DNA from: Takakia lepidozioides | Taxonomy: Eukaryota; Plantae; Bryophyta | Assembly (NCBI GenBank): GCA_030704615.1 | Contig: CM060731.1 | Span: 89,528,001-89,592,000 of the forward strand | Reading direction: 5' to 3' | Length of the DNA stretch: 64,000 nt | In this document: in pieces, positions 1 to 64,000 of the stretch | Layout: each line of letters starts with the position of its first letter | How positions within the stretch are numbered: the first letter of the stretch is position 1 | Notes under the pieces: generated by a model | What the model was told of the DNA's origin: nothing | The model's input: only the letters and a program-made list of their open reading frames with translations | Databases searched by the model: none | Position numbers and translations under genes: made by a program

Positions 1-1667
1 AAATCACATGACTATCATGTGCTCATGCAGCAAATTATACCGCTTGCTATCCGTGGGCTCATGCCAAGTGGTCCTCGAAGGGCCATTTTGCGAGAATGTC
101 GTGTATTTAAGAAGTTGTGTGCAAAAGTGGTGAATCCTGTAAAGTATGAGGAATTCAGAACTGAAGCAGTTCTCACTCTGTGTCTTATAGAGAAGGAGTT
201 CCCACTATCATTTTTTGATGTGATGACACATCTGGTTGTTCACCTAGTGGATGAGTTGTACTTATGCGGGCCCGTAGCATCTCGTTGGATGTACCCCATG
301 GAGCGGGCAATGAAAGATATGAAGGGCTACGTAAGAAACATGGCAAGGCCCAAGGGGAGCATGGCAGAAGGATACCAATTTGAAGAAGCATTGGGTTTTT
401 GCACAGAGTATATGGCAGGATTTGATGGAAGTGTACGAAGGGTGTGGGATGCAGATGAGGCAGAATCTGTGGAACGTGAAGTTGTGGAAGGAAGTTCTAA
501 AGCCCGAAAATTGAATGACCTGTGTGATATTGTACATGAGTACATCATTCAGAACCATCCTCGTATGTCAGTCATGTTGGGGTAAGAAATCTACTTCATT
601 GACATTCAGATTTCCAAGTTTTAGTCATTTATCATTAGTTGGCATATGGCGTCTTTTCAAATCTCCCACGCCACCTCTGTCAATCTTTGGCTGACCCTCG
701 GATTGTGACAGGATATATGAAGCAGAGTCCACACGGATAGAAGCCAGACGACGCTTGTTTCGTGAGGAGCAAGGGCTGGAAAACATGAGCAATCCCACGA
801 CAATTCAGTACCCTCCTGATTTGCATCCTTGTCCTCCATTTGCTGTTTGGCTCCCTCAAGGTGTACGGGATCATCTCTCAATTCAATCAGATGGGCTTGA
901 TCCTACAACACGTGAGGAATTACTGGATCTTTCAAGGCCTCCATCATTTACTGCCCTGTCATTCAAGAGTATGACAGCGTATGGTAACCATTACAGGGTT
1001 ACATCCCCCGGCATGAACACAACAAGTATGGTGTCTTTTGATTGTGGAGTCTCATCTGTTTTCCAGCACCAGCCCATTACCAACAATTCAGGCAATGACA
1101 TGGAGGAACCTACAAGATATGTGGGTCTTATAAGGGAGATTTTGCAAATTGACTATGGTCAAACACAGCCTATAGTGTTTTTGTGTTCGTGGGTACGGGC
1201 GAGTCGCGTGGGTCGTCAACCTATGTCAATGAAGCAGGATGATGCTGGCTTCATACTTTGTCAATTTTAACCGTATGCTTCCACCTTCTGAGCAACCTTT
1301 TGTGTTTCCTGGCCAGGTTGATCAAGTGTTTTTTTCTGATTGTGTGAAGGAGCCGGGGTGGAAAGTCGTCCTGGAGAAGAGCCCCTGAGCACGTAGAGTG
1401 GTCTGCGATATATCAATTGATAATGATGATGTGGCGGAAGTGGAAGGATTGTTAGCCCCACAAAGACTAGAGGAGACTCTGGTTACTGATGGCCCAACAT
1501 GCAGCCGAGCGGTACCGGTTACTCCAGAGCAGGTGGCCTCCTTGTACCTCCGAGCACCCCGTATACGTGGTGATGATGTTCAGCCAACCCTTGGACAAGA
1601 TCAAGTCTGTGATGAAGATAATGATACATGTAGTGACCCAGACATAGATGAGGATGATGAAGATTAG
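1..1667 (+). pseudogene. CACTA transposase (Tnp2 family, DUF4218/DUF4216-type C-terminal part), intron-containing and frameshifted
   Basis: Motifs (K)SHDYHVLMQ, FFDVMTHLVVHL, GPVASRWMYPMERAMK, GSMAEGY and YVGLIREILQIDYG-VFLCSW-DDAGF, then an acidic tail. Probable intron at about 583-711. Confidence 0.9.
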
Positions 1668-2035
1668 ATATGCGCGATTTGTGCACTCCAGTTATAGACC
1701 ATGCATGATAGTTTAAGGTGGTAACACTCCCTTCGCATTCCCATTAAGATATCATGCTTGGACACTGGATTTTATGATCAATTACGGAGTGTTTTCCTTT
1801 CAGCACCCTTTATTCATTTGTTGTTGCAATTGGCTTTGGACCAACCCGTGCTGGTACCATTGCCATGGGTTGTGCCTGCAATGTTTTCTTGCCATGGATT
1901 CGGCACACGCCACGAAAGGCCATCCAGACCATCCTCTGGAAATGCTCCAATGTTGTTTCAAACATCTCCACATTGCAATGGATACAACACTGACATTAGA
2001 TGAAGGAAAGTGAGACTAGACCTCCAGCCAGCCGG

Positions 2036-2170
2036 CTTTCCCACATCAAATTGAAGGGGATCTGTAGATTATAGATAACGGCTGTTGCCTTCTCAATGTC
2101 TTTTCCAATCACCTCTGCAATGAACTGGGGTATAAGATCCTTCAAATCACAAGTTTGAGCATCATGCACA
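2036..2170 (-). pseudogene. RPS3A: Captured fragment of 40S ribosomal protein S3a (eS1) gene inside CACTA A
   Basis: Translates as AQTCDLKDLIPQFIAEVIGKDIEKATAVIYNLQ..FDVGK, matching the plant RPS3a C-terminal region (QSCDLKDLV.KFIPE.IG.EIEKAT..IYPLQ...KFDLGKLM). Confidence 0.75.
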
Positions 2171-2267
2171 AGCCACTTACGGGGATAGAGTTTCCAATGC
2201 GAACCATTGGTCTTTTATTGATAGCATTGTTGTAAAATACATGGACCAACATGGTCAATTTCGGGAA

Positions 2268-5200
2268 CACTACAACAGATTGCGGCTTTTATGACTCCCA
2301 TGGGTGCGCAGTCATGACAGATTTGTGGCAGAAATGCCATTTGCAGTCGTAAAATGCTTTTGAAGTCATAATGCAGGTCTGGAGAAGGCGTATATGCGAC
2401 TGCATGGCTTCGGACTCTGCGCAACACAGGTCAAACATGTTTGACCACGAATATTGGCATGGCAGATATGACTACCAATCATGGTCATGGCTACACTGGA
2501 ATGACGTGTGCATATTGCAAGACAGACATATGACTTCATGACTCTCACTCTAATGCATTATGCCAGATCATCACATGGATGAATCACTACATGACTACAC
2601 GTGTCGACACATGCTTTTCTGGTTATATATATAATATATGAGTATTTATATCTTAAAAAAATGGAGACTCTTACCACTAGAATGAATTAAAAAAAACCCA
2701 AAAAAAACAAAGATTTAAAAAAAATCACATCAGCTGGTAAGTGCACAGTGTGTCGCCCTTGTGGTTTGGGGTTCAAACCCGCTGCCCTTATCCCGTGTGT
2801 GGGATTGTTCGAGACGGTATGTCTTGACGTTGATCGTCCTGTAGGTCTTATGGCCCATAAATGAAGGCGGGTGAATTTTCCCCCTCCTCAAGGGCTTGTG
2901 GTTTCCTTTAAGAGAAAAATAAAAATAAAAAAAAATAAAAAATGGGCTTTTAGGGTTTACAAAAAGGTTAAAAAACTTAAAAAGTTGCCCATCACTGTAG
3001 CGTGAACAGACTTAGAGCGAGCGGGAGGGGGAGAGAGAGAGAGAGTTGGGACTTAGAGCGAGCGAGCGGGAGAGAGGGCAAACATGCATGGGAGGCCAAT
3101 CCAACATTACCTAACTACAGACACAAGCAGCACACACTAGAGGTCATCTTGGGTTCATGTTCAATCAAATCCTCTATGGGTCATGACACAAGGTCGAGGA
3201 CAATGTGGTGAGGGCACCTTCTTCTTCGACCTATTTCAGCCTATTTTGCCCTCTCATCAGACTCGGCCCTGAATTTGAATCATGGAGCAGAGCTGGCATG
3301 AGTTTTTTTAAGATCCTTCACGAGGGTGCGACCGCAATCGCAAGGTGTGGTTTTTTTTTAATGTACGATGTGCAGAATTTTGTCCATCCTGCAAATGTGG
3401 GTTGTTGGCTCCTGTTAGTACCATGATTTGATATTCTTCCTGATGTTTACAAGGTTCTTGGGAGAGTCAGCTTGGTCTTAGCAGACCGTGTTTCAAAGTC
3501 TGTCTGCTCAGCTGCACCGTGGTGCAGGTTCTCACTGACCAATCCGACATTACCTGACTACAGACACAAGCATCACACACAAGGTCAAATCCTCCATGGG
3601 TCATGACACAAGGTCAAGGACAGTGTGGTGAGGGCACCTTCTTCTTCGACCTATTTCAGCATGTTTTGCCCTCTCATCAGACGTCCTGAGATGCATATTG
3701 AATTTTGTAAGTTAGCTCATTGCTCGTTGATAAGTAGGGTTGGGGGTGTTTGCTGGAACAATTCTAGGCTGTCATTGTCAGCTGCTAGCAGGAAGGCAAG
3801 GATGTATGCATAGATAGCTGAAGGATTTTGTGCAGAGGCATAGATAGCTGAAGGAGCAGGGATAGAGTGTGGGCCCAAATTCGTCCAAGAGGGCCGGATT
3901 TCAAGCTCCATTATTTCAGTGTCATCCATTCAGCCAGGGATTTCCTGGTGACATTGCCAAGGCTTTACTCGCAACACGATGCTTGTAAAGCTTCCTTAGC
4001 TTGAATGCTGATTATGCTTGAATTATTAGGTTTGTAAAGCCAGTTTTGAAATTTTCATGGTAATCAGCTCTCTTGAAAATCTGTAGGTTGCAAGCCATTT
4101 ACAACGGGCCGTGGGTGGACTGGAAGACAGCCATTGAAAGTCCTGGTGCAAGTTAATACCAGTGGAGAGCAGAATAAGTTTCATATTCCCTTTTGGTGCT
4201 AGTTATCTTCATGTATGGTACTGTTGAACACCAACAATCTTTTGGTGAGATTCTGTCTTGGTGCACATGTCTGATAAAGAAAGACGGTAATGTTTGTTCT
4301 GAAACCTGAAGGCGTGAAATGATTCAACACAACAAGAGCATTACGCGTGTCACAGTACAAGCTGTAAGAAAGCAAGAGATACATAGTTATACAGTCAAAC
4401 AGACAACTATTAGTTTCTGTGGAATCTCTTGCCAATGGCAGGATGGGTTGGGAATAGCCAAGTCAGGAGGTGAATGCCTGTCAAATTACCACATGTCCTT
4501 TTGAACACTGCCCTGCCCTGGTGGACATGTACGCCAATTGTGGGTGCATTGAGGATGCAAAGGGAGTGTTCAACACTGTGGCTGAACGAGATGTGGTGTC
4601 GTGGAGTGTGATGCTTGCTGGGTATGCACAGCTGGGGTGCGGGATGGAGGCTCCAACCTTTGAGAAAATGATGGGGGAAGGGGTGAAGGCCGCCGACATA
4701 ACGTTTGTGTGCGTTTGCAGTGCGTCTGCAGCCCTGGAAAAGGGCAAAGAGATCCCTGGTGACATCATCAAATCTGCAATTGTACCAGATGTCATCCTGA
4801 ACATGGCTCTGGTGGCCATGTATGCTAAATGTGGGAGCATTGAGGATGCCAAGGGAGTGTTCAATGCTATGGCTGAACTAGATGTGGTGTCGTGGAATGC
4901 GATGCTTGAAGGGTGTGCAGAGCAGGAGCGCGGGATGGGGCGTTGGACACCTGAAAGCAAATGATGGAGAAAAGGATGAAGGTACATTCTTCAACATATT
5001 TCACCCTGTTTTCCCTGCTAGTGTTTGCTTTGACAATTCTAGGCTGTCATTGTCAGCTGCTAGCAGCAAGGCGAGGATGTATGCATGATTTGTGCAGAGG
5101 CATGGACAGCTGAAGGAGCAGGGATTTCGTGTGGGTCCAGATTCATCCAAGAAGGCCAGATTTCAAGCACAAGATTACCTGTGATTCCCTGTGGATCAAT

Positions 5201-6860
5201 AGCTACAAGAAACCTGCATGGGTAGATGGTCAACTGGGAGCAGCGGCACAAGTGATAAAATCAGGCACTGCTAATGAAGGCATCTTCTTCAACACATTTC
5301 ACCCAGTTTTTCCCTCTTATCAGAATCGGCCCTAAATTTACATGTTCAATTCTGCAAGTTAGCTGGTTGAGTGAATCTAGTTTGGAGTGACTTTGACATG
5401 ATACTGCCAATGTGACAACAGGAAAGTGTCAAAAAATAGGTAACAGAGATGAGGAGAAGCTGTGGAATGAATACTTATCTGAGCCCAGTCACTGATGGGT
5501 CAACCGGGGCAGAAAGGTGAATGCCTGCTACATTTCAGAGAGTAGCAGACGCAATTCAGCATAGGAACTAGTGTGCTACGCTGAGTTGGGTGTTTCCTAG
5601 AACAAATGTAGGCTGTCATTGTCAGCTGCTAGCAGCAAGGCAAGGATGAATGCTTGATTTGTGCAGAGGCATGGATAGCTGAAGGAATAGAGATAGAGTA
5701 TGGGTGATGCAGGGTGCTGGGCAATGGGCAAGATGTCTTTGTATAAACGTGAGTGACCTTCCTATCATCCTGGGTTTCATTTTTAGTGCATGTTTCTTTG
5801 TGAAGTATCTGACGACTTCGCCAATACACACCAACCTTTTTGCTTTGGTTTGTTTAGGACATGGGATAGAAGTTACCATAAACAACACTGGCATTGGTTT
5901 TTCATATATGGTATTAGATAATTCTCTTAATTGTTTCCGCCTTGGCAGGTTGCTCAGTGACCTTCCCTGGACGCCTTGGAGTATAGCGAGTGAGTGTCTC
6001 ACAATGCAATATTGGTTGGTGCATCTTATGCAAGAACTTGGAAAACAAACAAATGTCCTTGTTGTAGTAATTCTTAAAGCCATGCAAGCCGTTTTTTATG
6101 GGTTGCAGATTGATGGAATACATGAGTAGTTAGAAGATTCTGGGTGAACACTTTTCAAAGTGTTATAGTTAGACAAAATAATTCACATGAGAACATGCGA
6201 CTATTTAATGTATTTTTAGATCGCAACAAAAATGATAATGATAAATAGATTAGTAAATAGAGATGGTATGCAATCTCTTGGTTTTGCTCAGCTTGTTGCA
6301 GTTATGTCTTGCTGCCTTGTTCTCTTTGTATTATATATTATATTTCATTGTTGTAATAGACATGTACATGACTGCTATCATAGTCATAATAATGACTACA
6401 TCTATTTTCACTCTCCAATAGTACTACACCACGTGGCAGAAATACAAATATGTAACACCCCAAAACTTATCATGACACATGTCAATCTGCTGATGGACCA
6501 CGTGTAAAAACTGAAACGCGCCACGTGTTGCAACCGGATTAGCACACCCGTAGTCATAGTTCGCAGTCATGGAGAGCTAAACACTCTGCCACGTGTCATT
6601 TCCTGCATCGAACACGTGCCACTCTTGCACAGCCGCTGACATGGACTACACTGTCCGTTCAGTCATTCAGTAAAGCCAGCGTGTATGACTACCCCCATAG
6701 CTGCTCTAGCGCCACGTGACAGCCAGCCTGGAGAGTCATATCTGCCATGTCACAACTGACTAGGTCTTTACGTCTGCAGAGTCAGGAAGTCGTAAATGGC
6801 TTCCATGACTGCATTTGCAGTCATAACACAGAGACGTAAAAGCCGCAATTTGTTGTAGTA
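2268..6860. mobile_element. Non-autonomous Pack-type CACTA element (4593 bp) nested in CACTA A
   Basis: TIRs CACTACAACAGATTGCGGCTTTTA and TAAAAGCCGCAATTTGTTGTAGTA (last base G>A). 3-bp TSD GAA at 2265-2267 and 6861-6863. Subterminal ATGAC/GTCAT repeats at both ends. A paralogous empty site (TGGAATGACATATAGTAC) occurs at about 7558-7575. Confidence 0.9.
4510..4940 (+). pseudogene. Captured PLS-class pentatricopeptide repeat (PPR) gene fragment
   Basis: ALVDMYANCGCIEDAKGVFNTVAERDVVSWSVMLAGYAQLG..EA..FEKMMGEGVKAADITFV, repeated as ALVAMYAKCGSIEDAKGVFNAMAELDVVSWNAML. These are canonical S/P/L PPR motifs; no start or E/DYW domain is present. Confidence 0.9.
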
Positions 6861-7355
6861 GAATGACATATAGTACGCTTTCATGTACTATGTAAGCATG
6901 CAACTATGTACCAGTGACGTGGCTTGTTCACCACTTAACCTGTTTGCCCATTCAGCCATCTCCACATTGTCATGGATTTTGCATGCTGGATTGTGAGGCC
7001 ATCCACACCGTCCTCTGGAAATGCTATCATGGGGTTTCAGCTATGTCCACATTTCCCTGGATTATGCCTGCACGAAGCCACCCTCCACTTTATTATAGTA
7101 TTGCAGCAACATTCAAAGCACTTCAATTTGTATCCATCGAAAACATCTAGGCTGGAAAAAGACATTGTTGCAGCAGAACTTATGAAAGTACTTCTCCCCT
7201 TCCACTACACACGTGAAATGAAAGAAGCCAACCAACAGCATACCAGCCAAGAAAATATGAAACCAGCCAAGAAAAGAGCCAATATATGCAGTGAAGGTCG
7301 ACACTAAATGAAACTTATCCAACACTTACATTAGAGGAGGGAAGCTAAGTCTTAC

Positions 7356-7460
7356 CTTCATAAGCTTGCCCACATCAAATTTGGGAGCTTTCAGAAATTT
7401 TCCTTTCCGGTTGAATGAACTTGGCTACAAGATCCTTCAAATCACAAGTTTGAGCTTCAC
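7356..7460 (-). pseudogene. RPS3A: Second RPS3A fragment in CACTA A, internally deleted
   Basis: EAQTCDLKDLVAKFI followed by RKGKFLKAPKFDVGKLMK and a GTAAG donor. Confidence 0.75.
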
Positions 7461-9454
7461 ACACAATGAACTTACAGGGATTGAGCTTCCAATGCGAACC
7501 AGAAGTCTTATATTGATAGCATTGTTGTAAAACACATGGACCAACAATGACAGTCTCTGGAATGACATATAGTACAGTAATGACATATAGTACAGCATGC
7601 CGCTTCCAATTGACCATCTACCCATGTAGGTTTCTTGTAACTATCCTTCCACAGGGAATCATAGGTAATGTGGAGCTTGAAATCCAGCCCTCTTGGATGA
7701 ATCTGGACCCACACTCTATCCCTGCTCCTTCAGCTATCCATGCCTCTGACAACCTACAATTCTACCAGCAAACACCCCAACCATACTGGAGTGGAGTTCT
7801 TCCCCAAAACACCCCAACCCTACTTATCACAATCTGAAATGCATCTGCTTCTCTCTGTAGTCCAACAGGCATTCGCCTTTTTGTCTCCATTGTCCCACCA
7901 TTGGGGTCGGAAAGTGTTCACCCCAAAGCTTCTCCTCACCTCTATTATATGTTTTTGGATACTTCCCTGCTGCCACACTGGCAGTAATTTGCCAAAGTCT
8001 CTCCAAACCACCACAGATCTACCCAACGACCTAACTTACAGAATTCAATATGCATCTTGCGGCCGAGTCTGATGAGAGGGCAACACAGGCTGAAATAGGT
8101 TGAAGAAGAAGGTGCCCTACCACATTGTCCTTGACCTGTCTTGAGGATTTGACCGATGACCACTTGTGTGTGCTGCTTGTGTCTGTAGTCAGGTAATGTC
8201 GGATTGGTCTGTGAGATCAAAATGAGTAGTCAGAGATTGAAACACGCTTGCTAAGACCAAGCTGACTCTCCCAAGAACGGCGAGCTCGCTTCTCCTCGTC
8301 TCGTCTCCTCCTCCTCTTCTCCTTCGTGCATCATTTGCTCAACGCCTCCATCCCACGCCCCTGCATATCCTGCTATCATCGTGTTCCATCCCTCAGCTAT
8401 GTGGTGTGGCGCAGGAGACAAAAAAACGCCAAGTCCCAGCCCTCCTTTCTGTTCACGATTACACTAATGGGCAACCTTATTAGCAATTTTTTAACTTTTT
8501 AAAACCTAATGGGCAACCTTATTTGCATTATATGTGCCTTCAAAATGACACGTGTAGTGATGTAGTCGTATAAATAGAGCTCTGAAACCATCTTCAGTCA
8601 TGGAGTCATAAGATTCCATGAAACGTCGTCCACGTGTAGTCAAACATATCACACTAGTCATATAAACCATCCCTGTCATCATGGTCAACAATGTTTGACC
8701 AATGCTCCCTAACTTTCCGGAGTCATGTAGTGATATCCATTACTACAAAGTCATAAAACTAAAACTGTAATGCATTTCAGCGCTCTGTAGTCATGTACCT
8801 AGTGCAGTTTTTATTACTCCGCCAAAGCCGTAGTCCTAAAAACGCTCATCTCTTGTAGTGAGCCCATTGAAGGCTTGTATTTTCAAGTTTGGGAGTGCAA
8901 GAAAGGAAGGAAGGGGCTGGTTTCCCTGTAGGGCATGTGTGGAGCATGCCTTCAGCCCATTGAGGCTCTTGTTTTCAAGCTTTAGAGAGCTAGAATGGAA
9001 TGGCTAGGGCTAGTTTCCACTTGGGGTGAAAGAAAAGCACTTGTAGGGCATATGTGAGTTGGGGTTTCAACTTCAAGCTTGAAGGGAGCACAACTCTTGA
9101 AGCAGCAGGTGCAAGGGCTGGATTAGGTGCGAAGGGGCGTGCTATGGTCAAGAAAAGCGCGTGAATGAGTGCCTACAAGGGCTGGAAGTCAGCCATGTTT
9201 GGTTAGTCGCCATAGGGATCAATGACGTTGTTTTGTAAGTTAAAATGAAGCTTGTGCACTTAGTTTTGATTGCAAATATCTTTTTTTGGAATTAGAGCTA
9301 CTATTGGTGGTGTGTGGGAGCAAGAATACCTTGCTGATTTCCTCACAGACGCCATAGCTTGGTGCAAAGAAGCCTAGAGTCCAAGAGACACAAACCCTAG
9401 CTTGGCGTGTCTAAACCCTTGGGAGAAATGGCTAAATTGCCATGAACAGCCATG

Positions 9455-9996
9455 GATGGGGCTGTGACGGGCTGTGACTGGCTGTGATAGGCTGTGCCCT
9501 ATGGCCTTTGGGGCTGTGATGGGCTATGACAGGTTGTGACATGTGGCCTGTGGGGCTGTGATGGATTGTGATGGGCTGTGACGTGCTGTGATAGGCTGTG
9601 CCCTATGGTCTTTGGGGCTGTGAGAGGCTGTGAGAGGCTGTGATAGGTGGCATGTGGGGCTGTGACCGGCTGTGATAGGCTGTGACGGGCTGTGACCTAT
9701 GGCCTTTGGGGTTGTGAGAGGCTGTGAGAGGCTGCGACATGTGGTTTGTGGGGCTGTGATGGGCTGTGACAGGAGACCTGTGGGGTTGTGACCGGTTGTG
9801 GCCTGTGGCTTGTGGGGCTGCGATAGGCTGTGACAGGCTGTGGCCTGTGATGTTGTGACCCTGTCACATGTGTAGGGCTGTGACAGGCTGTGCCCTGTGG
9901 CGTTTGGGGCTGTGGGGCTGTGACAGGCTGTGACCTGTGGTCTGTGGGGCTGTGATGGGCTGTGACGGCTGTGACCTGTGATCTATGTGGGCCTGT
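9455..9996 (+). repeat. Degenerate minisatellite of about 10-bp GGCTGTGA(C/T)N units
   Basis: Dozens of GGCTGTGA-like units interleaved with TGTGGCCTGTGG/CCTATGGCCTTTGG spacers, upstream of gag. Confidence 0.9.
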
Positions 9997-10929
9997 GCTA
10001 GTCTGTGGTGGCTCGTGTTGACCTGTGGACGGCCTGTGCTAACTCATGGAGGCACTGGTGGACTGCCTGAGGACTGGCATGTGGTCTTGAAGGCCAAATT
10101 TCGAAGCTCGTGGAGGGCGGTTTGAGGAGTATCTTCATGATATTCCCATGGTCATGCAAGTGAGGGAAGAGAGGAGAGGAAGAGTGTTGGGATGAGGGCA
10201 TGTTGGGGTTAGGCATTGCTTTAGGTTCTCTTCCTCGTAGTTTTCCACCCTCTCATTAGGCCGAGACCTTTCCGTAAGTGGAGACAAGAGTCAGTCCGGG
10301 TTTGGGCTGGGGTGTCCTTGCAGGAGCAACACCGTGGAGTTATTTTTGGTGTGGGGGGGGGGGGTTGTCGTTCTGATTTCTTATGTTTGGATCCCATCCT
10401 TACCTGCATGCTTGACTGTGCGCCATGTTTGTGTGGGCGCTTGTTTTTACAGGTGATTGGTCCGGATTTGATCACCGGCCAGTCCTAGAGCATGTTGTCG
10501 ATGGTGAGGCTGGGGTGATGATCAGTCAGACCATCATTGTTTCTCCTGTGGTGAGGTTGGAGGTGATGACCAGCCAACCATAGGAGTGTTTGCGGTGGAT
10601 GCAGGTGCAGGTGTAGGCTATGTTAGGAACCTAGTATTCCAAACCATAAGCCGTAACAGGTTCTCCATCCGGTTACCTTGTGGAGAGGGGGTTAGGGACA
10701 TGTTCATGACTGGTTGAGTGACAGTTAGTCAACACAGAGGTGCCACTAGTTGCTGGGGAGAGTGACGGTTCAAGCACTAGCGATACTAGGGGATACACGA
10801 GACGAGGTGTGCGGTTTATGCCACCTTCACCTCCAGTGTCTTCTACGGAAGGTTCTGATTCAGATTGTGAATCGGGAGGACTCACACCGGCGGTGCAAGT
10901 TGTTTCCTTGCAAATTGTTGTGGGACACA

Positions 10930-12318
10930 ATGGAGGAGATGTATGGAGCTACCAAGGGGCCACGAAAGTACTTTGGGGCGGTGGGCACCATCGAGTTGGA
11001 TGATTTTATCCAAGAGTTTGATAGTTGGTGTGATTTGCAGCAAATGCGCAATCCACAACTATTTACGCCTCATGGCATGGAAGGGGCTGTTTCAGCACCT
11101 TGAGGGGCCGACTATGGATGATTACCATGAGTTCAGGCGGGGGCATGAGGTTGAGATCAAGGAGTGGAGGATGTACTGGTCACCCGACTATGTCTCCATC
11201 ACTAGGGGCACTAGAGCCACGAGGGCAGTGGCTACACCTGCCGCTGCACCGGCAGCTTCAACAAGCAGCATTGGGACTAGTGGGACTGGTGGTACCGTAA
11301 CTACAACATCCACCCAAGCCACTACTGCACCAGCACCAGTACCCGTGCCTGCCTTCAACCCTGTTGTGGAGTTCTTCGAAGAGTTGAGAGGGAACTACCA
11401 AGGGGTAAGGACAGAGAAGTTGCGGAGCTTGCAAGAGTTCCAACGGAAGCCTACTGAGAGCTTGAGGGAGGCTTTCACTCGCATGAGGCGCTTGATAAAT
11501 GTAACCCAAGGGGTTACGGAAGCTCAGACAGTCCAATTCTATTATGGGATATTGGACAAGGAGCTGAGGAGAAGGGTGCGGGATGCAACTCTCCTACAAG
11601 CGGCCCAACCCACCTTAGCAAATGTGTAGAGTGGATAGACCTCAATATGGTGGAGGAACGAGTGGTCATGGTGGGATTTGCTAAGGAGATACCACGGGGT
11701 AGTGGTGCTCCTAGCCAACCACTACCTCAACGTGCTCAAGGCAACGAGGGGGCCCAGGTGAAGCCTAGGGAAGGAAAGAAAGGACCTCAGATGCAAGGGT
11801 CTCTCCCTTCATTTGCACGCCAACAATGGGCGGAGGTGGTGTGTTGGACATGTGGAGGACCCCATGTCAAGAAGGATTGCCCAGAGGGAGGCAAAGGGCC
11901 GGCACATGCACAGCCTGCACAGTTGCAGTGTGGGCATTGTGGCAAGCACGGGCATGGAGAGGCCCAGTGTTATGGTTTGCATCCTGAGTTGCGCCCAGGC
12001 CAGTTCCAAGGGAACAATGGTGGCCGGGGGCGAGGTGGAGCAGCCTAGAGAGGATGAGGTGCAAGCCAAGGGCAAGCTCAACATGGCCAAGGACGTGGAG
12101 GTCAGGGTGTTGACCAAGGCATGGCCAACTGGCTTAAGCAGCTAGAGCAGAGGCTCGCTGCCATGGCTACAGCTCAGGTGGTAATGGCTCCAAGGCCGGA
12201 TGGTCCACCTCTTGCTCCTGAGGGAGGAGATATGGGAGGCATGGGATTCATGTGTGGGGCAGCATTACCACTAGTGCAAGTGGAGTCGGCGGCGGCAGTG
12301 ACCCGAGGAGCAGCATGA
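10930..12318 (+). pseudogene. Gag with two CCHC zinc knuckles (frameshifted)
   Basis: ELDDFIQEFDSWCD and EFQRKPTESLREAFTRMRRL (retrotransposon gag-like). Knuckles CWTCGGPHVKKDC and CGHCGKHGHGEAQC. Confidence 0.85.
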
Positions 12319-12849
12319 GTTCCTGAGCCATGAGGTGCAGAGGTGGAGTTGGATCCACAACGTGGGGAGGCAAGCCGTCAGGCTAGGCTTCCTCAGTCAT
12401 TCACATTGGCGGAGACAGTGTCGACGTCATCCATGGCACCTAGTTCTCGCCCGATTGTTACTAAGGTGGAGGTTACTATGCCATTGGGGAGAGCCACACG
12501 GGCAACATCACTACCTGTTGCCAAAGCTACGACAGCTAGTGTGCTGCTGTGGGCGGCCACATCTGTGTGCCAGGCTCTATTGTTCTCGGCTACCATGATT
12601 GCGACGCCGGGGGTAAGACTAGCTGAAGTGTTTAGGCTGGCAGCTATACTTTGTGAGAGTGGGGAGGTTACTTCATCTTCTGCGGAGATAGTGGGAGTTG
12701 TAGTGCCGGAGGGATCCTCGGATTTGAGGGTCAAGACTGCCACGGCGACGCCATGGCAAGCTGCAGTTGCCAGGTTGGCGGAGCTGTCAGCTAGGCCAGC
12801 CATTGAGCGCGCCATGGTAACACCTGGAGTTGTCATGTTAGACAACCAG

Positions 12850-13200
12850 GATGATATTTTCTGTTTGAGTGGACCGGCAGGCAAGAGGTACCGGCCACTA
12901 CGGGTCTTGTTAGACTCGGGAGCTCAGCCATTGATACTGGGCAAAGCTGCTATTGCAGGCTTGGGCCTCACGAAGGTAAATATAGAGCCGTGCCTTTTCC
13001 AGATACAAACATCTTTGGGAGGATCAGAGCAGGCTTGAGGCATGACATAGTGTGAGTTGGCTATCAGATTACAGCCGGATCATCCTACAGATGGCTCAGT
13101 GATTAGAGCCAAGGCCATTGTGACAGACGCGGTCTCGTCTGATTGGTGGGGCAGTGTTGTACCCCGTGGGCTTCACCCTGGATTTTTGGGAGGAGTCAGC
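12850..13200 (+). pseudogene. Retroviral-type aspartic protease
   Basis: RVLLDSGAQPLILG (D-S-G catalytic motif), followed by a degenerate (V)LIGG flap region. Confidence 0.8.
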
Positions 13201-13599
13201 TCCCTATAGGCCTGGATGGCAGTCAGGGGAGGGCCGGCGTGTGCAGCTCCTTGTGACGTTCATAGGAGGAGTTGCGGTTGCCCAGCGGGGCAAGATGCCG
13301 ACACTAGCAGCATTCACAGCTGCAGTGACTTGGCCTGGAGAGTTGCTAGAGGGCAACGCTTATTCAGAGGATGTGTCACCTCCAGCAGAGCAGGATGACA
13401 TGTATGGTATGGCAGAGTTGTCTGCCATGATTGCTTAGACTCCATTGTGGGGCACGAGCAAGGATTTATAGCAAGTTGCTGATCGACGGGTGCAACAAGC
13501 CTGGGTAGAGGCTTTTGTACCATCAGAAGAGGAGAAGAGTGCGGGGATTGCACGAGGACCACCTCAGTTGTCTCCATTGGACACCACACCTATTGTGTG

Positions 13600-14570
13600 G
13601 CAGTATCCGGATGAAGGCATTTGCCTTCTGGACTTGTTTGGGGGATCAACACTGGATTGGCTGCTGTGCTACAGGCAAGTGTATGAGTTTGGCGTTACTT
13701 GTATGTGGAGAGGGATGAGACTGCACGACGCGTCTCCCTACGCCATGTTGCTCAGTTGGTGCAGTAGTACCCTGAGTTGTTGTTGGTGTCTGCAGTTCGT
13801 GGATATCAGCAGGCCTTACCAGCAGACATTTCGTTGCTGGGGGCGCAAGATTTAGAGCGGGTTGGCTCCATTGATATGGTAGTGGCAGGTTGGCCCTGCC
13901 AAGAGCATTCATCAACCGGGCATGGCAGTGGATTACGAGACTCGAGGTCAGGTCTGTTTTGGGAGATGGTGCGGGTTTTGCGCCACTTGCAGCTTCATCA
14001 AGCTGTATCTCCAGCATACATCTTGGAGAATGTGCCACTGATGGGCAATTCTCGGGCCAGGGTGATGGCCATTGTGCATCAAGTCCGGTCGTGGCTTGGG
14101 TCAACAGTGTTGCTGGATGCAGCTGCAGTGGGGTCACTGGCTCATCGTCCACGGCTATGGTGGACTAACTTGATGCCACCCGCACTGCTCAAGCGTGCAT
14201 TTGATGGGATGCAGTGGCCAGCCCACCTCACAGTGGATAGTATTTTGGACACAGGGAGGCAGTCTCAACGTACGATGACCGTTCGCCTTTGGCAGTGGTC
14301 AACAAGGTGGGTCAACAACGAGTAGCACTACCTACACTGCTCAGCTTTCCTGGATCACATGCTTTTCGGGATAGTGGACCTGGCCTCCTATAGGATGCTC
14401 AGTTGCAGCAGTTAGTGGAGCCTAATGCCGATGAACGCGAGCGGGCTACGGGTTTTTCCACTAGGACCACGGCGGTGCATTCTCTTTCTGAGGCATCACG
14501 CCGTCGGGTGCAAGCAATGGATCTCAATTGCTTGACCTGGATCATTAGCCTGAGTATGGCTGAGGAGCGC
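13600..14570 (+). pseudogene. C5-cytosine DNA methyltransferase domain within the retrotransposon pol (DNMT3/DRM-like motif style)
   Basis: Motifs in canonical order: I GICLLDLFGG, II (RY)LYVE, III ADI, IV IDMVVAGWPCQ (catalytic PC), RSGLFWEMVRVL, VI YILENV, VIII AHRPRLWWTN, IX ERERATGF, X RRRV..AMD. Broken by frameshifts and stops. Confidence 0.9.
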
Positions 14571-15289
14571 AGGTTGCGGACAACTTCTCCCACTACATGT
14601 CCCTTGACAGACTCCCTGCCTATCGAGACGGTACAAGCAGTGAGTGGGGGCAGGTGAGGACCACGGGGTGCAGACATCCATGGCACACGTGGGAGGTGCT
14701 CGAGGTTCAGAGGGAGTTGGCAGCCAAGGCGGCGGTGATGGATGAGGTTGGGGATTCTTCTCGCGTTGAGGAGGTCCTTAAAAATGAGATGATGGGGCAG
14801 GATGAGGCCTTATCATTGACAGAGCAGGAAGTGGGCACTACTTAAGAGGTTGCAGCATAGCAACCACGGGACGCGTCTCCTACCTCTAAGTCTGCTGGAC
14901 TTAAGGTTGCAGTTATGGAGGACAATTGGGAGCTTGATAGTGGACCCAATGTCATCGGAGGAGAGAGACGACGTATATGGCAGTTCCTAATGGCTTACAA
15001 GAATTGTTTTGCCTCTCGTGCTACGGTGGAGGAGCATGAGAGACATGTTTAGGTGGTGCATCGACCGGGTTTGGTCAATCGGGATGCGGATGGATCGAGT
15101 CGCAATCAATGCACGAGCCAGCAGGATGACATTGGAGCTCGGTGGCATGGTGAGACGGACAAGGAGATGGTGCCGGGATGGCACGCATCTGCATTTTTGT
15201 GTATCTTGGCAGCGGGAGGTCAGATTGGACCTACAACAGGGATGACTGTAGACGGAGTGTCTGAGGACCCTGAGGCTAGTGATGAGCCA

Positions 15290-16600
15290 AGTGGTGCCAG
15301 AGATATACATGAGGATTCGGCTGTGTTGGACTACCTCCGTACTGGAAACACGGCAGCCACTGTGACTACCAAAGAGAGGGATCGGATCTTGCAACGAGCC
15401 AAAAAGTTCAAGTGGGAGGGGATATATCACCTGCTTCGAGTGTGGGAGGATGGTCCTATTGTGCCTCACCCAACACAGCGTGCACGGTTAGTGCGGCATG
15501 CCCATGAGGAGTTGGGGCATTTTGGAATGCGATGCACAGAAAGAGGGGCTCCAGTCTTCTTATCTGGTTCAGGCAAATGCCATCACAGTTTACTGCAGGG
15601 GCAGTATTGGTGGCGTGGTATGCATACAGAGGTGCAATAATTCGTGGCTAGGTGCATGGTGTGTGACAGGGTGCATGCTTCATTCAACGCCCCTACACCA
15701 CAGTTGCATCCTTTACCAATCATGGGATTGGGCTACAGGTGGAGTCTTGACTTCGCAGGAGCGTTGCCACTGACTATGCGCCACCACAGATATGTGTTGG
15801 TGATGGTGGAGCACTTCTCCAAGTGGATTGAGTTGGTTCCATTGCCTGACAAGGCTAGTGAAGGGGCTGCGTATGCATTTTTGGATCGTGTGCTTAGCCG
15901 ATTCGGTGCTCCAGCTGAGGTACTCACAGACCAAGGGAGAGAGTTCTTGGGGGAGTTTTTAGGCTTTGTGTGATAAAGCCTTGATAGACCACCGCACCAC
16001 TTCTCGGGATCATCCTGAGGCCGATGGCTTGGCAGAGAGAGTTGTTCAGACAGTGAAGAGGGATTTGCGCAACTATGGCTTGCAGAAGGGACACCTAGGA
16101 GATTGGGATCTTCAGGTACCTTGGTTAGCCATGGGCTACCGGTTCAGCAAGCAAACATCACTTGCCTCCTTCTCACTATATTTTCTTCTCTTTGGCCGAA
16201 AGCCGGATTTGCCTGCAGCCATTCGTAGGGACACTGCTCAAGTCCTTAACCTTGACGATCCAAACGTGTGGGTACGTGCATGTGATCAGCGTGCAGAGTT
16301 GTTCAAGAAAGTCATGCCCATGGCTTTTGAGAACCTTGCCATTGCACATCACCGTGATACATTGAGGTATGCCACTATACGTGGTGGAGGATATCGTCCT
16401 GGGGTTCGGAGGTTTAGCCCTGGTGACTATGTTTATTTACAGCAGACTGCGCCTACGACCTTGGATGTGACTGCATGACGTGTTATTCTGAGGGTTCGAG
16501 AGGTTTGTCCTCATGAGTCCTGATCTTGGAGGGTCGGGATGGCATGACCTGGAAGGACCATGTGCGTAATTGTGCGCCATGTCACCTTCCCAATGTCGAG
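15290..16600 (+). pseudogene. Gypsy integrase (HHCC, DDE core, GPY/F-like C-terminus)
   Basis: HEELGHFG..YWWRGM..CMVCDR, WSLDFAG..VLVMVEHFSKW, VLTDQGREF, HPEADGLAERVVQTVK, FSPGDYVYL. Confidence 0.92.
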
Positions 16601-16639
16601 GGCAGAGTTGACCCAAACTTGGCAGTGGTACCTGCAGGT

Positions 16640-16789
16640 TTGAGGTGCATGCTCTGTGGGTTTGCCAAAGGGGCAACCACTATGCTGGTGTGTGATCGAT
16701 GCTCAAGAGATTGGCACATGGGATGCTTGACACCACCTCTTGAGAAGGTTCCTGATGGATATTGGTTGTGTCCACACTACTTGGGATAG
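16640..16789 (+). pseudogene. PHD finger at the integrase C-terminus
   Basis: CMLCGFAKGATTMLVCDRCSRDWHMGCLTPPLEKVPDGYWLCPHY is the C4HC3 pattern. The last Cys is lost here but intact in copy 2 (WLCPRC). Confidence 0.9.
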
Positions 16790-17055
16790 TGACAATGGAC
16801 ATGACTAGAGGCAGCTAACAAGACATGGGAGGCCAAGCTCATATGAGTCAATATACGAGATCCCAGGCTCAAGTTCACAGGTTGCAAGACGGCGACTAAC
16901 GATGGGGCAACTCTTGCACCCAGCCTCTTTATCTATCGAGTTTGAGTGTGGTAGAGACAGTGGTGGAGGACTTAGTGAGGCTATGGTCACTATCACATCT
17001 TGTGGCTACCTGGACTTAGAGGGACCTAAGCACCAGCTAGGGGGGCGATTGTGGT

Positions 17056-17700
17056 GGACTAGTGACTGCCATAGTGGGCAACACAGTGGCAGCCTAGTGG
17101 TTGGACTAGTGGCTGGACTAGTGGTATACTAGTGTGTGGTGTGCACATGTGTTGTGTGGTTTTGGACAGCGATGTAGTTGATATGTATGTGCACGACAGC
17201 TGTCAAGTTATTTTACCACTAGTGTGGAACTAGCTAGGAAATAGCTAGCTTTTACATATTGATATTTGGGATTGGCCCAAGTGTCAATCCAGGGATCAAG
17301 GCAGATTTAGGCCCTGGAGTGGTTATCTTCACGGCAAGTGCGAGAGGCTCATCTTTCTCGAGTTGAGCCTCACCGCGCCTAGCTATGGCACCGTAGTGTG
17401 GATTCCCCATGGCGTGGGGTGCACTTGGCTTGACTTGTATTTGAGTGATGAGTTTATGTATGCATGAGTTTATGCTTCAGCTTTGTGAGCTCGCATGAGC
17501 TTGTGCTTGTATTCTTCTTCTTTATCATTGTGGTAGACTAGTGACTGCCATAGTGGGCAGCACAGTGGCAGCCTAGTGATTGATTAGTGGCAGCCTAGTG
17601 GTTGGACTAGTGGCTGGACTAGTGGTATACTAGTGTGTGGTGTGCACATGTGTTGTGTGGTTTTGGACAACGATGTAGTTGTGTAGCGATATGTATGCGC
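17056..17700 (+). repeat. Direct repeat of about 130-160 bp in the 3' non-coding part of the retroelement
   Basis: GACTAGTGACTGCCATAGTGGGCA..CTAGTGGTATACTAGTGTGTGG..GATGTAGTTG at about 17057-17180 and 17536-17681. Confidence 0.8.
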
Positions 17701-17714
17701 ACGACACATACTTG

Positions 17715-17867
17715 GATATATAGGGGATTGCACTTGGACTTAGATGACCTTGGACACTTGGGCCAACAACATAGCTAGGCTACCCTAGTCAATACTAGGG
17801 TAGCCTATGCCGTCGGCCCATTTGGGAAGAATTGAAATCTAAAACCAAGTGCAATCCCCTATGTATC
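17715..17867. repeat. Small foldback/MITE-like element
   Basis: Outer inverted repeat GATATATAGGGGATTGCACTTGG / CCAAGTGCAATCCCCTATGTATC. Inner hairpin TAGGCTACCCTAGT-CAAT-ACTAGGGTAGCCTA. Confidence 0.65.
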
Positions 17868-19534
17868 ACAGTGCGTCTCCTATGTCTAGGCCCATGTGTG
17901 AAGAATTGAAATCAATATACTAAAATGAAGTTGGATGGAAAAAACAATTGAAATTACAAATCTCCCACATGAAGGGCCAATCATGGCTCCAGGAAAGCCC
18001 ACTCTGCTATTTTTCACGAATTTCCAGCGACATTGCCCTACGGCCTTTCACGTGCTTTCTCTTTCTCAATGAACCTGTAGCTTTTAGGGAACTCCAAAAC
18101 GCATGGTGGGTGCGGTACTTTGTTGGGATGTTGGGCTCGTTGGTGCCGCGTTGATGACTATTGTTACAAGAGAGTGGGTTGTCATTGCTTTCTTTATGTT
18201 TGATATTTTTTGGGTTAGGTTTCTTTTTCTTTTTTTGATTGAGGGAGGGCTGCCGGACGGGTTGTTGTGCTTGGGGTTGTGATTTGGCTGCTTGTGTGGG
18301 GGGGATGAGAGCTGTTTGCATTATGGGCAGATTAGGGGGTTCAAACCTCCCTTAGTTCTTGTAATTCGATGTAGAGATAAGTGAACGATGAAGACATACA
18401 TTGCCGCGGGGAAGGTAGTTGGGTTGTGACGGTTGATGTCTACAAAAGGGGGGACTTAGGCGGGTGCACCTTCATGGGGCGATTGTATTTTGCGGTCGGC
18501 TCCCTCTAGTTCCACTATTTTGAATGACGTGGCCTTGCAACATTTGGCCGGAAAATATGCCATGTCCGACAGTAATTCGCCTGACTTGACAAGGATGCAG
18601 ATTTCATTAAACATATGATCTCTCCCTCCCAATTTTTAGAATCAGTTTTGGTGTTCACTATCCAACATGATCAACTCCTACATGACACACAATAACCGTT
18701 GGAATTGGAATTCCATTTCAAATTCGTAGTCCTCATGGGGTGCTTGAAGACATAGTGGCTACGAAGGCCAATTTATCCCCCACATTTCACATACAAAACA
18801 ACCCGTAGTTTTTTTTCGAATTTTTGGTCTCAGTTTTTGAGGTAACACTTTGTATGTGCCACAGGCTCCAAAGATGGTGCCCATTTTTGAGGGAAAAATC
18901 AACCCGCTATAACAAATATGTGGTCAAACTAAAATTTCCCCTCCTTTTGTGGAGTGAACTTGAAAAACTCATTTTTTTTTTGTTTTAATCTGTCAATTAC
19001 AACAGTGCCCGAATTTGCTGTTATTTTGCATGTGGATGTGCTAGTTACATAGACATTTGTATGGCTCAATTTTGTGGATGATTGTGGGTAAGAAGTTACA
19101 CCCTCATCCATGAGGGTATGTATAGCATTGGGAGTGGCCCACCAAAACTTAGTTGGTCCTTTAAGGGTGAATGCGGAGGTTTGCTCCCACATTGGCTTCT
19201 AGATTGAAAACATGTTTCCACATATACGTAAAGAATTGGGGCTGATTTCTCTTCGTTAATATCGTTTCATTATACATCGTAATAGCGTACGAGGGCAATA
19301 CAATAAAAATAATGCACAGTGCCGATTACACTATGTGTAACGCACACCTCCGACATTTCCTCATCTTTTACCTCCAAGATCTTTCCTTCACTACTCCCAA
19401 TTTTTTCTATCATCAAAAGACAAAATGAAAGGAAAAGAAATCATCCCATTTGTTTACATAGAGGAAGACCCTCATGTCGGGCGCGCTAGAATTTTATGCC
19501 CTAGGGCCTTGGGCTACCCCCCCTCGTCCTGACG

Positions 19535-19706
19535 TGAGTGGTTTGAACCACTGTCCTTAACCACCATTGCCACGTAATGTCTTTTACCACTCACTTGTCC
19601 TAATGCACTGGTTCTTCATTCACTCTGAGGCCGGAGTGGTTTAGTGTCTTTTACCACTCAAAATGAGTGGTTAACAGAGTGGTTATTCCGCGGTTTTCTT
19701 CTAGTG
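19535..19706. mobile_element. Isolated CACTA-type terminus with subterminal ACCACT/AGTGGT repeats
   Basis: Ends in CCGCGGTTTTCTTCTAGTG (reverse complement CACTAGAAGAAAACCGCGG), with many ACCACT repeats in both orientations. The partner end was not found. Confidence 0.5.
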
Positions 19707-20672
19707 TTCGATATCTCCCACACCGCGGGTCCAAAAATCATGAGACCAAGCCGGTGCACCCTCCTCATCGACGGCTTTCCACCGGCACCAAGCACCCGGG
19801 CTGGGCCTGCAGTTTGGGAGAGCTCGACGACGTTACAAACCAAAACAAAACGCTTCATATATTGATTGAAAAGGAATCAGGAAAATATAACCATGACAAG
19901 AGCCATGACAGATTTGCAACTTTATGATTGGGTAGAATTCAGACCCAACCACAGGGGGCAAGTTTTAAGCAAGACAATAGGTTCATTGATCAAATCTCAA
20001 CAAACTAAAAACCTTGTATGTGCATGCAACAAAAAACTAAGTCAAAAACCTAGACAAAGCTTGTTCTTCATCTTTTCTTATACGGCTCAATGATGAAGAG
20101 AACAAAGATTTCAAACTAAAAGACAACAATGTTTATCTTCAAAGACACCCAAGTTGTTGCCCATTGGTAATGGGCACACACCACCTGAGAAGTGGTTGTG
20201 GGTTCAATCCACTGATTGGTGTCAGAAAGGTGTCCACTTCCCATGGGAAGGGCTCAAGAGACACCATCATTTACTCTTCCTTCGGTAGGCGTCCTATACT
20301 ACTATTTTAACTTCAAGAAGAACTAAAAAGATGAGAGCCATGGCCACACCTGGGATTGTCAGTTGTGGACCACAGTTTTTCACTTTGGGGGCCCTCCGTG
20401 AAAGTCTTCCTCAACAAGCGTTCTCCGAGGGCAGGTGGATAGGGTGCGTGGATTTGAGCCCCGGACCTGCCGCCTGCTTCCCTAGAAAAACCCTGGCGCC
20501 CGTTTTGGACGATGTGTCTTTTTGCTTAAAGAGCCCAAGCCATTCCTGGACCCTAGAATGCTGACCTGACTCCGGTTCGAACCCAACCTGCCTAAAACCC
20601 ACAAACCCCGTCCCCACACAGCTATAACACACGGAGGAGGAGAGGCTGCGGAGAGAGAGAGAGGGAGTGTCG

Positions 20673-23146
20673 ATGGCGGTGGGCGTGCTGTCCCTGCAGG
20701 GCTCCTTCCGAGAGCACATTGCATGTGGGTTTCCCTTCCCTTCCCTTCGCACCTGTCTTTTGCTTGCTACTGGGTGTGTGGCTGCCTGTGTTGTGCGTGT
20801 ACGTGTGCTGTCCGTGTCGTAGCGTGTAATTGCGCTGGATGTTCTAAAGAATTCAACACCAGAGTGTCGAATTTCGAACGGTGTTCTCACGTGCATTTCG
20901 AAGACTGGGTTGGCAACCGTTGAATTCTGTCTCTTGTAATTGCACTATTATGTAAGTTGAGAATTGCACTTTAATTACCACAATTGTTCGGTAGACAGAC
21001 ATAAGAAGCTCGTGAGCATGGGGATGGTCTAACTTCAATACATGACGAAGACACAAAATTGTTGCGTTAGGGGAGAGCTGTAACCAGCAAAGGTAGGCCA
21101 CCAGATGGAACTAGAAACCGTGTAATTTGGTGAGTTGGTTTTGAGTATTTCGTCATGCGATTGCGATCAGGTTTAAGGAAGCTAGGTGTGGAAGCCGTGG
21201 AGGTGAGGAAACCAGAGCAGTTGGTGGGACTGTCGGGCCTCATCATACCTGGTGGAGAGAGCACCACCATGGCCAAGCTCGCTGAGGAGTACCACCTTGT
21301 CAGTAGATGCACCCCTCCCTGTTTTTTAATTGTTCATGTTCGTCTCTACGTCTATATCGTCCTCCTTCCATTTTTCTCTTTTTCCTTCACAAAATGTCTC
21401 CTCCGGTTGAAGCAGGTGGATCCATACAGTTTTCTTGATCTAGAGCACTTCAGCTTTTGTCTAATCTCCATAGCATGTGGGTGTGTTTTCTTGTATTTTA
21501 GGTTTTGGTTCATCACGTGCTTTATTCAAGTGGATCAGTTACTATTGGTACATAGTGCATAAGCCTTCAAATCTGGATAGAGAAACTGATTCTATGATGG
21601 ATGAGTTGCAGTTTCCAGCGTTGAGAGAGTTTGGGGTCTCAGGAAAACCGCTGTGGGGAACATGTGCAGGGCTCATCTTCCTGGCCGATAATGCTGTTGG
21701 TGAGTGTTAGAGTTATTGGCTAGGGGACATGTTCTCCTACTTATTACAAGATCTATGTAGGATCTCTTAGGTTGTTTGTCTTTGATGCAATCACCTGAGG
21801 TGTGCAAAAGCAATTGAACTTCATATAGGGAGAGAATTGTGACTTAGAGACCTCTGGAGGATGACCCTTGAGGTTTGTATGGCCTGCGCAGGGCAGAAGG
21901 AGGGCGGGCAGAAGCTTCTTGGTGGTCTAGACTGTACTGTGCACCGCAACTTCTTTGGTAGCCAGGTATCCAGTCTCTCTCTTCTGTCTTCTTCTTGCAG
22001 CCCTTGTTCTTAATTTTTGGAAGTTTCTAGTTGCCAGATATTGCCGCTGTTGGAGGTTTTAACTCTTATGAAAAAGCTCCAATTCTTAGATATTTGTTAG
22101 GCTTTAGGGGACCTCTTGGAGGGACTAGAACTCTAGTTACACACATGGAGGGTATTTCTGGGTATCTGTAGTGGGTGGAAGGATGAAGAGATGGGAGGGG
22201 GCATTGCTAATGGACCAGTGGGTGTGGACCAGTTGAACAGCTTTGAAACCGAGCTTCCTGTGCCAGCACTGGTGGCAGCAGAAGGAGGTCCTCCAAGTTT
22301 TCGGGCAGTGTTTATCCGAGCACCGGCCATCATAGACGCCGGTCCTTCTGTGGAAGTGCTGGCTGATTACAGTGTGCCAACAGTCAGTCCCCAACCAGCT
22401 CCATCTTCTGCATCTGAGCAGGTCCACACAGATTCTCTCAGCCATACTGCATTGGCATTATTTTTTGCACACAGAAGAACCTACCAGTGAGGGCACTGCA
22501 ACCAGGAAAGAGATGTCCCTGCAATTGATACTGGGATTGGCCACTACTGTTTGATTTTTGTAGGCCACACTATGTTGGAGAAATAGTTTGCTTACCAGAG
22601 TGTCAGGGTTGTACGTATGCAGACCGAAGACAAAGAAGTGCAGAAAGTGATAGTGGCAGTAAAGCAGAACAATTTATTGGCGACAGCATTTCATCCAGAG
22701 CTTACCTCTGACATGCGGTGGTAGGTTTTACACCTTCCTTTGTTTGTGTATGTGGGTCAATCTAGCAGATGGTAGCCTGTGTAATTTTTCAGAGATGTGC
22801 GCTGGGACATGTGGCACATCTTCACCAAGTATGGCCCAACTCTTGAGTTTGATGATTTGAGCAGCATTGCACAAAGTTCGAGAGTCAATGCTATTGTTGA
22901 TTCCTTTTATTACCTACATGAAATTCTCCCATTGAAAGCTGTTGCCATCTCCTTTGTCTCTTAGTTGGATTTGTTTCTTGCAGGCACAGTTACTTTCTAA
23001 AAATGGTGAACGAGGGGAAGGCTGAAACTTCCATAACAAAGCAGAAGGACTTAGTGGTGATGGCTGGGCTGGCTAGGGCATCATCTCAAGGTAGGGACCT
23101 CCCTGTCTTTAAAGAGACAAAGTACTTGAGCTTTGAGCTACAATAG
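20673..23146 (+). CDS. PDX2: Pyridoxal 5'-phosphate synthase glutaminase subunit PDX2 (7 exons: 20673-20724, 21171-21298, 21612-21699, 21892-21965, 22233-22421, 22623-22720, 22984-23146)
   Basis: [37 protein letters not shown] (catalytic Cys), [20 protein letters not shown] (His/Glu). All introns are GT-AG and the frame stays open. Confidence 0.96.
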
Positions 23147-23563
23147 TAAATCCTTGTCTCTGTACAATGACATTCTTTAGCTGGTGTTAACATTCTTTCT
23201 CATTAAGACAATTCATTGAAGAACATTCTCAGTGATGAGATTGTCTTCATAATTCTGGTGTCAATGCCTTCAGCCTGTATGGAGGCCTCTTACAAAAGTT
23301 GAAACTTCCAGTTTTACTTTGTTAGTGTTACGCAGCTTGTTACCCTACATTCTCTGTGGGACTAGAGCTCTGAACATGGCTGCCACTGTCCCAGTTCTTA
23401 CAATGGATCACTTGGTTTGCCACAATCTCCTCTTGGAAAGCTCCTCTCACCTTTGGTCTGGCTTGCTGATTGAAAAGAGAGACATGTACTACCAGGGCAA
23501 CATCAAGGTCTTCACTATTCTGTTGGTTTGAAAGCTAATCCAAATGCAAGCTCCATTGTTTAA

Positions 23564-24025
23564 CCCCTAAACGCCCGCAGGCCTCCGTTGACTTTTTACC
23601 AAAAACGGCCCGGCCAGAAAAACTAGCGTAATTTCTGAAAAAAAATGAATCTTGAAAAAGTGACCGGACAATATGAAGCCACCTACCCCAGGCAGGTCCT
23701 GCCCAATTTTGGAGCCATTCAGACAACTAGTGCAAAAACCCCATCTAGTGCAAAAACCCCATCGTTGCAAGTGGGGTCCATTTTTGGAAATTTGTGCAGC
23801 CAAAAAAACCAAAATGGAGATTTGTGGTCGGGAAAAAAATCGGCCACCTGTACCCGAAAACGTGGTGGCCGTCCAGCACGATTTAGCAAATCGATCTCGC
23901 ATGGACCATCCTAATGCAAACACGCAGTGCACCCACCAAAAAAAACAAGAAAAGGCCAAAATCTGCTCCTGGCAGAACTATTGGTGTAAAATAAACGACC
24001 AATTTTGGGCCGGGGCATTTAGGGG
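23564..24025. mobile_element. piggyBac-like MITE (462 bp)
   Basis: TTAA on both sides (23560-23563 and 24026-24029). 13-bp TIR CCCCTAAACGCCC / GGGCATTTAGGGG with 1 mismatch. Non-coding interior. Confidence 0.75.
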
Positions 24026-24827
24026 TTAATGTTTCCACACTAAAGACCCCTCTGTACTCAACATAACAATGTGTATGATGCATGGCTGATAGGATTTCAT
24101 GAGCAGCCTGGTTGTCCCTGACCGGGAATTACATTTGGCACGGATTAACAATTGACTCAGTAATTGATGCATAGTTTTACCTTCTTACTTCGGACTGGCT
24201 ATCGGGGCCAAACTACTCTTGTAATTTTATGAATGAGAATGTCAGGATATGAACAATGTGACCTTCCGGGCTGATTTCATAACACAAAATCCAGAGGCAA
24301 GCCAAGAACTAAAAACATTAGGGCATTATGCAAATCTCAGACAACCTCCCAGTTCTGCAGCACTCACCCTCAGTAAATGCAACCCTCAATAAGCAAGATC
24401 AGTTCATTTAACCTCCAGAATTTACAGAGCCTCTAATCTTATGAACCAATGGATGGTTGAAGAAATACACCCAGAGCACAAACACCCCAGCACCAAGCAG
24501 GCACTCAAGTGGAAGCATTCAAGCAAACATAAATTGCGGAGCAAGTCGGCCAGTGTACAAACCTGTGTGACAGGATAGTTTGAACAAACATGTAAGCCAA
24601 ATAACCCTAATTTCCCTTAAAATAACTCTCAAAGAATGCTGCACATCATGGCCAAATACTGCACTACAGATCTCAGCAATTTACTGTAATCTCGCATAAT
24701 AATCTGTGGGATTATTTAAGGCACGATAATACCACCAAAAAGTTCTCAACTGTCAGATAAAATGGACTGCTTTAACTATTGAAAATGGAGACACCTCATG
24801 ATGCTCTCTTCCCCTCCTGACGCATAT

Positions 24828-27800
24828 TTACAAGAAGACATCCTTCTCCAACAGCTTCAGCACTTCGCTCTGATTATTGAGCTTGGCAACATCAATTGGT
24901 GTCTTGTTATCCAGATTCTTCAGAGTCCTGCACTCCCCACCCAGGATAACATTCTGTTTGAACATCAAGGACACACATGCACAACACATTACTAAATACA
25001 GACCAATTCCCCAAAATACACTTCAGGATTCTTCTATCCTCTGGTAGTTTTCATTTAGTCTGAATCATCCCAACTTACTAATGGTTTTGGTAATGGTATT
25101 GCTCACAAGATCAATAGCTTAAGATTGCTTTGACTCGATGCCACAGGAACGACAGGAGCGCACAATGCTCTTCTTTAGTATCCCCTGGTGATGGCAATCT
25201 GGTGAGAGGATCAGGTACCCTGCAATATTATTTCTGCATCATACAATGAATAGGGAAGATGACCCTGGTCTAATTGAGTGGGGCAACATTTATAAGACTT
25301 ACACAGCGGCACCATTCTTAAGGAGAAGCTCGACACACTCTTGACGGCCATAGCCAGCAGCATAGTGGAGAGCAGTGTTGTTGTTCTTGTCCAACGCATC
25401 TACAGCTGCCCCAGCTTCCAGCAATACCTCAGTGCATTTCACCTGCCACCAAGAACTTGCTCATCAGCACATTCATGTAGAGCAGCCTCTGATGAAAAGG
25501 TGAAGTGATGAATTTCACAAACTCCAGTCATTCACTCCCATGCTGCATTATTCCAGCAGTTCACATGAAAGCTATGTACTTGTCAACAGCAATTTTAGAG
25601 GACACTTTTGATACATCGACTATTTTTAGTGTGCTTCTTGCAAATGATTGCAACAAATGCATGGAATACATGCAAGCCCTGCCCTATTGTAATTATGAAT
25701 AGGTTGTAAAGTTAATCTGGAAGATCACCAGTGTTTCCACTTTCCTAGAACATTCCATGACCTGGATCTGCCAGTTTTTTGCAACTGTTATCCTGTGTGC
25801 ATTTTAGTCTACTGACCCAATGAACTACATCCTGTTTACATATTTCATCCATCTATAAATATGGATGAAATATTCCAGCTACACCTGTCTTGAACTAATT
25901 CGAAACCTAATCGAGAATATCGGTTGTAAGAATCAATACCCTTTTGCGTAGTCCTGCCTTAGGAAGGCAGGGCCAACAAAGTACTACACCTGAGTACAAT
26001 GACAAATCACAGGTTGCAGACAGTCAGCACAAGTAAAGAATTGTGACACTCACTTCACCATAACCAGAGGCAAAATGCAAGGCTGTCCGGCCTTCTGTAT
26101 CTTTCTCATCCTTATCTGCACCTTCTTGCAGCAGAATCTTCAACCCCTGCCACTCAAACATCCGTTTACACATTAATTGTCCCTCTTGTGCCAGCCAGAC
26201 CTTCAAACATTCCCTCACATTCTTGCAAGTGGCAACTTACATTAGGGTCTTATGTCACAGTGCAGCATAACTAACATGAATACGTGTAGCCTCCAACTGC
26301 TTCAAAGCAATAGCGCACAACTCAACATGATCAATGAACAAAAACAAATTAACCTACATTTATAAATGTGGGAGCCTAGTAAAACTCTCAACTCATATTT
26401 AAAAGCTAACCTGAAATAAGAAGATACCCACATCCAAGATAAAAGAAGAGCATTGTAGTTGTAAACAAAGGCACCAGAACAAAACCTCGCAGAAAAGATA
26501 CAACAACAAAAAGGTAGGACAACACAAATAGCAGTAAGTAGATAGTCAATCCAAGAGGACAAGACAATCAACTACGTCCTGTATAAAAACTCCCCATTGA
26601 CTTCATCAGTTCCTGACAGAGGGTGCAGTCATACTGATTCTGTGTCAAGACTCAGCTAAGACATAGTATTAGCATTCAAAACATAAAAAACGCCCCCATG
26701 AAGGCCACAGAGAGAGAGTAGATAGAGAGAGAATGTACTAATAAGACGTAGCCTTGGGGCCATAGACCCCATGTGGACCAAAAGGGGGGAGAGACACACA
26801 CATATAACCTAACTCATCACTGGGCTGAGACCAGCTCCCCACTTAAGACTTAAGAAGTCTGTTCTTGATCATTTTGGATAGAAAAAAGGTTGAACTGTCA
26901 TATACCGTACTTATGAGTAAGAGAGACTAACCTACATAATACAAACTAAAAACCAAAAACGCCAAACTGTAGCAATCACACGCAAAATGAACATGGCAGT
27001 GGAACACTCAAAACTAGCGGCTCAAAAGTTGAAAAAACAAGATCACAAACCAAACGCACAACTCAACTCAAATATCACATCACTATGGCAGGCTCGCCCT
27101 TACTGTCATAGCTATACATCTTGAGTGATCACCCCCAGATAATATATAAGACAAGAGAGGCACAAAGGGAGGTCCAATCACACCTCAACGTCGCCGGTGC
27201 TGGCAGTGTGATGGACAGTCAACTCCTCATCTTCCTCACCACCTCCGTCTTCTTCACCTTCCTCATCATTGGCAGATTCCCCAGCCAGTGGAATACCCCC
27301 CTCTCCAGGAACACCCACACCCATGGCTTGCCCTAGCTTGCTTAGGACCACAGGATCATTCCAATACCTGCCATATACAGTTATCCCAAATACGCATGAG
27401 AAAAGCGCGAGCAGACTGCTGACTACCGATATCTTCCCGCTGCACCTTTAGACTGGAGTAAGCTTCCAACTAGCCTAAAAGCAGAACTTAGAGACTCGGG
27501 TAAAGACGGAAATCACAATCTTGCATGGTGTTGGGGTTTGTCAATCTGTTAATTTCACCTCAAGCAGAAGGAAAAGGACGCATAATCATATAGGCACTTT
27601 TTACTTGGCACAGCCTGGCTCCATCCTTCTATCAGCCCTTTCACTTGAATGCTTCATTGAGAGAAAGCCTAGTTAGTAGCAAAGCTGCCTGGTTTAACCT
27701 CTAGTGTCAAAATCCATTGTGAGCCATAAAAAAGAATTGGGTGACAGAGGTAAAGAGAGCAACTGGATGGACAGTTTACTTCATCATTGCTGCGGGGCCA

Positions 27801-30800
27801 CCAGTCTCAATCTCCTCCAGGACAGGCTTGAGAGTAGGGTCCTCACGCACTTGAGCCATACGTTGCTCAAGTTGCTCCTTATGTGCTGGGTTTGTCAGGT
27901 TTGACAGCATGCCCGACATGGCAGGATCCTGGCGCAAGAAAAAACCAATAATCGGAAGAATCACACAACCAGCTTAGCAGGTGAGGGACACAGAATGTCC
28001 ATTAAGCCCAACACCTGGCATGATGTGAAAGGTGCCTCAACATAGACACTGCAGATTAATCCCAGAAAGCTTACAAAGATAGAAGTGGACAGTGTGCACA
28101 TCTCTTGTCATGAGAGGGAGAGAGAGAATGTACTCATAAGACGTTGTTTGCCTAGCCTTGTGGCCATAGACCCCGAGCCCAGTTTGGGCAGAAAAAGAGG
28201 GAGGGAGAGAAAGAGAGGCTTTTAACATCCACCTGCATAAGTGCATTTCCAAGGCGCTCAGCCATGGTCATGAACTGGGGGTTCTGCATGACTTGCTGCA
28301 TTGCATTGATGTACTGGTTTGTATCCAGCTGGGGAATGCCATCTTGACCCACGTTTTGCACACTGCGCTGAAGTTGCTGGGCCATGCTGTTAAAGGCAGG
28401 GTCTTTGGCAATCTGTTCTGCCATCTCCTTTATGCTCGGATCCTGGTAGGCAGTGATTCAGGCGATTATGAGACGGAGAAAGAGCTTCCTGGAGTCCCCA
28501 ACAGCGAATGTGTAACTTCCTGGACTACATCCTACAGCCAGCAAGACAGCAACACAACTTGGAAGAGAGCTAGTCATCCCACGTGAACAGTGCACAAAGA
28601 ATGGGCCTAGCTCTGCCATGTGTTCACCTCCTCAGCTCAGCCTGAGCTTGGCACCTCGATCAACGACTCACCCACTGACACCCAAATGCATAACTCTTAC
28701 ACTATACCTTACTGCAGAGCCTGACAAACCTCAAGTGGAAGATGGAATTACAATAACTTGGAATTTAAGAGTCCGCCTGTAAATGTGCACTATGGGTGAC
28801 TCAAACTAACTAGCTCATACTTTAGCTCTTACAAACACATTTTTTTCAGTGTCACTTCTCACACTGAAGAACCAGGGGGAAACCAAATAACAGTAAAAGC
28901 ACAAAGCTTTCCAGTGAAACTGCCTTTACAGTACACACTGCAAGTTTAGGCAAACAAGATTTACAATAGGTTAGGCGTATAAGTTAGTGCCAAACGGTAG
29001 ATATCAGGACATATCTTACTGCTTCAATTATGACCTATCATGTGTGTCTATTAACTAGCAACAAACGCATGATTCAGCTCAACTCAGATACTCGAAGATA
29101 AATGATACATTCTGGTCATTGCAGTTGAAGTAAGACTTTTATCGAGGATGGTAAGACTGAGCCTTATCTTGTTTTAGCTAGACCATAACGTTGGACCTTC
29201 ATTCTTTACCCTCAGGTGGTACTTATCTGCCACGAAGTTTGTTCTGCATTTTTTTTCCTTAGTTCTTTGTTTGTGTCTACTCTGCGGCAAACTCACGTTG
29301 AAAAATGAATCCCACGCACCACTGAACGAATTCCAGCTTTCCTGGAAACCCGCCCATGAGATTGCATGGGAATTAATCTACAGATCTCAGAATAGTAGTG
29401 ATTTTCCAAGACCTAAATTTTTCCACTTCTCTCTCTTCTTTTGCCATATTTCATTTTTTTAGTTGAAGCTTGTATTGAAGCCATGAAAGACCATAAAGTA
29501 ATGACTGCAGGCACTCTGAAGAAGAAGATAAGGAGTGAAACAAGCACACATTCCCAAACTTCAGATCGTTAGTACATGTTCAGACACAGCTTTGCAGCTG
29601 TCACATGACCCTAGCAATTTCCTAACAATGCAGCGCCAGCAAGATACAGCCTGCATTTGTCAGTCACCAGAGAATTACGAAAATCTACCTGTCTTAGACG
29701 GTTTTGCATCCCAGAAAACAAGGATGGGAGACTGATCTGACACAGTTTCCGCACGGAATGTGAGCCTTTAAAGGATGATGACTAATATGTAGATGTCCAT
29801 GCTCGTCATGTGGACCCAAGACTGTTGAGGGCCATTAGTCAGCATGGTGGACAGAGAATTTGTGGTGAAGCACTGTTGAGATCTAGATGGGAATGTGATG
29901 TAACATTGACATATTAGGAGTATAACTGTTTAGTCTCCGCTACAACACGAATTCCAACATACTTGAAGGTAGAAACCAGAACGCACATTCAAGAGTCCTG
30001 TCATTGCTGAAAAGTCAAATGGATTGGGATTAGCAGCATCATCCTCAGTCCCAGGAGCTGCATCAGTGGGAGCTACAGTGGCAGGAGCCTTCTCTTCCTC
30101 TGCCAGGGCTACCACCTTGCTTTCGTCCTCTTTCCCTGCACGCCAGTTACAAATCAACGCACAATCATAAATCCACTTGCAAAGTTTGGATACAATTCCG
30201 TTGAATGCACCAAGCACACACCCTCGTGTCTGCGACCTAACCTTCAGTTTGACAATCAAGGAAAGAAAATTGGGAGATATGGACCTGCTTCTAGGTGTTG
30301 TCATGAGCCCTTGATTAGCTCATATCAACACCACTTGCCAGGGTTTTCAAAGAAAATCTCCAACAGAAATCAGGTGAACCCTGGTAGTGCAGGACCAAAA
30401 ACACCATACCTCTTCACATCTAAACTCCATCAACCCTGTCGTGCATCAAGCAAATTGAAAGAGCTCTGAATCACCAACCATGGGCCTCAAGGAGAACATA
30501 GGACCGCAGTGTTGGACACCACTCCTCAGTCAGGGGGTTCAATACTAGCTAATGAGAATGACACCCAGTTTACACTCACCAAGTCTCTTCATATGGCCCA
30601 TTCCAAAACCTAGGCTTTTCCAGAAGAGACTTGAGTTTTCTACCGACCAAGGACCAAGCCGCCCATTCCAGGTAAGGTGAAACCAACTAAGAATATAGAG
30701 GAACGTCGGACTCGTGATCGGATAGACTGACATAGCCAGTTCAACAGGGACATCTCATACACAAAGATTTCTTCACAACGGGAAGGAGAGAGAGGAAGTG

Positions 30801-31320
30801 ATACAGACGACTAGACGTGCTGCAGCCACCAACAGGAAATGATCGCAGGTTTTTTTTATGAAGCCGGTAACAACCCTCTATCAAAACATGCTGGCTCTTT
30901 CAGAATTAAGAAGAAGAAATGGGCACATGCTTCATCCACCTTGTCAACTACCTGCCAAAACCTTTTCACGCATTGCCTAGCTTCTCTAGGACAAACAGAT
31001 TCACTCCTGCGCCTCTAAGAGAATCCAAGGAGACATGCCTACGGCGACGCCCCCGCAGCAACCAAGCGCTGACTGAAACACTCACAAACCCTTCGCTCTT
31101 ACAATTCCAATGTTATCCAGAACACGAACATCCCGCAGCTCCTTGAGCCAGCACTCATCTATTCTGCAAACTGCGATGAAATCCTCCGAAAATTGGCAAA
31201 CACAAATGCCAAAAACATCCAACCGTTTTCCAATCCCCTCTCGTCCACACACACAGCTATAGATCTCAAAACAAAACACACAACAGCCCGAAGAGCGCAC
31301 TTACCCGCAGGCGCGGCCAT
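24828..31320 (-). CDS. AKR2: Ankyrin repeat domain-containing protein 2 (AKR2A/B type chaperone for membrane-protein targeting), multi-exon
   Basis: Exons encode MAAPA|[138 protein letters not shown] and [24 protein letters not shown]. Confidence 0.93.
26705..26795 (-). repeat. Short (CT)n-tailed retroposon remnant in an AKR2 intron (second copy at about 28113-28200)
   Basis: Both copies read GGGGTCTATGGCC(C/A)CAAGGCTA..ACGTCTTAT(T/G)AGTACATTCTCTCTC on the minus strand. Confidence 0.55.
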
Positions 31321-32237
31321 AGCGATTGCACAGCAGCAGGAATCCGTGGGAGCACAGCAGCTACAAGCCTGTGTGACGCAGTGCAAGAAGGCTCCCTCGC
31401 CCGTGCCCCCCTGTCTGTGCTCTCCCTATCTCTGCCCTTCCTCCTTCCACACCCTTGTTGCCTTTCCAGGCCACCCTGCGCACTTTTGATAAGGACACCC
31501 CACTCCTGCACTCCTGTTGGTGGATACAGGCTTCTGTTGGCTATTCATCGTTCGATCTCTTCACACTTTTCTGTTTTCTCTACCGTTCGTTTAAAGATGA
31601 TTTACAGCCGAGATTGGACGTTGATATGGGTAATATGATGAGAAGCGCCAATCACAGCACGGAACACTACACACACAGCGACATGTGGCATGCGGCTTCC
31701 TTCTATCCATGACTTGTTTGTCTTACCCCGGGTGTGACAACTGGACGATCCGACGGTCACTATCATGTGAGTGCATGGATGTCGCCACCGTATTGTCATT
31801 CGTGCACACAGCCGCATTTTGTTTGGATGACAAAAGTTGGAGGTTGAAAGAGTCAATTATACAATCTGTTGTTTTATTAGGAATATTACCTGCATGAAGG
31901 TTGGTACAAGTAGCACCAGTAGACATGCTACAATAGGCATTTTTGAAATCGAATTACCTATACAGAGGTATTACAAGTGGCGTTCTCTGTACGGAGGCAA
32001 TGTATACGTTGCGAATCTATGTATCGAATGTACGTACTTCTCGAATCTATCATCAGAGTATTACCCATAGGGAGGTAATGTCTGCTAGAGATCGTGATAA
32101 GTTTTGCATTGCAGCCTAGAGGGCACCATTTACATAGTGGCAAAGAAAGAGAGAGATGATCTCTTCACAGGATGCTTGGTGTTAATTTGAAGGGACAGTA
32201 ATGCACGGTCTTTCCAGGATGATATGCGCGTTACAGG

Positions 32238-33788
32238 TCACAGCCCATATCTCCAGCCCGATCGATAATCACCGTGGCTGATCTTGTCCATTTCAAGAAG
32301 AAACCTGGGACCTAGCAACTCCACAATTTTGGAGTTCTTCAAAGGGCCTGAATTCGTGCCTTTGAAGCCTGGAATGGCATCTACCAGAGCAATCGTGGTT
32401 GCAACGGCTTCCTCGTCATCTCCAACTACAAAAACATGGAATGGATTTTGCACGCTGGGAAGATCCTCCAAGAGTTTCTGCAGAGAAAATCACGCCATGG
32501 CAGATCATGAGGAGAAAAGTCTATATGTCGATCACTTACATTTGAGTGATATCCAAGCAAGCAAAGACTCCGAACGATACGTATCACATCGAAGATATGA
32601 CCTAAGGAGTCCAGTAGATGTTGGGAGTTGAGAGCGAGCTCCAAACAACTCTTCACTCAGCACCTGGTCAAAAAAATTCGCCGAAGACAGAAGAAGAGAA
32701 ATGTTTAAGTGGTACAAATTAACATACCCAAAAGATAGACTTGAAGGCAGTGGTCCAGCGGGCAGGGACTCCCAATGCTTTTTGGTTGAGAAGTGGCGCT
32801 GACACCTGCCCCCACTGGCTCTCCTCGAAGAAGTACATCACATTGGTGACATCCACGATAATCTTGCCCTCCAAGTCCTTTGCAAGGGACTTCAACAGCT
32901 CTTCCCTTTCATCCAGTGGACCCTGTCCACATTCCAGCAAAACTCTTTAGGTCTAAGGATCCCGTCCAAGTAATAACGGTTACCTCTCGCTCGTCTACAG
33001 ACGATTCCATCTATGGACAAACAATTTCCATCGAAAGATCATATGAATAAAATTATGACTGTTTCAGAGTTTGGTTAAACAGCAGAATGGCTTCTTAACC
33101 CAGACGGTGAGGTTACTATCTCCGATATCTAGCACATTTTGCAATCCCTCTACAAACCATGACCATCTGTGCTCTATCTCAGTCCCATATGAGTACAAAC
33201 GTTGGCCAAATATCAATGTTGGAAGACCTGTGATCGCAATGTTCGACAGCAAAAGACAACTTTCAGGACACTTTGGAGGTACAACTTAAATATTCGCAAT
33301 TGGAGTAAAGCCACCGATTTGTACTCATTAAAAACAAGTAAATTGGAATGGAATTTCCCAGAGACGGCATTGTCCCGGATAGTGTGAATTCCAAAGAGCT
33401 GCGAGGAGGCATATCGAGTACGACGTCGATCTCTCCCAATCACAAAGTACCAGAGCTACCTTCAAAAGTGCTCTTTAATAGGATCGGCTCCACATCATAC
33501 CATCTTGCAAAACAAAACTCGGATAGGAGTGGGGGCAAGGCATACCGCAGGGGTCCAGAAGATGACGTCGCCAGCTGCAGCAGCCTCCTGGTTGGTGCCC
33601 CCCTTCACAGACGCCGATTGTGCTACTTTAGAAACATCCTCAGCAGTTTTTCTTCCTTTCTCAGCTTCACGAGATCCGACAAAGACAGAAATGCCAGCCT
33701 TTGCCAAATGACCTGCCAGCAGTTTGCCCATTCTGCCGGTTCCTGGAACAAATGCAACCGTCACTTTCTTCAGGTCCAGTGCGGCCAT
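32238..33788 (-). CDS. NADPH-dependent F420 reductase-like (FNO/NpdG, F420_oxidored family) oxidoreductase, 3 exons (about 33545-33788, 32727-32924, 32238-32477)
   Basis: Rossmann-like AFVPGTGRMGKLLA..LAKAG..VFVGSREAEKG, GGTNQEAAAAGDVIF, GKIIVDVTN, AFKSI, VFVVGDDEEA..VDAIPGF....GPLKNSKIVE. Introns have GTATG donors. Confidence 0.8.
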
Positions 33789-34663
33789 TGTGTATGGTGA
33801 AACGAAAGAGAGGGAGCTAGGTCAAGTAGACAATCAAGGGAAGCCGCAGACAGGGAGCGAGAAGGCATTGGAACTGAGAGTGGGACGACGAACTATTTAT
33901 GCATGTGGAGCGTGACTAACAGCTTCGCGAGAATCTTCCTGTTTTGCAGATTACAGCTTCGCGAGGATCTTCGCTGTTTTGCAGATTCAATGAACCTGCC
34001 CAAATATTATTCTATTGAGTACCCAGTGGTTTAGGGCTCAAATCCTGCCACTGTTTTGCAACATTCGGATTTGTCTAACCCTGGAAAAATGATGCCGCAT
34101 AGATGGCTCTACAAAACAGCTTCCTTATTTCCTGTTATCTGATTGGGTGTCTGAGAAAGTTGTGAGAGTTTGTGCTGGAGATGAAGAAGAAGTATATTTA
34201 AAGTGACACTTCAACGACAATTACAAATAACAAAACCAAACTTCTTGTTATATGTTTGTCCATATCTATGTAAAGACTAAAGACCAGGCCAGGATTTCTT
34301 AGTCCGAGAGGATGCCACCTTACGCTGCGGAAGGTTCCTCCTCTACCGGAGAAGAAGGCACGTCACAAGTTCATGCTCTTGTGAGTCAAGGAAATCTCAG
34401 CCATCAAACCTTTGCTGTTTTTTTTATGCAGGGTGAGGCCCTCGGTTGGGTAGCACGTGAGCACAAGGGAATATTAAGATGCCTTAGAAAATATTCTATA
34501 GCGAGACGATAATTTGCGAAAGTATTTCAATTGTTCATGTAAGCACTAATCACAACACGAAAAAAACAAGGCGTGACATACACATAGGCCCTGCGATCTA
34601 TCCAGATAGAACATGAATTTATAACTTTATTACATCTATATGATGTAAGATGTTGTGAAGTCT

Positions 34664-34905
34664 TGATTCCGGCGCTATGGGTTTGTTCCCCTTCCTCTAC
34701 CGGACTTAATCCTATCTGGGGAATGTAGTCGATAGATAAGACGGAATCTCACGAAGAGAACGCAACTCACTCGGACTTCAAAAACACTTTCATCCACACA
34801 CTCAAGCACACCGTTACATCCAGCGTACACTCACGTAAGACCCAAAAGCCACCACCCTCACTGCCACGGCAGTGAGGCTTAAATAGTATTAGGTCATAAT
34901 CTAAT
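34664..34905 (-). mobile_element. LTR fragment (3' half) of the family at 57300-57841, cut by CACTA B
   Basis: Near-identical reverse complement of about 57587-57841. Retains the ...GCCGGAATCA end with no PBS, and stops exactly at the CACTA terminus at 34906. Confidence 0.85.
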
Positions 34906-36356
34906 CACTACTACGTTTAAGGGGGGTTAGCGATGTCGGGACCCCGAGTGCGCCAGACACGACGACCCTCTTGCGACTGTTGCGCCGCGTAGGCGCCCGG
35001 CCCGGAAATAGCGACGTCTGCACGTCGCCGCAGCGCCGCTCCGGTGACGTTTCGTCAGCTTGCGATTCAGGTACGTCGCTGCAGTTGAGGCATGACCCCC
35101 AGCTTGCGACGTCCGGCGTCACACGTGCCCTCTGCGACGCTCCCGCAAGGCTGTGACGCCCGGGAATCACAACAATACCCCCTCACACTTAGGCGCGTGG
35201 GGAGCCAGCTCGTGCTGGGGTTTGCGACGTCCCAACGTCGCAGCAATGCCACAATGGCGACGTTGCGATTCCCCACAGTCGCAGGCCTGCTGGGGCGTCG
35301 CAAGTGCCCTCTTGCCTGGGGGTCTAGGATTGGGGATTGCTGCTACATGATAAATTTTTTTTTGCTGTGTTTTGTTCTGTGAATTCGACCCTTGCACCAC
35401 TACATCCGTACAAACTATTAGACCATATGCTTAATGACAGCATTTGCAATGCGTGTGCAAATTTTGGGAGTGAACAAAAATCATTTGGACTGAAAACCAT
35501 ATTTTCTTCCCTCATTTGCACTCCGAAATTGAGTTCTTTTCAACTTTATGCACTCTCCATAGAGAGTTCCGCAATAGTGAGTGAAGGAAACTCTTTGTTT
35601 TATTTTTATTTTTGTTTGGTCCAATTTTTTTCATGGATGTAGTGGTCTGGGGTTTGCATTCACAGAACAAAATAGAGCTAAAACAAAAATCATTGCGTAG
35701 GAAAAATCCGCAATCATAGATATTGTAAATGTAGGGGGTTGCGACCTCCATGGGTCACCTTGCGACGGTATTGCGACAGAATTGCGATGCCCCAACAGAT
35801 TTGCGACGGCGGGGAATCGCAAAATTGTCTTTTCTGTGTCTTTGCAAAGGTCATGGCAGAGGCCAAGCTGAATGGATCCATTGTTGCAAATCTTTTTAGT
35901 CCTCCTTCTGTGCTACAATATAAAAGACAAAGGGCAAGAAGTTGGGGTGGGGACACTAAGAAAGGAAAAGGGAAGGGCCATGGGATTAGAGGGTTGAGGG
36001 TAGATTGCTTTGGCAATGGCTTTGGCAACATTGTTGTCTTTCACACCAATTTTGAAGATTCTTTCTGTTGCATCGAGATCATGGTAACCAAATTGATTGA
36101 AGGGTTTCCAAGGGTAAGTCTTGGTCAGCATTTGTAGAACAAGCACCATGTCTTCCAACATTCTTGCCCTCGTACAAAAACTCAACAATCCTAGAGTCAC
36201 TTTTCGAGTCACAACTCCACTAAAATCATTCCTAGATCGCCACACCTACAAAGGATTTTTTTCATGGATTTTTCATTAATCAATCATAGAAATAAGCTAC
36301 ATGCATGTACATGTACAATCAATCGAAGGGATGGGTACAGTTATGTGCGAGAATTA

Positions 36357-39300
36357 TTATATAGCTTTGATTACGTGTCTAATCGACTTGAATATCAGCA
36401 TCTGGAGCTTCTTCGTCCTCATCAAGCTGCAAGTCTTCTTGCTCATCAGAGTCATTGTCATAAATGGCCTGGTCACCAAAAGGCACATCTGAATCATCTT
36501 CCACCTCGGTTTCAATGACCATGTCTTCATCTTCTTCTCCAACATCTGCATCTGATGGAGCCTCATCGTATAGGGTCCGGGATGCATTCATCGTATAGGT
36601 CCGGGAGCATGCTGTCCGGGGCGTCATCATTCTCTTGTACCCCCTTTATCCAACCTCGGCCAACATCGGCATCATCATGATCAGTCTCTTTCTCCTCCGC
36701 ATTTGCCTCGCCCCATGTAGATCCCCGACCATGATAGATACGTCTTCCTCTTGGCTGAGCATGCACAACCACCTTCCAATTTCTTGATCTGGAAAAGAAA
36801 ACTTGCTCCATGTCTGAAGACCATGAAAAATGCTCATCGGAGGGACGATGAGTAGACTCGAGCCTATCTGTATTGACGCGCATGAAACCACACTCGTCTT
36901 CCACTATTGTTGCGGATGGCCCCACAAGATGTGGCTGGAACCATCTTGCCTTGAAGATAAGAGGCTGGTGCCTTGTATACTAAAGTTGGAGTATGCTCTC
37001 AAGCTCTCCAAAATAGTTGAATGTGCTCATGGTAGGTCGTGTATCTCCCCTGCCCCACACGGAGTCTTGCCAATATGAGGCACACAAGCCAGAATCAAAC
37101 GTTGTTTTGCGCTTCATGTCAAGAGCACGAATGCGGAAATGACGACCATGAACCCAAACCGCCGTGTATGAGGTCGCAAATTGAGAGAGGCCCCTTGCAA
37201 TGTCTTGCACCAAATCTGAAACCACCTCACTTTTCGCAATGCTATCCTCTACTTCAGTCCGAAGCCAATGGCGGAATGAACTTAGAGGCTGCAATTCCAT
37301 GGGCAATTCTTGTGAAGGCACATTCTTACGCCGGCCCCTTGCTCGCGGAGCGCGTGTAGTCGCCCTTGCAAGATTCCGCCTCCACGCAACTGTCTCCTCA
37401 TGTCATTGCTGAACAAGGTTATTGTATCTTGCCTCCCACTCATGTATGGATGGGGTGTTCTTCAGTATGAACTCATGCGCTTGGTTAATCACCATGATGG
37501 GTAATTTTATCCTCTTTGAATTTTTGGGCAAAACGATGTCCTTGGTTCGTATATCCTCATCTTCTTTCCACATCGGAGGGGCTTCTTTATCCACCTTGTC
37601 AAATACTCCATGCAGTAGAACATAGCCTCTTGCAATGTATACCCCTCCGCCATGCTACCCTCCGGGTGTGCCATTTGTCTTACATGTGCTTTCAAAGTCT
37701 TCATGTATCGCTCAAGGTAGTACATCCACCAAGAATGAACGGGGCCGGCAATCGAAGCCTCTTCCACTAAGTGCACTACCAAGTGCACTTGGATATCAAA
37801 GAAGGAGGGAGGAAGGTGCATCTCCAACATACACATGACCACCGCCGCCTCCTTCTTCATGCGTGGAAAATCCGCTTCCTCCAGCTCTTTGGAGCAAATC
37901 CACCGGAACAATGCTCCCAATCTATAGACTGTCTCGCGAACCTCGGGAGTCAATGTCCCACGTACTGCAATGGGCAAGATGTCTTGCAATAGATTGTGGT
38001 AGTCCTGAGACTTCAAACCATGGACCCCGTCTTCGTTGAACTTCATACGGAGGGATGACCCATAACCAGTTGGTGTTCGGACAGCTCCTATGGTGGCTAT
38101 CACTTTCTTGTATTCACCGTACAACACCCTTTGGGTCCACACCATTTTCTTCGGCCCATAGATGGGACATGCGACCCTGCTCCTCAAGTTCCTTTCTAAC
38201 ACCGAGAGAATCTCCTTTCACAACCACTCCCTTCTTTGTCGGCGTGCCATGAAGAACACGAAAAAGGGACGAGCAAACATTCTTCTCAATATGCATGGGA
38301 TCTAGAAGATGACGAATCTTCAGGTCCTACACATATCCTCACCCACATATTCTTACACGTCTATTTTGTCGTGAAAGTGACAATGGAAATCATACAAAAC
38401 ATGCAATATCACATGCATGCATAGCAATATTGATGGTGTTTTTGTGGAATATGTACCGCCCAATATGGCAACTCGTAGAAGATTGAAAGTCGCTTCATGC
38501 CGGGCACCTCCACCTCACCGGACCCCTCCGGATGGGCCTCCTTCCATTGGTCTTCCCAAAAGTGCCCGGATGGTGTCACAGGTGGGGGACGTAACTCCAC
38601 TTTGCCATCAAACAAGTGTTTGTCTCTTCTTCTCCAATGATGGCTCATAGGAAGAAACTTGCGGTAGTTGGGATACACCATCTTGCGAAGATTGCTGGAG
38701 CTTTGTGCATCAAGTTCATCGCCACAATGCAGAGCGTGGTACCCTTTAGTGCTCAACCCCAAGCAAACAGTAAGTCATGTAGACATTCCGCCACATTAGG
38801 AAAGACAAAAAGTTTCCTTGTGCATCTACCCCACTACGGTGCAGAAGACTGTCGCCGCTACTTCAATCAATCCCAATCCTCATCAACCCCTGAGGTAAAT
38901 GTACGGGTTTCTCATGAGGAACATAATATACCTGGATAATCATGCATTGTCCAAAGCAAGATGTCTCTCATATGAAAAGATTGTCCGGCCATAGGGTCAA
39001 GTGAAGCATCCAATGCCTGGACCCCCCTCCATAACTCCTTCAATTCATCAACTAGAGGTCGCAAGTACGTGTCCATGTCTTTCACTTGTATTTTCCCTAT
39101 GAGACATTCACACCATTAATTGTTTCAATGCTCCACCATGCTAATTATACTTCATAATGAATGACACATACTACATGATTACGTCACTCATCAATCTTCC
39201 ATCGGAATTGCGCCAAAGAGAAGAAAATTAATGTAAAATCCAAAGTAATAATAAGCATGAAATAGGAACACTCACCCGGTACAATGGCAGCCAACATGAT

Positions 39301-40333
39301 ATGGCCTTTTTTTATTGAAAGATACGGAGGGATGTTGTAATTCACCATGGTCACCGGCCAAGTGGAATGACTACATGACTGGACAGAGAATGGGTTGACC
39401 CCATCCGAGGAGAAGCCGAGGCGGACATGTCGTGGGTCCTCCAAGAGAAAAGGCCACATCTCTTCAGTATGCCTCCATGCTTGTGAATCTTGTGGCCCGC
39501 ACACCTTTCCCGGGGGGCTCCGATGCGAGGCGTGCCATCTCATCAGTTTTGCCAATGAGGGGCTTCGGTAGTGTGCCTGTAGTCGCGGGATGATTGGAAA
39601 GTAGTGCATTTTCTGGCACCATCCCCATGTCGGCCCCATATCATAATCAGTGTCATTCATATCTCTAAGTAAAACCTTACGTCTTGTAGCGGTTGCAAAA
39701 AAGTAGAATGCAATATACAAGTGTATTGTGGCGCGGGTATACCTTGTGCGGGGCTTTCTTCCCTTGAACATCATCCCGATATCGGTCTTTGTTGCACTTT
39801 GGACACTTGGTGAGTTTTGCATCCTCTCCGTAGTACAGGGTTTTATCACATGGACATGCATGAAAAATCTTATAGCCCATCCCCACAGCATCCAAGGCTG
39901 CTCTTGCCTCTTTTCTTGATCGTGGCATTCTCGGCTTCAAATGTGGGGCAAGGATGTAGTCCGCAATAGTCCACATTATGGCGGACATACCCACATTGCT
40001 TATGCCAAACCGGATTTGCAAATTCAGCAACAACAAGATGGTTGAAAGTCTACTCACTTTGGCCCCTTCGTATAAGGGAGTTTTGGCCTCTTTTTCCATG
40101 TCATTCAAAGAGTTTGTGTCCTCATCTACCATCTGATGCATTAAGAGGTCCTCCATTGCTGCCACATCCTCATGCATAATTCCATTGTCATTGTTGTCCT
40201 CATCATCGGAGACCGCCATTTCAGATGGGATCGGGTCCCTTTGATACGCACCCCCCTCCGAAGGAACAAAATCCCGGTTCATGACAAGATCATGAACTTC
40301 ATGAATTAACGTCGTGGGGTTGTGGCCGGCATC
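36357..40333 (-). pseudogene. CACTA Tnp2/TnpD transposase with introns (putative first exon 42108-42444)
   Basis: PLYEGA..HACPCDKTLY..CPKC..RY, YFPIIPRL, DGVNPF..STWPV..NYNIPP, WTMHDYPG, PMHIEKNV, GLKSQDYHNL, FFDIQVHLVVHL, WMYYLERYMK, GSMAEGY, YFGELESIL, EQVFF, then an acidic tail. Confidence 0.92.
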
Positions 40334-40647
40334 CTAAGATGCCAAAAACAACCATGTCATTATCAGTTTCCATACATGGCGTTGTTCATTATCATACAAG
40401 ATAAAACCCAAAGTACACATTATACACACGAGGGGAATACATACATTGCTTCACCACATGAAGGAGACACTATATAATTCAAAATACCCAAATTCACATA
40501 TAACGTCCACCCAAACTCCCTTGAATATAGCATGAAAAACTGCATCCAAATACACATCAATGCCTATGTATATATATACACGGTGGAGGAAGCCACCTCA
40601 ATGTACAAAATGTCTTCCTACGTCCATCTACACATGATGAAAGTCGG

Positions 40648-41995
40648 CTAACGCCTAAAGTCATACTCTGCAAACAACTCCTCTCCAGCCCTAATAGTCC
40701 TCCTTGCACATGTCATCACAAAAGTGGGATGTTAGGGTCCAATCTACTATCCCCGTCATGGCGCTCATCCCAAAACACGTTGGCGGTGTGGCCCGGCGGT
40801 AAGGTAACTGAACTGTTGATGAGCCCAGCCACGTTGCCGTACACATCGGGTTTCCGTCACAATAAATATGGGCTTTGCGGCCCAAATTTCTCGCCCTTAC
40901 ATCATTGTCGTTCACAACAAGGATGTAAGGATGGATCAAGGACCCAAGGCCGTGTGTCTGCAATAATTGCCACTCCCGGTGGGTGTACTCGGCCCAAAAT
41001 AGGGGAACAAATCCACAGAATCCTCTCCTCCCCCCAAAACTACATCCTCCATCAAAAAAAGTCCGCGACCCATACTAGGGTCCATTGCCTCCATCACGCA
41101 ATACATGCGACCCCAAAAAAGAAAGGGCTCACCCTCGGGAATCGGAACTGGACAAGGCACAAGACATTGGTAGAAATGGGGTTGGACTCCCATCGTGAAT
41201 AGCTCCCTAGCACCACGATGATGTATGGTGCCGTCATCAGGCCGGCGAAGGCGCGGACCAACCGTGCGAAACAACTTCGGTCCACCTCTCCTAAGGGGCG
41301 CGCCCGTCCATCACTTCGGGGGCCCTTCTCCCGGAGTGGGACCTAGTGATCCATCGGTCCCAGTCATACACAGTCCCCAAGGTGGTGGGATCCATCCGGG
41401 TTCTGCCGGAGGACCCGGATACGGACTCGGTGGCGGCTGTGGTCTCGGCAATGGAGGGGAAGGGAAATGTAGGTTGGTATGAGGATCTCGCGTGGAGGTA
41501 GTACTGGCCGAGATGGCCGGGATGGCGATGGTGATGAGGAAAGTACATGTACAATAGGAGGAACGGACGATGCGGATGATGGTGATGATGGGGGTGCCGA
41601 TGTCGAGGATGTCGAACTCGGACTCGGTGGCGGCTGTGGTCTCGGCAATGGAGGGGAAGGGACACGTAGCCGGTCGGTATGAGGGACCTCGGATGGCAAT
41701 GGTGATGAGGAAAGACCATCTACAATAGGGGAACGGACGATGCGGATGATGGTGATGATGGGGGTGGCGATGTCGAGGATGACGAATGTGTGTGCGTAGG
41801 TGACAAGCACCTAGCCCGGTGCCCAAAAATAAAAAAACACGCATCGTACCCCGCTACCTCACAAACTGCATCTACGTCATGTTGCGAGAAAAAAATGTTC
41901 ACATCCGGAACGGGGTGGGGCTCGCAAGAAGGAAGAAACCCGCATCGGTATGCCTCTTCAGCAAAAAAATTGCGAGCTTGGACATCAAGACGGGG
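40648..41995 (-). pseudogene. SET-domain (histone lysine methyltransferase-like) ORF with Pro/Ser-rich N-terminal linker, frameshifted
   Basis: Joining three frameshifts in the domain gives MGRGLFLMEDV..LFPYFGPEY..PYILVVND..IYCDGNP.YGNVAGLINSS..ANV..HFVMTCARRTIRAGEELFAEYDFRR*. This follows the SET motifs GxGLF, YxG, GNxARFINHS and AxRxIxxGEELxxxY in order. Confidence 0.8.
41420..41785. repeat. Tandem duplication of about 197 bp encoding the Pro/Ser-rich linker
   Basis: GGACTCGGTGGCGGCTGTGGTCTCGGCAATGGAGGGGAAGGGA at about 41423 and 41620. Confidence 0.85.
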
Positions 41996-43413
41996 CTGCA
42001 AGATGCATGATATGAAATGCATCAATACTCAATTCACAAACGCGAGGTTTCATTAGATATAGTACTTTTAATTGAGGAGTACGTGAGAAGATATATGGAC
42101 GACTTACCTTTGCTGCATCAGCAATCTCGTACTTGGCGTAATGTTTTTGCACAACATGGGTCACCGCATCATCGGTGTGGTCCTCCCAACGGTAGTGTGC
42201 CCAACACCAACTGCACCAACACTCAATCTTGGGGAGGCGGTCCCGGCGGGGTCTCCCGGGGCTCGTGCCTCTGGACTTGGCGGCCTACGACTCGGGGTGG
42301 TGGCCGTGGGGGCAAAGCTGTGCGGACATGGCGATGCCGCCTAACTCGTAGACGAGGCGAACGTGCTGTCTCGCCCTCAGCAGGTGGTTGTGGCACAGCC
42401 GGCAACGAATCCTCAAGCGTGACACGTCGATAAACACGCGGCATGACCTAGCACGAGCGAGAGGTAGAGTACCGTATTGTGACCCACTGTAACCTCCGGA
42501 GGGTTACACTCCCAACCCTTGGAAAAACTTGAAAAAAAAAACCCTACAAACGTAAAGCCATATGTCCCACCCCACCAAAAAACAAAAACCCTAAAAACAA
42601 AACTATATTGCAGCTAATCCTAAACTAACTATATTATAACTAAACCCTAAACAAAACTATGTAACCCTAAAACCCCTAAGAGCCAAAGACCCAAAAACCC
42701 AAATGATCCTTGCAAAACCCCATAACCCAAAAAACCAAAAAAAAAATAAAAAAAATGAGAGGCCTCTTCAACTCACCTCTGCGCCAGATCTGCAACTGTC
42801 GTGCGACGTCCGTGCGACGTCCCCCTGAGGCAGCGACGCTCGTGCGATTCCCCAACGTCGCAGCGGATCCCCCTCCTGCCAAGGTGGCCGCCCTTCTCTC
42901 CCTTCTCTCTCCCCTTCGCGAAGGCGCCTGATCGCCGCCGAGGTTTTTCCGGTGGGGTCGCCACATTGGCGCGCCGCGGCTGCACCGACCGCCTCTCACT
43001 CCCCCTCTCAATCTCTCTATCTGATCTCTCTCTCCCTCACCCTCCTCCTCTCACTCTTCCTCCCTCCCCTCCCTCCATCCCTACTTTGTTTTTTTTTTGC
43101 TCTCGAGCTCTCCCGGGCGCAACTACCCCCGCGTGCCGGAGCATTTTCTGGCGGCGGTGACGCAACACTGACGCGCCACGGCGTTCAAACCCGCGCGCGC
43201 CCTCTCTTTCACTCTCCCTCTCGCCCCCTAATCCCTCTCCCTCACTCTCTCTCTCCCTCTTCTATGTCGTTTGTTTTTTTGTTGTTGTTGTTTGAGCGAG
43301 CTGGGAGCGCGCCCCCGTGACCTACTGGTGAGCGCCAGCGAACGCAAGCGCCGCGGGAGGGGTCCGCCAGCGTGAAGGAGCTTCAGCGTGAGGAGAACTT
43401 GCCCTCCCTCTCC

Positions 43414-46400
43414 TTCTCTCTCTCCCTCTCTCCCTCTCCCTCTATAACTTTTTGGATTTCATTTGGCCCTGATATTTACTATTTGCTTCTTTCATCTAAA
43501 CTGGATGAAATACATGAATAATGCTGACCTATTCTAAAAATCCAAGAGGTAGTAATTTGTACCATCATTAATGATGGCAGTTACTAAACCTAAGCCTATA
43601 CCGTAACCCTAAGATACCTTTTTATGGGATATCATCCATTAACAAAGTGCATCTCTTTCAAATATGATTTTTCATCCACCCTGGATGAAAAATCGGGAAG
43701 TTGTGCCCTAAACGGGCCGACATATTTCACAGCACAGAACTCGTGCTTCTATGATCCTTGATGATGCGCCATGTAAACCTGCTCCCTTGCGGCTACATGG
43801 TACTCGTGATGGCTGACTTTTGGGATGCGCAATGGCAGATAGACAGATTCTTCTCTGGCAGTCGACAATGCAGTGATCGCTCTGCTCAGAAATTTATGAT
43901 TCTGTTAAATTCACAGCGGCGCTCTTACTCCTCGTTGGGAAGTACTCCACCCCTACTTAGCCACAGATTACATGTTGCTCTCTTTCTGTATGAGCTGCTC
44001 TCTTCTACTTGATTGCGTTCTGCTGGAGACATCTACTGGACGCCATGGCGCAGGGCATACCACAAACACTTAAGGTTTTTTTGAGTGTACCCTTGCTTGG
44101 ATTACGATTTGTACATGCTTTTAGAATTCAACACTGACATGGATAGCAACTGTGAAAACCTGCCACTCACCTGATGCATCCTCACTAACACACATCTCTA
44201 TGTGGTGGTTTTTGGGACGGGCACAGGTGAGGGTCTTCACTTGTCTTGAATTATTGAAGCTTGCGAGTCTGATTCATGCATAAGGGATTGCTGCTACCGC
44301 CTGAAGCTGCTGATACCAACTGTTGTTTCAAATCTGCCATCTTGCTGCCTCAAATCGGCTTCAAGTCTGCTCTAATGAGGATCACCTTCTTACTCCTTAT
44401 CCCTGTTTTTGGTTCTTGATAACCACTTCTATACGTTTTGGAGTTAAGACACACAAGGGACTTCATAGAAAACAAAATCTCTGTTGAAAGCTCTGGCTGT
44501 TTTCAACAAAGGTACATGGCTGCGGTTATAGCTCTGGCAGCATGGAAACTAAGCTCTGAAATGAAACACCATGGCCTGGCTCTGATGGATCAGAAGATAG
44601 ACCTTGTGATAACAAACATTCTTCAAGGCTCTTATATCACCACTATTTCATTGCATGATAGGGGACAATGGTTTCTGAGTTCATTTCTTTAACTAGCAGA
44701 GCTTGTTATGAGGCCCTGGAATACCACTCCAGGCCCATATCTACTTGAGGGTACTCAGCCCTATGTTTTGTTTTGTTAGAAATCTGGCTTATGACTTGGC
44801 ACTGAAGCACCTTCAGACCTGACCCCATCAGTATTTTGGTTTTCAAGAACTGCTTGCTGGTAGATGTTGTGCGCTTCCTACCTTATACTATGGCAGAGTT
44901 TTGATCTTGAAGTCCTGCAATGACTATCCAGGCTTACATATACCTGAAAAAAACTGAGCCCCGCTTCTACTTTATGAATCTTGCATGTGTCTTGGCACTG
45001 ACAGATCAGTTTCACGCCTACACAGGATGTTGTTTAGGAAGATGAATGGCTCAAGAACTAGATTATGTAAGGCTTGACCCATGTCAACAACAAAAAATGA
45101 ATGCTTTATGTCAACTTATGGGGCTTTCAGGATATGAATGACCAGGAATCCCGCCCTCCCACCCTGTTTTTTCAGATACCCTGAAAAGTTATAAGATGTT
45201 CAAATGAGTTGGTAAAAGGGTGTTAGATGATGCCCTGTAAAGGGTTGCTTTGTCTTTCAATGACAATGACCTTAGTGGTCTTGTCCATGTCTTGACATGA
45301 CATGTATATCTTCTCTCTCCCTCTTTTCCATTTTTTATTGTTTGAGCGCGGGAGTGTGCCCACGCGACCTGGTGGCGGAGCGCCAACGGAACACCGGCGT
45401 GAAGGAGCTGCTGCGCAAGGCGCCCAACTGCAGGTAAGCAGCCATGCATTTCTGATCTTCATAGTGAGAGATTTCAGTGAGAGTTTGGGTTCCACGGAGT
45501 AGACTGTGGAATCCCAACGGATCTCATAGTATATAGGACAATAGAAGAAGTGTTCTTCAGTTTCAATTTCATGGAGAGAGAAGATATACATGTCATGTCA
45601 AGACATGGACAAGACCACTAAGGTCATTGTCATTGAAAGACAAAGCAACCCTTTACAGGGCATCATCTAACAACCCCTTTTACCAACTCATTTGAACATC
45701 TTATAACTTTTCAGGGTATCTGAAAAAACAGGGTGGGAGGGCGGGATTCCTGGTCATTCATATCCTGAAAGCCCCATAAGTTGACATAAAGCATTCATTT
45801 TTTGTTGTTGACACGGGTCAAGCCTTACATAATCTAGTTCTTGAGCCATTCATCTTCCTAAAACAACATCCTGTGTAGGCGTGAAACTGATCTGTCAGCG
45901 CCAAGACACATGCAAGATTCATAAAGTAGAAGCGGGGCTCAGTTTTTTCAGGCATATGTAAGCCTGGATAGTTATTCCAGGACTTCAAGATCAAAACTCT
46001 GCCACAGTATAAGGTAGGAAGCGCACAACATCTACCAGCAAGCAGTTCTTGAAAACTAAAATACTGATGGGGCCAGGTCTGAAGGTGCTTCAGTGCCAAG
46101 TCATAAGCCAGATTTCTAACAAAACAAAACATAGGGCTGAGTACCCTCAAGTAGATATGGGCCTGGAGTGGTATTCCAGGGCCTCATAACAAGCTCTGCT
46201 AGTTAAAGAAATGAACTCAGAAACCATTGTCCCCTATCATGGAACGAAATAGTGGTGATATAAGAGCCTTGAAGAATGTTTGTTATCACAAGGTCTATCT
46301 TCTAATCCATCAGAGCCAGGCCATGGTGTTTCATTTCAGAGCTTAGTTTCCATGCTGCCAGAGCTATAGCCGCAGCCATGTACCTTTGTTGAAAACAGCC

Positions 46401-47466
46401 AGAGCCTTCAACAGAGATTTTGTTTTCTATGAAGTCCCTTGTGTGTCTTAACTCCAAAACATATACAAGTGGTTATCAAGAACCAAAAACAGGGATAAGG
46501 AGAAGCCGATTTGAGGCAGCAAGATGGCAGATTTGAAACAACAGTTGGTATCAGCAGCTTCAGGCGGTAGCAGCAATCCCTTATGCATGAATCAGACTCT
46601 GCAAGCTTCAATAATTCAAGACAAGTGAAGACCCTCACCTGTGCCCGTCCCAAAAACCACCACATAGAGATGTGTGTTAGTGAGGATGCATCAGGTGAAT
46701 GGCAGGTTTTCACAGTTGCTATCCATGTCAGTGTTGAATTCTAAAGCATGTACAAATCGTAATCCAAGCAAGGGTACACTAAAAAAAAACCTCGAGTGTT
46801 TGTGGTATGCCCTGCGCCATGGCGTCCAGTAGATGTCTCCAGCAGAACGCAATCAAAGTAGAAGTGTTCACAGATAGAGAGTAGCTCATACAGAAAGAGA
46901 GCAACATGTAATCTGTGGCTAAGTAGGGGTGGAGTACTTCCCAACGAGGAGTAAGAGCGCCGCTGCGAATTTAACAGAATCATAAAATTTCTGAGCAGAG
47001 CGATCACTGCATTGTCGACTGCCAGAGAGGAATCTGTCTATCTGCCAATGCGCATCCCGAAAGCCAGCCATCACGAGTACCATGTAGCCGCAAGGGAGCA
47101 GGTTTACACGACGCATCATCAAGGATCATAGAAGCACGAGTTCTGTGCTGTGAAATATGTCGGCCCGTTTAGGGCACAACTTCCCGATTTCTCATCCAGG
47201 GTGGATGAAAAATCACATTTTAAAGAGATGCACTTTGTTAATGGATGATATCCCATAAAAAGGTATCTTAGGGTTACGGTATAGGCTTAGGTTTAGTAAC
47301 TGCCATCATTTATGATGGTACAAATTACTACCTCTTGGATTTTTAGAATATGTCACCATTATTCATGTATTTCATCCAGTTTAGATGAAAGAAGCAAATA
47401 GTAAATATCAGGGCCAAATGAAATCCAAAAAGTTATAGAGGGAGAGGGAGAGAGGGAGAGAGAGAG
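43414..47466. repeat. Long inverted repeat: arms about 43414-45320 and 45573-47466, loop about 250 bp
   Basis: Arms are reverse complements over about 1.9 kb with scattered substitutions and two 20-30 bp indels. The ORF track shows mirror peptides at 43758(+) and 47122(-). Confidence 0.95.
45430..45575 (-). pseudogene. LINE ORF2 C-terminal zinc-binding fragment in the inverted-repeat loop
   Basis: EIETEEHFFYCPIYYEIR..FHSLL..YEDQKCMAAYL, resembling the post-RT cysteine/histidine region of non-LTR elements. Confidence 0.55.
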
Positions 47467-47819
47467 AAAGAAAGAAAAAAATGGGGGGGGGGGGGGGGAC
47501 TAAGCAGCAGCAGCTGCTGCTCAGTCACTCCCCCCCCCTCCACCTGTTTTTTTTTTGTTTTTTCCGTCATCACTCCCTCTCTCCCTCTCTCTCCACATCT
47601 TGATGGGACAGAGGGAGAGATGTGGGAAAAGAGGGAGAGAGAGGGATAGAAGGAGAGATGGACTGTTGAGGGAAAAAAAAGAAAAACAAAAGGTGGGGCG
47701 GTGGGGGAGTGACTGAGCAACAGCAGCTGCTCAGTCACTCCCCCCCCCCCCCCCTAAACAGTCCCTCTCTCTCCACATCTTCATGGGACAGAGGGAGAGA
47801 TGAGGGAAAAGAGGGAGAG

Positions 47820-50800
47820 AGAGGGAAGATATACATGTCATGTCAAGACATGGACAAGACCGCTAAGGTCATTGTCATTGAAAAGACAAAACAGCTCTTA
47901 CAGGGCACCATCTACATTCTCTTTCATGTTTACAATCTCATTGAATACCCAATTACATTTCAGGGTCTCTGAAAAAACAGGGCGGAGGGTGGGATTCCAG
48001 GTCATTCATATATGAAAGTCAACCATAGTAACCATCATCATCTCAAGAATCCTTTTAAACTCATTCCAAAACCAGATTGCAGTTTGTTTTGAAGATGATG
48101 TTTTATAACCAAGATATAAGCAAGATTCTAAAAGGAAGAAGAAACAACATTGTAGAGCCCCCTTAAGCAGGTATAGGCCTAGAATGGTATTTTAAGGCCA
48201 CATAAAGTATTTCGCCAAGGTGAATAGCAGCTCAGAAACCCAGTTTGTTATCAAGCATGAAACCAAAATGATATGAGGGCCTTGGATAATGTGTGTTATC
48301 TATCAAAGTCCTATCCTTTTGATCCATCAGAGTCATACCAAGAGTTCTCATTTCGGAGCCAAGTATCAAGGCAGTCAAGTAATAACTGCTATTTTGTAAT
48401 CCACTTGTATCCTTCATAGCTAAACTCCTACACATGCAAATGTGGTTGTAAAAAACCATAAACCTGGGTAAGGAGAGAAGCAAATCCTCATTGGAGCAAT
48501 CTTGGAGCAGGTCTGAAGGCGGCATGGTGGCAGTTTGAAACAGCAGATGGCATCAGCAGTATCCACACGTGCAAAGAACAAGGAACTGCAAGCTTCAAGA
48601 ATCAAGACAAGTGAAGACCCTCACCTGTGCCCCGTCCCAAAACCACCACATAGCGCGGTGTTGTTAGTGAGGATGCAGCAGGTAAGTGGCAGGTCTTCCC
48701 AGTTGCCTATCCATGTCAGTGTTGATTCTAAAGCAAGTACAGATCACAATTCAAGCAATGGTAAACTCAAAAAACCTTGAGTGTATGTGGTATGCCTGCG
48801 CCATGGCGTCCAACAGATTGTCTCCAACAGAACGCAATCAGAGTAGAAGCGTTCACAGCTAGAGAGTGGCTCATACACGAAGAGAGAGCAACAAGTAATC
48901 TGTAGATAAATAGGGATAGAGTACTTCCCAACAAGGAGTAAAGCGCCGCTGCAAAATAAAGAACCATGAGTTCCTGATCAGAGCAATCATGGCTTTGTCG
49001 TCAGCCATAGAAGAATCTGTTTAACCACCCACCGCGCATCCCAAGAGCCGCAATCACGAGTACCATGTAGCAGCAGGGGAGCAGGTTTATACGGCGCATC
49101 ATCAAGGTTCACTGAAAGCACGAGTTCAGTGCTTGAAGTGTGTCGGCCTGCTTAGGGCAAAACTTCCCGATTTTTCATCCAGGATGGATGAAATATCACA
49201 TTTTACCAAGATAGGATTTTGTCACTGGATGACATCCCATAGAAATGTATCTTTTAGGGTTATGGTATAGGTTTAGGTTTAATAACTGCCATCATTTAAT
49301 GATGGTAGTTTTATTATTCTCTTGGATTTTATAATAGGTAACATTATTTATGTAGATCATCCAGTTTAGATGAAAAAAATAGATGTAACTCTAGCTTTCT
49401 GTATATTAAGTTTCATCATCCAATAATAAAATAAAATCATCCAGATTTGGATAAAAAAGGCAGGGATGAAAAACTAAACCTAACCTCAAAAGGTTAAGGC
49501 CAGATGAAATCCAAAGATTTATAATAGAGGAGAGGGTGAGAGAGAAGGGCTAGAGCGTGGGAGAGAAGAGGGAGCTCATGCAGGTAAAAAAAAAAAAAAA
49601 AAAAAAAAAAAGGGCGTGTTGGAGGTGAACTGAGCAGCTGCTCCCTCTCTCTCCTCTCTCCTCTCCCTCTCCCCTCTCTCCACATCATGATGGGACAGAG
49701 GAGATGAGGGGAGAGGGAGAGAGAGGACTGTTGAGGGGAAGGTTTGTGTGGGGGGGGGGGGGGGGGCCTGCTGCCTCCCCTCCTATCTTCCCACCCCCCC
49801 CACCATTTTTATTTTTTTTTTCCCCCTTAACAGTCCCTCTCTCTCCCACATCCTGATGGGACAGAGGGAGACAGAGGGATAGAGGAAGATACTATGGCTT
49901 GTCGGGACATGGACAGGACCAAACATGGCCATTGTCAATTTTTACGACAAATCAACCTCATGAAGAGTCAAACTCCACTTCAAATCAGATCTTACGATGA
50001 CCTCCATTACATTTCAAAGACAAAGAATCTACCTGGTAGATTTCAATGACAAGAAAATACGGGTGGGGAGGGTGGGATTACTTAGAAGATCCCCTCATTA
50101 TAATAATCCAGCTTTATATTCTAAGGAACAGTATGCTAAACAAGTGTTACCAACCTGTTTTTATGCCTGTTTTAGAATTATAAGCTATGGTGGCATCTAA
50201 GCAAACAATTAAATGTTTACTTATATCATGCAATAGTACTGCTCATCTGGAACCCAAAAGTTCCAGCTATTTTCCATTAATCACACAACCGGGATATTTA
50301 ATCATCTGGTTACTTGATAAGATAACCAGTTTTTTTAATAACAACAACCCAGAGCTTATCTGCTACATTTTTAGAACTTCTTGTAATCATGACATAGAGT
50401 CAAAACTCATTGCATTGTTTAGTAAGCTTGATTTCCCATAACTGCTTTCTACTGCAGTGTTCTGTATCAGAATATGCCATAGCTAGTAAAAAACAAACAG
50501 CTATCTTTTTTGTAACATAAAATCCAGAGCCATGCTGTAGGTATGATTGTTAATCAGTCTTTGATTACCAAGCAACAACAGAGGCTTCTCTTTAAAACAA
50601 CCAGACCTGGTTTAGGTCTGGGGTCATTATGTTACAACCTTGACAAGGTGTTTGCAAGGCAAAAAAAAGACTTTTAATGAAGTTCAGAAAGGCCATAGTT
50701 CCCACACTTGTTCAAACCCTGGTGTTACACAGGTTTTGAATCGATAACATCTGAAAAAATTATATTGTGTAGCCTGATATTTTTATCAAGCCAGAGCAGC

Positions 50801-52700
50801 TGAAATCATTTAATCTAACCCAACTAAAGCTTGGAGGGTTTTTAGAAGAGCTCGATTCTGGGTCCCCACCAACTCATGTTTCTTGTGTGTCTTGGCATCA
50901 ATCATGCCAGAGCAGAAATAGTGAGTCATGTGTTCTTTTTTTTGTAACCCACAAGCCATAAACAAGCTGTATATAATATGTAATTACAGGAATCATATCC
51001 AGAGCCTAGTTTAGCCCTGATGACATCAGGTTACTTACCTTAGCAAATTGTATGCAAGGTACAAAAAACACAAATGGAGTTCAGAAAGCCACAGATGTTC
51101 CATAGTATGAGTACATAAAGGCATACAGGGCCTTAGAACAAACAAATGCAATGCTATGTCATATCAAAACCAGCCATAGCCAGAAAGATCAAACAAACAA
51201 CAGTCTTTTTTGTAATCATACAATCCAGAGCCATGCTGGTAAGTATGATGTTAATCATTCTTTGGTCATCAAGCAACAGAAGAGGCTTTTCTTCAAACAC
51301 CAGGACCTGGTTTAGGTCTGGGGTCATTATGTTACCACCCTAACAAGGTGTTTGCAAGTAAAAAAGACGTTTTAATGAAGTTCAGAAAGGCTATAGTGCC
51401 AATACATGTTCAAACCCCAATGTTACACAGGTTTTGAAGTCATAACATCTGAAAAAAAGGCTGTGTTGCCAGATATCAGAGCAGCTGATATCTTCAATCC
51501 AACCCAACCTTTTGGAACCAAGAGTCTATAAAGCTAGTACATGTTTTTCTAAAAAAACAAAAGCTTGCTTTTAGAAGAGTAATTATGGGTCCCCACCAGT
51601 CCATGTTTCTTGTGGAGCAGAAACAATGAGTCATGTGTTCTTTTATTGTAACCCAAAAGCCATAAACACAACTGTATACAATCTGTAATTACAGAGTGAC
51701 ATGAAGAGGTAGCAGGTTACTTATCTTAGCAGATTGTATGCAAGGTAAAAAAAGGAAAGGGGGTTCAGAAAGCCACAGAGGTTCCATAGATTGAGCACAT
51801 AAAGGCATACATGGCTTAGTATAAACCAGATGCGAGCTCTGGCCTCTCCCCTACCGTGTTGCTTGAAAGTGTACATATCAGAGTAGCAAATCGTGCTCTA
51901 AGCATGAAAAAAGAGCATATATTTGGTCTGGAAACCCTACTTCTAGTACCATATTTCAATGCAGCGGAAATCATAACCCAGAGTCCTTAATAGAATTCAT
52001 GTGTTCTAAAAAGGCTCACTAATGCACTTGCTGCTTCAACACAAAGATAAAGGTTGTAAGCATATCCAGATTGGTCAAGGTAGGGAGGCAAAAATGAGAC
52101 ATCTCCCTGGATAATCAGCTGATGTCGATGTCACTTCACTTGCAGATTTGTCATCAGATTCAAGCTTCAAAAATCACATTAAGTGAGGACCCTCACCTGG
52201 TCCCATCACAAGCCCCCACAAGAACCAACAGGTTAGTGAGAATTGTGGAACCCCAGGTGAATCGGGTCTCACGCTTGTTATCGCTGTACAACATGAATTC
52301 TAAAGTAAGAATCAATTCTAAACACAAGCAGGGTTATCCACAATCTTAATCGATTGCGGAAGAGGATTCGACATCGCTCCAAGCACTTGACAATCAACAG
52401 CACAAACAAGCAATGGTTTGCTGAAATCTATGCGCATTTTAACAGGTGAAGAAACCCCCTGAGTTTTTATGAGCAGTGCTGAAACTTAATGATCCAGAGA
52501 GGATCTACAAGCAATCGGGCAGCCTAAGGTAGATTGCCCGCCAAGGGACCATACTGAGGGAATTGAAGCACTCCCGCCGTTACGCATCCCAAGGGAGATG
52601 AGAAAGGACTGGAATCTTGCCAGAGTACTTGTAAGCAGCATTGAAGCGTCTCCATAGCCATCAAAATCATAAAATTTATGCTAAGAGATCCCTCTAACAC
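47820..52700 (-). repeat. Two further diverged tandem copies (about 47820-49530 and 49875-52700) of the unit that forms the inverted repeat
   Basis: Shared blocks such as GAAGATATA(C)..GACATGGACA(A/G)GACC, AAGTGA(A/G)GACCCTCACCTG and CGCATCCC. GA/C-rich linkers lie between units. The last copy has an internal duplication (about 50470-51150 vs 51170-51830). Confidence 0.75.
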
Positions 52701-52789
52701 TATCACTTCATCTCCCGTAGAAATATAAATATCTAAAATGTCCTAGTTAACTAGAAGTAGGTAATTCTAGATAACCATGACTAAAACCA

Positions 52790-55700
52790 TGACAGCTGTT
52801 GTGCACCTAAGCATCGTGCCACAACATACATCGCTATCCACCACACAATCTAAGCACACAATCCTAGAAAACTATACCACAATCGCCGCCCTTGCCGGTG
52901 ATTAGATCCCTCTAACACCAGATAGCTCACAAGTATCCATCCCAATAAGATCATCGCTTGGTCATCAATCGCCCAAGTCCCACTATCTAAAGTCAATAGA
53001 TCAAGAGGCCGGGTGCAGAAGTAGCCCCATCGTTACTCGTCTTCCTCCAATCCATGGCTTCAATTGGGTGTCATGGCATCGAACTCCCGTTAGCTAGACC
53101 TTGGATCACTTGTCAACCTCGCCACTGTCATGCCCCACTACCTCTGTCCCAAGGCATCGTGGACATAACCATTCTCCACTAGGAACCTCCTCAAGTGGCT
53201 GTGTCAAACATCCCATGTGCCACCCCCTTGAGCATTTGTCACACACCAACATGGTCGCGGCACCACCAGCATGCCCACATAGCATGCAATGCAACCCTGA
53301 AGGTACCACTGCAAGGTTGGGATCTATCATCCCATCCACATGTGGAAGGTGACATGGCACACATTGTTGCACATGGTCCTTCCATACCATGCCATCTCGA
53401 CCCTCCGGAATCAACACTCCTGAAGGCAACACCTCCCGGACCCTTAGAATCACACGACCTGCTGTGACATCCCAAGGTCGTAAGCGCTGTCTGTTGCAGA
53501 TACACATAGTCCCCAAGATGGAAACGCCAAACACCTGGCTGGTATACCCCTCCACGTATAATGACGTACCTCAATGTGTCTCGGTGTTGGGCAATAGCAA
53601 GGTTCTCAAAAGCCATAGGCATGACTATCTTGAACAACTCTGCCCGTTGGGCACATGCTTGTGTCCACACATCCGGATCATCACAAGTTTGAGGACTACT
53701 GCAGTCTCCCTACGAATAGATGTAGGCAAATCTGGCTCTCGGCCAAAGAGAAGGAAATAAGGCGAGAACGAGGCAAGTGATGCTTGCTTGCTAAACCTGT
53801 AAACTATGGCCAACCAAGGTAGCTGAAGGTCCCAATCTCTCAAGTGTCCCTTCTGCAAGCCATACTTGCGCAAGCCTCTCGCTGACTGTTTGCACAACCC
53901 TCTTGGCCAAGCCATCAGCCTTGGGATGATCCCGAGAAGTAGTGCGGTGATCTATCAAGGCTCGCTCACACAAAGCCTGAAACTCCTGAACTCCCCCAAG
54001 AACTCTCTCCCCTGGTCCGTGAGTACCTCGGCTGGAGCACCAAATTGGTTAACACTCAATCTAAGAATGCATACGCAACCCCCTTCACTTGCCTTTCTCA
54101 GGCAATGCCACCAGTTCAATCCATTTGGAAATGTTCCACCATCACCAGCACATACTTGTTATGGTGAATCGTTAGTAGCAATGGGTCTGCGAATTCGAGA
54201 CTCCAACGATAGCCCAAACCCATAATGGGTAAATGATGCAATTGTGGAGTAGGTGCATTGAAAGAAGCCTGCACTCTATCACACACCATGCACCTTGCCA
54301 TTAACTGTTTCACATCCGTGTGCATGCCCCGCCACCAATACTGTCCTTGTAGCAAACTATGAGTGCGCCGCACCCCAAAATGACATCCCACCTCCTCATG
54401 GGCATGGCGTACCAATCGCGCTCGTTGTGTTGGAAGAGGCACATCCTCACTCCATCCCTCCCCCATACTCGGTGGTGAGTTCGGTCCCCTCCCCGCTTGA
54501 ACCTCTTGGCTCGTTGTAGGATCCGATCTCTCTCCTTAGCAGTCACACTTGACCATCCTCTCACCTCCATCACCCGGATCGTAATCTCATCGCAGCCATC
54601 GCTCATCTTGTTATTTCCTTAAAACAAACAGTCCATCGTATCAAAGTTAGATCACACACTGGCATCACTGGCAATGAGGCCGCTGACCTCCTCGCCCAAC
54701 AAAGAGCTGCTCAACCACCAGTGGAACCCTCGCCGGATCCTATACATGTCGCGCATACCCACCCTTTCTGGTTCATCCACCCTGTTCCAGGCCCACCAGA
54801 CCCTCAACCGGTTCGTAATCTCTCAACCACTCTTACCCGAGAAACTAGCAAATAAGCCTCAACCTCTGTCAGCCATAATAAGCTGCACATCCAGAAATGG
54901 ACGCAGTCTTTGGTCCTCCACCATAGATTATCTAACCACTTTTGGTACACCAAAACCACAAACAGATGCGCAAACAAACCCTCAAATTTCGGTATGCCCA
55001 ATACATGGGCCACCAGCGTAAACACATTTTTTGGCCCCACCTCTTCACATCCCCAAACTGCCCGTTATGTGCTCACACCCACTCGGCCCGAGACACCTGG
55101 CCCCCACCTCCAGCCAATGTACTCACCCCACCATCCACGGCCTTCGAGTCACCCGACAGAACCAGGCCGTTTGGCACATACATAAACTCCTATTACGTCG
55201 GCCTGAAACTCGGTGGTTCTCACTTATTAATGTCGGCACCTATCCTGGCTACTCCCATGCTCCTGCCGACCACCCACATCATGTAAATGCCCTGCCATAC
55301 TATGCCCAGACATACTACTAGTTTTGGGGTTGCCTGTCAATTCCCCGCCTCCTCACGCCCCCTCTCCAAATCTTACAATACATTTTATTGAGTTCACTTA
55401 TTGTAATGACCAGTACCCCAGCTCTTCTACGCTTGAAAACCGCCAGAAATACGCTCCACTCCTTCTTGCACTTCGCCGCCGAGGATGGTCAATCGGCCCT
55501 CTGACCGTTATTACAGCCGGTACAAGAGGCGGCATCCACAATGCTAGCATCTCTGCTCTCCACACAAACTTCGGCATCCCTATACCCCCCATTCACAAAT
55601 GCTTTAAAGCAGTCCACCTAACTGCACTTCGTTCCCTCACTACCATTATCACCAACAAACGACAGCTTGAATCCACTCTCTCCGCGGCCCCTAGGCACCA

Positions 55701-56105
55701 TGGGATACCCCTGAGATCCCATATTTCTTAGGCCTTTTGACATCCCGTATACCCCAGGGGCCCCCTGGGTACCTCCCAAACCCCCTCCCCAAACCCCTAT
55801 CTTATGGTTACGGGGTGCCCTCCGGGCACCCACTCGTTTCTATATATGGCCCACCCCCGAAAGGGGGCAGTAGCCGCAAGGCGAAGTGGCTCTTAGTTAC
55901 GTCGGCCTCGGCCGGAGTCATCTCTCTCTCAGTCACACTGGATGTTTCTCTAGTACAAAGGTAGGCCAACCCTGCTGCATCTTCATGTACATCCTTAGCA
56001 CCACCAAGCTCCTCACTGATCTCTGGATCGTCCTGTACACTATCTATGACCAATCGCATGGGATGGACCAGCCCAGTTGGAGGAAAATCAATATTTCGCA
56101 GCGAG
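52790..56105 (-). mobile_element. DNMT/PHD Gypsy family copy 2: end of RNaseH, integrase and PHD, interrupted by a LINE
   Basis: Same peptides as copy 1: DVHEDAA.LAYL.T, VTAKERDRILQRAK, HEEVG.HFG, YWWRGM, HPKADGLA, and an intact PHD CMLCGHAGGAATMLVCDKCSRGWHMGCLTQPLEEVPSGEWLCPRC. Confidence 0.9.
54550..55929 (+). mobile_element. 5'-truncated non-LTR retrotransposon with CCHC knuckle and restriction-like endonuclease (RLE)
   Basis: 10-bp TSD CAGTCACACT at 54540-54549 and 55930-55939, and a (TC)n tail. Peptides CPLC..DTWPH...CTHP..RQNQAV, CPDILLV..IHFIEFTYCND..KYAPLL..GW..ITAGTRG. Stop at 55731. Confidence 0.85.
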
Positions 56106-56652
56106 TTTTCAAAATTTCCCAAAAGTGACCGGACATGATGTGGCCACGTAGCACCTGCAGGTACTGCCCAAATTCCGGGCCAATCGGCGCAAATCTGCCA
56201 AAACGCGCTCGTTGACAGTGGGGCCCAATTTTCCAACATGTGGTAAAAATAAAAGTGTTTTTTTTAGTTTTTCATATTTTGGCTGACGGGATGAACTCTG
56301 TTTCATCCAAAAATTGGAGCACTTCAAGCAGGAGACATCCTCCACGCAACGCAGGAAAAATGGGTGGATTTCGCCTAGTAGGCACCAGGTGGTAGTTGGC
56401 GAAAGTAGGTAGATGTGCACACGACACCTGCAACACGCAGAGAGACCAAACGCGCGAAGCAAGAATTCATGCGTGAAAGAGCATAACTCTGCCCTAACAT
56501 GGAATTTCCCTAATCGGTAAAAGGATCCTGGCGCTCCATTTTGGCCCCCCATTCCATGGCGCAGATTTCACAAAAAACCCCCAAAATCCAAAAAAGTTAT
56601 TAATGTTCAAAGTTTTCAACGGCCCGTTGTGGGCCTAGTGGTCGTTTAAGGG
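56106..56652. mobile_element. One-ended piggyBac-like MITE fragment
   Basis: Ends in TGGTCGTTTAAGGG followed by TTAA. Shares AAAAGTGACCGGACA with the MITE at 23564. The same terminus recurs at 63013-63026, also followed by TTAA. Confidence 0.55.
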
Positions 56653-57299
56653 TTAATCTAATTGGTTTATTTTAGGTGGGTTGAATCATGTCTTTGTGAA
56701 TATAAACATGTGTCATGTATAAAAGGTAATTGTGCCCCGTTTTTTATGTTTAATTTTCCAGGCATGTTGTATTATGCAAACATAATTTTTCCCTAGTTAT
56801 TTTCAGTTCGGCCTTCCTTCTAAGATGGGATTATGTTTTTAATTGGCAAATTGAAGAGCCATTTTTTATTTTGATGGAGGTCCTTATGTTTTTTTTTTCT
56901 TTTGATGTGGACACTAAAATGGCACCTTGCCGAGTGACAACACAAAGCAAATTCATGCATTACTGAAGATTTTTGTTATACGATTTATTTGTTAATGAAT
57001 TGTAGTCTTACTAATGATTTATGTTTGTCCCCAGACTCCCCACAGCATGATAAAACAACTAATCTACACTCACAAGAAATAATTTGCAAATGTCTGACAC
57101 AATCCAAAATTGATCCACCACTAGTCTAATCCAATTGTCACTCCAACATTTATAAAGAATAAAAGTTTTCATCTATTCAAACATTATGCAATCTGATAGA
57201 TTGGAAATATTCCATCTTCCATTTCAAAATCTTAGGTAGTAACTATTAATTCAAATAAATTATAAATGACACTAGCAAGTAAGTTTAAGCATAAACCAT

Positions 57300-57841
57300 T
57301 GTGGAGCTGGGATTCCTTCTCACCTTCCTTTTCGACATGGATGAATGGAGGAGGGATGCACTCCGGATGATTTAGAGATGGACGGAGCCAGGATGAAGTC
57401 TGGATGAACTTACACCTTGCGCATGAGGATGAGCTGGCAACAACTGATGACTTTATTAGGTGTTGTCTTATTCTAACAGCTAGTTTAGGATTAGATTAGG
57501 ATGGATTTGGGTGATCTGGCTTCTTTCTATGGCTATGCTGGAAGGGCATCTGGTGGGCCTATATGTAAGTGCCACGTGGCACTAGGATTAGATTATGACC
57601 TAATACTATTTAAGCCTCACTGCCGTGGCAGTGAGGGTGGTGGCTTTTGGGTCTTACGTGAGTGTACGCTGAGTGTAACGATGTGCTTGAGTGTGTGGAT
57701 GAAAGTGCTTTTGAAGTCCAAGTGAGTTGCGTCCTCTTTGTGAGATTCCGTCTTCTCTGCCAGGCCTATCTATCGACTACATTCCCCAGATAGAATTAAG
57801 TCCGGTAGAGGAAGGGGAACAAGCCCATAGCGCCGGAATCA
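57300..57841 (+). mobile_element. 5' LTR (about 542 bp, TG...CA) of a second LTR retrotransposon family
   Basis: Starts TGTGGAGC after AT-rich flank (the start is less certain) and ends GGAATCA directly before a PBS. A paralogous LTR piece lies at 34664-34905. Confidence 0.8.
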
Positions 57842-57859
57842 TGGTGGAGATGCGGGGTA
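57842..57859 (+). promoter_or_regulatory. Primer binding site complementary to the tRNA-Ala 3' end
   Basis: TGGTGGAGATGCGGGGTA is the reverse complement of the tRNA-Ala end (U)ACCCCGCAUCUCCACCA. Confidence 0.85.
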
Positions 57860-57982
57860 ACTAAAAATCGTTGACAGAGGATTTAGCTCGTACGAAACAC
57901 CTGAGAACAGTAGATTGTGTACGGGGGATCCTGCATGACTGAGGGGAGAGGTAGTGGCAAAATGGCGGCTTGTGTGTCGCGC

Positions 57983-58015
<33 letters not shown>

Positions 58016-58060
58016 CCGCTCGAGCTTTTCTATGTTTTGAGAGTTTTGTAAGTGCGCACT

Positions 58061-58981
58061 ATGGCTTCCAGTTCTGAGCGTGGTTGGTTTGAGCTTGATC
58101 AATTCGAGGTTCCACGCTTGAAACAGACTCAGGTGTTGGAATCTCGCTACATTTGTGAGCTTGCACGCAACCTGTTGCCTGAGCAGCTGGTGTTTGTCGA
58201 TTACCCGGAAGGAGAACCTAATCTACGGCTTGAGCTCCCGCTGGACACGCCCTCGGAGTTCTGGGCCAAGACCTTTGAGGAAACTGCGCACAAAGAGGCT
58301 TGCAAACCCATACACACCAAAGTGGAACAGAGGGAGCAGAGCCGGCGTATTCGCGAGTCTCTTCAGGGAGCCAACGCTGCACGCCTTCTCCTCAAGCTTC
58401 ATTCCAGGGAAGTCACTCTACAAATTCCCCTTGCTAGTGCCAAGGAGCAGTTGGAGAGTGGTGAGAAACTTAGTTGGGCTGTCTTGGGCATTCCACAATT
58501 CTCTGTGAGTCGAGAATTGGGTGTAGAGCTTGAAAGCTTCCTGCCTCCTGACAAGCCGAGCCCTCTACGATTGTAGGAACTGGTTAAAGGAGGTACATCG
58601 ATTCTGCTTGCTAATTTAAGGCCTCGAGTTCCGCCAGCCCCTACCCGGGATCCCACTTGGGAAGAGCTCATCACTAGTATTCTTGACTCTGAGTTCCCTT
58701 TTTGTCCCAGTGATGTGTTGATCTTTCCGGGGATGTGTTTTCGGCATGAAACAATAGGTCTCTACAAGGCCGAAGAAGCCAAGGCATATCCTGCCTATAC
58801 GCTGTTGGTGAAAGAAAAGGTGGTACGCAACATCGTGCGCATGACTTTTTGGCTCAAGGGTGAAGAGGAACTGTGGGCATTCTTGGGAGAAGGAGTGTAC
58901 CTGCTGCACAAGCATCGCTTCATCACAACCTACTGTGTGTCTGGGTGGGATTCGAAGCTCAGTGCCCCTTCGGACAGGTAG
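58061..58981 (+). pseudogene. Extra ORF of unknown function between PBS and gag (about 306 codons, one internal TAG)
   Basis: Track ORFs 58052-58576 and 58715-58981 share a frame. The TAG at 58574 is TGG (LWELV) in the paralogous fragment at about 59395-59572. Confidence 0.65.
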
Positions 58982-59036
58982 CCGTGTACGCCTCTTCTCA
59001 TGCCTGTATTTACAAGAGAGGGAAACATAAGAGACG

Positions 59037-59390
59037 ATGGGACTAAGTGAGTTGGAAAAATGTGTAGCGGAGGAGAGGGAAGAGACAGCAACTAATGAAA
59101 AGAATAACATGGAAATGGGAGAGTCGTCTGGAGATCACAAGGATCCGGCGATTATGCCTCAACCCACATTTGATTTGGATGAGCTGTGTGAAGCCATGGG
59201 GGTGATTTCAAATTGCCCCCCCCCTTATGAAGCTGTTGTTGAAACAAACTGAAGTTCCGGATACTACTCCGCGGAAAACTGATCATGGGGAGCGAATGCA
59301 TAAGCAACAATACCCTGAGTACAACTTAGGGGAGGATTTTGAGTCCTTCTTGGAATTTTTTGAAATCAGCACTGAAGCTTCTTGCCACCA
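59037..59390 (+). pseudogene. Probable gag N-terminal fragment
   Basis: YPEYNLGEDFESFLEFFE resembles Gypsy capsid N-termini. Truncated by a junction. Confidence 0.4.
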
Positions 59391-59572
59391 CACCAACCGA
59401 GTCCAGTCAGGCTCTGGGAGTTAGTCCGAGGAGGGAGCTCTCTTGTTTTGGCCAATCTACGCCCTCTCTGGAAACCTGAGCACAATGTCGAGTTGTCTTG
59501 GGAGGATCATGTAGCGGGCCTTCCAGTTTCTTGTTTTCCACATACTGAGAACGACATCCTCATCTTTCCTGG

Positions 59573-59935
59573 CACTACTACGTTTAGCGGGGTTTAGCGA
59601 CGCCGGGACCCCGAGCACGCCGGACGCGACGACCCTCCTTCGACTGCAGCGCCGGGCAAAATTGTCCGAATCCAATGGCGGAATGAACTTGGAGGCTGCA
59701 ATTCCATGGGCAAATCTTGTGAAGGCACATTCCTACGCCGACCCCTTGCTCGCGGAGCGCATGTAGTCGCCCTTGCATGGTTCCGCCTCCACGCAACCGT
59801 CTCCTCCTGTCGTTGCTAAACAAGGTTATTGTATCTTGCCTCCACTCATGTATGGATGGGGTGTTCTTCAGTATGAAACTCATGCGCTTGGTTAATCACC
59901 ATGATGGGTAATTTTACCCTCTTTGAATTTTTGGG
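59573..59935 (-). mobile_element. Internally deleted derivative of CACTA family B
   Basis: Terminus CACTACTACGTTTA matches 34906 and is fused after about 90 bp to sequence matching the transposase at 37260-37527. Confidence 0.85.
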
Positions 59936-59939
59936 TTTC

Positions 59940-60207
59940 GGCACCATTTTCCTAGGTTGGGCCCGAAAATGGCTAAGTCCCAAAACTGACTGGGCGCGGA
60001 ACTAGAAAAATGGCGCCGAATTTCCGGTTGCGGTTCTAGCCACCCTAGGGACTTAGCCATTTTCGGGGCCCCGAACTGGAAAAATGGCGCCATTTTTCCA
60101 GTTCGGGGCCAAAAATGGCTAAGTCCCAGATCTGACAGGGCGCGGAACTGGAAAAATGGCGCCGAATTTCCGGTTGCGGTTCCAGCCACCCTAGGGACTT
60201 AGCCATA
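59940..60207. repeat. Nested palindromic/tandem repeat block
   Basis: Two units of about 100 bp (AAAATGGCTAAGTCCC..GGGACTTAGCCAT) flank a perfect 44-bp palindrome at 60067-60110. Confidence 0.85.
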
Positions 60208-60220
60208 TGGGAAAACTGTA

Positions 60221-61648
60221 TTGCTGACCTGCATTGTCACCATGGGTGAACAAATTTTGTTGGGGCTGGATTGGATGAAGGGTGCAAAGGCCAGCATTGA
60301 CATCATGAACAATCTTATGTGCCTTCACAATGGTGAGGGGCAACCTTACAAGGTGAGTCTAAGCCATGTTACTATTTGCCGCTGGGACCTCTATGGCCAA
60401 CTATTCTCGTCTCAAGCTTCAAGCTGAGCAGATGAAGGAGCAGGTGGGTTTACATTATAATTGAGCCAGATTCAGCCAATTCCAACCATTTGGTGATAAT
60501 TTGTACCAATGGCATTTCCCTCCACCAGGTAAGAAGTCTGGACCTCTCCTGCCTGTGGCAAAGAATACCATGTTGCTACATTCTCCAGTTGACTTCAGTA
60601 TCCCTGCTTTTTCTCAGCACATAGTACCTACAGGCTTAGCTTTTGCTTGCCCTACAGGTCATTTCCTTGAGGTTGAAGGCTGGAAAAAACTTACCCTCCA
60701 AAAACACTGTCTGGTTGCTTCTGGGGTTTTAGACAGGGGGATTCAAGGGAGAGGTCAGATTACTGATTGCTAATCCAGAACGTATCAGCATCAGTGTCCG
60801 CAAGGGGTCACGTCCTTGCTAGGCTCACTGCTTCTCCTTTGTTCGAGTTGGGCTCTGTTCAGCAAGGCCTCAGTCTTCATGATATTGGGCTGGTGGACTC
60901 CCCCGTGGACCAACTCCAGGCGTTTGCCTCTCACTCCGGCTGCACTGACAAAGGCATGTTTACTCCCAAACAAGAGCAGCATTTCCAACAGGTCTTAAAA
61001 GATATCAAAGTGGGTGATCATCTTACTTCCCAGCAGATTAATCGCCTGCACCTGTTTCTCCGTGACAATCTCGACATCTTTAGTAAAGGGCTCCATGACT
61101 TAGGCCGCATCACCCTTCTGGATCATGACATCATCACGGATGGTAAGCCTATCAAACAACATGCTTATAGAGAGAGTGTTCATGAGTGCAAAATCATTCA
61201 GGAAGAGATTACCAAGATGCTTGATGCTGGTGTCATCACCCCCTCCATATCCCCTTGGGCAAGTCCCATTGTCTTAGTGGGTAAAAAGGATGGCTCAACC
61301 CGTTTTTGCGTTGACTTTCGGCGTTTAAATGCCATCACAAAGAAAGATGTCTACCCTTTGCCACGCATTAATGAAACGCTAGATCAATTTAATGGGGCCA
61401 CTATCTTCTCTTCATTAGATTTAGCCTCTGGCTTTTGGCAAGTTCTTTTAACTGCTGCTGCTAAGGAGAAAACTGCCTTCACCTGTAGGATGGGCCTCTT
61501 CCAATTTGAAACAATGCCTTTTGGCCTTTGCAATGCCACTGCTACATTTCAGCGCCTTATGGACATTGTTTTAGGAAACCTTCGTTGGGAGTGTGCATTA
61601 GTTTACATTGATGACATCAACATTTATTCTACAACGTTTGATGCTCAT
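60221..61648 (+). pseudogene. Gypsy pol fragment: protease C-terminus, dUTPase-like domain, reverse transcriptase
   Basis: ILLGLDWM (PR). LHSPVDFSIPAFSQHIVPTGLAFACPTG..VASGVLDRG/FKGEVRLLIAN (dUTPase-like). SPWASPIVLV.KKDG..RFCVDFRRLN, LDLASGFWQV, MPFGLCNA and YIDD (RT). Confidence 0.85.
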
Positions 61649-61654
61649 GGATTT

Positions 61655-62975
61655 ACAGCCTCACGGACTATGGAGTTGTTCGAAGCTGGATTGGTGGAGT
61701 TGTCAAGCGGGGAGTAAGCCTCGGCAACGGTGATGCCAGCTAAGAAGGATGTCTATGGCAATTGGACAGAAAGAAGGATGTGTGGGGACTACCGTCCTGT
61801 GAACCGTCAGACTAAGTCTGATAGATATGCCATGCCAACTCCAGAGGAGATCTTTGATGCCATTGGGCATGCAAAGGTGTTTAGCACATTGGACTTGTGA
61901 TTCGGTTACCACCAGTTGCCAATCAAAGAGGTTGACAAGCAAAAGACGACATTCTGGGGGATTGACCAACATGGGAAGGATTGCTTGTACCAATGGCGGT
62001 TCCTACCGTTTGGGTTGAAAAATGCTCCTGCAGAGTTTCAGAGGGTCATGGATAGGATTCTTGCGGGGCTAGACTTTGCCCGGTGCTACATTGATGACAT
62101 CATCATCTTTAGTGCTACGATTGAGGAGCACGAGAGACACCTTCAGATGGTGTTTGAGCGCATGGGTTGAAATTGCACCCTGGGAAGTGCAAGTTATTTC
62201 ACAACCAGATTGAGTATCTGGGCCACATGATATATCCTAGAGGATTGGGTATTCAAAAGATGAAGGTGGAGGCCATTGCACGCATTCCACGCCCCATCGA
62301 TGTTAGCAGAGTTCGTGCTTTCATGGGATTGACAAACTACTTTCGACAGTTTGTCAAGGGATTTAGCAGCATTGGCAAGGCTCTTACCAAGTTGACCAAG
62401 GTGGGTCAGGAGTGGCAGTGGGAGGAGGAGCAGGAGGAAGCCTTTGAGGAACTCAAGGCTCGATTGACTTCTGCGTCTATTCTGAGGCGGCCTATTCGGG
62501 GGCGGTCTTTCCATACGGATTGGAGTATGTTGGGGATTGGAGCAGTGCTCACATAGGTGGATGATGAGGGAAGAGAATTCATAGTGACATATGCTAGCTG
62601 CTCGAACAATGATGCCGAGGCGAAGTATAGTTCCTATAAAGGGGAGTGTCTAGCTGCAGTACGGGCAGTGACACATTTTAGATGCTACCTCTATGGCAAT
62701 CTCTTCACCCTTGTCACGGATCACCAACCATTGAAGTGGTTGATGGAGTCAGACAAGTTTACATGGAAGCTTGCACGGTGGGCACTTATGCTTCAAGAGT
62801 ACGACTTCCAGGTGGTGCATCGAGCCGGAATAGTCAACCGAGATGCGGATGATTGAGTCGCAATCCATGCACAAGTGAGCTTGATGATACATGAGCTCGT
62901 TGGCATGGTGAGACGGACAAGGAGATGGTACCAGGATGGCACGTATCTGCCTTTTTATGCATTCTAGCAAGGGGA
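61655..62975 (+). pseudogene. RT-RNaseH of the DNMT/PHD Gypsy family (copy 3)
   Basis: RMCGDYRPVN, LPFGLKNAPAEFQR, CYIDD, HTDWS..GIGAVL, GECLA, TDHQPLKWL. The 3' end (62810-62970) matches 15050-15210 of copy 1. Confidence 0.9.
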
Positions 62976-63623
62976 GCTCAACAATTTAGGAGAAAAAGTC
63001 AAACTACCCCACTGGTCGTTTAAGGGTTAAACTTAGTTGAAATGTTCATGTAACCATTAGAAATGGACCATCAATCAATAACTCAGCTGGATGGTGCATT
63101 GAGTGCCACTCAAAAGTCAGATGATACGGGAGTGATAGGTTCTTCTCCCCTTTCCATAGGGCCGAGTCTCGTGTGAAAACCTACATGGTGACTGTGAAAG
63201 AGATTATTTTCTCCTCTCACTATAATTAAGGAGCCTGATTTGTGAGCTGTGGGTCCTAGCGTCCTAGCCTGGTGTTTCCCTTTCCTTTATTATTGAAAAT
63301 AATTTGATTCAAAGCTTCCAGTCATCACATTCCATTTTCAGAAGACCTAAATATGTAACAATACAATCAATATCATAAAAATTCAGATTAGGTCCCTAAG
63401 TCCATACCAACTGAAAATTACTGTACATCATTAAACTCGACAATGTAAAATAATTTATGCATCTTCCTAACTCTTACATAGCACATTTTCACTCAATTTT
63501 GTGTTGGGTAAGTAGTGGCAAGCAACGCTAGTAAGCCTTTATATCCAAATAACACTTCAACCTAAAAACACAATCATCAAAAAGATACATAATGAAGTTG
63601 AAAAAGTAATAAAATAGAACATA

Positions 63624-64000
63624 CACTACAACAGATCGGGTATATATGACTACCAACCCGCGGTAGTCATGGCTTTCCTGACTATAACCATGACTTCCCT
63701 GTATTTCTAGACCAAATTGAGCTTTACGTAGTTGTTCAGATGACTATTTGACTACGTAGTCATCTGAACGACTACGTTGGTAGACGCCTTCATGACTGCA
63801 GGACTCCGCACTGGACGTAAGGCTGGTCAACGATGGTTGACCAACGCGAGCTCACCACCAAATAGTTGCCTGAATGACTTCTAGTGCAAGCCTTGTAGCC
63901 AAAAGGTTAAAAAATTCAAAAAGTTGCTTATAGGGTTGCCCATTATGGTAGCCATGAAGAGAGGGTTGGGACTTGGCCTCCTTCATGGGCTTTTGCTTAG
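63624..64000. mobile_element. Start of another CACTA element related to the nested element at 2268; runs off the window
   Basis: CACTACAACAGAT terminus, ATGACT/GTAGTCAT subterminal repeats, and an AAAAGGTTAAAAAA..AAAAGTTG block shared with about 2962-2990. Confidence 0.8.

Follow-up and report, generated by a model that had tools for sequence, protein, structure and literature searches.

Retrotransposons that carry a DNA methyltransferase (DNMT) have so far been described mainly from algae, and the role of these enzymes has been an open question since 2018. According to one review, tracheophytes and similar land plants have no transposon methylases (PMC6338049). The closest described element is KnitGypsy-Dnmt3 of Klebsormidium. 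In the accessible text of that work, the DNMT capture is read as an event of the K. nitens lineage alone, and methylation of cDNA by a retrotransposon DNMT is put forward as a hypothesis (de Mendoza 2018; PMC5890265). When expressed in yeast, SymbioDIRS-Dnmt3 methylated CG; with KnitGypsy-Dnmt3, the tested enzyme nearest to the present one, no methylation was seen, a result that the authors call inconclusive (PMC5890265). SymbioDIRS-Dnmt3 is likewise a DNMT3-type enzyme inside a retroelement, but it belongs to a DIRS element (tyrosine recombinase class) from a dinoflagellate and is presented as a separate capture (PMC5890265). EpiLTRs/DAM-LTRs are LTR elements that likewise combine a DNA methyltransferase with a chromatin reader; they differ by using Dam with a DNMT4-related enzyme and a chromodomain, occur in Cymbomonas and Euglena, and are set apart in the available text from "streptophytes (Gypsy-DNMT3)" (bioRxiv 10.64898/2026.05.21.726589). 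REM1 and Gypsy-7a_cRei of Chlamydomonas carry a PHD finger, proposed to guide insertion, on a green-lineage Gypsy polyprotein; their available descriptions name no methyltransferase (PMC9940879, PMC6673714). Writer-plus-reader LTR elements, Gypsy PHDs, and the cDNA-methylation hypothesis are all, as these accounts present them, previously described.

We analyzed a 64,000-nucleotide stretch of the Takakia lepidozioides genome (the window). Positions 10930 to 16789 very probably belong to a Gypsy-order retrotransposon that is abundant in bryophytes and encodes a DNMT and a PHD finger; this copy is dead and has an internal deletion. Judged by sequence, the element is probably a land-plant branch of KnitGypsy-Dnmt3. 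It shares with the published element the Gypsy domain set, a polyprotein that includes a DNMT3-type enzyme with unpermuted motifs, DIRS-like repeats combined with Gypsy domains, the lack of two complete direct LTRs, and probably purifying selection between lineages (Ka/Ks below 0.2 for the published kind), as far as the accessible description goes (PMC5890265). In addition, three Klebsormidium proteins (P0095, P0116, and P0126), candidate counterparts of the published element, fall inside the family's reverse transcriptase (RT) group. The bryophyte family differs in its land-plant host, its many copies, and a DNMT that closes the Gag open reading frame ahead of a conserved stop. The available text of the KnitGypsy-Dnmt3 paper has no mention of a PHD (PMC5890265), and Klebsormidium P0126 has one. 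Against a lineage-specific capture, the same DNMT clade occurs here in Closterium, bryophytes, Volvox, and Scenedesmus, in a tree built without a named Klebsormidium DNMT. Our overall reading, held with moderate confidence, is that ORF1 encodes Gag, protease, and a DNMT that would be made at Gag level, packaged, and used to mark the cDNA, and that ORF2 encodes RT, RNase H, integrase, and PHD.

The domain order read in the window copy is Gag, protease, C5 methyltransferase, integrase, and PHD, which supports the initial annotation's view of a land-plant element of Gypsy order that brings its own C5 methyltransferase and has a PHD linked to the integrase. We searched 14 open stretches of the copy against Pfam, and the three profiles that the annotation had named for 10.9 to 16.8 kb all scored above cut-off: PF00145 (E 1e-12), rve (E 1.9e-11), and PHD (E 9.4e-10). 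Gag, protease, and the integrase zinc finger fell below cut-off and are supported by tblastn to Marchantia P0012 at 41 to 79% identity.

All parts of this copy lie on the forward strand. A probable 5' untranslated part (8861 to 10929), covered by family contigs, contains a decamer tandem array at 9457 to 9980; its left limit, set solely by a CACTA-type end at 8860, is uncertain. Gag (10930 to 11970) is frameshifted, has two CCHC zinc knuckles (11842 to 11970), and matches PF03732 weakly and P0012 at 59 to 79%. The aspartic protease (12802 to 13264; LDSG, Asp at 12913) is followed by a broken, DNMT3-like C5 cytosine methyltransferase with unpermuted motifs I to X (13616 to 14570). Every motif of the series first reported was located, with DLFGG at 13631, GWPCQ at 13888, ENV at 14026, HRPRLWW near 14143, and EPNADERE near 14420; QAMD lies near 14514. 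The stop that closes ORF1 lies at 14858 to 14866. The start of ORF2 (14861 to 15100) retains an RT remnant of about 12 codons (15015 to 15050) and an RNase H tail, and RT and most of RNase H, about 1.25 kb, are deleted. Nothing in the copy corresponds to residues 45 to 473 of P0072, a relative that is intact, and one contig among the public-run contigs (run X12) connects 15014 to 15051 through 1,284 letters. The DNMT had been placed between protease and RT remnants; it does follow the protease, but little RT is left on its other side. The integrase (15290 to 16475) comprises an H2C2 finger, a DDE core (LDFAG, TDQG, AERVV), and a C-terminal part, and the PHD finger (16646 to 16786) forms the extreme end of ORF2. 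A chromovirus assignment by chromodomain was rejected, as ORF2 stops right after the PHD with no chromodomain. Beyond 16789, the element extends with split repeats to 17706. The copy carries 15 in-frame stops across the aligned stretches, outside which the family's natural stop lies, and its reading frame shifts between most blocks, once immediately past DLFGG, so that the motifs are spread over several frames. Summed depth of the public-run contigs, which is not a copy number, was similar over Gag, DNMT, and integrase.

Among relatives, the order of protease, RT, RNase H, and integrase, with a DDE integrase, fits Ty3/Gypsy. DIRS/Ngaro membership was ruled out by the rve domain and target duplications and by the lack of a tyrosine recombinase. 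In the RT tree, whose rows were all Gypsy type and did not include Chlamyvir, Tcn1, Phygy, or Selgy references, the family stands apart from rice and Tanacetum rows (SH-aLRT 99). The complete order from Gag through DNMT to PHD was found in 15 of 80 metagenome loci (13 distinct) of a peat-moss-like family, and the PHD in 25 of 28 such loci. Parts of the architecture are present in Marchantia, Calypogeia, and Sphagnum proteins, and the family is annotated in Marchantia polymorpha as many long open frames. Viral contigs gave just 10 weak loci (33 to 53% identity). A sister group, some of whose members are named chlorophytes, has a DNMT of this clade between RNase H and integrase; RNase H-DNMT-integrase-PHD is complete in one frame in 35 of the 150 top profile matches. 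P0042 groups with these rows in the DNMT tree, and one sister-group protein (P0151) has no DNMT between RNase H and integrase.

This distribution bears on two other origins for the DNMT: a methyltransferase from the host or a bacterium that inserted just once, into this copy, and a host gene that was domesticated. Of 48 loci long enough to show it, 47 have RT 3' of the DNMT, and all 22 RT-query proteins of sufficient length have upstream DNMT sequence (one weakly), compared with 0 of 19 in their outgroup. The DNMT holds the same position in dozens of loci from several genera, DNMT and RT distances are correlated (Spearman 0.56 over 23 proteins; 0 of 2000 permutations), and the window copy is intronless and riddled with stops. 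These observations refute both origins, and we regard either as having next to no chance.

The initial annotation had also suggested testing for a single frame from Gag to PHD. Such a frame was not supported in the peat-moss-like family, whose DNMT and RT are divided by a conserved stop. All 45 loci in which this site could be read have TAG or TAA with CAA CC directly behind it, as does the window copy, where TAG CAA CCA forms a readthrough-type context. The described readthrough motif is CARYYA (PMC4132726), and the loci read CAA CCC, one base away. Marchantia ORF1 proteins terminate soon after the DNMT, and many ORF2 proteins start soon before RT. DNMT and RT share one frame in relatives P0085, P0086, P0106, P0108, and P0127, so the stop is not clade-wide. 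By placing the DNMT on the Gag ORF, the stop makes it likely that the enzyme is produced at Gag level in working copies, and readthrough would yield a rarer RT-integrase protein. An enzyme at capsid stoichiometry is a sharper prediction than an enzyme that is part of Pol. The Tf1/Tj1 elements of fission yeasts offer a partial parallel in the available account: both have a self-priming primer site and Tj1 requires a stop at the Gag end, but their LTRs are ordinary, the stop precedes the protease, and they have no methyltransferase (PMC4600332).

By motifs and predicted fold, the enzyme is a DNMT3-like, unpermuted C5 methyltransferase. Its best solved relatives were DNMT3A (45 bits), DRM-type enzymes (30 and 18), M.HaeIII (25), and M.HhaI (17). 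The predicted structure of relative P0006 (pLDDT 92.7) matched DNMT3B best (Z 29.0, rmsd 2.7, 279 residues aligned), followed by DNMT3A (27.8), M.MpeI (25.7), and M.HhaI (23.0). The catalytic Cys is kept in all 63 distinct copies and the Glu of ENV in 58, and both are invariant across 50 diverse proteins. The family DNMT, broken in the window copy, has motifs I to X and the fold of an active C5 DNA methyltransferase; its activity is predicted.

Selection on the DNMT differs between long and short time scales. When the window copy was compared with 62 copies, pN and pS were 0.23 and 0.73 for the DNMT and 0.17 and 0.69 for the integrase; five domains had no defined within-copy dS in this comparison. 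Between host lineages, DNMT Ka/Ks was about 0.10, with dS near saturation. Among 26 peat-moss-like copies, shared non-deamination variants gave pN/pS of 0.37 to 0.63 for the DNMT, 0 to 0.04 for RT, and 0.08 to 0.11 for the integrase (Fisher p 5e-4, 8e-6). Recent constraint is therefore weaker on the DNMT than on RT. Gag and protease were relaxed to the same degree as the DNMT, and the shared PHD variants were few and every one non-synonymous. The earlier expectation that the DNMT would not evolve neutrally is borne out over the long term, but recent constraint in the peat-moss-like copies falls short of that on RT. This weaker constraint relative to RT and integrase, the algal relative with no activity demonstrated in the accessible report, and the lack of a DNMT in P0151 would fit an old passenger on which selection has relaxed in bryophytes and which persists for structural reasons, for nucleic-acid binding, or by inertia, not for catalysis. 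Such a passenger is improbable: catalytic motifs are kept in bryophytes, charophytes, and chlorophytes, the protein stays 63 to 73% identical between bryophyte lineages while synonymous sites are near saturation, and pN/pS within the family is still below 1 (p 0.002 to 0.07). Observed/expected ratios for CpG, CHG, and CC did not distinguish the window element from its neighboring elements.

The annotated C4HC3 PHD joined to the integrase was found at the end of ORF2, but the last zinc ligand is Tyr in the window copy; it is Cys in a second window copy. The position of the cage Trp is Gly in 43 of 52 PHDs and Trp in none, and by this alignment the PHD is without an H3K4me3 cage. The nearest solved PHDs are those of CHD4, PHF12, PHF21A, KDM5B, and ATXR5, known as readers of unmodified H3. 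An acidic residue three positions before the first Cys occurs in 18 of 52 PHDs; the bryophyte PHD, both window copies included, has none ahead of that Cys, which would weaken its K4 readout. We predict that the PHD tethers integrase to nucleosomes bearing an unmodified H3 tail.

A PHD of this type would also fit a joint action of DNMT and PHD on host chromatin, in which they methylate the insertion site where H3K4 is unmethylated, as the ADD and catalytic domains of DNMT3 do, and in the single-frame sister group writer and reader could share a chain. The parallel to the DNMT3 unit drawn in the initial annotation is nevertheless weak. In the peat-moss-like family the two domains are on separate ORFs, set apart by the stop and by RT, RNase H, and integrase, and a retrotransposon polyprotein is normally cut by its protease. 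The PHD is canonical, its position at the integrase end fits targeting, and some algal elements have a PHD but no C5 DNMT (P0152, and Gypsy-7a_cRei as described). A predicted DNMT-PHD complex for P0108 was uninformative (score 0.02, mark 0.34). We consider joint action on host chromatin quite unlikely and favor a PHD that guides integrase.

The ends of the element are TG...CA, with a 4-bp target duplication in seven of the eight loci that have both ends, in keeping with the 4 to 6 bp typical of Ty3/Gypsy; the window has the right end only. Two complete direct LTRs are not present, and the repeats are instead arranged as A-internal-B-A-B or A-internal-B. Troyka was considered for the split repeats and rejected, since it has CG...CG ends and a 3-bp duplication and is confined to animals (PMC12440569). 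In the window, a purine tract (17035 to 17047), also found 5' of B in 21 of 25 loci, immediately precedes repeat B1 (17048 to 17198; 3' end CACGACA). Repeat A2 (17201 to 17526), which begins TGTC, was placed by analogy with loci L011, L036, L072, and L024, and no second copy of it was found in the window. Repeat B2 and the right end follow (17527 to 17706), with 4 mismatches in 151 columns and two insertions relative to B1. We searched the window for the 5' repeat A1 and the primer site and found neither, so the left end of the element lies outside it. The A-internal-B form could result from B1-B2 recombination or from collapsed short-read assembly.

In 12 of 20 distinct 5' ends, the site behind A is complementary to a part of A over 9 nt or more, compared with 5 of 480 control windows. 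The self-complementary sites in A lie mostly 25 to 35 nt past a TATA-like box, and by duplex energy just 4 of the 20 primer sites beat every control. Split repeats, purine tract, and self-complementary primer site together suggest a permuted LTR. The replication route we propose has, in our estimate, a little less than an even chance. Reverse transcription would be self-primed at the site behind A and the plus strand primed at the purine tract preceding B, so that the copied LTR would be B-gc-A. Integrase would cut the internal B/A junction, not the cDNA ends, giving A-internal-B, or A-internal-B-A-B from a closed circle. This is a concrete model of how an integrase element could replicate when ordinary LTRs are absent; paired-LTR search tools would miss families of this type.

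The junction (17191 to 17207) consists of the right end, the two bases GC, and the left end. It is nearly palindromic, conserved, and contains a CpG, and the DNMT might serve replication by methylating it or one of its two copies, shielding it from integrase or choosing which junction is cut. Besides the CpG, the one-sided outcome would fit: A follows B1 in 7 rows, and the 5' ends with B before A1 that a symmetric circle model expects occur in 0 of 24. Methylases also accompany split or DIRS-type ends in KnitGypsy-Dnmt3, SymbioDIRS-Dnmt3, and Dam-DIRS. Against this role, the CpG is confined to one arm, the asymmetry may stem from finishing of the cDNA ends, and elements bearing DAM or DNMT are known that their available descriptions class as ordinary LTR elements. 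We rate this replication role as unlikely.

We give roughly even chances to the alternative we prefer, in which the packaged DNMT of working copies would methylate new cDNA before insertion, with catalytic activity, target, and benefit all predicted. The proposed benefit is that a copy arrives already methylated in silent chromatin. A broader synthesis is speculative and unlikely as a whole: an ancient Gypsy lineage, predating the chlorophyte-streptophyte split and alive in bryophytes, would integrate its cDNA in circularly permuted form after a cut at an internal palindrome, with a capsid-dose DNMT3-type enzyme marking the cDNA and governing junction cutting and a PHD picking unmarked nucleosomes, a logic like restriction-modification.

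Three features appear to be new here, as read from the loci: the conserved stop that puts the DNMT on the Gag ORF; the split-repeat ends with 4-bp duplications, purine tract, and primer site; and the RNase H-DNMT-integrase sister group. Marchantia polymorpha has genetics and methylomes, making activity, readthrough, transcript ends, and cDNA methylation directly testable. Element-borne DNMT genes inflate the DNMT counts of bryophyte annotations. The window holds two further pieces of this group. A second, diverged copy on the reverse strand (52797 to 54547; 74% identical) retains integrase, PHD, and a B repeat with a matching B/A junction at about 52796, its DNMT part being gone, and a forward-strand RT-RNase H fragment of the same clade (61661 to 62980) is 76% identical to Marchantia P0005.

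Three-frame translation of the element at 10930-16789 contained the methyltransferase (DNMT) and all other motifs named in the initial annotation. Three of the 14 open stretches scanned passed the Pfam cut-off, matching PF00145 (E 1e-12), PHD (9.4e-10) and the integrase domain rve (1.9e-11). Gag, protease and the integrase zinc finger scored below the cut-off but were colinear with Marchantia protein P0012 and the intact relative P0072 at 41-79% identity. The reverse transcriptase (RT) remnants also proposed amount to about 12 codons (15015-15050): in the alignment, P0072 residues 45-473, covering RT and most of RNase H, had no counterpart. Given this loss, 15 stops within the aligned blocks and frame shifts between most blocks, the window copy is dead. 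A contig from sequencing run X12 has 1,284 letters between 15014 and 15051. In run X1, 83,950 contig records matched the 9.4-kb stretch, most of them 90-99% identical, and the organism thus contains many diverged copies. Within 10159-10605, X1 DNA contigs omit 424 or 445 bases with GT..AG borders (one contig each, with short sides), possibly as copies from a spliced 5' leader.

Searching with the DNMT identified 69 proteins out of 4,248 candidates, the named ones from Marchantia polymorpha, Calypogeia fissa and Sphagnum (51-71%). We also analyzed the best 80 of 129 confirmed metagenome stretches, selected through their DNMT; the linker of one, L006, resembles Sphagnum fallax protein P0043. The complete order Gag-PR-DNMT-RT-RH-INT-PHD was present in 15 of the 80 loci (13 distinct), the remainder being mostly cut at contig ends. 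Where there was room, RT followed DNMT in 47 of 48 loci, and PHD was present in 25 of 28. An RT-RNase H query, free of the DNMT selection bias, was evaluated on the best 120 of 2,841 matches (7,973 scored). On the DNMT-before-RT side, all 22 proteins with at least 300 residues upstream carried DNMT sequence, P0135 as a weak fragment only, as judged with a profile built partly from the same proteins; 57 others begin too near RT to judge. On the other side, DNMT followed RNase H in 11 of 14, while outgroup rows had it in 0 of 19; PHD was present in 51 of the 55 proteins with room. A one-off insertion, with DNMT missing from other copies, had been considered initially and is contradicted by the 22/22 and 47/48 counts; the DNMT-bearing element is real, family-wide and old. 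A second, far more diverged DNMT-RT-RH-INT family (37-40% in DNMT) lies in the same host DNA at locus L072, 1000-4300 (-) and 17288-18287.

In a rapidly built tree of RT-RNase H sequences (115 rows, those without colinear RT-RH excluded), 96 rows separated from the remaining 19, among which are elements of rice, Tanacetum and fish (SH-aLRT 99). The larger group contains Marchantia, Calypogeia, Klebsormidium, Closterium, Volvox and a Coleochaete transcriptome protein. A profile search across 1.84 billion representatives yielded 554 clusters at E < 1e-30; among the best 150 matches, 35 showed RT-RH-DNMT-INT-PHD and 55 showed DNMT alone, and one match is a Scenedesmus pol. A similarly rapid tree of 77 DNMT rows set 54 element enzymes, as a single group, apart from 23 enzymes of prokaryote type (100). 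Within the group, enzymes located after RNase H (85) and those located before RT (92) formed separate branches; only two rows of the RNase H-DNMT-integrase group bear a species name. DNMT distances correlated with RT distances (0.56). Because this tree is without host DNMT3, the element enzyme may reflect either a single capture followed by relocation or two captures from the host. Three outgroup Gypsy proteins, P0152, P0159 and P0161, bear a Dam adenine methylase and match the DAM-LTRs of a 2026 preprint (bioRxiv 10.64898/2026.05.21.726589); the first two additionally encode a PHD, placed between RNase H and integrase.

By sequence, the solved structures nearest to the relative P0001 were DNMT3A (45 bits), DNMT3C and 3B, and a DRM-type entry (30), with weaker matches to M.HaeIII (25 bits), DRM2 (18) and M.HhaI (17). 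Against 48,161 chains, a model of the relative P0006 (pLDDT 92.7) matched DNMT3B (Z 29.0, rmsd 2.7, 279 aligned) and DNMT3A (27.8) above M.MpeI (25.7) and M.HhaI (23.0), and the rows listed by Foldseek were DNMT3 only. Motifs run in order from I to X, unpermuted, and the catalytic Cys is retained in 63 of 63 distinct copies. Comparison of the window copy with 62 family copies gave a DNMT pN of 0.23 and pS of 0.73, similar to integrase (0.17 and 0.69) and in keeping with long-term purifying selection, but recent constraint was weaker than on RT-RH-INT. Shared non-deamination variants in the peat-moss-like family gave pN/pS of 0.37-0.63 for DNMT, 0-0.04 for RT, 0.08-0.11 for integrase and 0.38-0.42 for protease, the difference between DNMT and RT-RH-INT being significant (p 5e-4 and 8e-6). 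The PHD in this family had 3-4 shared changes, every one non-synonymous.

As initially proposed, the PHD finger stands in place of a chromodomain: it closes ORF2 (RT-RH-INT-PHD), with no chromodomain behind it. At the alignment positions that we take to be the H3K4me3 cage, the Trp position held Gly in 43 of 52 sequences and Trp in none. The closest solved fingers were those of CHD4, PHF12, PHF21A, KDM5B and ATXR5, which bind unmodified H3. Since the acidic residue of K4me0 readers is absent from the bryophyte copies, it is safer to predict that the finger binds Arg2 and the N-terminus of H3. Synonymous divergence was low in the PHD region (16500-16790 and loci; pS 0.47 vs 0.69-0.84 elsewhere), and an overlapping signal at the nucleotide level, close to the 3' end, may account for this.

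Of 50 loci, 33 have DNMT and RT in the same frame, and a recurrent stop lies 65 codons past DNMT; of the single Gag-to-PHD frame first suggested, the domain order stood and the continuity did not. All 45 of the 45 loci showing the pattern read TAG or TAA at the stop, followed by CAA CC; the window copy reads TAG CAA CCA. CARYYA behind a stop promotes readthrough in plant viruses (PMC4132726); the window copy fits this motif completely, and the loci match it at five positions out of six. In Tj1, a stop after Gag sets a low Pol level (PMC4600332), whereas the bryophyte stop lies behind DNMT. Because the ORF boundary falls there, we infer that DNMT expression would follow that of Gag. The stop is absent from several algal relatives.

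Loci start with TGTC and finish with GACA or a variant of it; both ends are available in 8 loci, 7 of which show a 4-bp duplication. The terminal repeats are split (A1/A2, B1/B2). Repeat B is present in 25 loci (duplicates retained), of which 7 continue into A (5 cleanly), 17 stop at B and 1 reaches the contig end; a purine run directly precedes B in 21, and B stood ahead of A in 0 of 24 5' rows. In the window, the right end of the element reads B1-GC-A2-B2, and the second window copy has the same junction. Complementarity to A over at least 9 bases was seen for the 20 bases behind A1 in 12 of the 20 distinct ends, compared with 5 of the 480 controls, and reached 17 bases in two ends; the match usually falls at positions 159-171 of A, after a TATA-like box at 138. 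By energy the signal was weaker (4 of 20 ends). Given a primer site behind A and a purine tract preceding B, copying in the ordinary LTR manner would yield B-gc-A at both ends, and cutting at the internal B/A junction would give the observed end forms. The A-internal-B form could also arise from post-insertion recombination or assembly collapse; permuted copying with internal-junction cutting is the explanation that we infer.

The plan and DIRS-like repeats are those of KnitGypsy-Dnmt3 from Klebsormidium nitens (de Mendoza 2018, PMC5890265), and the bryophyte element is a land-plant variant of this known type. The text of that paper mentions no PHD, Marchantia or moss (a PHD may appear in Fig. 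4c or the main supplement), and three of its supplement files no PHD, Marchantia or Sphagnum; its authors had already suggested cDNA methylation and observed no activity of the enzyme in yeast. Methylase transposons of this sort are described as absent from land plants such as tracheophytes (PMC6338049), and PMC12344493 and the 2026 preprint, in their accessible parts, refer to 'streptophytes' with bryophytes unnamed. PHD fingers on retroelements are already known. The accessible text of the REXdb paper mentions no PHD, methyltransferase or Marchantia, and that of PMC6453930 and PMC11982613 adds nothing further on these points. Searches of the literature outside subscription papers, Repbase and theses turned up no account of the bryophyte family, post-DNMT stop, primer-site geometry or chlorophyte sister group. 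The variant has an unusual arrangement of its ends and an expression strategy that can be tested, and the function of its DNMT is putative.

Sequence matches placed further pieces of the DNMT family at 52797-54547 (-; integrase-PHD) and 61661-62980 (RT-RNase H). An unrelated Gypsy RT at 60767-61717 (+; PF00078 E 2.5e-22) passes directly into the latter at ~61640, by either nested insertion or template switch. Within the second copy, an open stretch at 55231-55731 (+), without a Pfam match, resembles by eye a non-LTR element end. A decayed CACTA transposase occupies 36500-40330 (-; Transposase_21 E 1e-24, DUF4218 E 8e-33), and an exon-like stretch at 29930-30319 (-), also without a Pfam match, presumably resembles the ankyrin-repeat protein AKR2. 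A near-perfect 4-kb palindrome at 43415-47465 (arms of ~1.9 kb, 97-100% complementary; 250-bp centre) had no Pfam match in the single stretch scanned and is either a foldback element, a recent inverted duplication or an assembly artefact. By sequence comparison, 20673-23150 (+) holds a seven-exon PDX2-like vitamin B6 gene, whose first intron has an apparent GG start or a shifted site. From this gene we take the host to be a bryophyte, moss or liverwort, outside Sphagnum. Among 78 proteins, its joined exons came closest to that of Sphagnum compactum (73% identity), and the two clustered (97/92) in a 38-row tree in which Sphagnum was the only named bryophyte.

Follow-up and report, generated by a model that had tools for sequence, protein, structure and literature searches.

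A CACTA/EnSpm transposon of Takakia lepidozioides with a SET-coding exon nested within the transposase's first coding intron

Introduction

In maize En/Spm and in the Arabidopsis families EN/SPM3 and EN/SPM7, alternative splicing yields TnpD and TnpA, the latter a DNA-binding regulator of the HTH type that is reported only from flowering plants (PMC13547354; bioRxiv 10.64898/2026.08.24.746577). SET domains occur as accessory genes in several DNA transposons. The red-algal Plavaka elements, 17-19 kb long and equipped with three accessory genes, carry PAG2, a separate gene encoding an adenine methylase-SET fusion (bioRxiv 10.1101/2025.02.11.637652). SET accessory genes of HarbingerS, oomycete MuDR families and Helitrons are cited in PMC12730594 and the Bostrychia preprint. 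SETMAR is a domesticated primate host gene with several isoforms in which SET is fused to an inactive mariner (PMC8704517).

The element described here lies in a window of 64,000 nt (the whole stretch of DNA that was analysed) from Takakia lepidozioides and is a CACTA/EnSpm DNA transposon of a multi-copy family. With En/Spm it shares the CACTA end, a Tnp2/DUF4218 transposase, one transcription unit, a non-coding first exon and subterminal repeats; an accessory product spliced alongside the transposase would be a further likeness. In contrast, the accessory exon of the Takakia element encodes SET and lies upstream of the transposase core, within the first coding intron, and no TnpA-like gene was found in the element. 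Like Plavaka it is a SET-bearing member of the EnSpm/CACTA superfamily, but its SET is an exon within a Tnp2-type transposase gene and is not joined to a methylase. HarbingerS, the MuDR families and Helitrons are likewise DNA transposons that took in a SET gene, yet they belong to other superfamilies and hosts, and their SET is described as an accessory gene rather than an alternative exon with the N-terminus of the transposase. SETMAR also combines SET and a transposase-derived part in one multi-isoform gene, whereas the Takakia element is a multi-copy transposon in which SET and transposase core would be mutually exclusive products. A looser parallel is VANC of the VANDAL elements, an experimentally supported anti-silencing protein encoded by a separate gene and lacking a SET domain: for Takakia, too, we propose an element-encoded factor that may alter the element's own chromatin.

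Results

Element ends and transposase

One element end lies in the window, with the terminal repeat CACTACTACG at 34906. The flanking repeat has a paralogous empty site at 57586, which diverges exactly at this position. A 5' terminal repeat was not found in the 64-kb window; a foldback begins at 43415 instead.

34906..35300, minus strand: 3' end with terminal repeat (CACTA...) and a subterminal region containing nine CGTCGC copies at 35011-35296
43415..47465, no strand assigned: 4-kb foldback in place of the expected 5' end, arms of ~1.9 kb, 95.5% alike

The CGTCGC motif occurs 22 times in the window. Besides the nine copies at 35011-35296, four are located at 42803-42856 and two in a second end fragment, so that subterminal repeats are present at both ends. 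The transposase is encoded by the following exons.

39743..40333, minus strand: open exon of 197 codons, the first one specific to the transposase, with acceptor 40333 (CTTAG/GAT) and donor 39743
39276..39612, minus strand: Tnp2-core exon with DGVNPF (PF02992, E 1.3e-24, and splice sites)
38932..39096, minus strand: exon with HDYP at its end (motif and splice sites located)
38457..38774, minus strand: exon with the second Tnp2 part (PF02992, E 2.2e-9), 5' boundary approximate
36379..38326, minus strand: last exon with DPMH motif, DUF4218 (PF13960, E 8.1e-33), weak DUF4216 and acidic tail

Both Pfam profiles that mark a CACTA transposase, Tnp2 (Transposase_21) and DUF4218, are thus matched. We take DGVNPF to contain the first catalytic D, HDYP the second, and ERYM (37713) the catalytic E. 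One X8 contig (record 17) terminates at donor 39743. No second gene was found from the stop of the transposase to the 3' repeat, the longest frame being 110 codons, and downstream of the transposase neither a Pfam match nor a long frame points to a TnpA-like gene with tandem HTH. A scan of metagenome, viral and genome contigs for the locus gave no confirmed relative.

The shared coding exon

Contigs from the runs X8 and X9 are called RNA-like here; their RNA status is a guess, and among the runs found with matches none is on record as RNA. They bear on the exons upstream of the transposase core.

42777..42902, minus strand: non-coding upstream exon without ATG, its 5' end tentative, containing four copies of the 3'-subterminal CGTCGC motif
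42448..42776, minus strand: 5' UTR intron with a probable donor at 42777; RNA-like joint 42449/42802
42108..42447, minus strand: first coding exon with ATG at 42444, a low-complexity start followed by a CxCxxC...H piece, and donor AAG/GTAAGT at 42108

The original prediction had placed an ATG at 42444, a donor at 42108 and two acceptors at 41995 and 40333, the latter in frame with the transposase. All of these were found in the sequence. The exon opened by this ATG had been regarded as exon 1; it is the second exon, since position 42449 is linked to 42802 in an RNA-like contig, with 45 other letters at the joint. This single contig contains the non-coding exon, the coding exon and their joint. 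Instead of the one frameshift assumed before, the coding exon lacks five bases when compared with other copies (216 letters against a span of 211 in X8 record 18, 601 against 596 in X5 record 14). With these bases restored it measures 342 nt and is still in phase 0. The Cys frame is kept in 1239 of 4884 open random indel placements, and hence the indel data do not fix the frame. The Cys/His piece had been likened to the transposase-associated domain of CACTA elements (which we take to be PF13963), but its 58 aa, an incomplete piece in an inferred frame, matched no Pfam family at E<=10, this domain included.

The transposase is made by splicing from the upstream coding exon. An X8 contig shows the joint 40332/42107 with CT..AC ends and 102 letters on its short side, corresponding to the splice 42108>40333. 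The joint is present in one of two RNA-like runs and in none of two DNA runs.

The nested SET exon and its acceptor

A SET-coding exon (41995-40648) is nested in the transposase's first coding intron. The predicted location was therefore right, with the restriction to the coding introns, while the supposed open reading frame is interrupted by eight frame breaks.

41996..42107, minus strand: GT..AG intron of 112 nt of the putative SET isoform (X8 record 21 end and window sequence)
41813..41995, minus strand: conserved block of 61 residues opening the SET exon, adjoining acceptor 41995, with an ungapped match to P0021
41350..41790, minus strand: Pro/Ser-rich linker (P+S 0.56) with an internal duplication (41619-41786 versus 41422-41616)
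40648..41190, minus strand: SET domain and N-flank with the motifs GRG, YFG, GNxAGLINS and EELFAEY; single-base deletions at 40727, 40847 and 40987
40334..40647, minus strand: AT-rich stretch (GC 0.38), likely the SET isoform's 3' UTR and, for the transposase isoform, the end of the intron

The acceptor TGCAG/CCC at 41995 is the first YAG downstream of donor 42108. It had been thought to lead straight into the Pro/Ser linker, but the 61-residue block comes first. The first 61 codons of the exon align with P0021, a member of a distant family, without gaps from codon 1 (0 of 5000 shuffles), and all six members of the P0021 cluster have a CAG-compatible Gln directly before the block. Three helices are predicted for it at low confidence (pLDDT 56.5); Foldseek with this low-confidence model returned no fold match. 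At the other end an X8 contig crosses the SET stop to 40606 and continues in diverged sequence. A poly(A) site was not seen in 40334..40647. X8 cover is absent in several bins, both intronic (40374-40502) and within the SET exon (41019-41405). We also considered a SET cassette exon reading through into the transposase and rejected it: the SET frame stops, and the listed X8 joints include none from the SET exon to 40333.

The splice from the coding exon to the SET exon (42108>41995) is likely, as judged from a contig end on the AG and the conserved exon start; the junction letters themselves are read in no contig. Hence one exon with two acceptors, as originally predicted, is read directly for the transposase branch in one RNA-like run and is indirect for the SET branch. 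X8 record 21 aligns to 41744-41997 with 11 letters left over, the contig stop coinciding with the acceptor AG. A splice to 42108 predicts exactly two matching letters past 41995, followed by mismatches at 11 of 11. Simulated clipping of an unspliced copy resembled record 21 in 0.5-2.8% at 11% divergence and in 4-11% at 20%. The proven acceptor 42447 shows an equal overhang of two letters, record 22 ending at 42449. X8 record 18 spans the exon-to-transposase junction without a contig break, and therefore no SET branch is visible for that copy.

The same region could also be read as a separate gene nested in the transposase intron, with its own promoter and start codon, whereby the Cys/His exon would serve the transposase only. 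A stand-alone SET start is possible because the window has an in-frame ATG nine codons upstream of acceptor 41995 and the related proteins, six of six, are called with a Met-Gln-Pro-Arg start. Moreover the transposase junction is the only one read, and Arabidopsis EN/SPM families alternate between spliced and split-gene layouts (PMC13547354). However, the candidate ATGs differ in position (-9 and -2 codons), yet in both families the acceptor codon is where the conserved block begins. At the AG the RNA-like contig breaks off and does not run into the intron, and 112 AT-rich bases are all the space left for a promoter. We regard a separate nested gene as rather improbable and prefer the spliced SET isoform.

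Signature of the SET domain

The SET identity of the window exon follows from its intact relatives. Pfam detected no SET in three of four window pieces and gave E 0.085 for the fourth; read through with X, the window SET is colinear with the intact relative P0016 (46% identity over 178 aa, E 6e-44). P0016 itself exceeds the Pfam SET cut-off with 24.4 versus 22.4 bits. Together with P0018, P0013 and P0009 it passes PF00856 (cut-off 22.4 bits) at 22.7-24.5 bits, while P0011, P0015 and P0017 fall under the cut-off. P0016 scored 0.96 with SET clusters of the ESM Atlas; an 87-aa piece reached only <=0.84 in an Atlas search. No match among longer proteins came from word-index searches that used the N-piece of SET and the first exon of the transposase, which is weak evidence. 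Two SET pieces gave 0 matches in PDB sequence searches, and the SET family profile gave two weak ones (E 0.53 and 0.61). The AlphaFold model of P0016 (pLDDT 32) was left out of the fold search.

GxG, Asn and the terminal Tyr are conserved across three families at 32-46% identity; P0001, P0002, P0007, P0008 and P0012 were left out of this comparison (out of frame or off-frame calls). The signature motifs of SET methyltransferases are NHS/CxxPN and ELxF/YDY, and a very short post-SET is tied to missing activity in PRDM constructs (both PMC3178901). The element SET reads NSS and ELFAEY, which retains Asn, EL and the terminal Tyr but lacks His and Asp. The stop follows the last Tyr after four residues in the window, three in P0016 and seven in P0011. 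A post-SET segment closing the substrate groove is missing, as are pre-SET and post-SET domains of the host type.

The spliced SET isoform may be real without being a histone methyltransferase. It could be a pseudo-enzyme, could methylate or bind the transposase, or could act mainly as a splicing decoy keeping the transposase low. NSS in place of NHS and the nearly absent post-SET agree with this (PMC3178901). A decoy would also fit the near acceptor, which as first YAG after the donor could be the default. On the other hand, the conservation of GxG, Asn and terminal Tyr goes beyond a decoy's needs. Against a pseudo-enzyme, a solved bacterial SET with NFS at the NHS position aligns, if weakly, to the SET family profile; we take it to be an active enzyme. 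An isoform other than a histone methyltransferase seems the less probable reading, though one to be reckoned with, and we favour a putative lysine methyltransferase.

Decay of the window copy

The SET exon of the window is not an open frame. Among the indels listed, seven single-base deletions fall into 41995-40648, and one further deletion between 41200 and 41312 is needed for an open frame. Contigs of X5, X1 and X8 do not have those at 40727 and 40847. Single-base losses make up 10 of the 12 indels listed (35 in all), and the three nearby host-gene exon frames inspected are open, which fits unpolished long-read errors in repeats. In this copy the last transposase exon is frameshifted and also interrupted by in-frame stops, close to 37403 and 36980. 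A second copy (59664-59935) has CGA where the window transposase reads TGA, which could reflect true decay.

The eight frame breaks and a motif lesion in an X5 contig (Gly>Arg in GRG) might suggest a passively captured cargo of the Pack-CACTA type that degenerates in the intron. However, the listed deletions are missing from other copies, and intact relatives at the above identities have both SET and the 61-residue block. Many copies and sub-families contain the SET exon, the SET region is covered in RNA-like contigs of two studies (X8, X9), diverged sub-families in X5, X8 and X9 retain the SET end, and a host gene's pre-SET or post-SET domains are not seen. Passive cargo is thus very improbable, and the original view of SET as an integrated part of the element is supported.

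Discussion

Taken together our data suggest a dead copy of a CACTA/EnSpm family in which splicing connects the coding exon with the transposase and, likely as a second option, with a nested SET exon; the SET protein would be an accessory factor, likely methylating lysines on the element's chromatin. We consider this reading as a whole probable. One promoter would drive transcription through the non-coding exon into the coding exon 42447-42108. Use of the near acceptor 41995 would yield a protein of ~565 residues composed of the Cys/His exon, the 61-residue helical block, the Pro/Ser linker and SET, its transcript presumably being polyadenylated within the intron. When the splice passes on to the far acceptor 40333, a junction read in an RNA-like contig, the transposase results. 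How much accessory protein is made relative to transposase would then depend on the splice choice.

As no second gene was found ahead of the 3' repeat, the SET isoform may stand in for the TnpA of flowering-plant En/Spm. As a tentative guess, the shared exon might direct SET either to the transposase complex or to the CGTCGC repeats. The original prediction had suggested that a shared zinc-binding N-terminus could tether SET to the element's own DNA. More speculative still is a plant CACTA clade in which TnpA was replaced by an active minimal SET methyltransferase, the near-acceptor isoform, with the Cys/His exon bringing it to the element ends and a histone mark keeping the element active. 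If true, one splice choice would switch the element between chromatin marking and self-excision.

DNA transposons with a SET are known, and so are En/Spm accessory proteins made by splicing; their combination appears in no paper of the literature searched. The same literature contains no plant transposon encoding its own histone methyltransferase-like domain, and the known plant anti-silencing factors, VANC and TnpA, are both without a SET domain. The multi-copy nature of the family and its RNA-like support make the splice switch and the enzyme directly testable. For CACTA elements outside the flowering plants, to which TnpA is reportedly confined, a SET isoform that has its first exon in common with the transposase is a concrete candidate for the accessory factor.

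The SET exon and its host element

A CACTA/EnSpm element on the minus strand of the window hosts the SET exon. Its coding parts are:

42447-42108, minus strand: first coding exon (ATG at 42444), shared by both proposed products
41995-40648, minus strand: SET exon, within the first coding intron
40333 to 36379, minus strand: transposase, five exons, Tnp2 and DUF4218 domains

The domain matches are E 1.3e-24 and 2.2e-9 for Tnp2 and 8.1e-33 for DUF4218. The start codon at 42444, the donor at 42108 and the two acceptors, 41995 (near, to SET) and 40333 (far, to the transposase), were all confirmed in the sequence. The 3’ terminal repeat, CACTACTACG at 34906, coincides exactly with the point at which an empty paralogue of the flanking repeat diverges. 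The motif CGTCGC is concentrated at both element ends: of its 22 copies in the window, 9 lie in 35011-35296 and 4 in 42803-42856. The 5’ terminal repeat is absent within the window; a 4-kb foldback without a long frame (43415-47465; 1.9-kb arms 95.5% alike, 252-nt loop) truncates this end, and a single related arm lies at 48420-49378.

The window copy is dead because its transposase carries frameshifts and stops. One TGA reads CGA in a second CACTA 3’-end fragment (59573-60206), in which a transposase piece of 272 nt (94.5%) directly adjoins the terminal repeat (84% alike) and palindromic repeats of 121 nt come next. Two adjoining open frames (174 and 134 codons; 58052-58978, plus strand) sit between the empty-site repeat and this fragment and match no Pfam family. 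The longest frame downstream of the transposase stop, up to the 3’ repeat, has at most 110 codons, hence a separate TnpA-like gene is lacking there.

Reading frames

Public contigs from four of ten listed runs (X5 and X1, presumed DNA; X8 and X9, presumed RNA) were aligned on 39600-43450. The original prediction spoke of a SET ORF, yet the frame is not open in the window, where single bases are missing relative to these contigs. Among the 12 of 35 indels listed, the contigs add one base each at 40727, 40847, 40987, 41340, 41378, 41482 and 41729 in the SET exon and at 42196 and 42290 in the first coding exon. The SET frame opens with one more break, placed between 41200 and 41312, for which the sixth gap in X5 record 11 (1599 letters over 1593) accounts.

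The first coding exon is five letters longer in X8 record 18 and in X5 record 14 than in the window; its length is therefore 342 nt, in phase 0. When the three unlisted insertions were placed at random, 1239 of the 4884 placements that left the frame open kept CxCxxC, so the reading frame of the Cys motif is not fixed. A Pfam search with the Cys/His piece found no family, and its proposed likeness to the transposase-associated domain was thus not borne out. One diverged X8 contig can be aligned up to 42242, slightly upstream of the Cys motif, and departs from the window past that position, which hints that this half of the exon may be the conserved part.

Splicing

X8 record 18 joins 42107 to 40332, with CT..AC ends and a short side of 102 letters, which is equivalent to the predicted junction 42108>40333. 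The joint is present in one of the two RNA-like runs and in neither DNA run. X8 record 17 ends at the next donor, 39743. X8 record 22 connects 42449 with 42802, and 45 other letters stand between the two; the supposed exon 1 is therefore preceded by a non-coding exon, which lacks an ATG.

The intron of 1774 nt contains 31 YAG sites, and the acceptor at 41995 is the first. X8 record 21 aligns over 41744-41997 and leaves 11 letters unaligned. A splice from 42108 to 41995 predicts this pattern exactly (two letters match, then 11 of 11 mismatch), and a two-letter overhang is also seen at the proven acceptor 42447. In simulations an unspliced copy was clipped like record 21 in 0.5-2.8% of cases at 11% divergence, 4-11% at 20% and 12-23% at 30%. 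The SET exon opens with 61 codons that give an ungapped alignment to the database relative P0021, starting at codon one (score 51, reached in 0 of 5000 shuffles), and Gln immediately precedes this 61-residue block in all six members of the P0021 cluster. For the block three helices are predicted at low confidence, and a fold search with this low-confidence model as query gave no match.

Alternatively, SET may be translated from a start codon of its own: an in-frame ATG lies nine codons upstream of 41995 in the window, and the relatives read Met-Gln before the block. It also counts against the SET junction that X8 record 18 runs through the transposase junction unbroken. Weighing this against the end of record 21 and the conserved exon start, we regard splicing from the shared exon, 42108>41995, as likely. 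One X8 contig crosses the SET stop and continues into 3’ sequence that has diverged, and a joint between the SET exon and 40333 is absent from X8; both observations agree with an alternative last exon. A diverged SET-end contig with 38 letters aligned is present in X9, a run of a separate study. Both acceptors are preceded by GCATCTT just before the AG (40334-40342 and 41996-42006), which may be chance or the trace of an acceptor duplication when the SET exon arrived.

Identity of the SET domain

By themselves the window SET pieces reach only E 0.085 to Pfam SET. A HMMER search of 1.84 billion representatives returned one relative, and a profile search seeded with it six proteins, whose clusters contained intact members. 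P0016, P0018, P0013 and P0009 score above the Pfam cut-off for SET, and P0011, P0015 and P0017 score lower. All four window pieces align colinearly with P0016, and the X read-through of the exon (451 residues) shares 46% identity with it over 178 residues (E 6e-44) and 32.5% with P0011. In the ESM Atlas P0016 scores 0.96 with small SET clusters, giant-virus and haptophyte ones included, which is not evidence of origin. Compared with the signature motifs in PMC3178901, the family retains GxG, Asn, EL and the terminal Tyr, while NH is replaced by NS and post-SET is nearly lacking; methyltransferase activity is hence plausible.

Other features of the window

A Ty3/Gypsy-like remnant (10750-16500, plus strand) carries a C5 cytosine methylase piece (13768-14322; PF00145, E 1e-12), and a degenerate 10-nt tandem array with core GGCTGTGA lies just upstream (9450-9965). 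Dnmt3-bearing Gypsy elements are described in the charophyte Klebsormidium (PMC5890265), and the present case may extend their range. A related Gypsy-like remnant (52876-54547, minus strand; 74% alike to 15361-17055) contains a PHD finger (53109-53570; PF00628, E 2.3e-10) behind its integrase region. Host genes or pieces of them are:

4458-4964: PPR-like fragment, recognised by eye
21134-22490: SNO/PDX2 glutaminase (PF01174)
28152-30300: ankyrin-repeat gene, AKR2-like
32240-33790: F420-oxidoreductase-like gene (PF03807)

Comparison with known systems and proposed mechanism

In En/Spm, alternative splicing yields both TnpA and TnpD, and among Arabidopsis families spliced and split layouts alternate (PMC13547354). 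TnpA-like proteins are reportedly confined to flowering plants (bioRxiv 10.64898/2026.08.24.746577). SET is known in Plavaka PAG2 of red algae, Helitrons and HarbingerS (bioRxiv 10.1101/2025.02.11.637652) and in oomycete MuDR (PMC12730594); PMC4158355 deals with the exons of flowering-plant CACTA elements and contributes nothing about SET. The openly accessible literature, searched at the level of listings and abstracts, yielded no account of a SET exon placed inside the transposase gene of a plant CACTA element.

The SET exon is a real, integrated part of the CACTA transposase gene, whose transposase splice arm is shown and whose SET arm is likely. We consider it likely that a single transcription unit gives two products by choice of acceptor. 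Use of the near acceptor would lead to a Cys/His-helical-linker-SET protein, with the message terminated at a poly(A) site in the intron, and use of the far acceptor leads to the transposase. The SET isoform would probably be an enzyme, most likely a lysine methyltransferase acting on the element's chromatin. Histones of the element's chromatin are a conceivable but tentative substrate, and tethering by the putative zinc or DNA binding of the shared exon appears rather doubtful. In comparison with the TnpA/TnpD splicing of En/Spm, we propose that this element likewise draws two products from one unit, with the SET isoform as what would be its accessory factor.

Follow-up and report, generated by a model that had tools for sequence, protein, structure and literature searches.

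The window, a 64,000-nucleotide stretch of the Takakia lepidozioides genome (contig CM060731.1, positions 89,528,001 to 89,592,000), carries on its minus strand the transposase gene of a Tnp2-type CACTA element, with a SET-like open reading frame (ORF) lying between exons 1 and 2 of that gene. The features are as follows, in window coordinates.

34906-34924, plus strand: CACTA terminus CACTACTACGTTTAAGGGG, at the 3' element end as oriented by the transposase gene
34970-35815: 3' subterminal repeat region, with CGTCGCAA, CTTGCGAC and ACGTCGCA motifs on both strands (k-mer positions)
36563-40333, minus strand: Tnp2 transposase body (exon 2 onward), with the exon start at 40333 in frame with the ORF starting MNRDF at 40282
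40334-42107, minus strand: proposed transposase-isoform intron of 1774 nt (GT..AG), enclosing the whole SET exon; the joint is found in record 26 of run X8
40648-41310, minus strand: SET-like ORF, 221 codons from stop to stop with three read-supported bases, ending in the stop at 40648-40650
40651-40725, minus strand: piece D of the SET-like ORF, ARRTIRAGEELFAEY
40727: frameshift site 3, with an extra T behind this base in independent contigs, in all four runs
40728-40847, minus strand: piece C, DVYGNVAGLINSS
40847: frameshift site 2, with an extra G behind this base in independent contigs, in all four runs
40850-40987, minus strand: piece B, with C-terminal residues CDGN
40987: frameshift site 1, with an extra C behind this base in independent contigs, in three DNA runs
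40990-41310, minus strand: piece A, holding GRGLF and PYFGP
41311-41995, minus strand: upstream part of the alternative exon, starting PRLDVQARNF at 41995 and continuing into a Pro/Ser/His-rich stretch
41996-42107, minus strand: proposed SET-isoform intron, shorter at 112 nt (GT..AG, with acceptor cttgcag/CCCCGT)
42108-42444, minus strand: coding part of shared exon 1, with 114 codons open between the start codon (ATG, 42444) and the donor when read-supported letters are used
42161-42163, minus strand: TGA in exon 1 in the window letters, replaced by CGA in each of the four runs (a CpG site; plus-strand change 42163 A>G)
42802-42860: a few subterminal motif copies on the 5' side, upstream of exon 1 (k-mer positions)

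Pfam analysis of the transposase body revealed, at 37507-39891 of the minus strand, Transposase_21 (E = 1.2e-24 and 3.5e-9) and DUF4218 (E = 7.8e-33). The terminus CACTACTACG... at 34906 begins exactly where a flanking repeat is interrupted: the match between this 243-nt repeat (34664-34906) and its inverted copy at 57586-57841 stops at the CACTA terminus. A second copy of the terminus was found at 59573. A sequence-only reading of this DNA had placed the SET-like gene inside the subterminal repeats of the element; the ACGTCGCA and CGTCGCAA motifs instead cluster at 34970-35815 and 42802-42860, and the ORF lies between the two transposase exons. A 24-nt perfect inverted pair at 34859/57633, considered as the ends of the element, was rejected as part of the 243-nt flanking repeat. 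No 5' terminal inverted repeat, that is, no inverted partner of the terminus at 34906, was found within the window, so the window copy may be truncated. Downstream of Tnp2, the window showed no ORF resembling TnpA.

Translation of the window letters places the four motif peptides of the SET-like ORF (GRGLF, PYFGP, YGNVAGLINSS and AGEELFAEY) on the minus strand, in the order first described and in three different frames. Pieces A to D are collinear on one intact natural protein, P0007, with E values of 4e-18, 7e-3, 4e-11 and 4e-8, respectively, a match far beyond chance, and this much of the sequence-only reading is borne out. Its description of the gene as cryptic across three frameshifts does not hold: in contigs from three other studies, independent of the window assembly, one extra base at each of 40727, 40847 and 40987 yields a single open frame of 221 codons, and the alignments of P0001 and P0007 cross the site at 40987 without a break. 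At 11 of the 12 listed one-nucleotide differences between the window and the read contigs, the base is missing from the window, which may reflect either assembly error or private lesions of the window copy, both being possible; five further one-nucleotide gaps between 41054 and 41749 were counted as a group rather than listed by position. Transition differences fall at CpG sites in 7 of 13 cases, the pattern expected from real deamination. The read contigs possibly derive from a sister copy about 99.5% identical to the window.

We take the three apparent frameshifts to be assembly errors or private lesions of the window copy, rather than a feature of the gene. The window's own letters contain these frameshifts, the TGA in exon 1 and a stop at 41311-41313; since the frame is open in independent contigs, they do not show the gene to be broken, and the SET gene is probably intact. 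The assembly is missing single bases and shows TpG at places where the reads show CpG, a reason to compare apparent pseudogenes in its methylated repeats with reads before they are judged broken. For the comparisons below, an ORF joined from the window letters and the read-supported bases was aligned locally to its relatives.

Relatives were reached by an exhaustive phmmer search, which gave one match, followed by a search with residues 1-80 of P0001 and then by the members of the clusters found. The joined ORF is 46% identical to intact metagenomic proteins of 231 amino acids (E = 2.5e-46 for P0007). Analysis of the relatives' contigs revealed the SET gene directly upstream of Tnp2 on the same strand (L003, L014, L005, L006, L007 and L013) and exon 1 upstream of the SET gene (L001, L004, L005 and L012). 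Several contigs of a relative at about 46-52% amino-acid identity thus show the same order as the window, with exon 1, SET and Tnp2 all read from one strand. The two lineages are identical at 52% in the SET core, 64% in the Transposase_21 core, 48% in DUF4218 and about 30% in the linker. That the gene belongs to the CACTA/Tnp2 element, as the sequence-only reading had proposed, is supported by this shared arrangement; a single capture, which had been named as the outcome that would overturn that proposal, does not fit a relative at this distance carrying the same gene in the same place. Among close copies of the relatives dN/dS ranges from 0.4 to 1.8 on very few changes, and constraint is not seen at that scale.

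Several other searches yielded no relatives. A search for homologous proteins with two window pieces as queries gave no matches, the N-terminal half of piece A gave no usable match in the ESM Atlas, and a metagenome scan with P0002 returned patterns only. The sole match of a degenerate DNA pattern for YGNVAG(L)IN, on contig L015, was rejected as a chance match.

The assignment of this family to SET domains was assessed by profile, motif and structure comparisons. The intact relatives P0007 and P0009 score 24.4 and 24.5 bits, respectively, against the Pfam SET profile (PF00856, cut-off 22.4 bits), covering profile positions 1-104/105, and P0002 scores 22.8 bits; these scores are only just over the cut-off. 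The Pfam comparison that had been proposed as a check therefore came out positive for the intact relatives, the joined window ORF being compared with them by homology. Among the four single-frame pieces of the window only piece D matched SET, and weakly (E = 0.088, 13.7 bits), so the membership of the window ORF rests on homology to the intact relatives. Of the 30 nearest ESM-Atlas clusters, 23 are SET. Alignment by hhalign (P = 4e-4) placed INST...AGEELFAHY opposite FINHSC...GEELxxDY. Against a small home-made SET profile, the window ORF with its read-supported bases scored 9.0 bits, compared with 1.2 bits for the best of 1000 shuffled sequences. Searches of PDB sequences with pieces C and D, P0002 and the family profile A1 gave no matches at E values up to 10.

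The GxG motif of the AdoMet pocket is present as GRGLF in the window and in all relatives, and aligns with GIGLF and GNGLF of viral SET proteins. In place of the NHS(C) motif, the Asn is kept and the His is replaced by Ser, so that the window reads LINSS and the relatives read FINST. This departure had been noted from the window alone, and since the relatives share it (NSS in the window, NST in the relatives) the loss of His is old. The C-terminal ELxF/YDY motif retains its Tyr: the window has AGEELFAEY, the relatives have AGEELFAHY, and both align with GEELTVDY. The protein ends 4-5 residues past this Tyr, so that the absence of a post-SET region, also correctly described beforehand, is conserved. 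An insert of about 15 residues separates the INS(S/T) motif from the C-terminal hairpin throughout the family.

An AF2 model of P0007 residues 66-231 had a mean pLDDT of 52.5, with confident prediction only at residues 5-53 and 145-160 and low values in the middle. The best matches of the model were all SET or PR domains (best Foldseek E = 1.7e-4), and comparison by VIA with SET8 gave Z = 9.8 with an rmsd of 3.2 Å over 110 aligned residues; the input alignment held 12 true SET proteins, so these fold matches are partly circular. Single-sequence AF2 prediction of P0002 was poor (pLDDT 39.5).

Exon 1 holds a CxCxxC...H motif resembling the transposase-associated domain, and the pattern CxCxxC...H..H is common to the window and the relatives' exon 1. 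Against Pfam Transpos_assoc (PF13963) the relatives' exon 1 scored 21.0 and 19.8 bits (E = 3.8e-4 and 9e-4), below the cut-off of 27.7 bits, and we describe the similarity as a resemblance to that domain rather than membership. Two GT..AG joints use the single donor at the end of exon 1 (42108), one leading to 41995, toward the SET-like ORF, and the other to 40333, the Tnp2 exon; both are in frame. The joints are present only in run X8, which is only guessed to be RNA and has no coverage at 40968-41423, and occur in none of the three DNA runs. Record 29 of X8 ends at 41997 with an 11-letter loose end matching the end of exon 1, from which the joint to 41995 is deduced. The spliced X8 contigs differ from the window by 7-11% and so come from other copies. 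The relatives conserve all three splice sites, the donor as well as the two acceptors. The SET protein and the transposase thus appear to draw on a single zinc-finger-like first exon.

Between the short intron and the SET-like ORF, the window letters from about 41750 to 41310 have no settled reading frame. Within the Pro/Ser/His-rich stretch, 41422-41616 and 41619-41786 form a diverged repeat of about 197 nt whose copies are 77% alike; it is not among the reports of Tandem Repeats Finder for 41422-41786. This upstream part is 30% identical to the N-terminal extension of the relatives, in which the frame is open from the acceptor through the linker into the SET start (proteins P0003 and P0012; contigs L004, L005 and L012). 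None of the relatives' contigs is open from the acceptor all the way to the SET stop: L003 and L014 have a frame shift in the poly-Pro tract, and L005 and L012 carry a 2-kb insertion inside SET.

We propose, with a probability of about 0.6, that this stretch is the SET-domain exon of a two-product Tnp2-type CACTA transposon, which makes a SET protein and a transposase according to the acceptor chosen. In the proposed pathway, a single promoter would give rise to both proteins by choice between the two acceptors, as for TnpD and TnpA of maize En/Spm, and the shared N-terminal domain would bring the SET protein to the DNA or the partners of the transposase. There the SET protein would probably methylate a lysine in chromatin or in a protein of the element, and such lysine methylation would influence the element's own silencing or transposition.

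One alternative is a separate gene nested in the transposase intron, with its own start (a Met near 41190, giving about 178 amino acids) and not fused to exon 1. Such a gene would fit the Met located some 45 residues ahead of GRGLF in the window (MGVQPHF), which has a counterpart in the same place in the relatives (MLKFFDPSYW), as well as the window stop at 41311-41313 between the SET ORF and the upstream frame. An X8 contig nevertheless appears to continue in frame from exon 1 into 41995, and in the relatives the frame runs open from a conserved acceptor through the linker into the SET start, making a nested gene unlikely. Plant CACTAs are known to capture gene fragments, and a decaying piece of a host SET gene, captured once and functionless in the manner of Pack-CACTA elements, would agree with the frameshifted window letters and with a dN/dS near 1 among close copies. 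We regard this as highly improbable, since a lineage with just 64% identity in the transposase core has the same gene at the same position with the same splice sites, P0007, P0009 and the window ORF with its read-supported bases are intact SET ORFs, and no close host-like protein was found among the 1.8 billion cluster representatives searched.

A further alternative concerns what the domain does rather than where it lies. The SET-like domain may be conserved but catalytically dead, acting as a binding module or decoy for histone tails or for partners of host methyltransferases, to which the N-terminal domain would bring it. The NHS His is Ser in the window (NSS), with NST in the relatives, an old and tolerated change, the post-SET region is absent, and PR/SET-like domains without the NHS His (PRDM5, PRDM3 and PRDM2) are among the structural matches. 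Against this, the GxG motif, the Asn and EELFxxY with its Tyr are retained in both lineages, and minimal SET enzymes without a post-SET region exist, among which vSET matches with Z = 8.6 over 98/105 residues. On this balance a dead decoy is possible but rather doubtful. The most far-reaching form of our two-product proposal, less likely than not, is an active protein: a lysine methyltransferase of a land-plant lineage of Tnp2-type CACTA elements, which would be targeted through the spliced-on N-terminal domain of the transposase and would write a methyl mark on histones or on the transposase at the element ends, as a transposon-encoded chromatin writer tuning the element's silencing or integration.

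The closest parallel for the gene organization is maize En/Spm, a CACTA element that produces TnpA and TnpD from one transcript by alternative splicing. Its second product, TnpA, is regarded as acting on the ends of the element itself and on the element's epigenetic state. The Takakia element likewise belongs to the CACTA superfamily, and under our proposal it too would have one promoter and one first exon, with one product encoded within the first intron of the other's gene. The first exon of En/Spm is non-coding, and TnpA binds DNA but contains no enzyme domain; in the Takakia element, exon 1 would encode a zinc-finger-like domain common to both products, and the proposed second product ends in a SET domain. 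Primate SETMAR is a host gene with a domesticated mariner transposase, in which a SET domain and transposon-derived sequence are brought into one protein by splicing, as proposed for the Takakia element; here the SET exon is instead part of a multicopy transposon, and only the N-terminal domain of the transposase would be shared. To our knowledge, few transposon proteins act directly on plant chromatin; the textbook examples, TnpA and VANC, both lack enzymatic activity. If our proposal is correct, a SET protein sharing the N-terminal domain of the transposase would be a self-targeting enzyme, and would offer a testable model for a DNA transposon that edits its own epigenetic state.

VANC of the VANDAL (Mutator) elements of Arabidopsis is a sequence-specific anti-silencing factor (PMC5735166, cited in PMC12730594). 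It is similar in being an accessory protein of a plant DNA transposon thought to act on the element's own chromatin; VANC has no known enzyme fold, whereas the protein here has a predicted enzyme-type SET fold. In domain architecture, the family resembles vSET of Paramecium bursaria chlorella virus and the PR/SET domains, which are small, lack the pre-SET and post-SET zinc clusters and match the AF2 model structurally with Z = 8.6-9.2, and the PR domains also lack the canonical NHS His. It differs from both in sequence (about 15-23% identity), in the insert of about 15 residues and in the long N-terminal extension.

The suggestion that a transposon-encoded SET protein is undescribed stands only in a narrower form. 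SET genes have been reported in Plavaka, HarbingerS and MuDR transposons; for a land-plant Tnp2-type CACTA with a SET product sharing an exon with the transposase, no report was found in the literature. Plavaka elements of the red alga Bostrychia, in the EnSpm/CACTA superfamily, carry the accessory gene PAG2, which encodes a SET domain together with a DNA methylase domain (PF01555; bioRxiv 10.1101/2025.02.11.637652). Compared by description rather than by sequence, both are EnSpm-superfamily elements with a SET-domain accessory gene; they differ in lineage (Plavaka versus Tnp2-type) and in host (red alga versus land plant), and PAG2 is a separate gene with a DNA methylase domain, for which no exon sharing with the transposase is reported. 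SET genes have also been captured by Helitrons. HarbingerS and MuDR families, the latter of Phytophthora, carry SET histone methyltransferase genes (Repbase Reports 2014, cited in PMC12730594). As far as that citation describes them, and compared by description only, these too are DNA transposons with a SET gene of their own, but of other superfamilies, and Phytophthora is an oomycete. A land-plant, exon-sharing case would join the SET cargo of red-algal Plavaka, HarbingerS and oomycete MuDR, and SET cargo scattered in this way across transposons points to repeated recruitment of the SET fold by transposons.

Translation of the minus strand at 41310–40651 yielded four peptide pieces in three successive frames, and the peptide letters and coordinates that the sequence-only reading had quoted for this SET-domain-like reading frame (SET ORF) were correct.

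Parts of the SET ORF (by translation)
40990–41310, minus strand, piece A
40850–40987, minus strand, piece B
40728–40847, minus strand, piece C
40651–40725, minus strand, piece D
40648–40650, minus strand, stop codon of the SET ORF, directly after the four pieces

The pieces contain the motifs GRGLF, PYFGP, CDGN, DVYGNVAGLINSS and ARRTIRAGEELFAEY. When they were searched singly against Pfam SET, piece D alone matched, weakly (E 0.088, profile positions 87–104 of 105).

Contigs from four public sequencing runs (three studies) were compared with window positions 39600–43000. A 1.6-kb contig, ~99.5% identical to the window and spanning 39864–41451, was found in two DNA runs, and the third DNA run gave shorter contigs over the same frameshift sites. 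At precisely the three shift sites, after 40727, 40847 and 40987, the contigs have an additional base (T, G and C, respectively), and with these bases added the SET ORF is open for 221 codons. The gene had been described as cryptic, spread across three frameshifts; independent contigs do not reproduce them, and the gene is probably not broken. Across the compared region, 12 single-base length differences were listed, and in 11 of them it is the window that is short of a base; the substitutions are mostly T/A in the window where the reads have C/G (7 of 13 of these at CpG), including a TGA at 42161–42163 in the shared first exon that reads CGA in the contigs. This pattern fits either long-read consensus errors in methylated DNA or genuine lesions (deamination and indels) confined to this copy; under either reading, an intact form of the SET gene exists in the species. 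Other apparent frameshifts and stops in the repeats of this assembly may likewise be artefacts.

When piece A was compared exhaustively by phmmer with 1.8 billion cluster representatives, one relative was returned, P0001 (E 1.5e-9); P0002–P0015 were obtained by searching with the first 80 residues of P0001 and listing cluster members. Among these relatives, P0007 and P0009 are intact metagenomic proteins of 231 aa. Pieces A–D are collinear on P0007, matching residues 60–121, 143–166, 168–205 and 208–229 with E values of 4e-18, 7e-3, 4e-11 and 4e-8, respectively. Spliced or frameshift-joined proteins were compared locally in scripts only, the database and fold results coming from single-frame pieces or relatives. 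In such a local comparison, the read-supported ORF (the SET ORF with the contig bases inserted) and P0007 showed 46% identity over 179 residues (E 2.5e-46).

Both P0007 (24.4 bits) and P0009 (24.5 bits) passed the curated Pfam SET cut-off of 22.4 bits with the whole profile covered, and SET families made up 23 of the 30 nearest clusters in ESM-Atlas. In hhalign, the segment INST...AGEELFAHY aligned with FINHSC...GEELxxDY from viral SET proteins, and the read-supported ORF scored 9.0 bits against a small viral SET profile, the best of 1000 shuffles reaching 1.2; the viral proteins for both analyses were collected by motif. Viral contigs often carry small SET ORFs of 128–165 aa with the FINHSCxPN motif (IMG/VR contigs L026, L027, L032, L035 and others), which served as an outgroup profile only. 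An AF2 model of P0007 residues 66–231 had a mean pLDDT of 52.5 and was confident only at the N-terminal sheet and C-terminal hairpin. The best Foldseek matches to the model were all SET or PR domains (best E 1.7e-4), as were the best VIA matches (SET8, Z 9.8, rmsd 3.2 Å over 110 residues; vSET, Z 8.6). Since the input alignment combined the family with 12 viral SET proteins, these matches indicate compatibility with a SET fold and are not independent proof; they tie across SET subfamilies, so substrate specificity is not inferable from them. The SET-like gene that had been noticed in the window is real.

The surroundings of the SET ORF contain the following features.

Features of the CACTA element and its flanks
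34664–34906 and 57586–57841, inverted repeat of ~250 nt, copies 91% alike
34906, CACTA terminus CACTACTACG..., at the break of a flanking repeat
34970–35815, cluster of subterminal ACGTCGCA-type motifs
37507–39891, minus strand, Transposase_21 and DUF4218 (Tnp2 transposase domains, by domain search), downstream of the SET ORF
41422–41786, two diverged units of ~197 nt, 77% alike, in a Pro/Ser/His-rich region
42802–42860, few copies of subterminal ACGTCGCA-type motifs
43415–49548, large foldback-like block, where the CACTA 5' end is expected
59573–59935, second copy of the CACTA terminus CACTACTACGTTTAGCGGG, same orientation

Tnp2 and the terminus bear out the assignment of the SET gene to a CACTA element, but not its placement within the subterminal repeats: the motif clusters lie on either side, and the SET ORF is therefore internal. 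The left copy of the inverted repeat breaks off precisely where the CACTA terminus begins, so the CACTA inserted into one of the repeat copies. A 5' terminal repeat was searched for in the window and not found; the foldback-like block starts at 43415, and the CACTA copy may be cut short or interrupted there. The block's arms at 43415–43895 and 46985–47465 are 98% complementary, nested arm pairs with both arms within 43415–47465 are 97–100% complementary, and outer arms at 48316–49548 are 72–93% complementary. From 91 nt further in, the second terminus copy (59664–59935) matches 37257–37528 of the Tnp2 region at 94.5%, and has the appearance of a CACTA relative with an internal deletion.

Two apparent splice junctions start from exon 1 (coding part 42108–42444, minus strand). 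A contig from X8, a run taken as RNA by guess only, joins 42107/42108 to 40332/40333, skipping 1774 nt with GT..AG ends on the minus strand. A second X8 contig stops at 41997, and its loose letters match the end of exon 1, placing a junction at 42108|41995 with a 112-nt GT..AG intron (donor AAG|GTAAGT, acceptor cttgcag|CC). Neither joint was present in any of the three DNA runs. The spliced contigs differ from the window by 7–11% and thus come from other copies; X8 coverage has a gap at 40968–41423. No codon is split at the end of exon 1; the exon starting at 40333 continues in the frame of the Tnp2 ORF, and the one starting at 41995 in the frame of PRLDVQARNF... Once five read-supported insertions and the A>G change are included, the exon 1 frame stays open for 114 codons from the ATG at 42444, with a CxCxxC...H..H pattern; in the relatives, exon 1 resembles Pfam Transpos_assoc under the cut-off (E 3.8e-4 and 9e-4). 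The relatives conserve the donor (GAG|GTCAGT) and both acceptors (TTGCAG|CCTCGA... and TTACAG|GAACCC...), with phase unchanged. These data show the gene architecture, in which exon 1 appears to serve two products, and the SET gene is probably transcribed.

Between ~41750 and 41310, the window frame is not traceable, with five 1-nt differences and a stop at 41311–41313, and around 41422–41786 all three minus-strand frames are open. An X8 contig apparently has one ~197-nt unit fewer. Window 42450–42801, a 352-nt low-complexity tract rich in T/G that includes a tandem repeat of 27 nt, is replaced in an X8 contig by 45 other letters, with conservation picking up again a few bases before the ATG of exon 1.

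Many metagenome and Logan contigs of the relatives show the same single-strand order of exon 1, linker, SET and Tnp2, with SET directly upstream of Tnp2 on L003, L005, L006, L007, L013 and L014, and exon 1 upstream of SET on L001, L004, L005 and L012. No one relative contig is open from the acceptor through to the SET stop. Identity between the two lineages is 64% for the transposase core, 52% for the SET core, 48% for DUF4218 and ~30% for the linker; by these values, the SET domain has been preserved about as well as the transposase. The SET gene is an integral, conserved part of this CACTA family. One subfamily of the relatives carries a ~2 kb insertion mid-gene, near P0007 residue 131, its position being shared by several contigs (L005:1742–3796, L012:4768–6822, also L006 and L008).

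Both lineages retain GxG, the Asn, and EELFxxY including its Tyr. The NHS His is Ser in both (NSS in the window, NST in the relatives), and the protein ends 4–5 residues past the Tyr, leaving no post-SET region. The sequence-only reading had recognised both departures; the deviation is long-standing in the family and does not reflect decay.

En/Spm produces TnpA or TnpD by alternative splicing of a single transcript. By analogy, acceptor choice here would give either the transposase or a protein in which its N-terminal zinc-finger-like domain is followed by a Pro/Ser/His-rich linker and SET. A TnpA-like ORF downstream of Tnp2 was looked for in the window and none was found, which points to the SET isoform as the second product of the element. 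Through the shared domain, this isoform would reach the DNA or partners that the transposase binds, and there methylate a lysine; the mark could oppose silencing, promote silencing or modify the transposase. The His-to-Ser change makes an inactive, binding-only SET-like domain a serious rival, and the enzymatic function of the SET product is putative.

The literature search, which covered papers and not Repbase itself, turned up no account of a Tnp2-type CACTA of land plants with a SET gene. SET cargo is already known in other transposons. Plavaka (EnSpm superfamily) of the red alga Bostrychia carries PAG2, which combines DNA methylase and SET domains, and Helitrons and HarbingerS have captured SET genes (bioRxiv 10.1101/2025.02.11.637652). 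SET histone methyltransferase genes are also described in HarbingerS and Phytophthora MuDR families (PMC12730594). Compared with these systems, what is new here is the host group, a land plant, the Tnp2 lineage, and an exon common to the SET product and the transposase.
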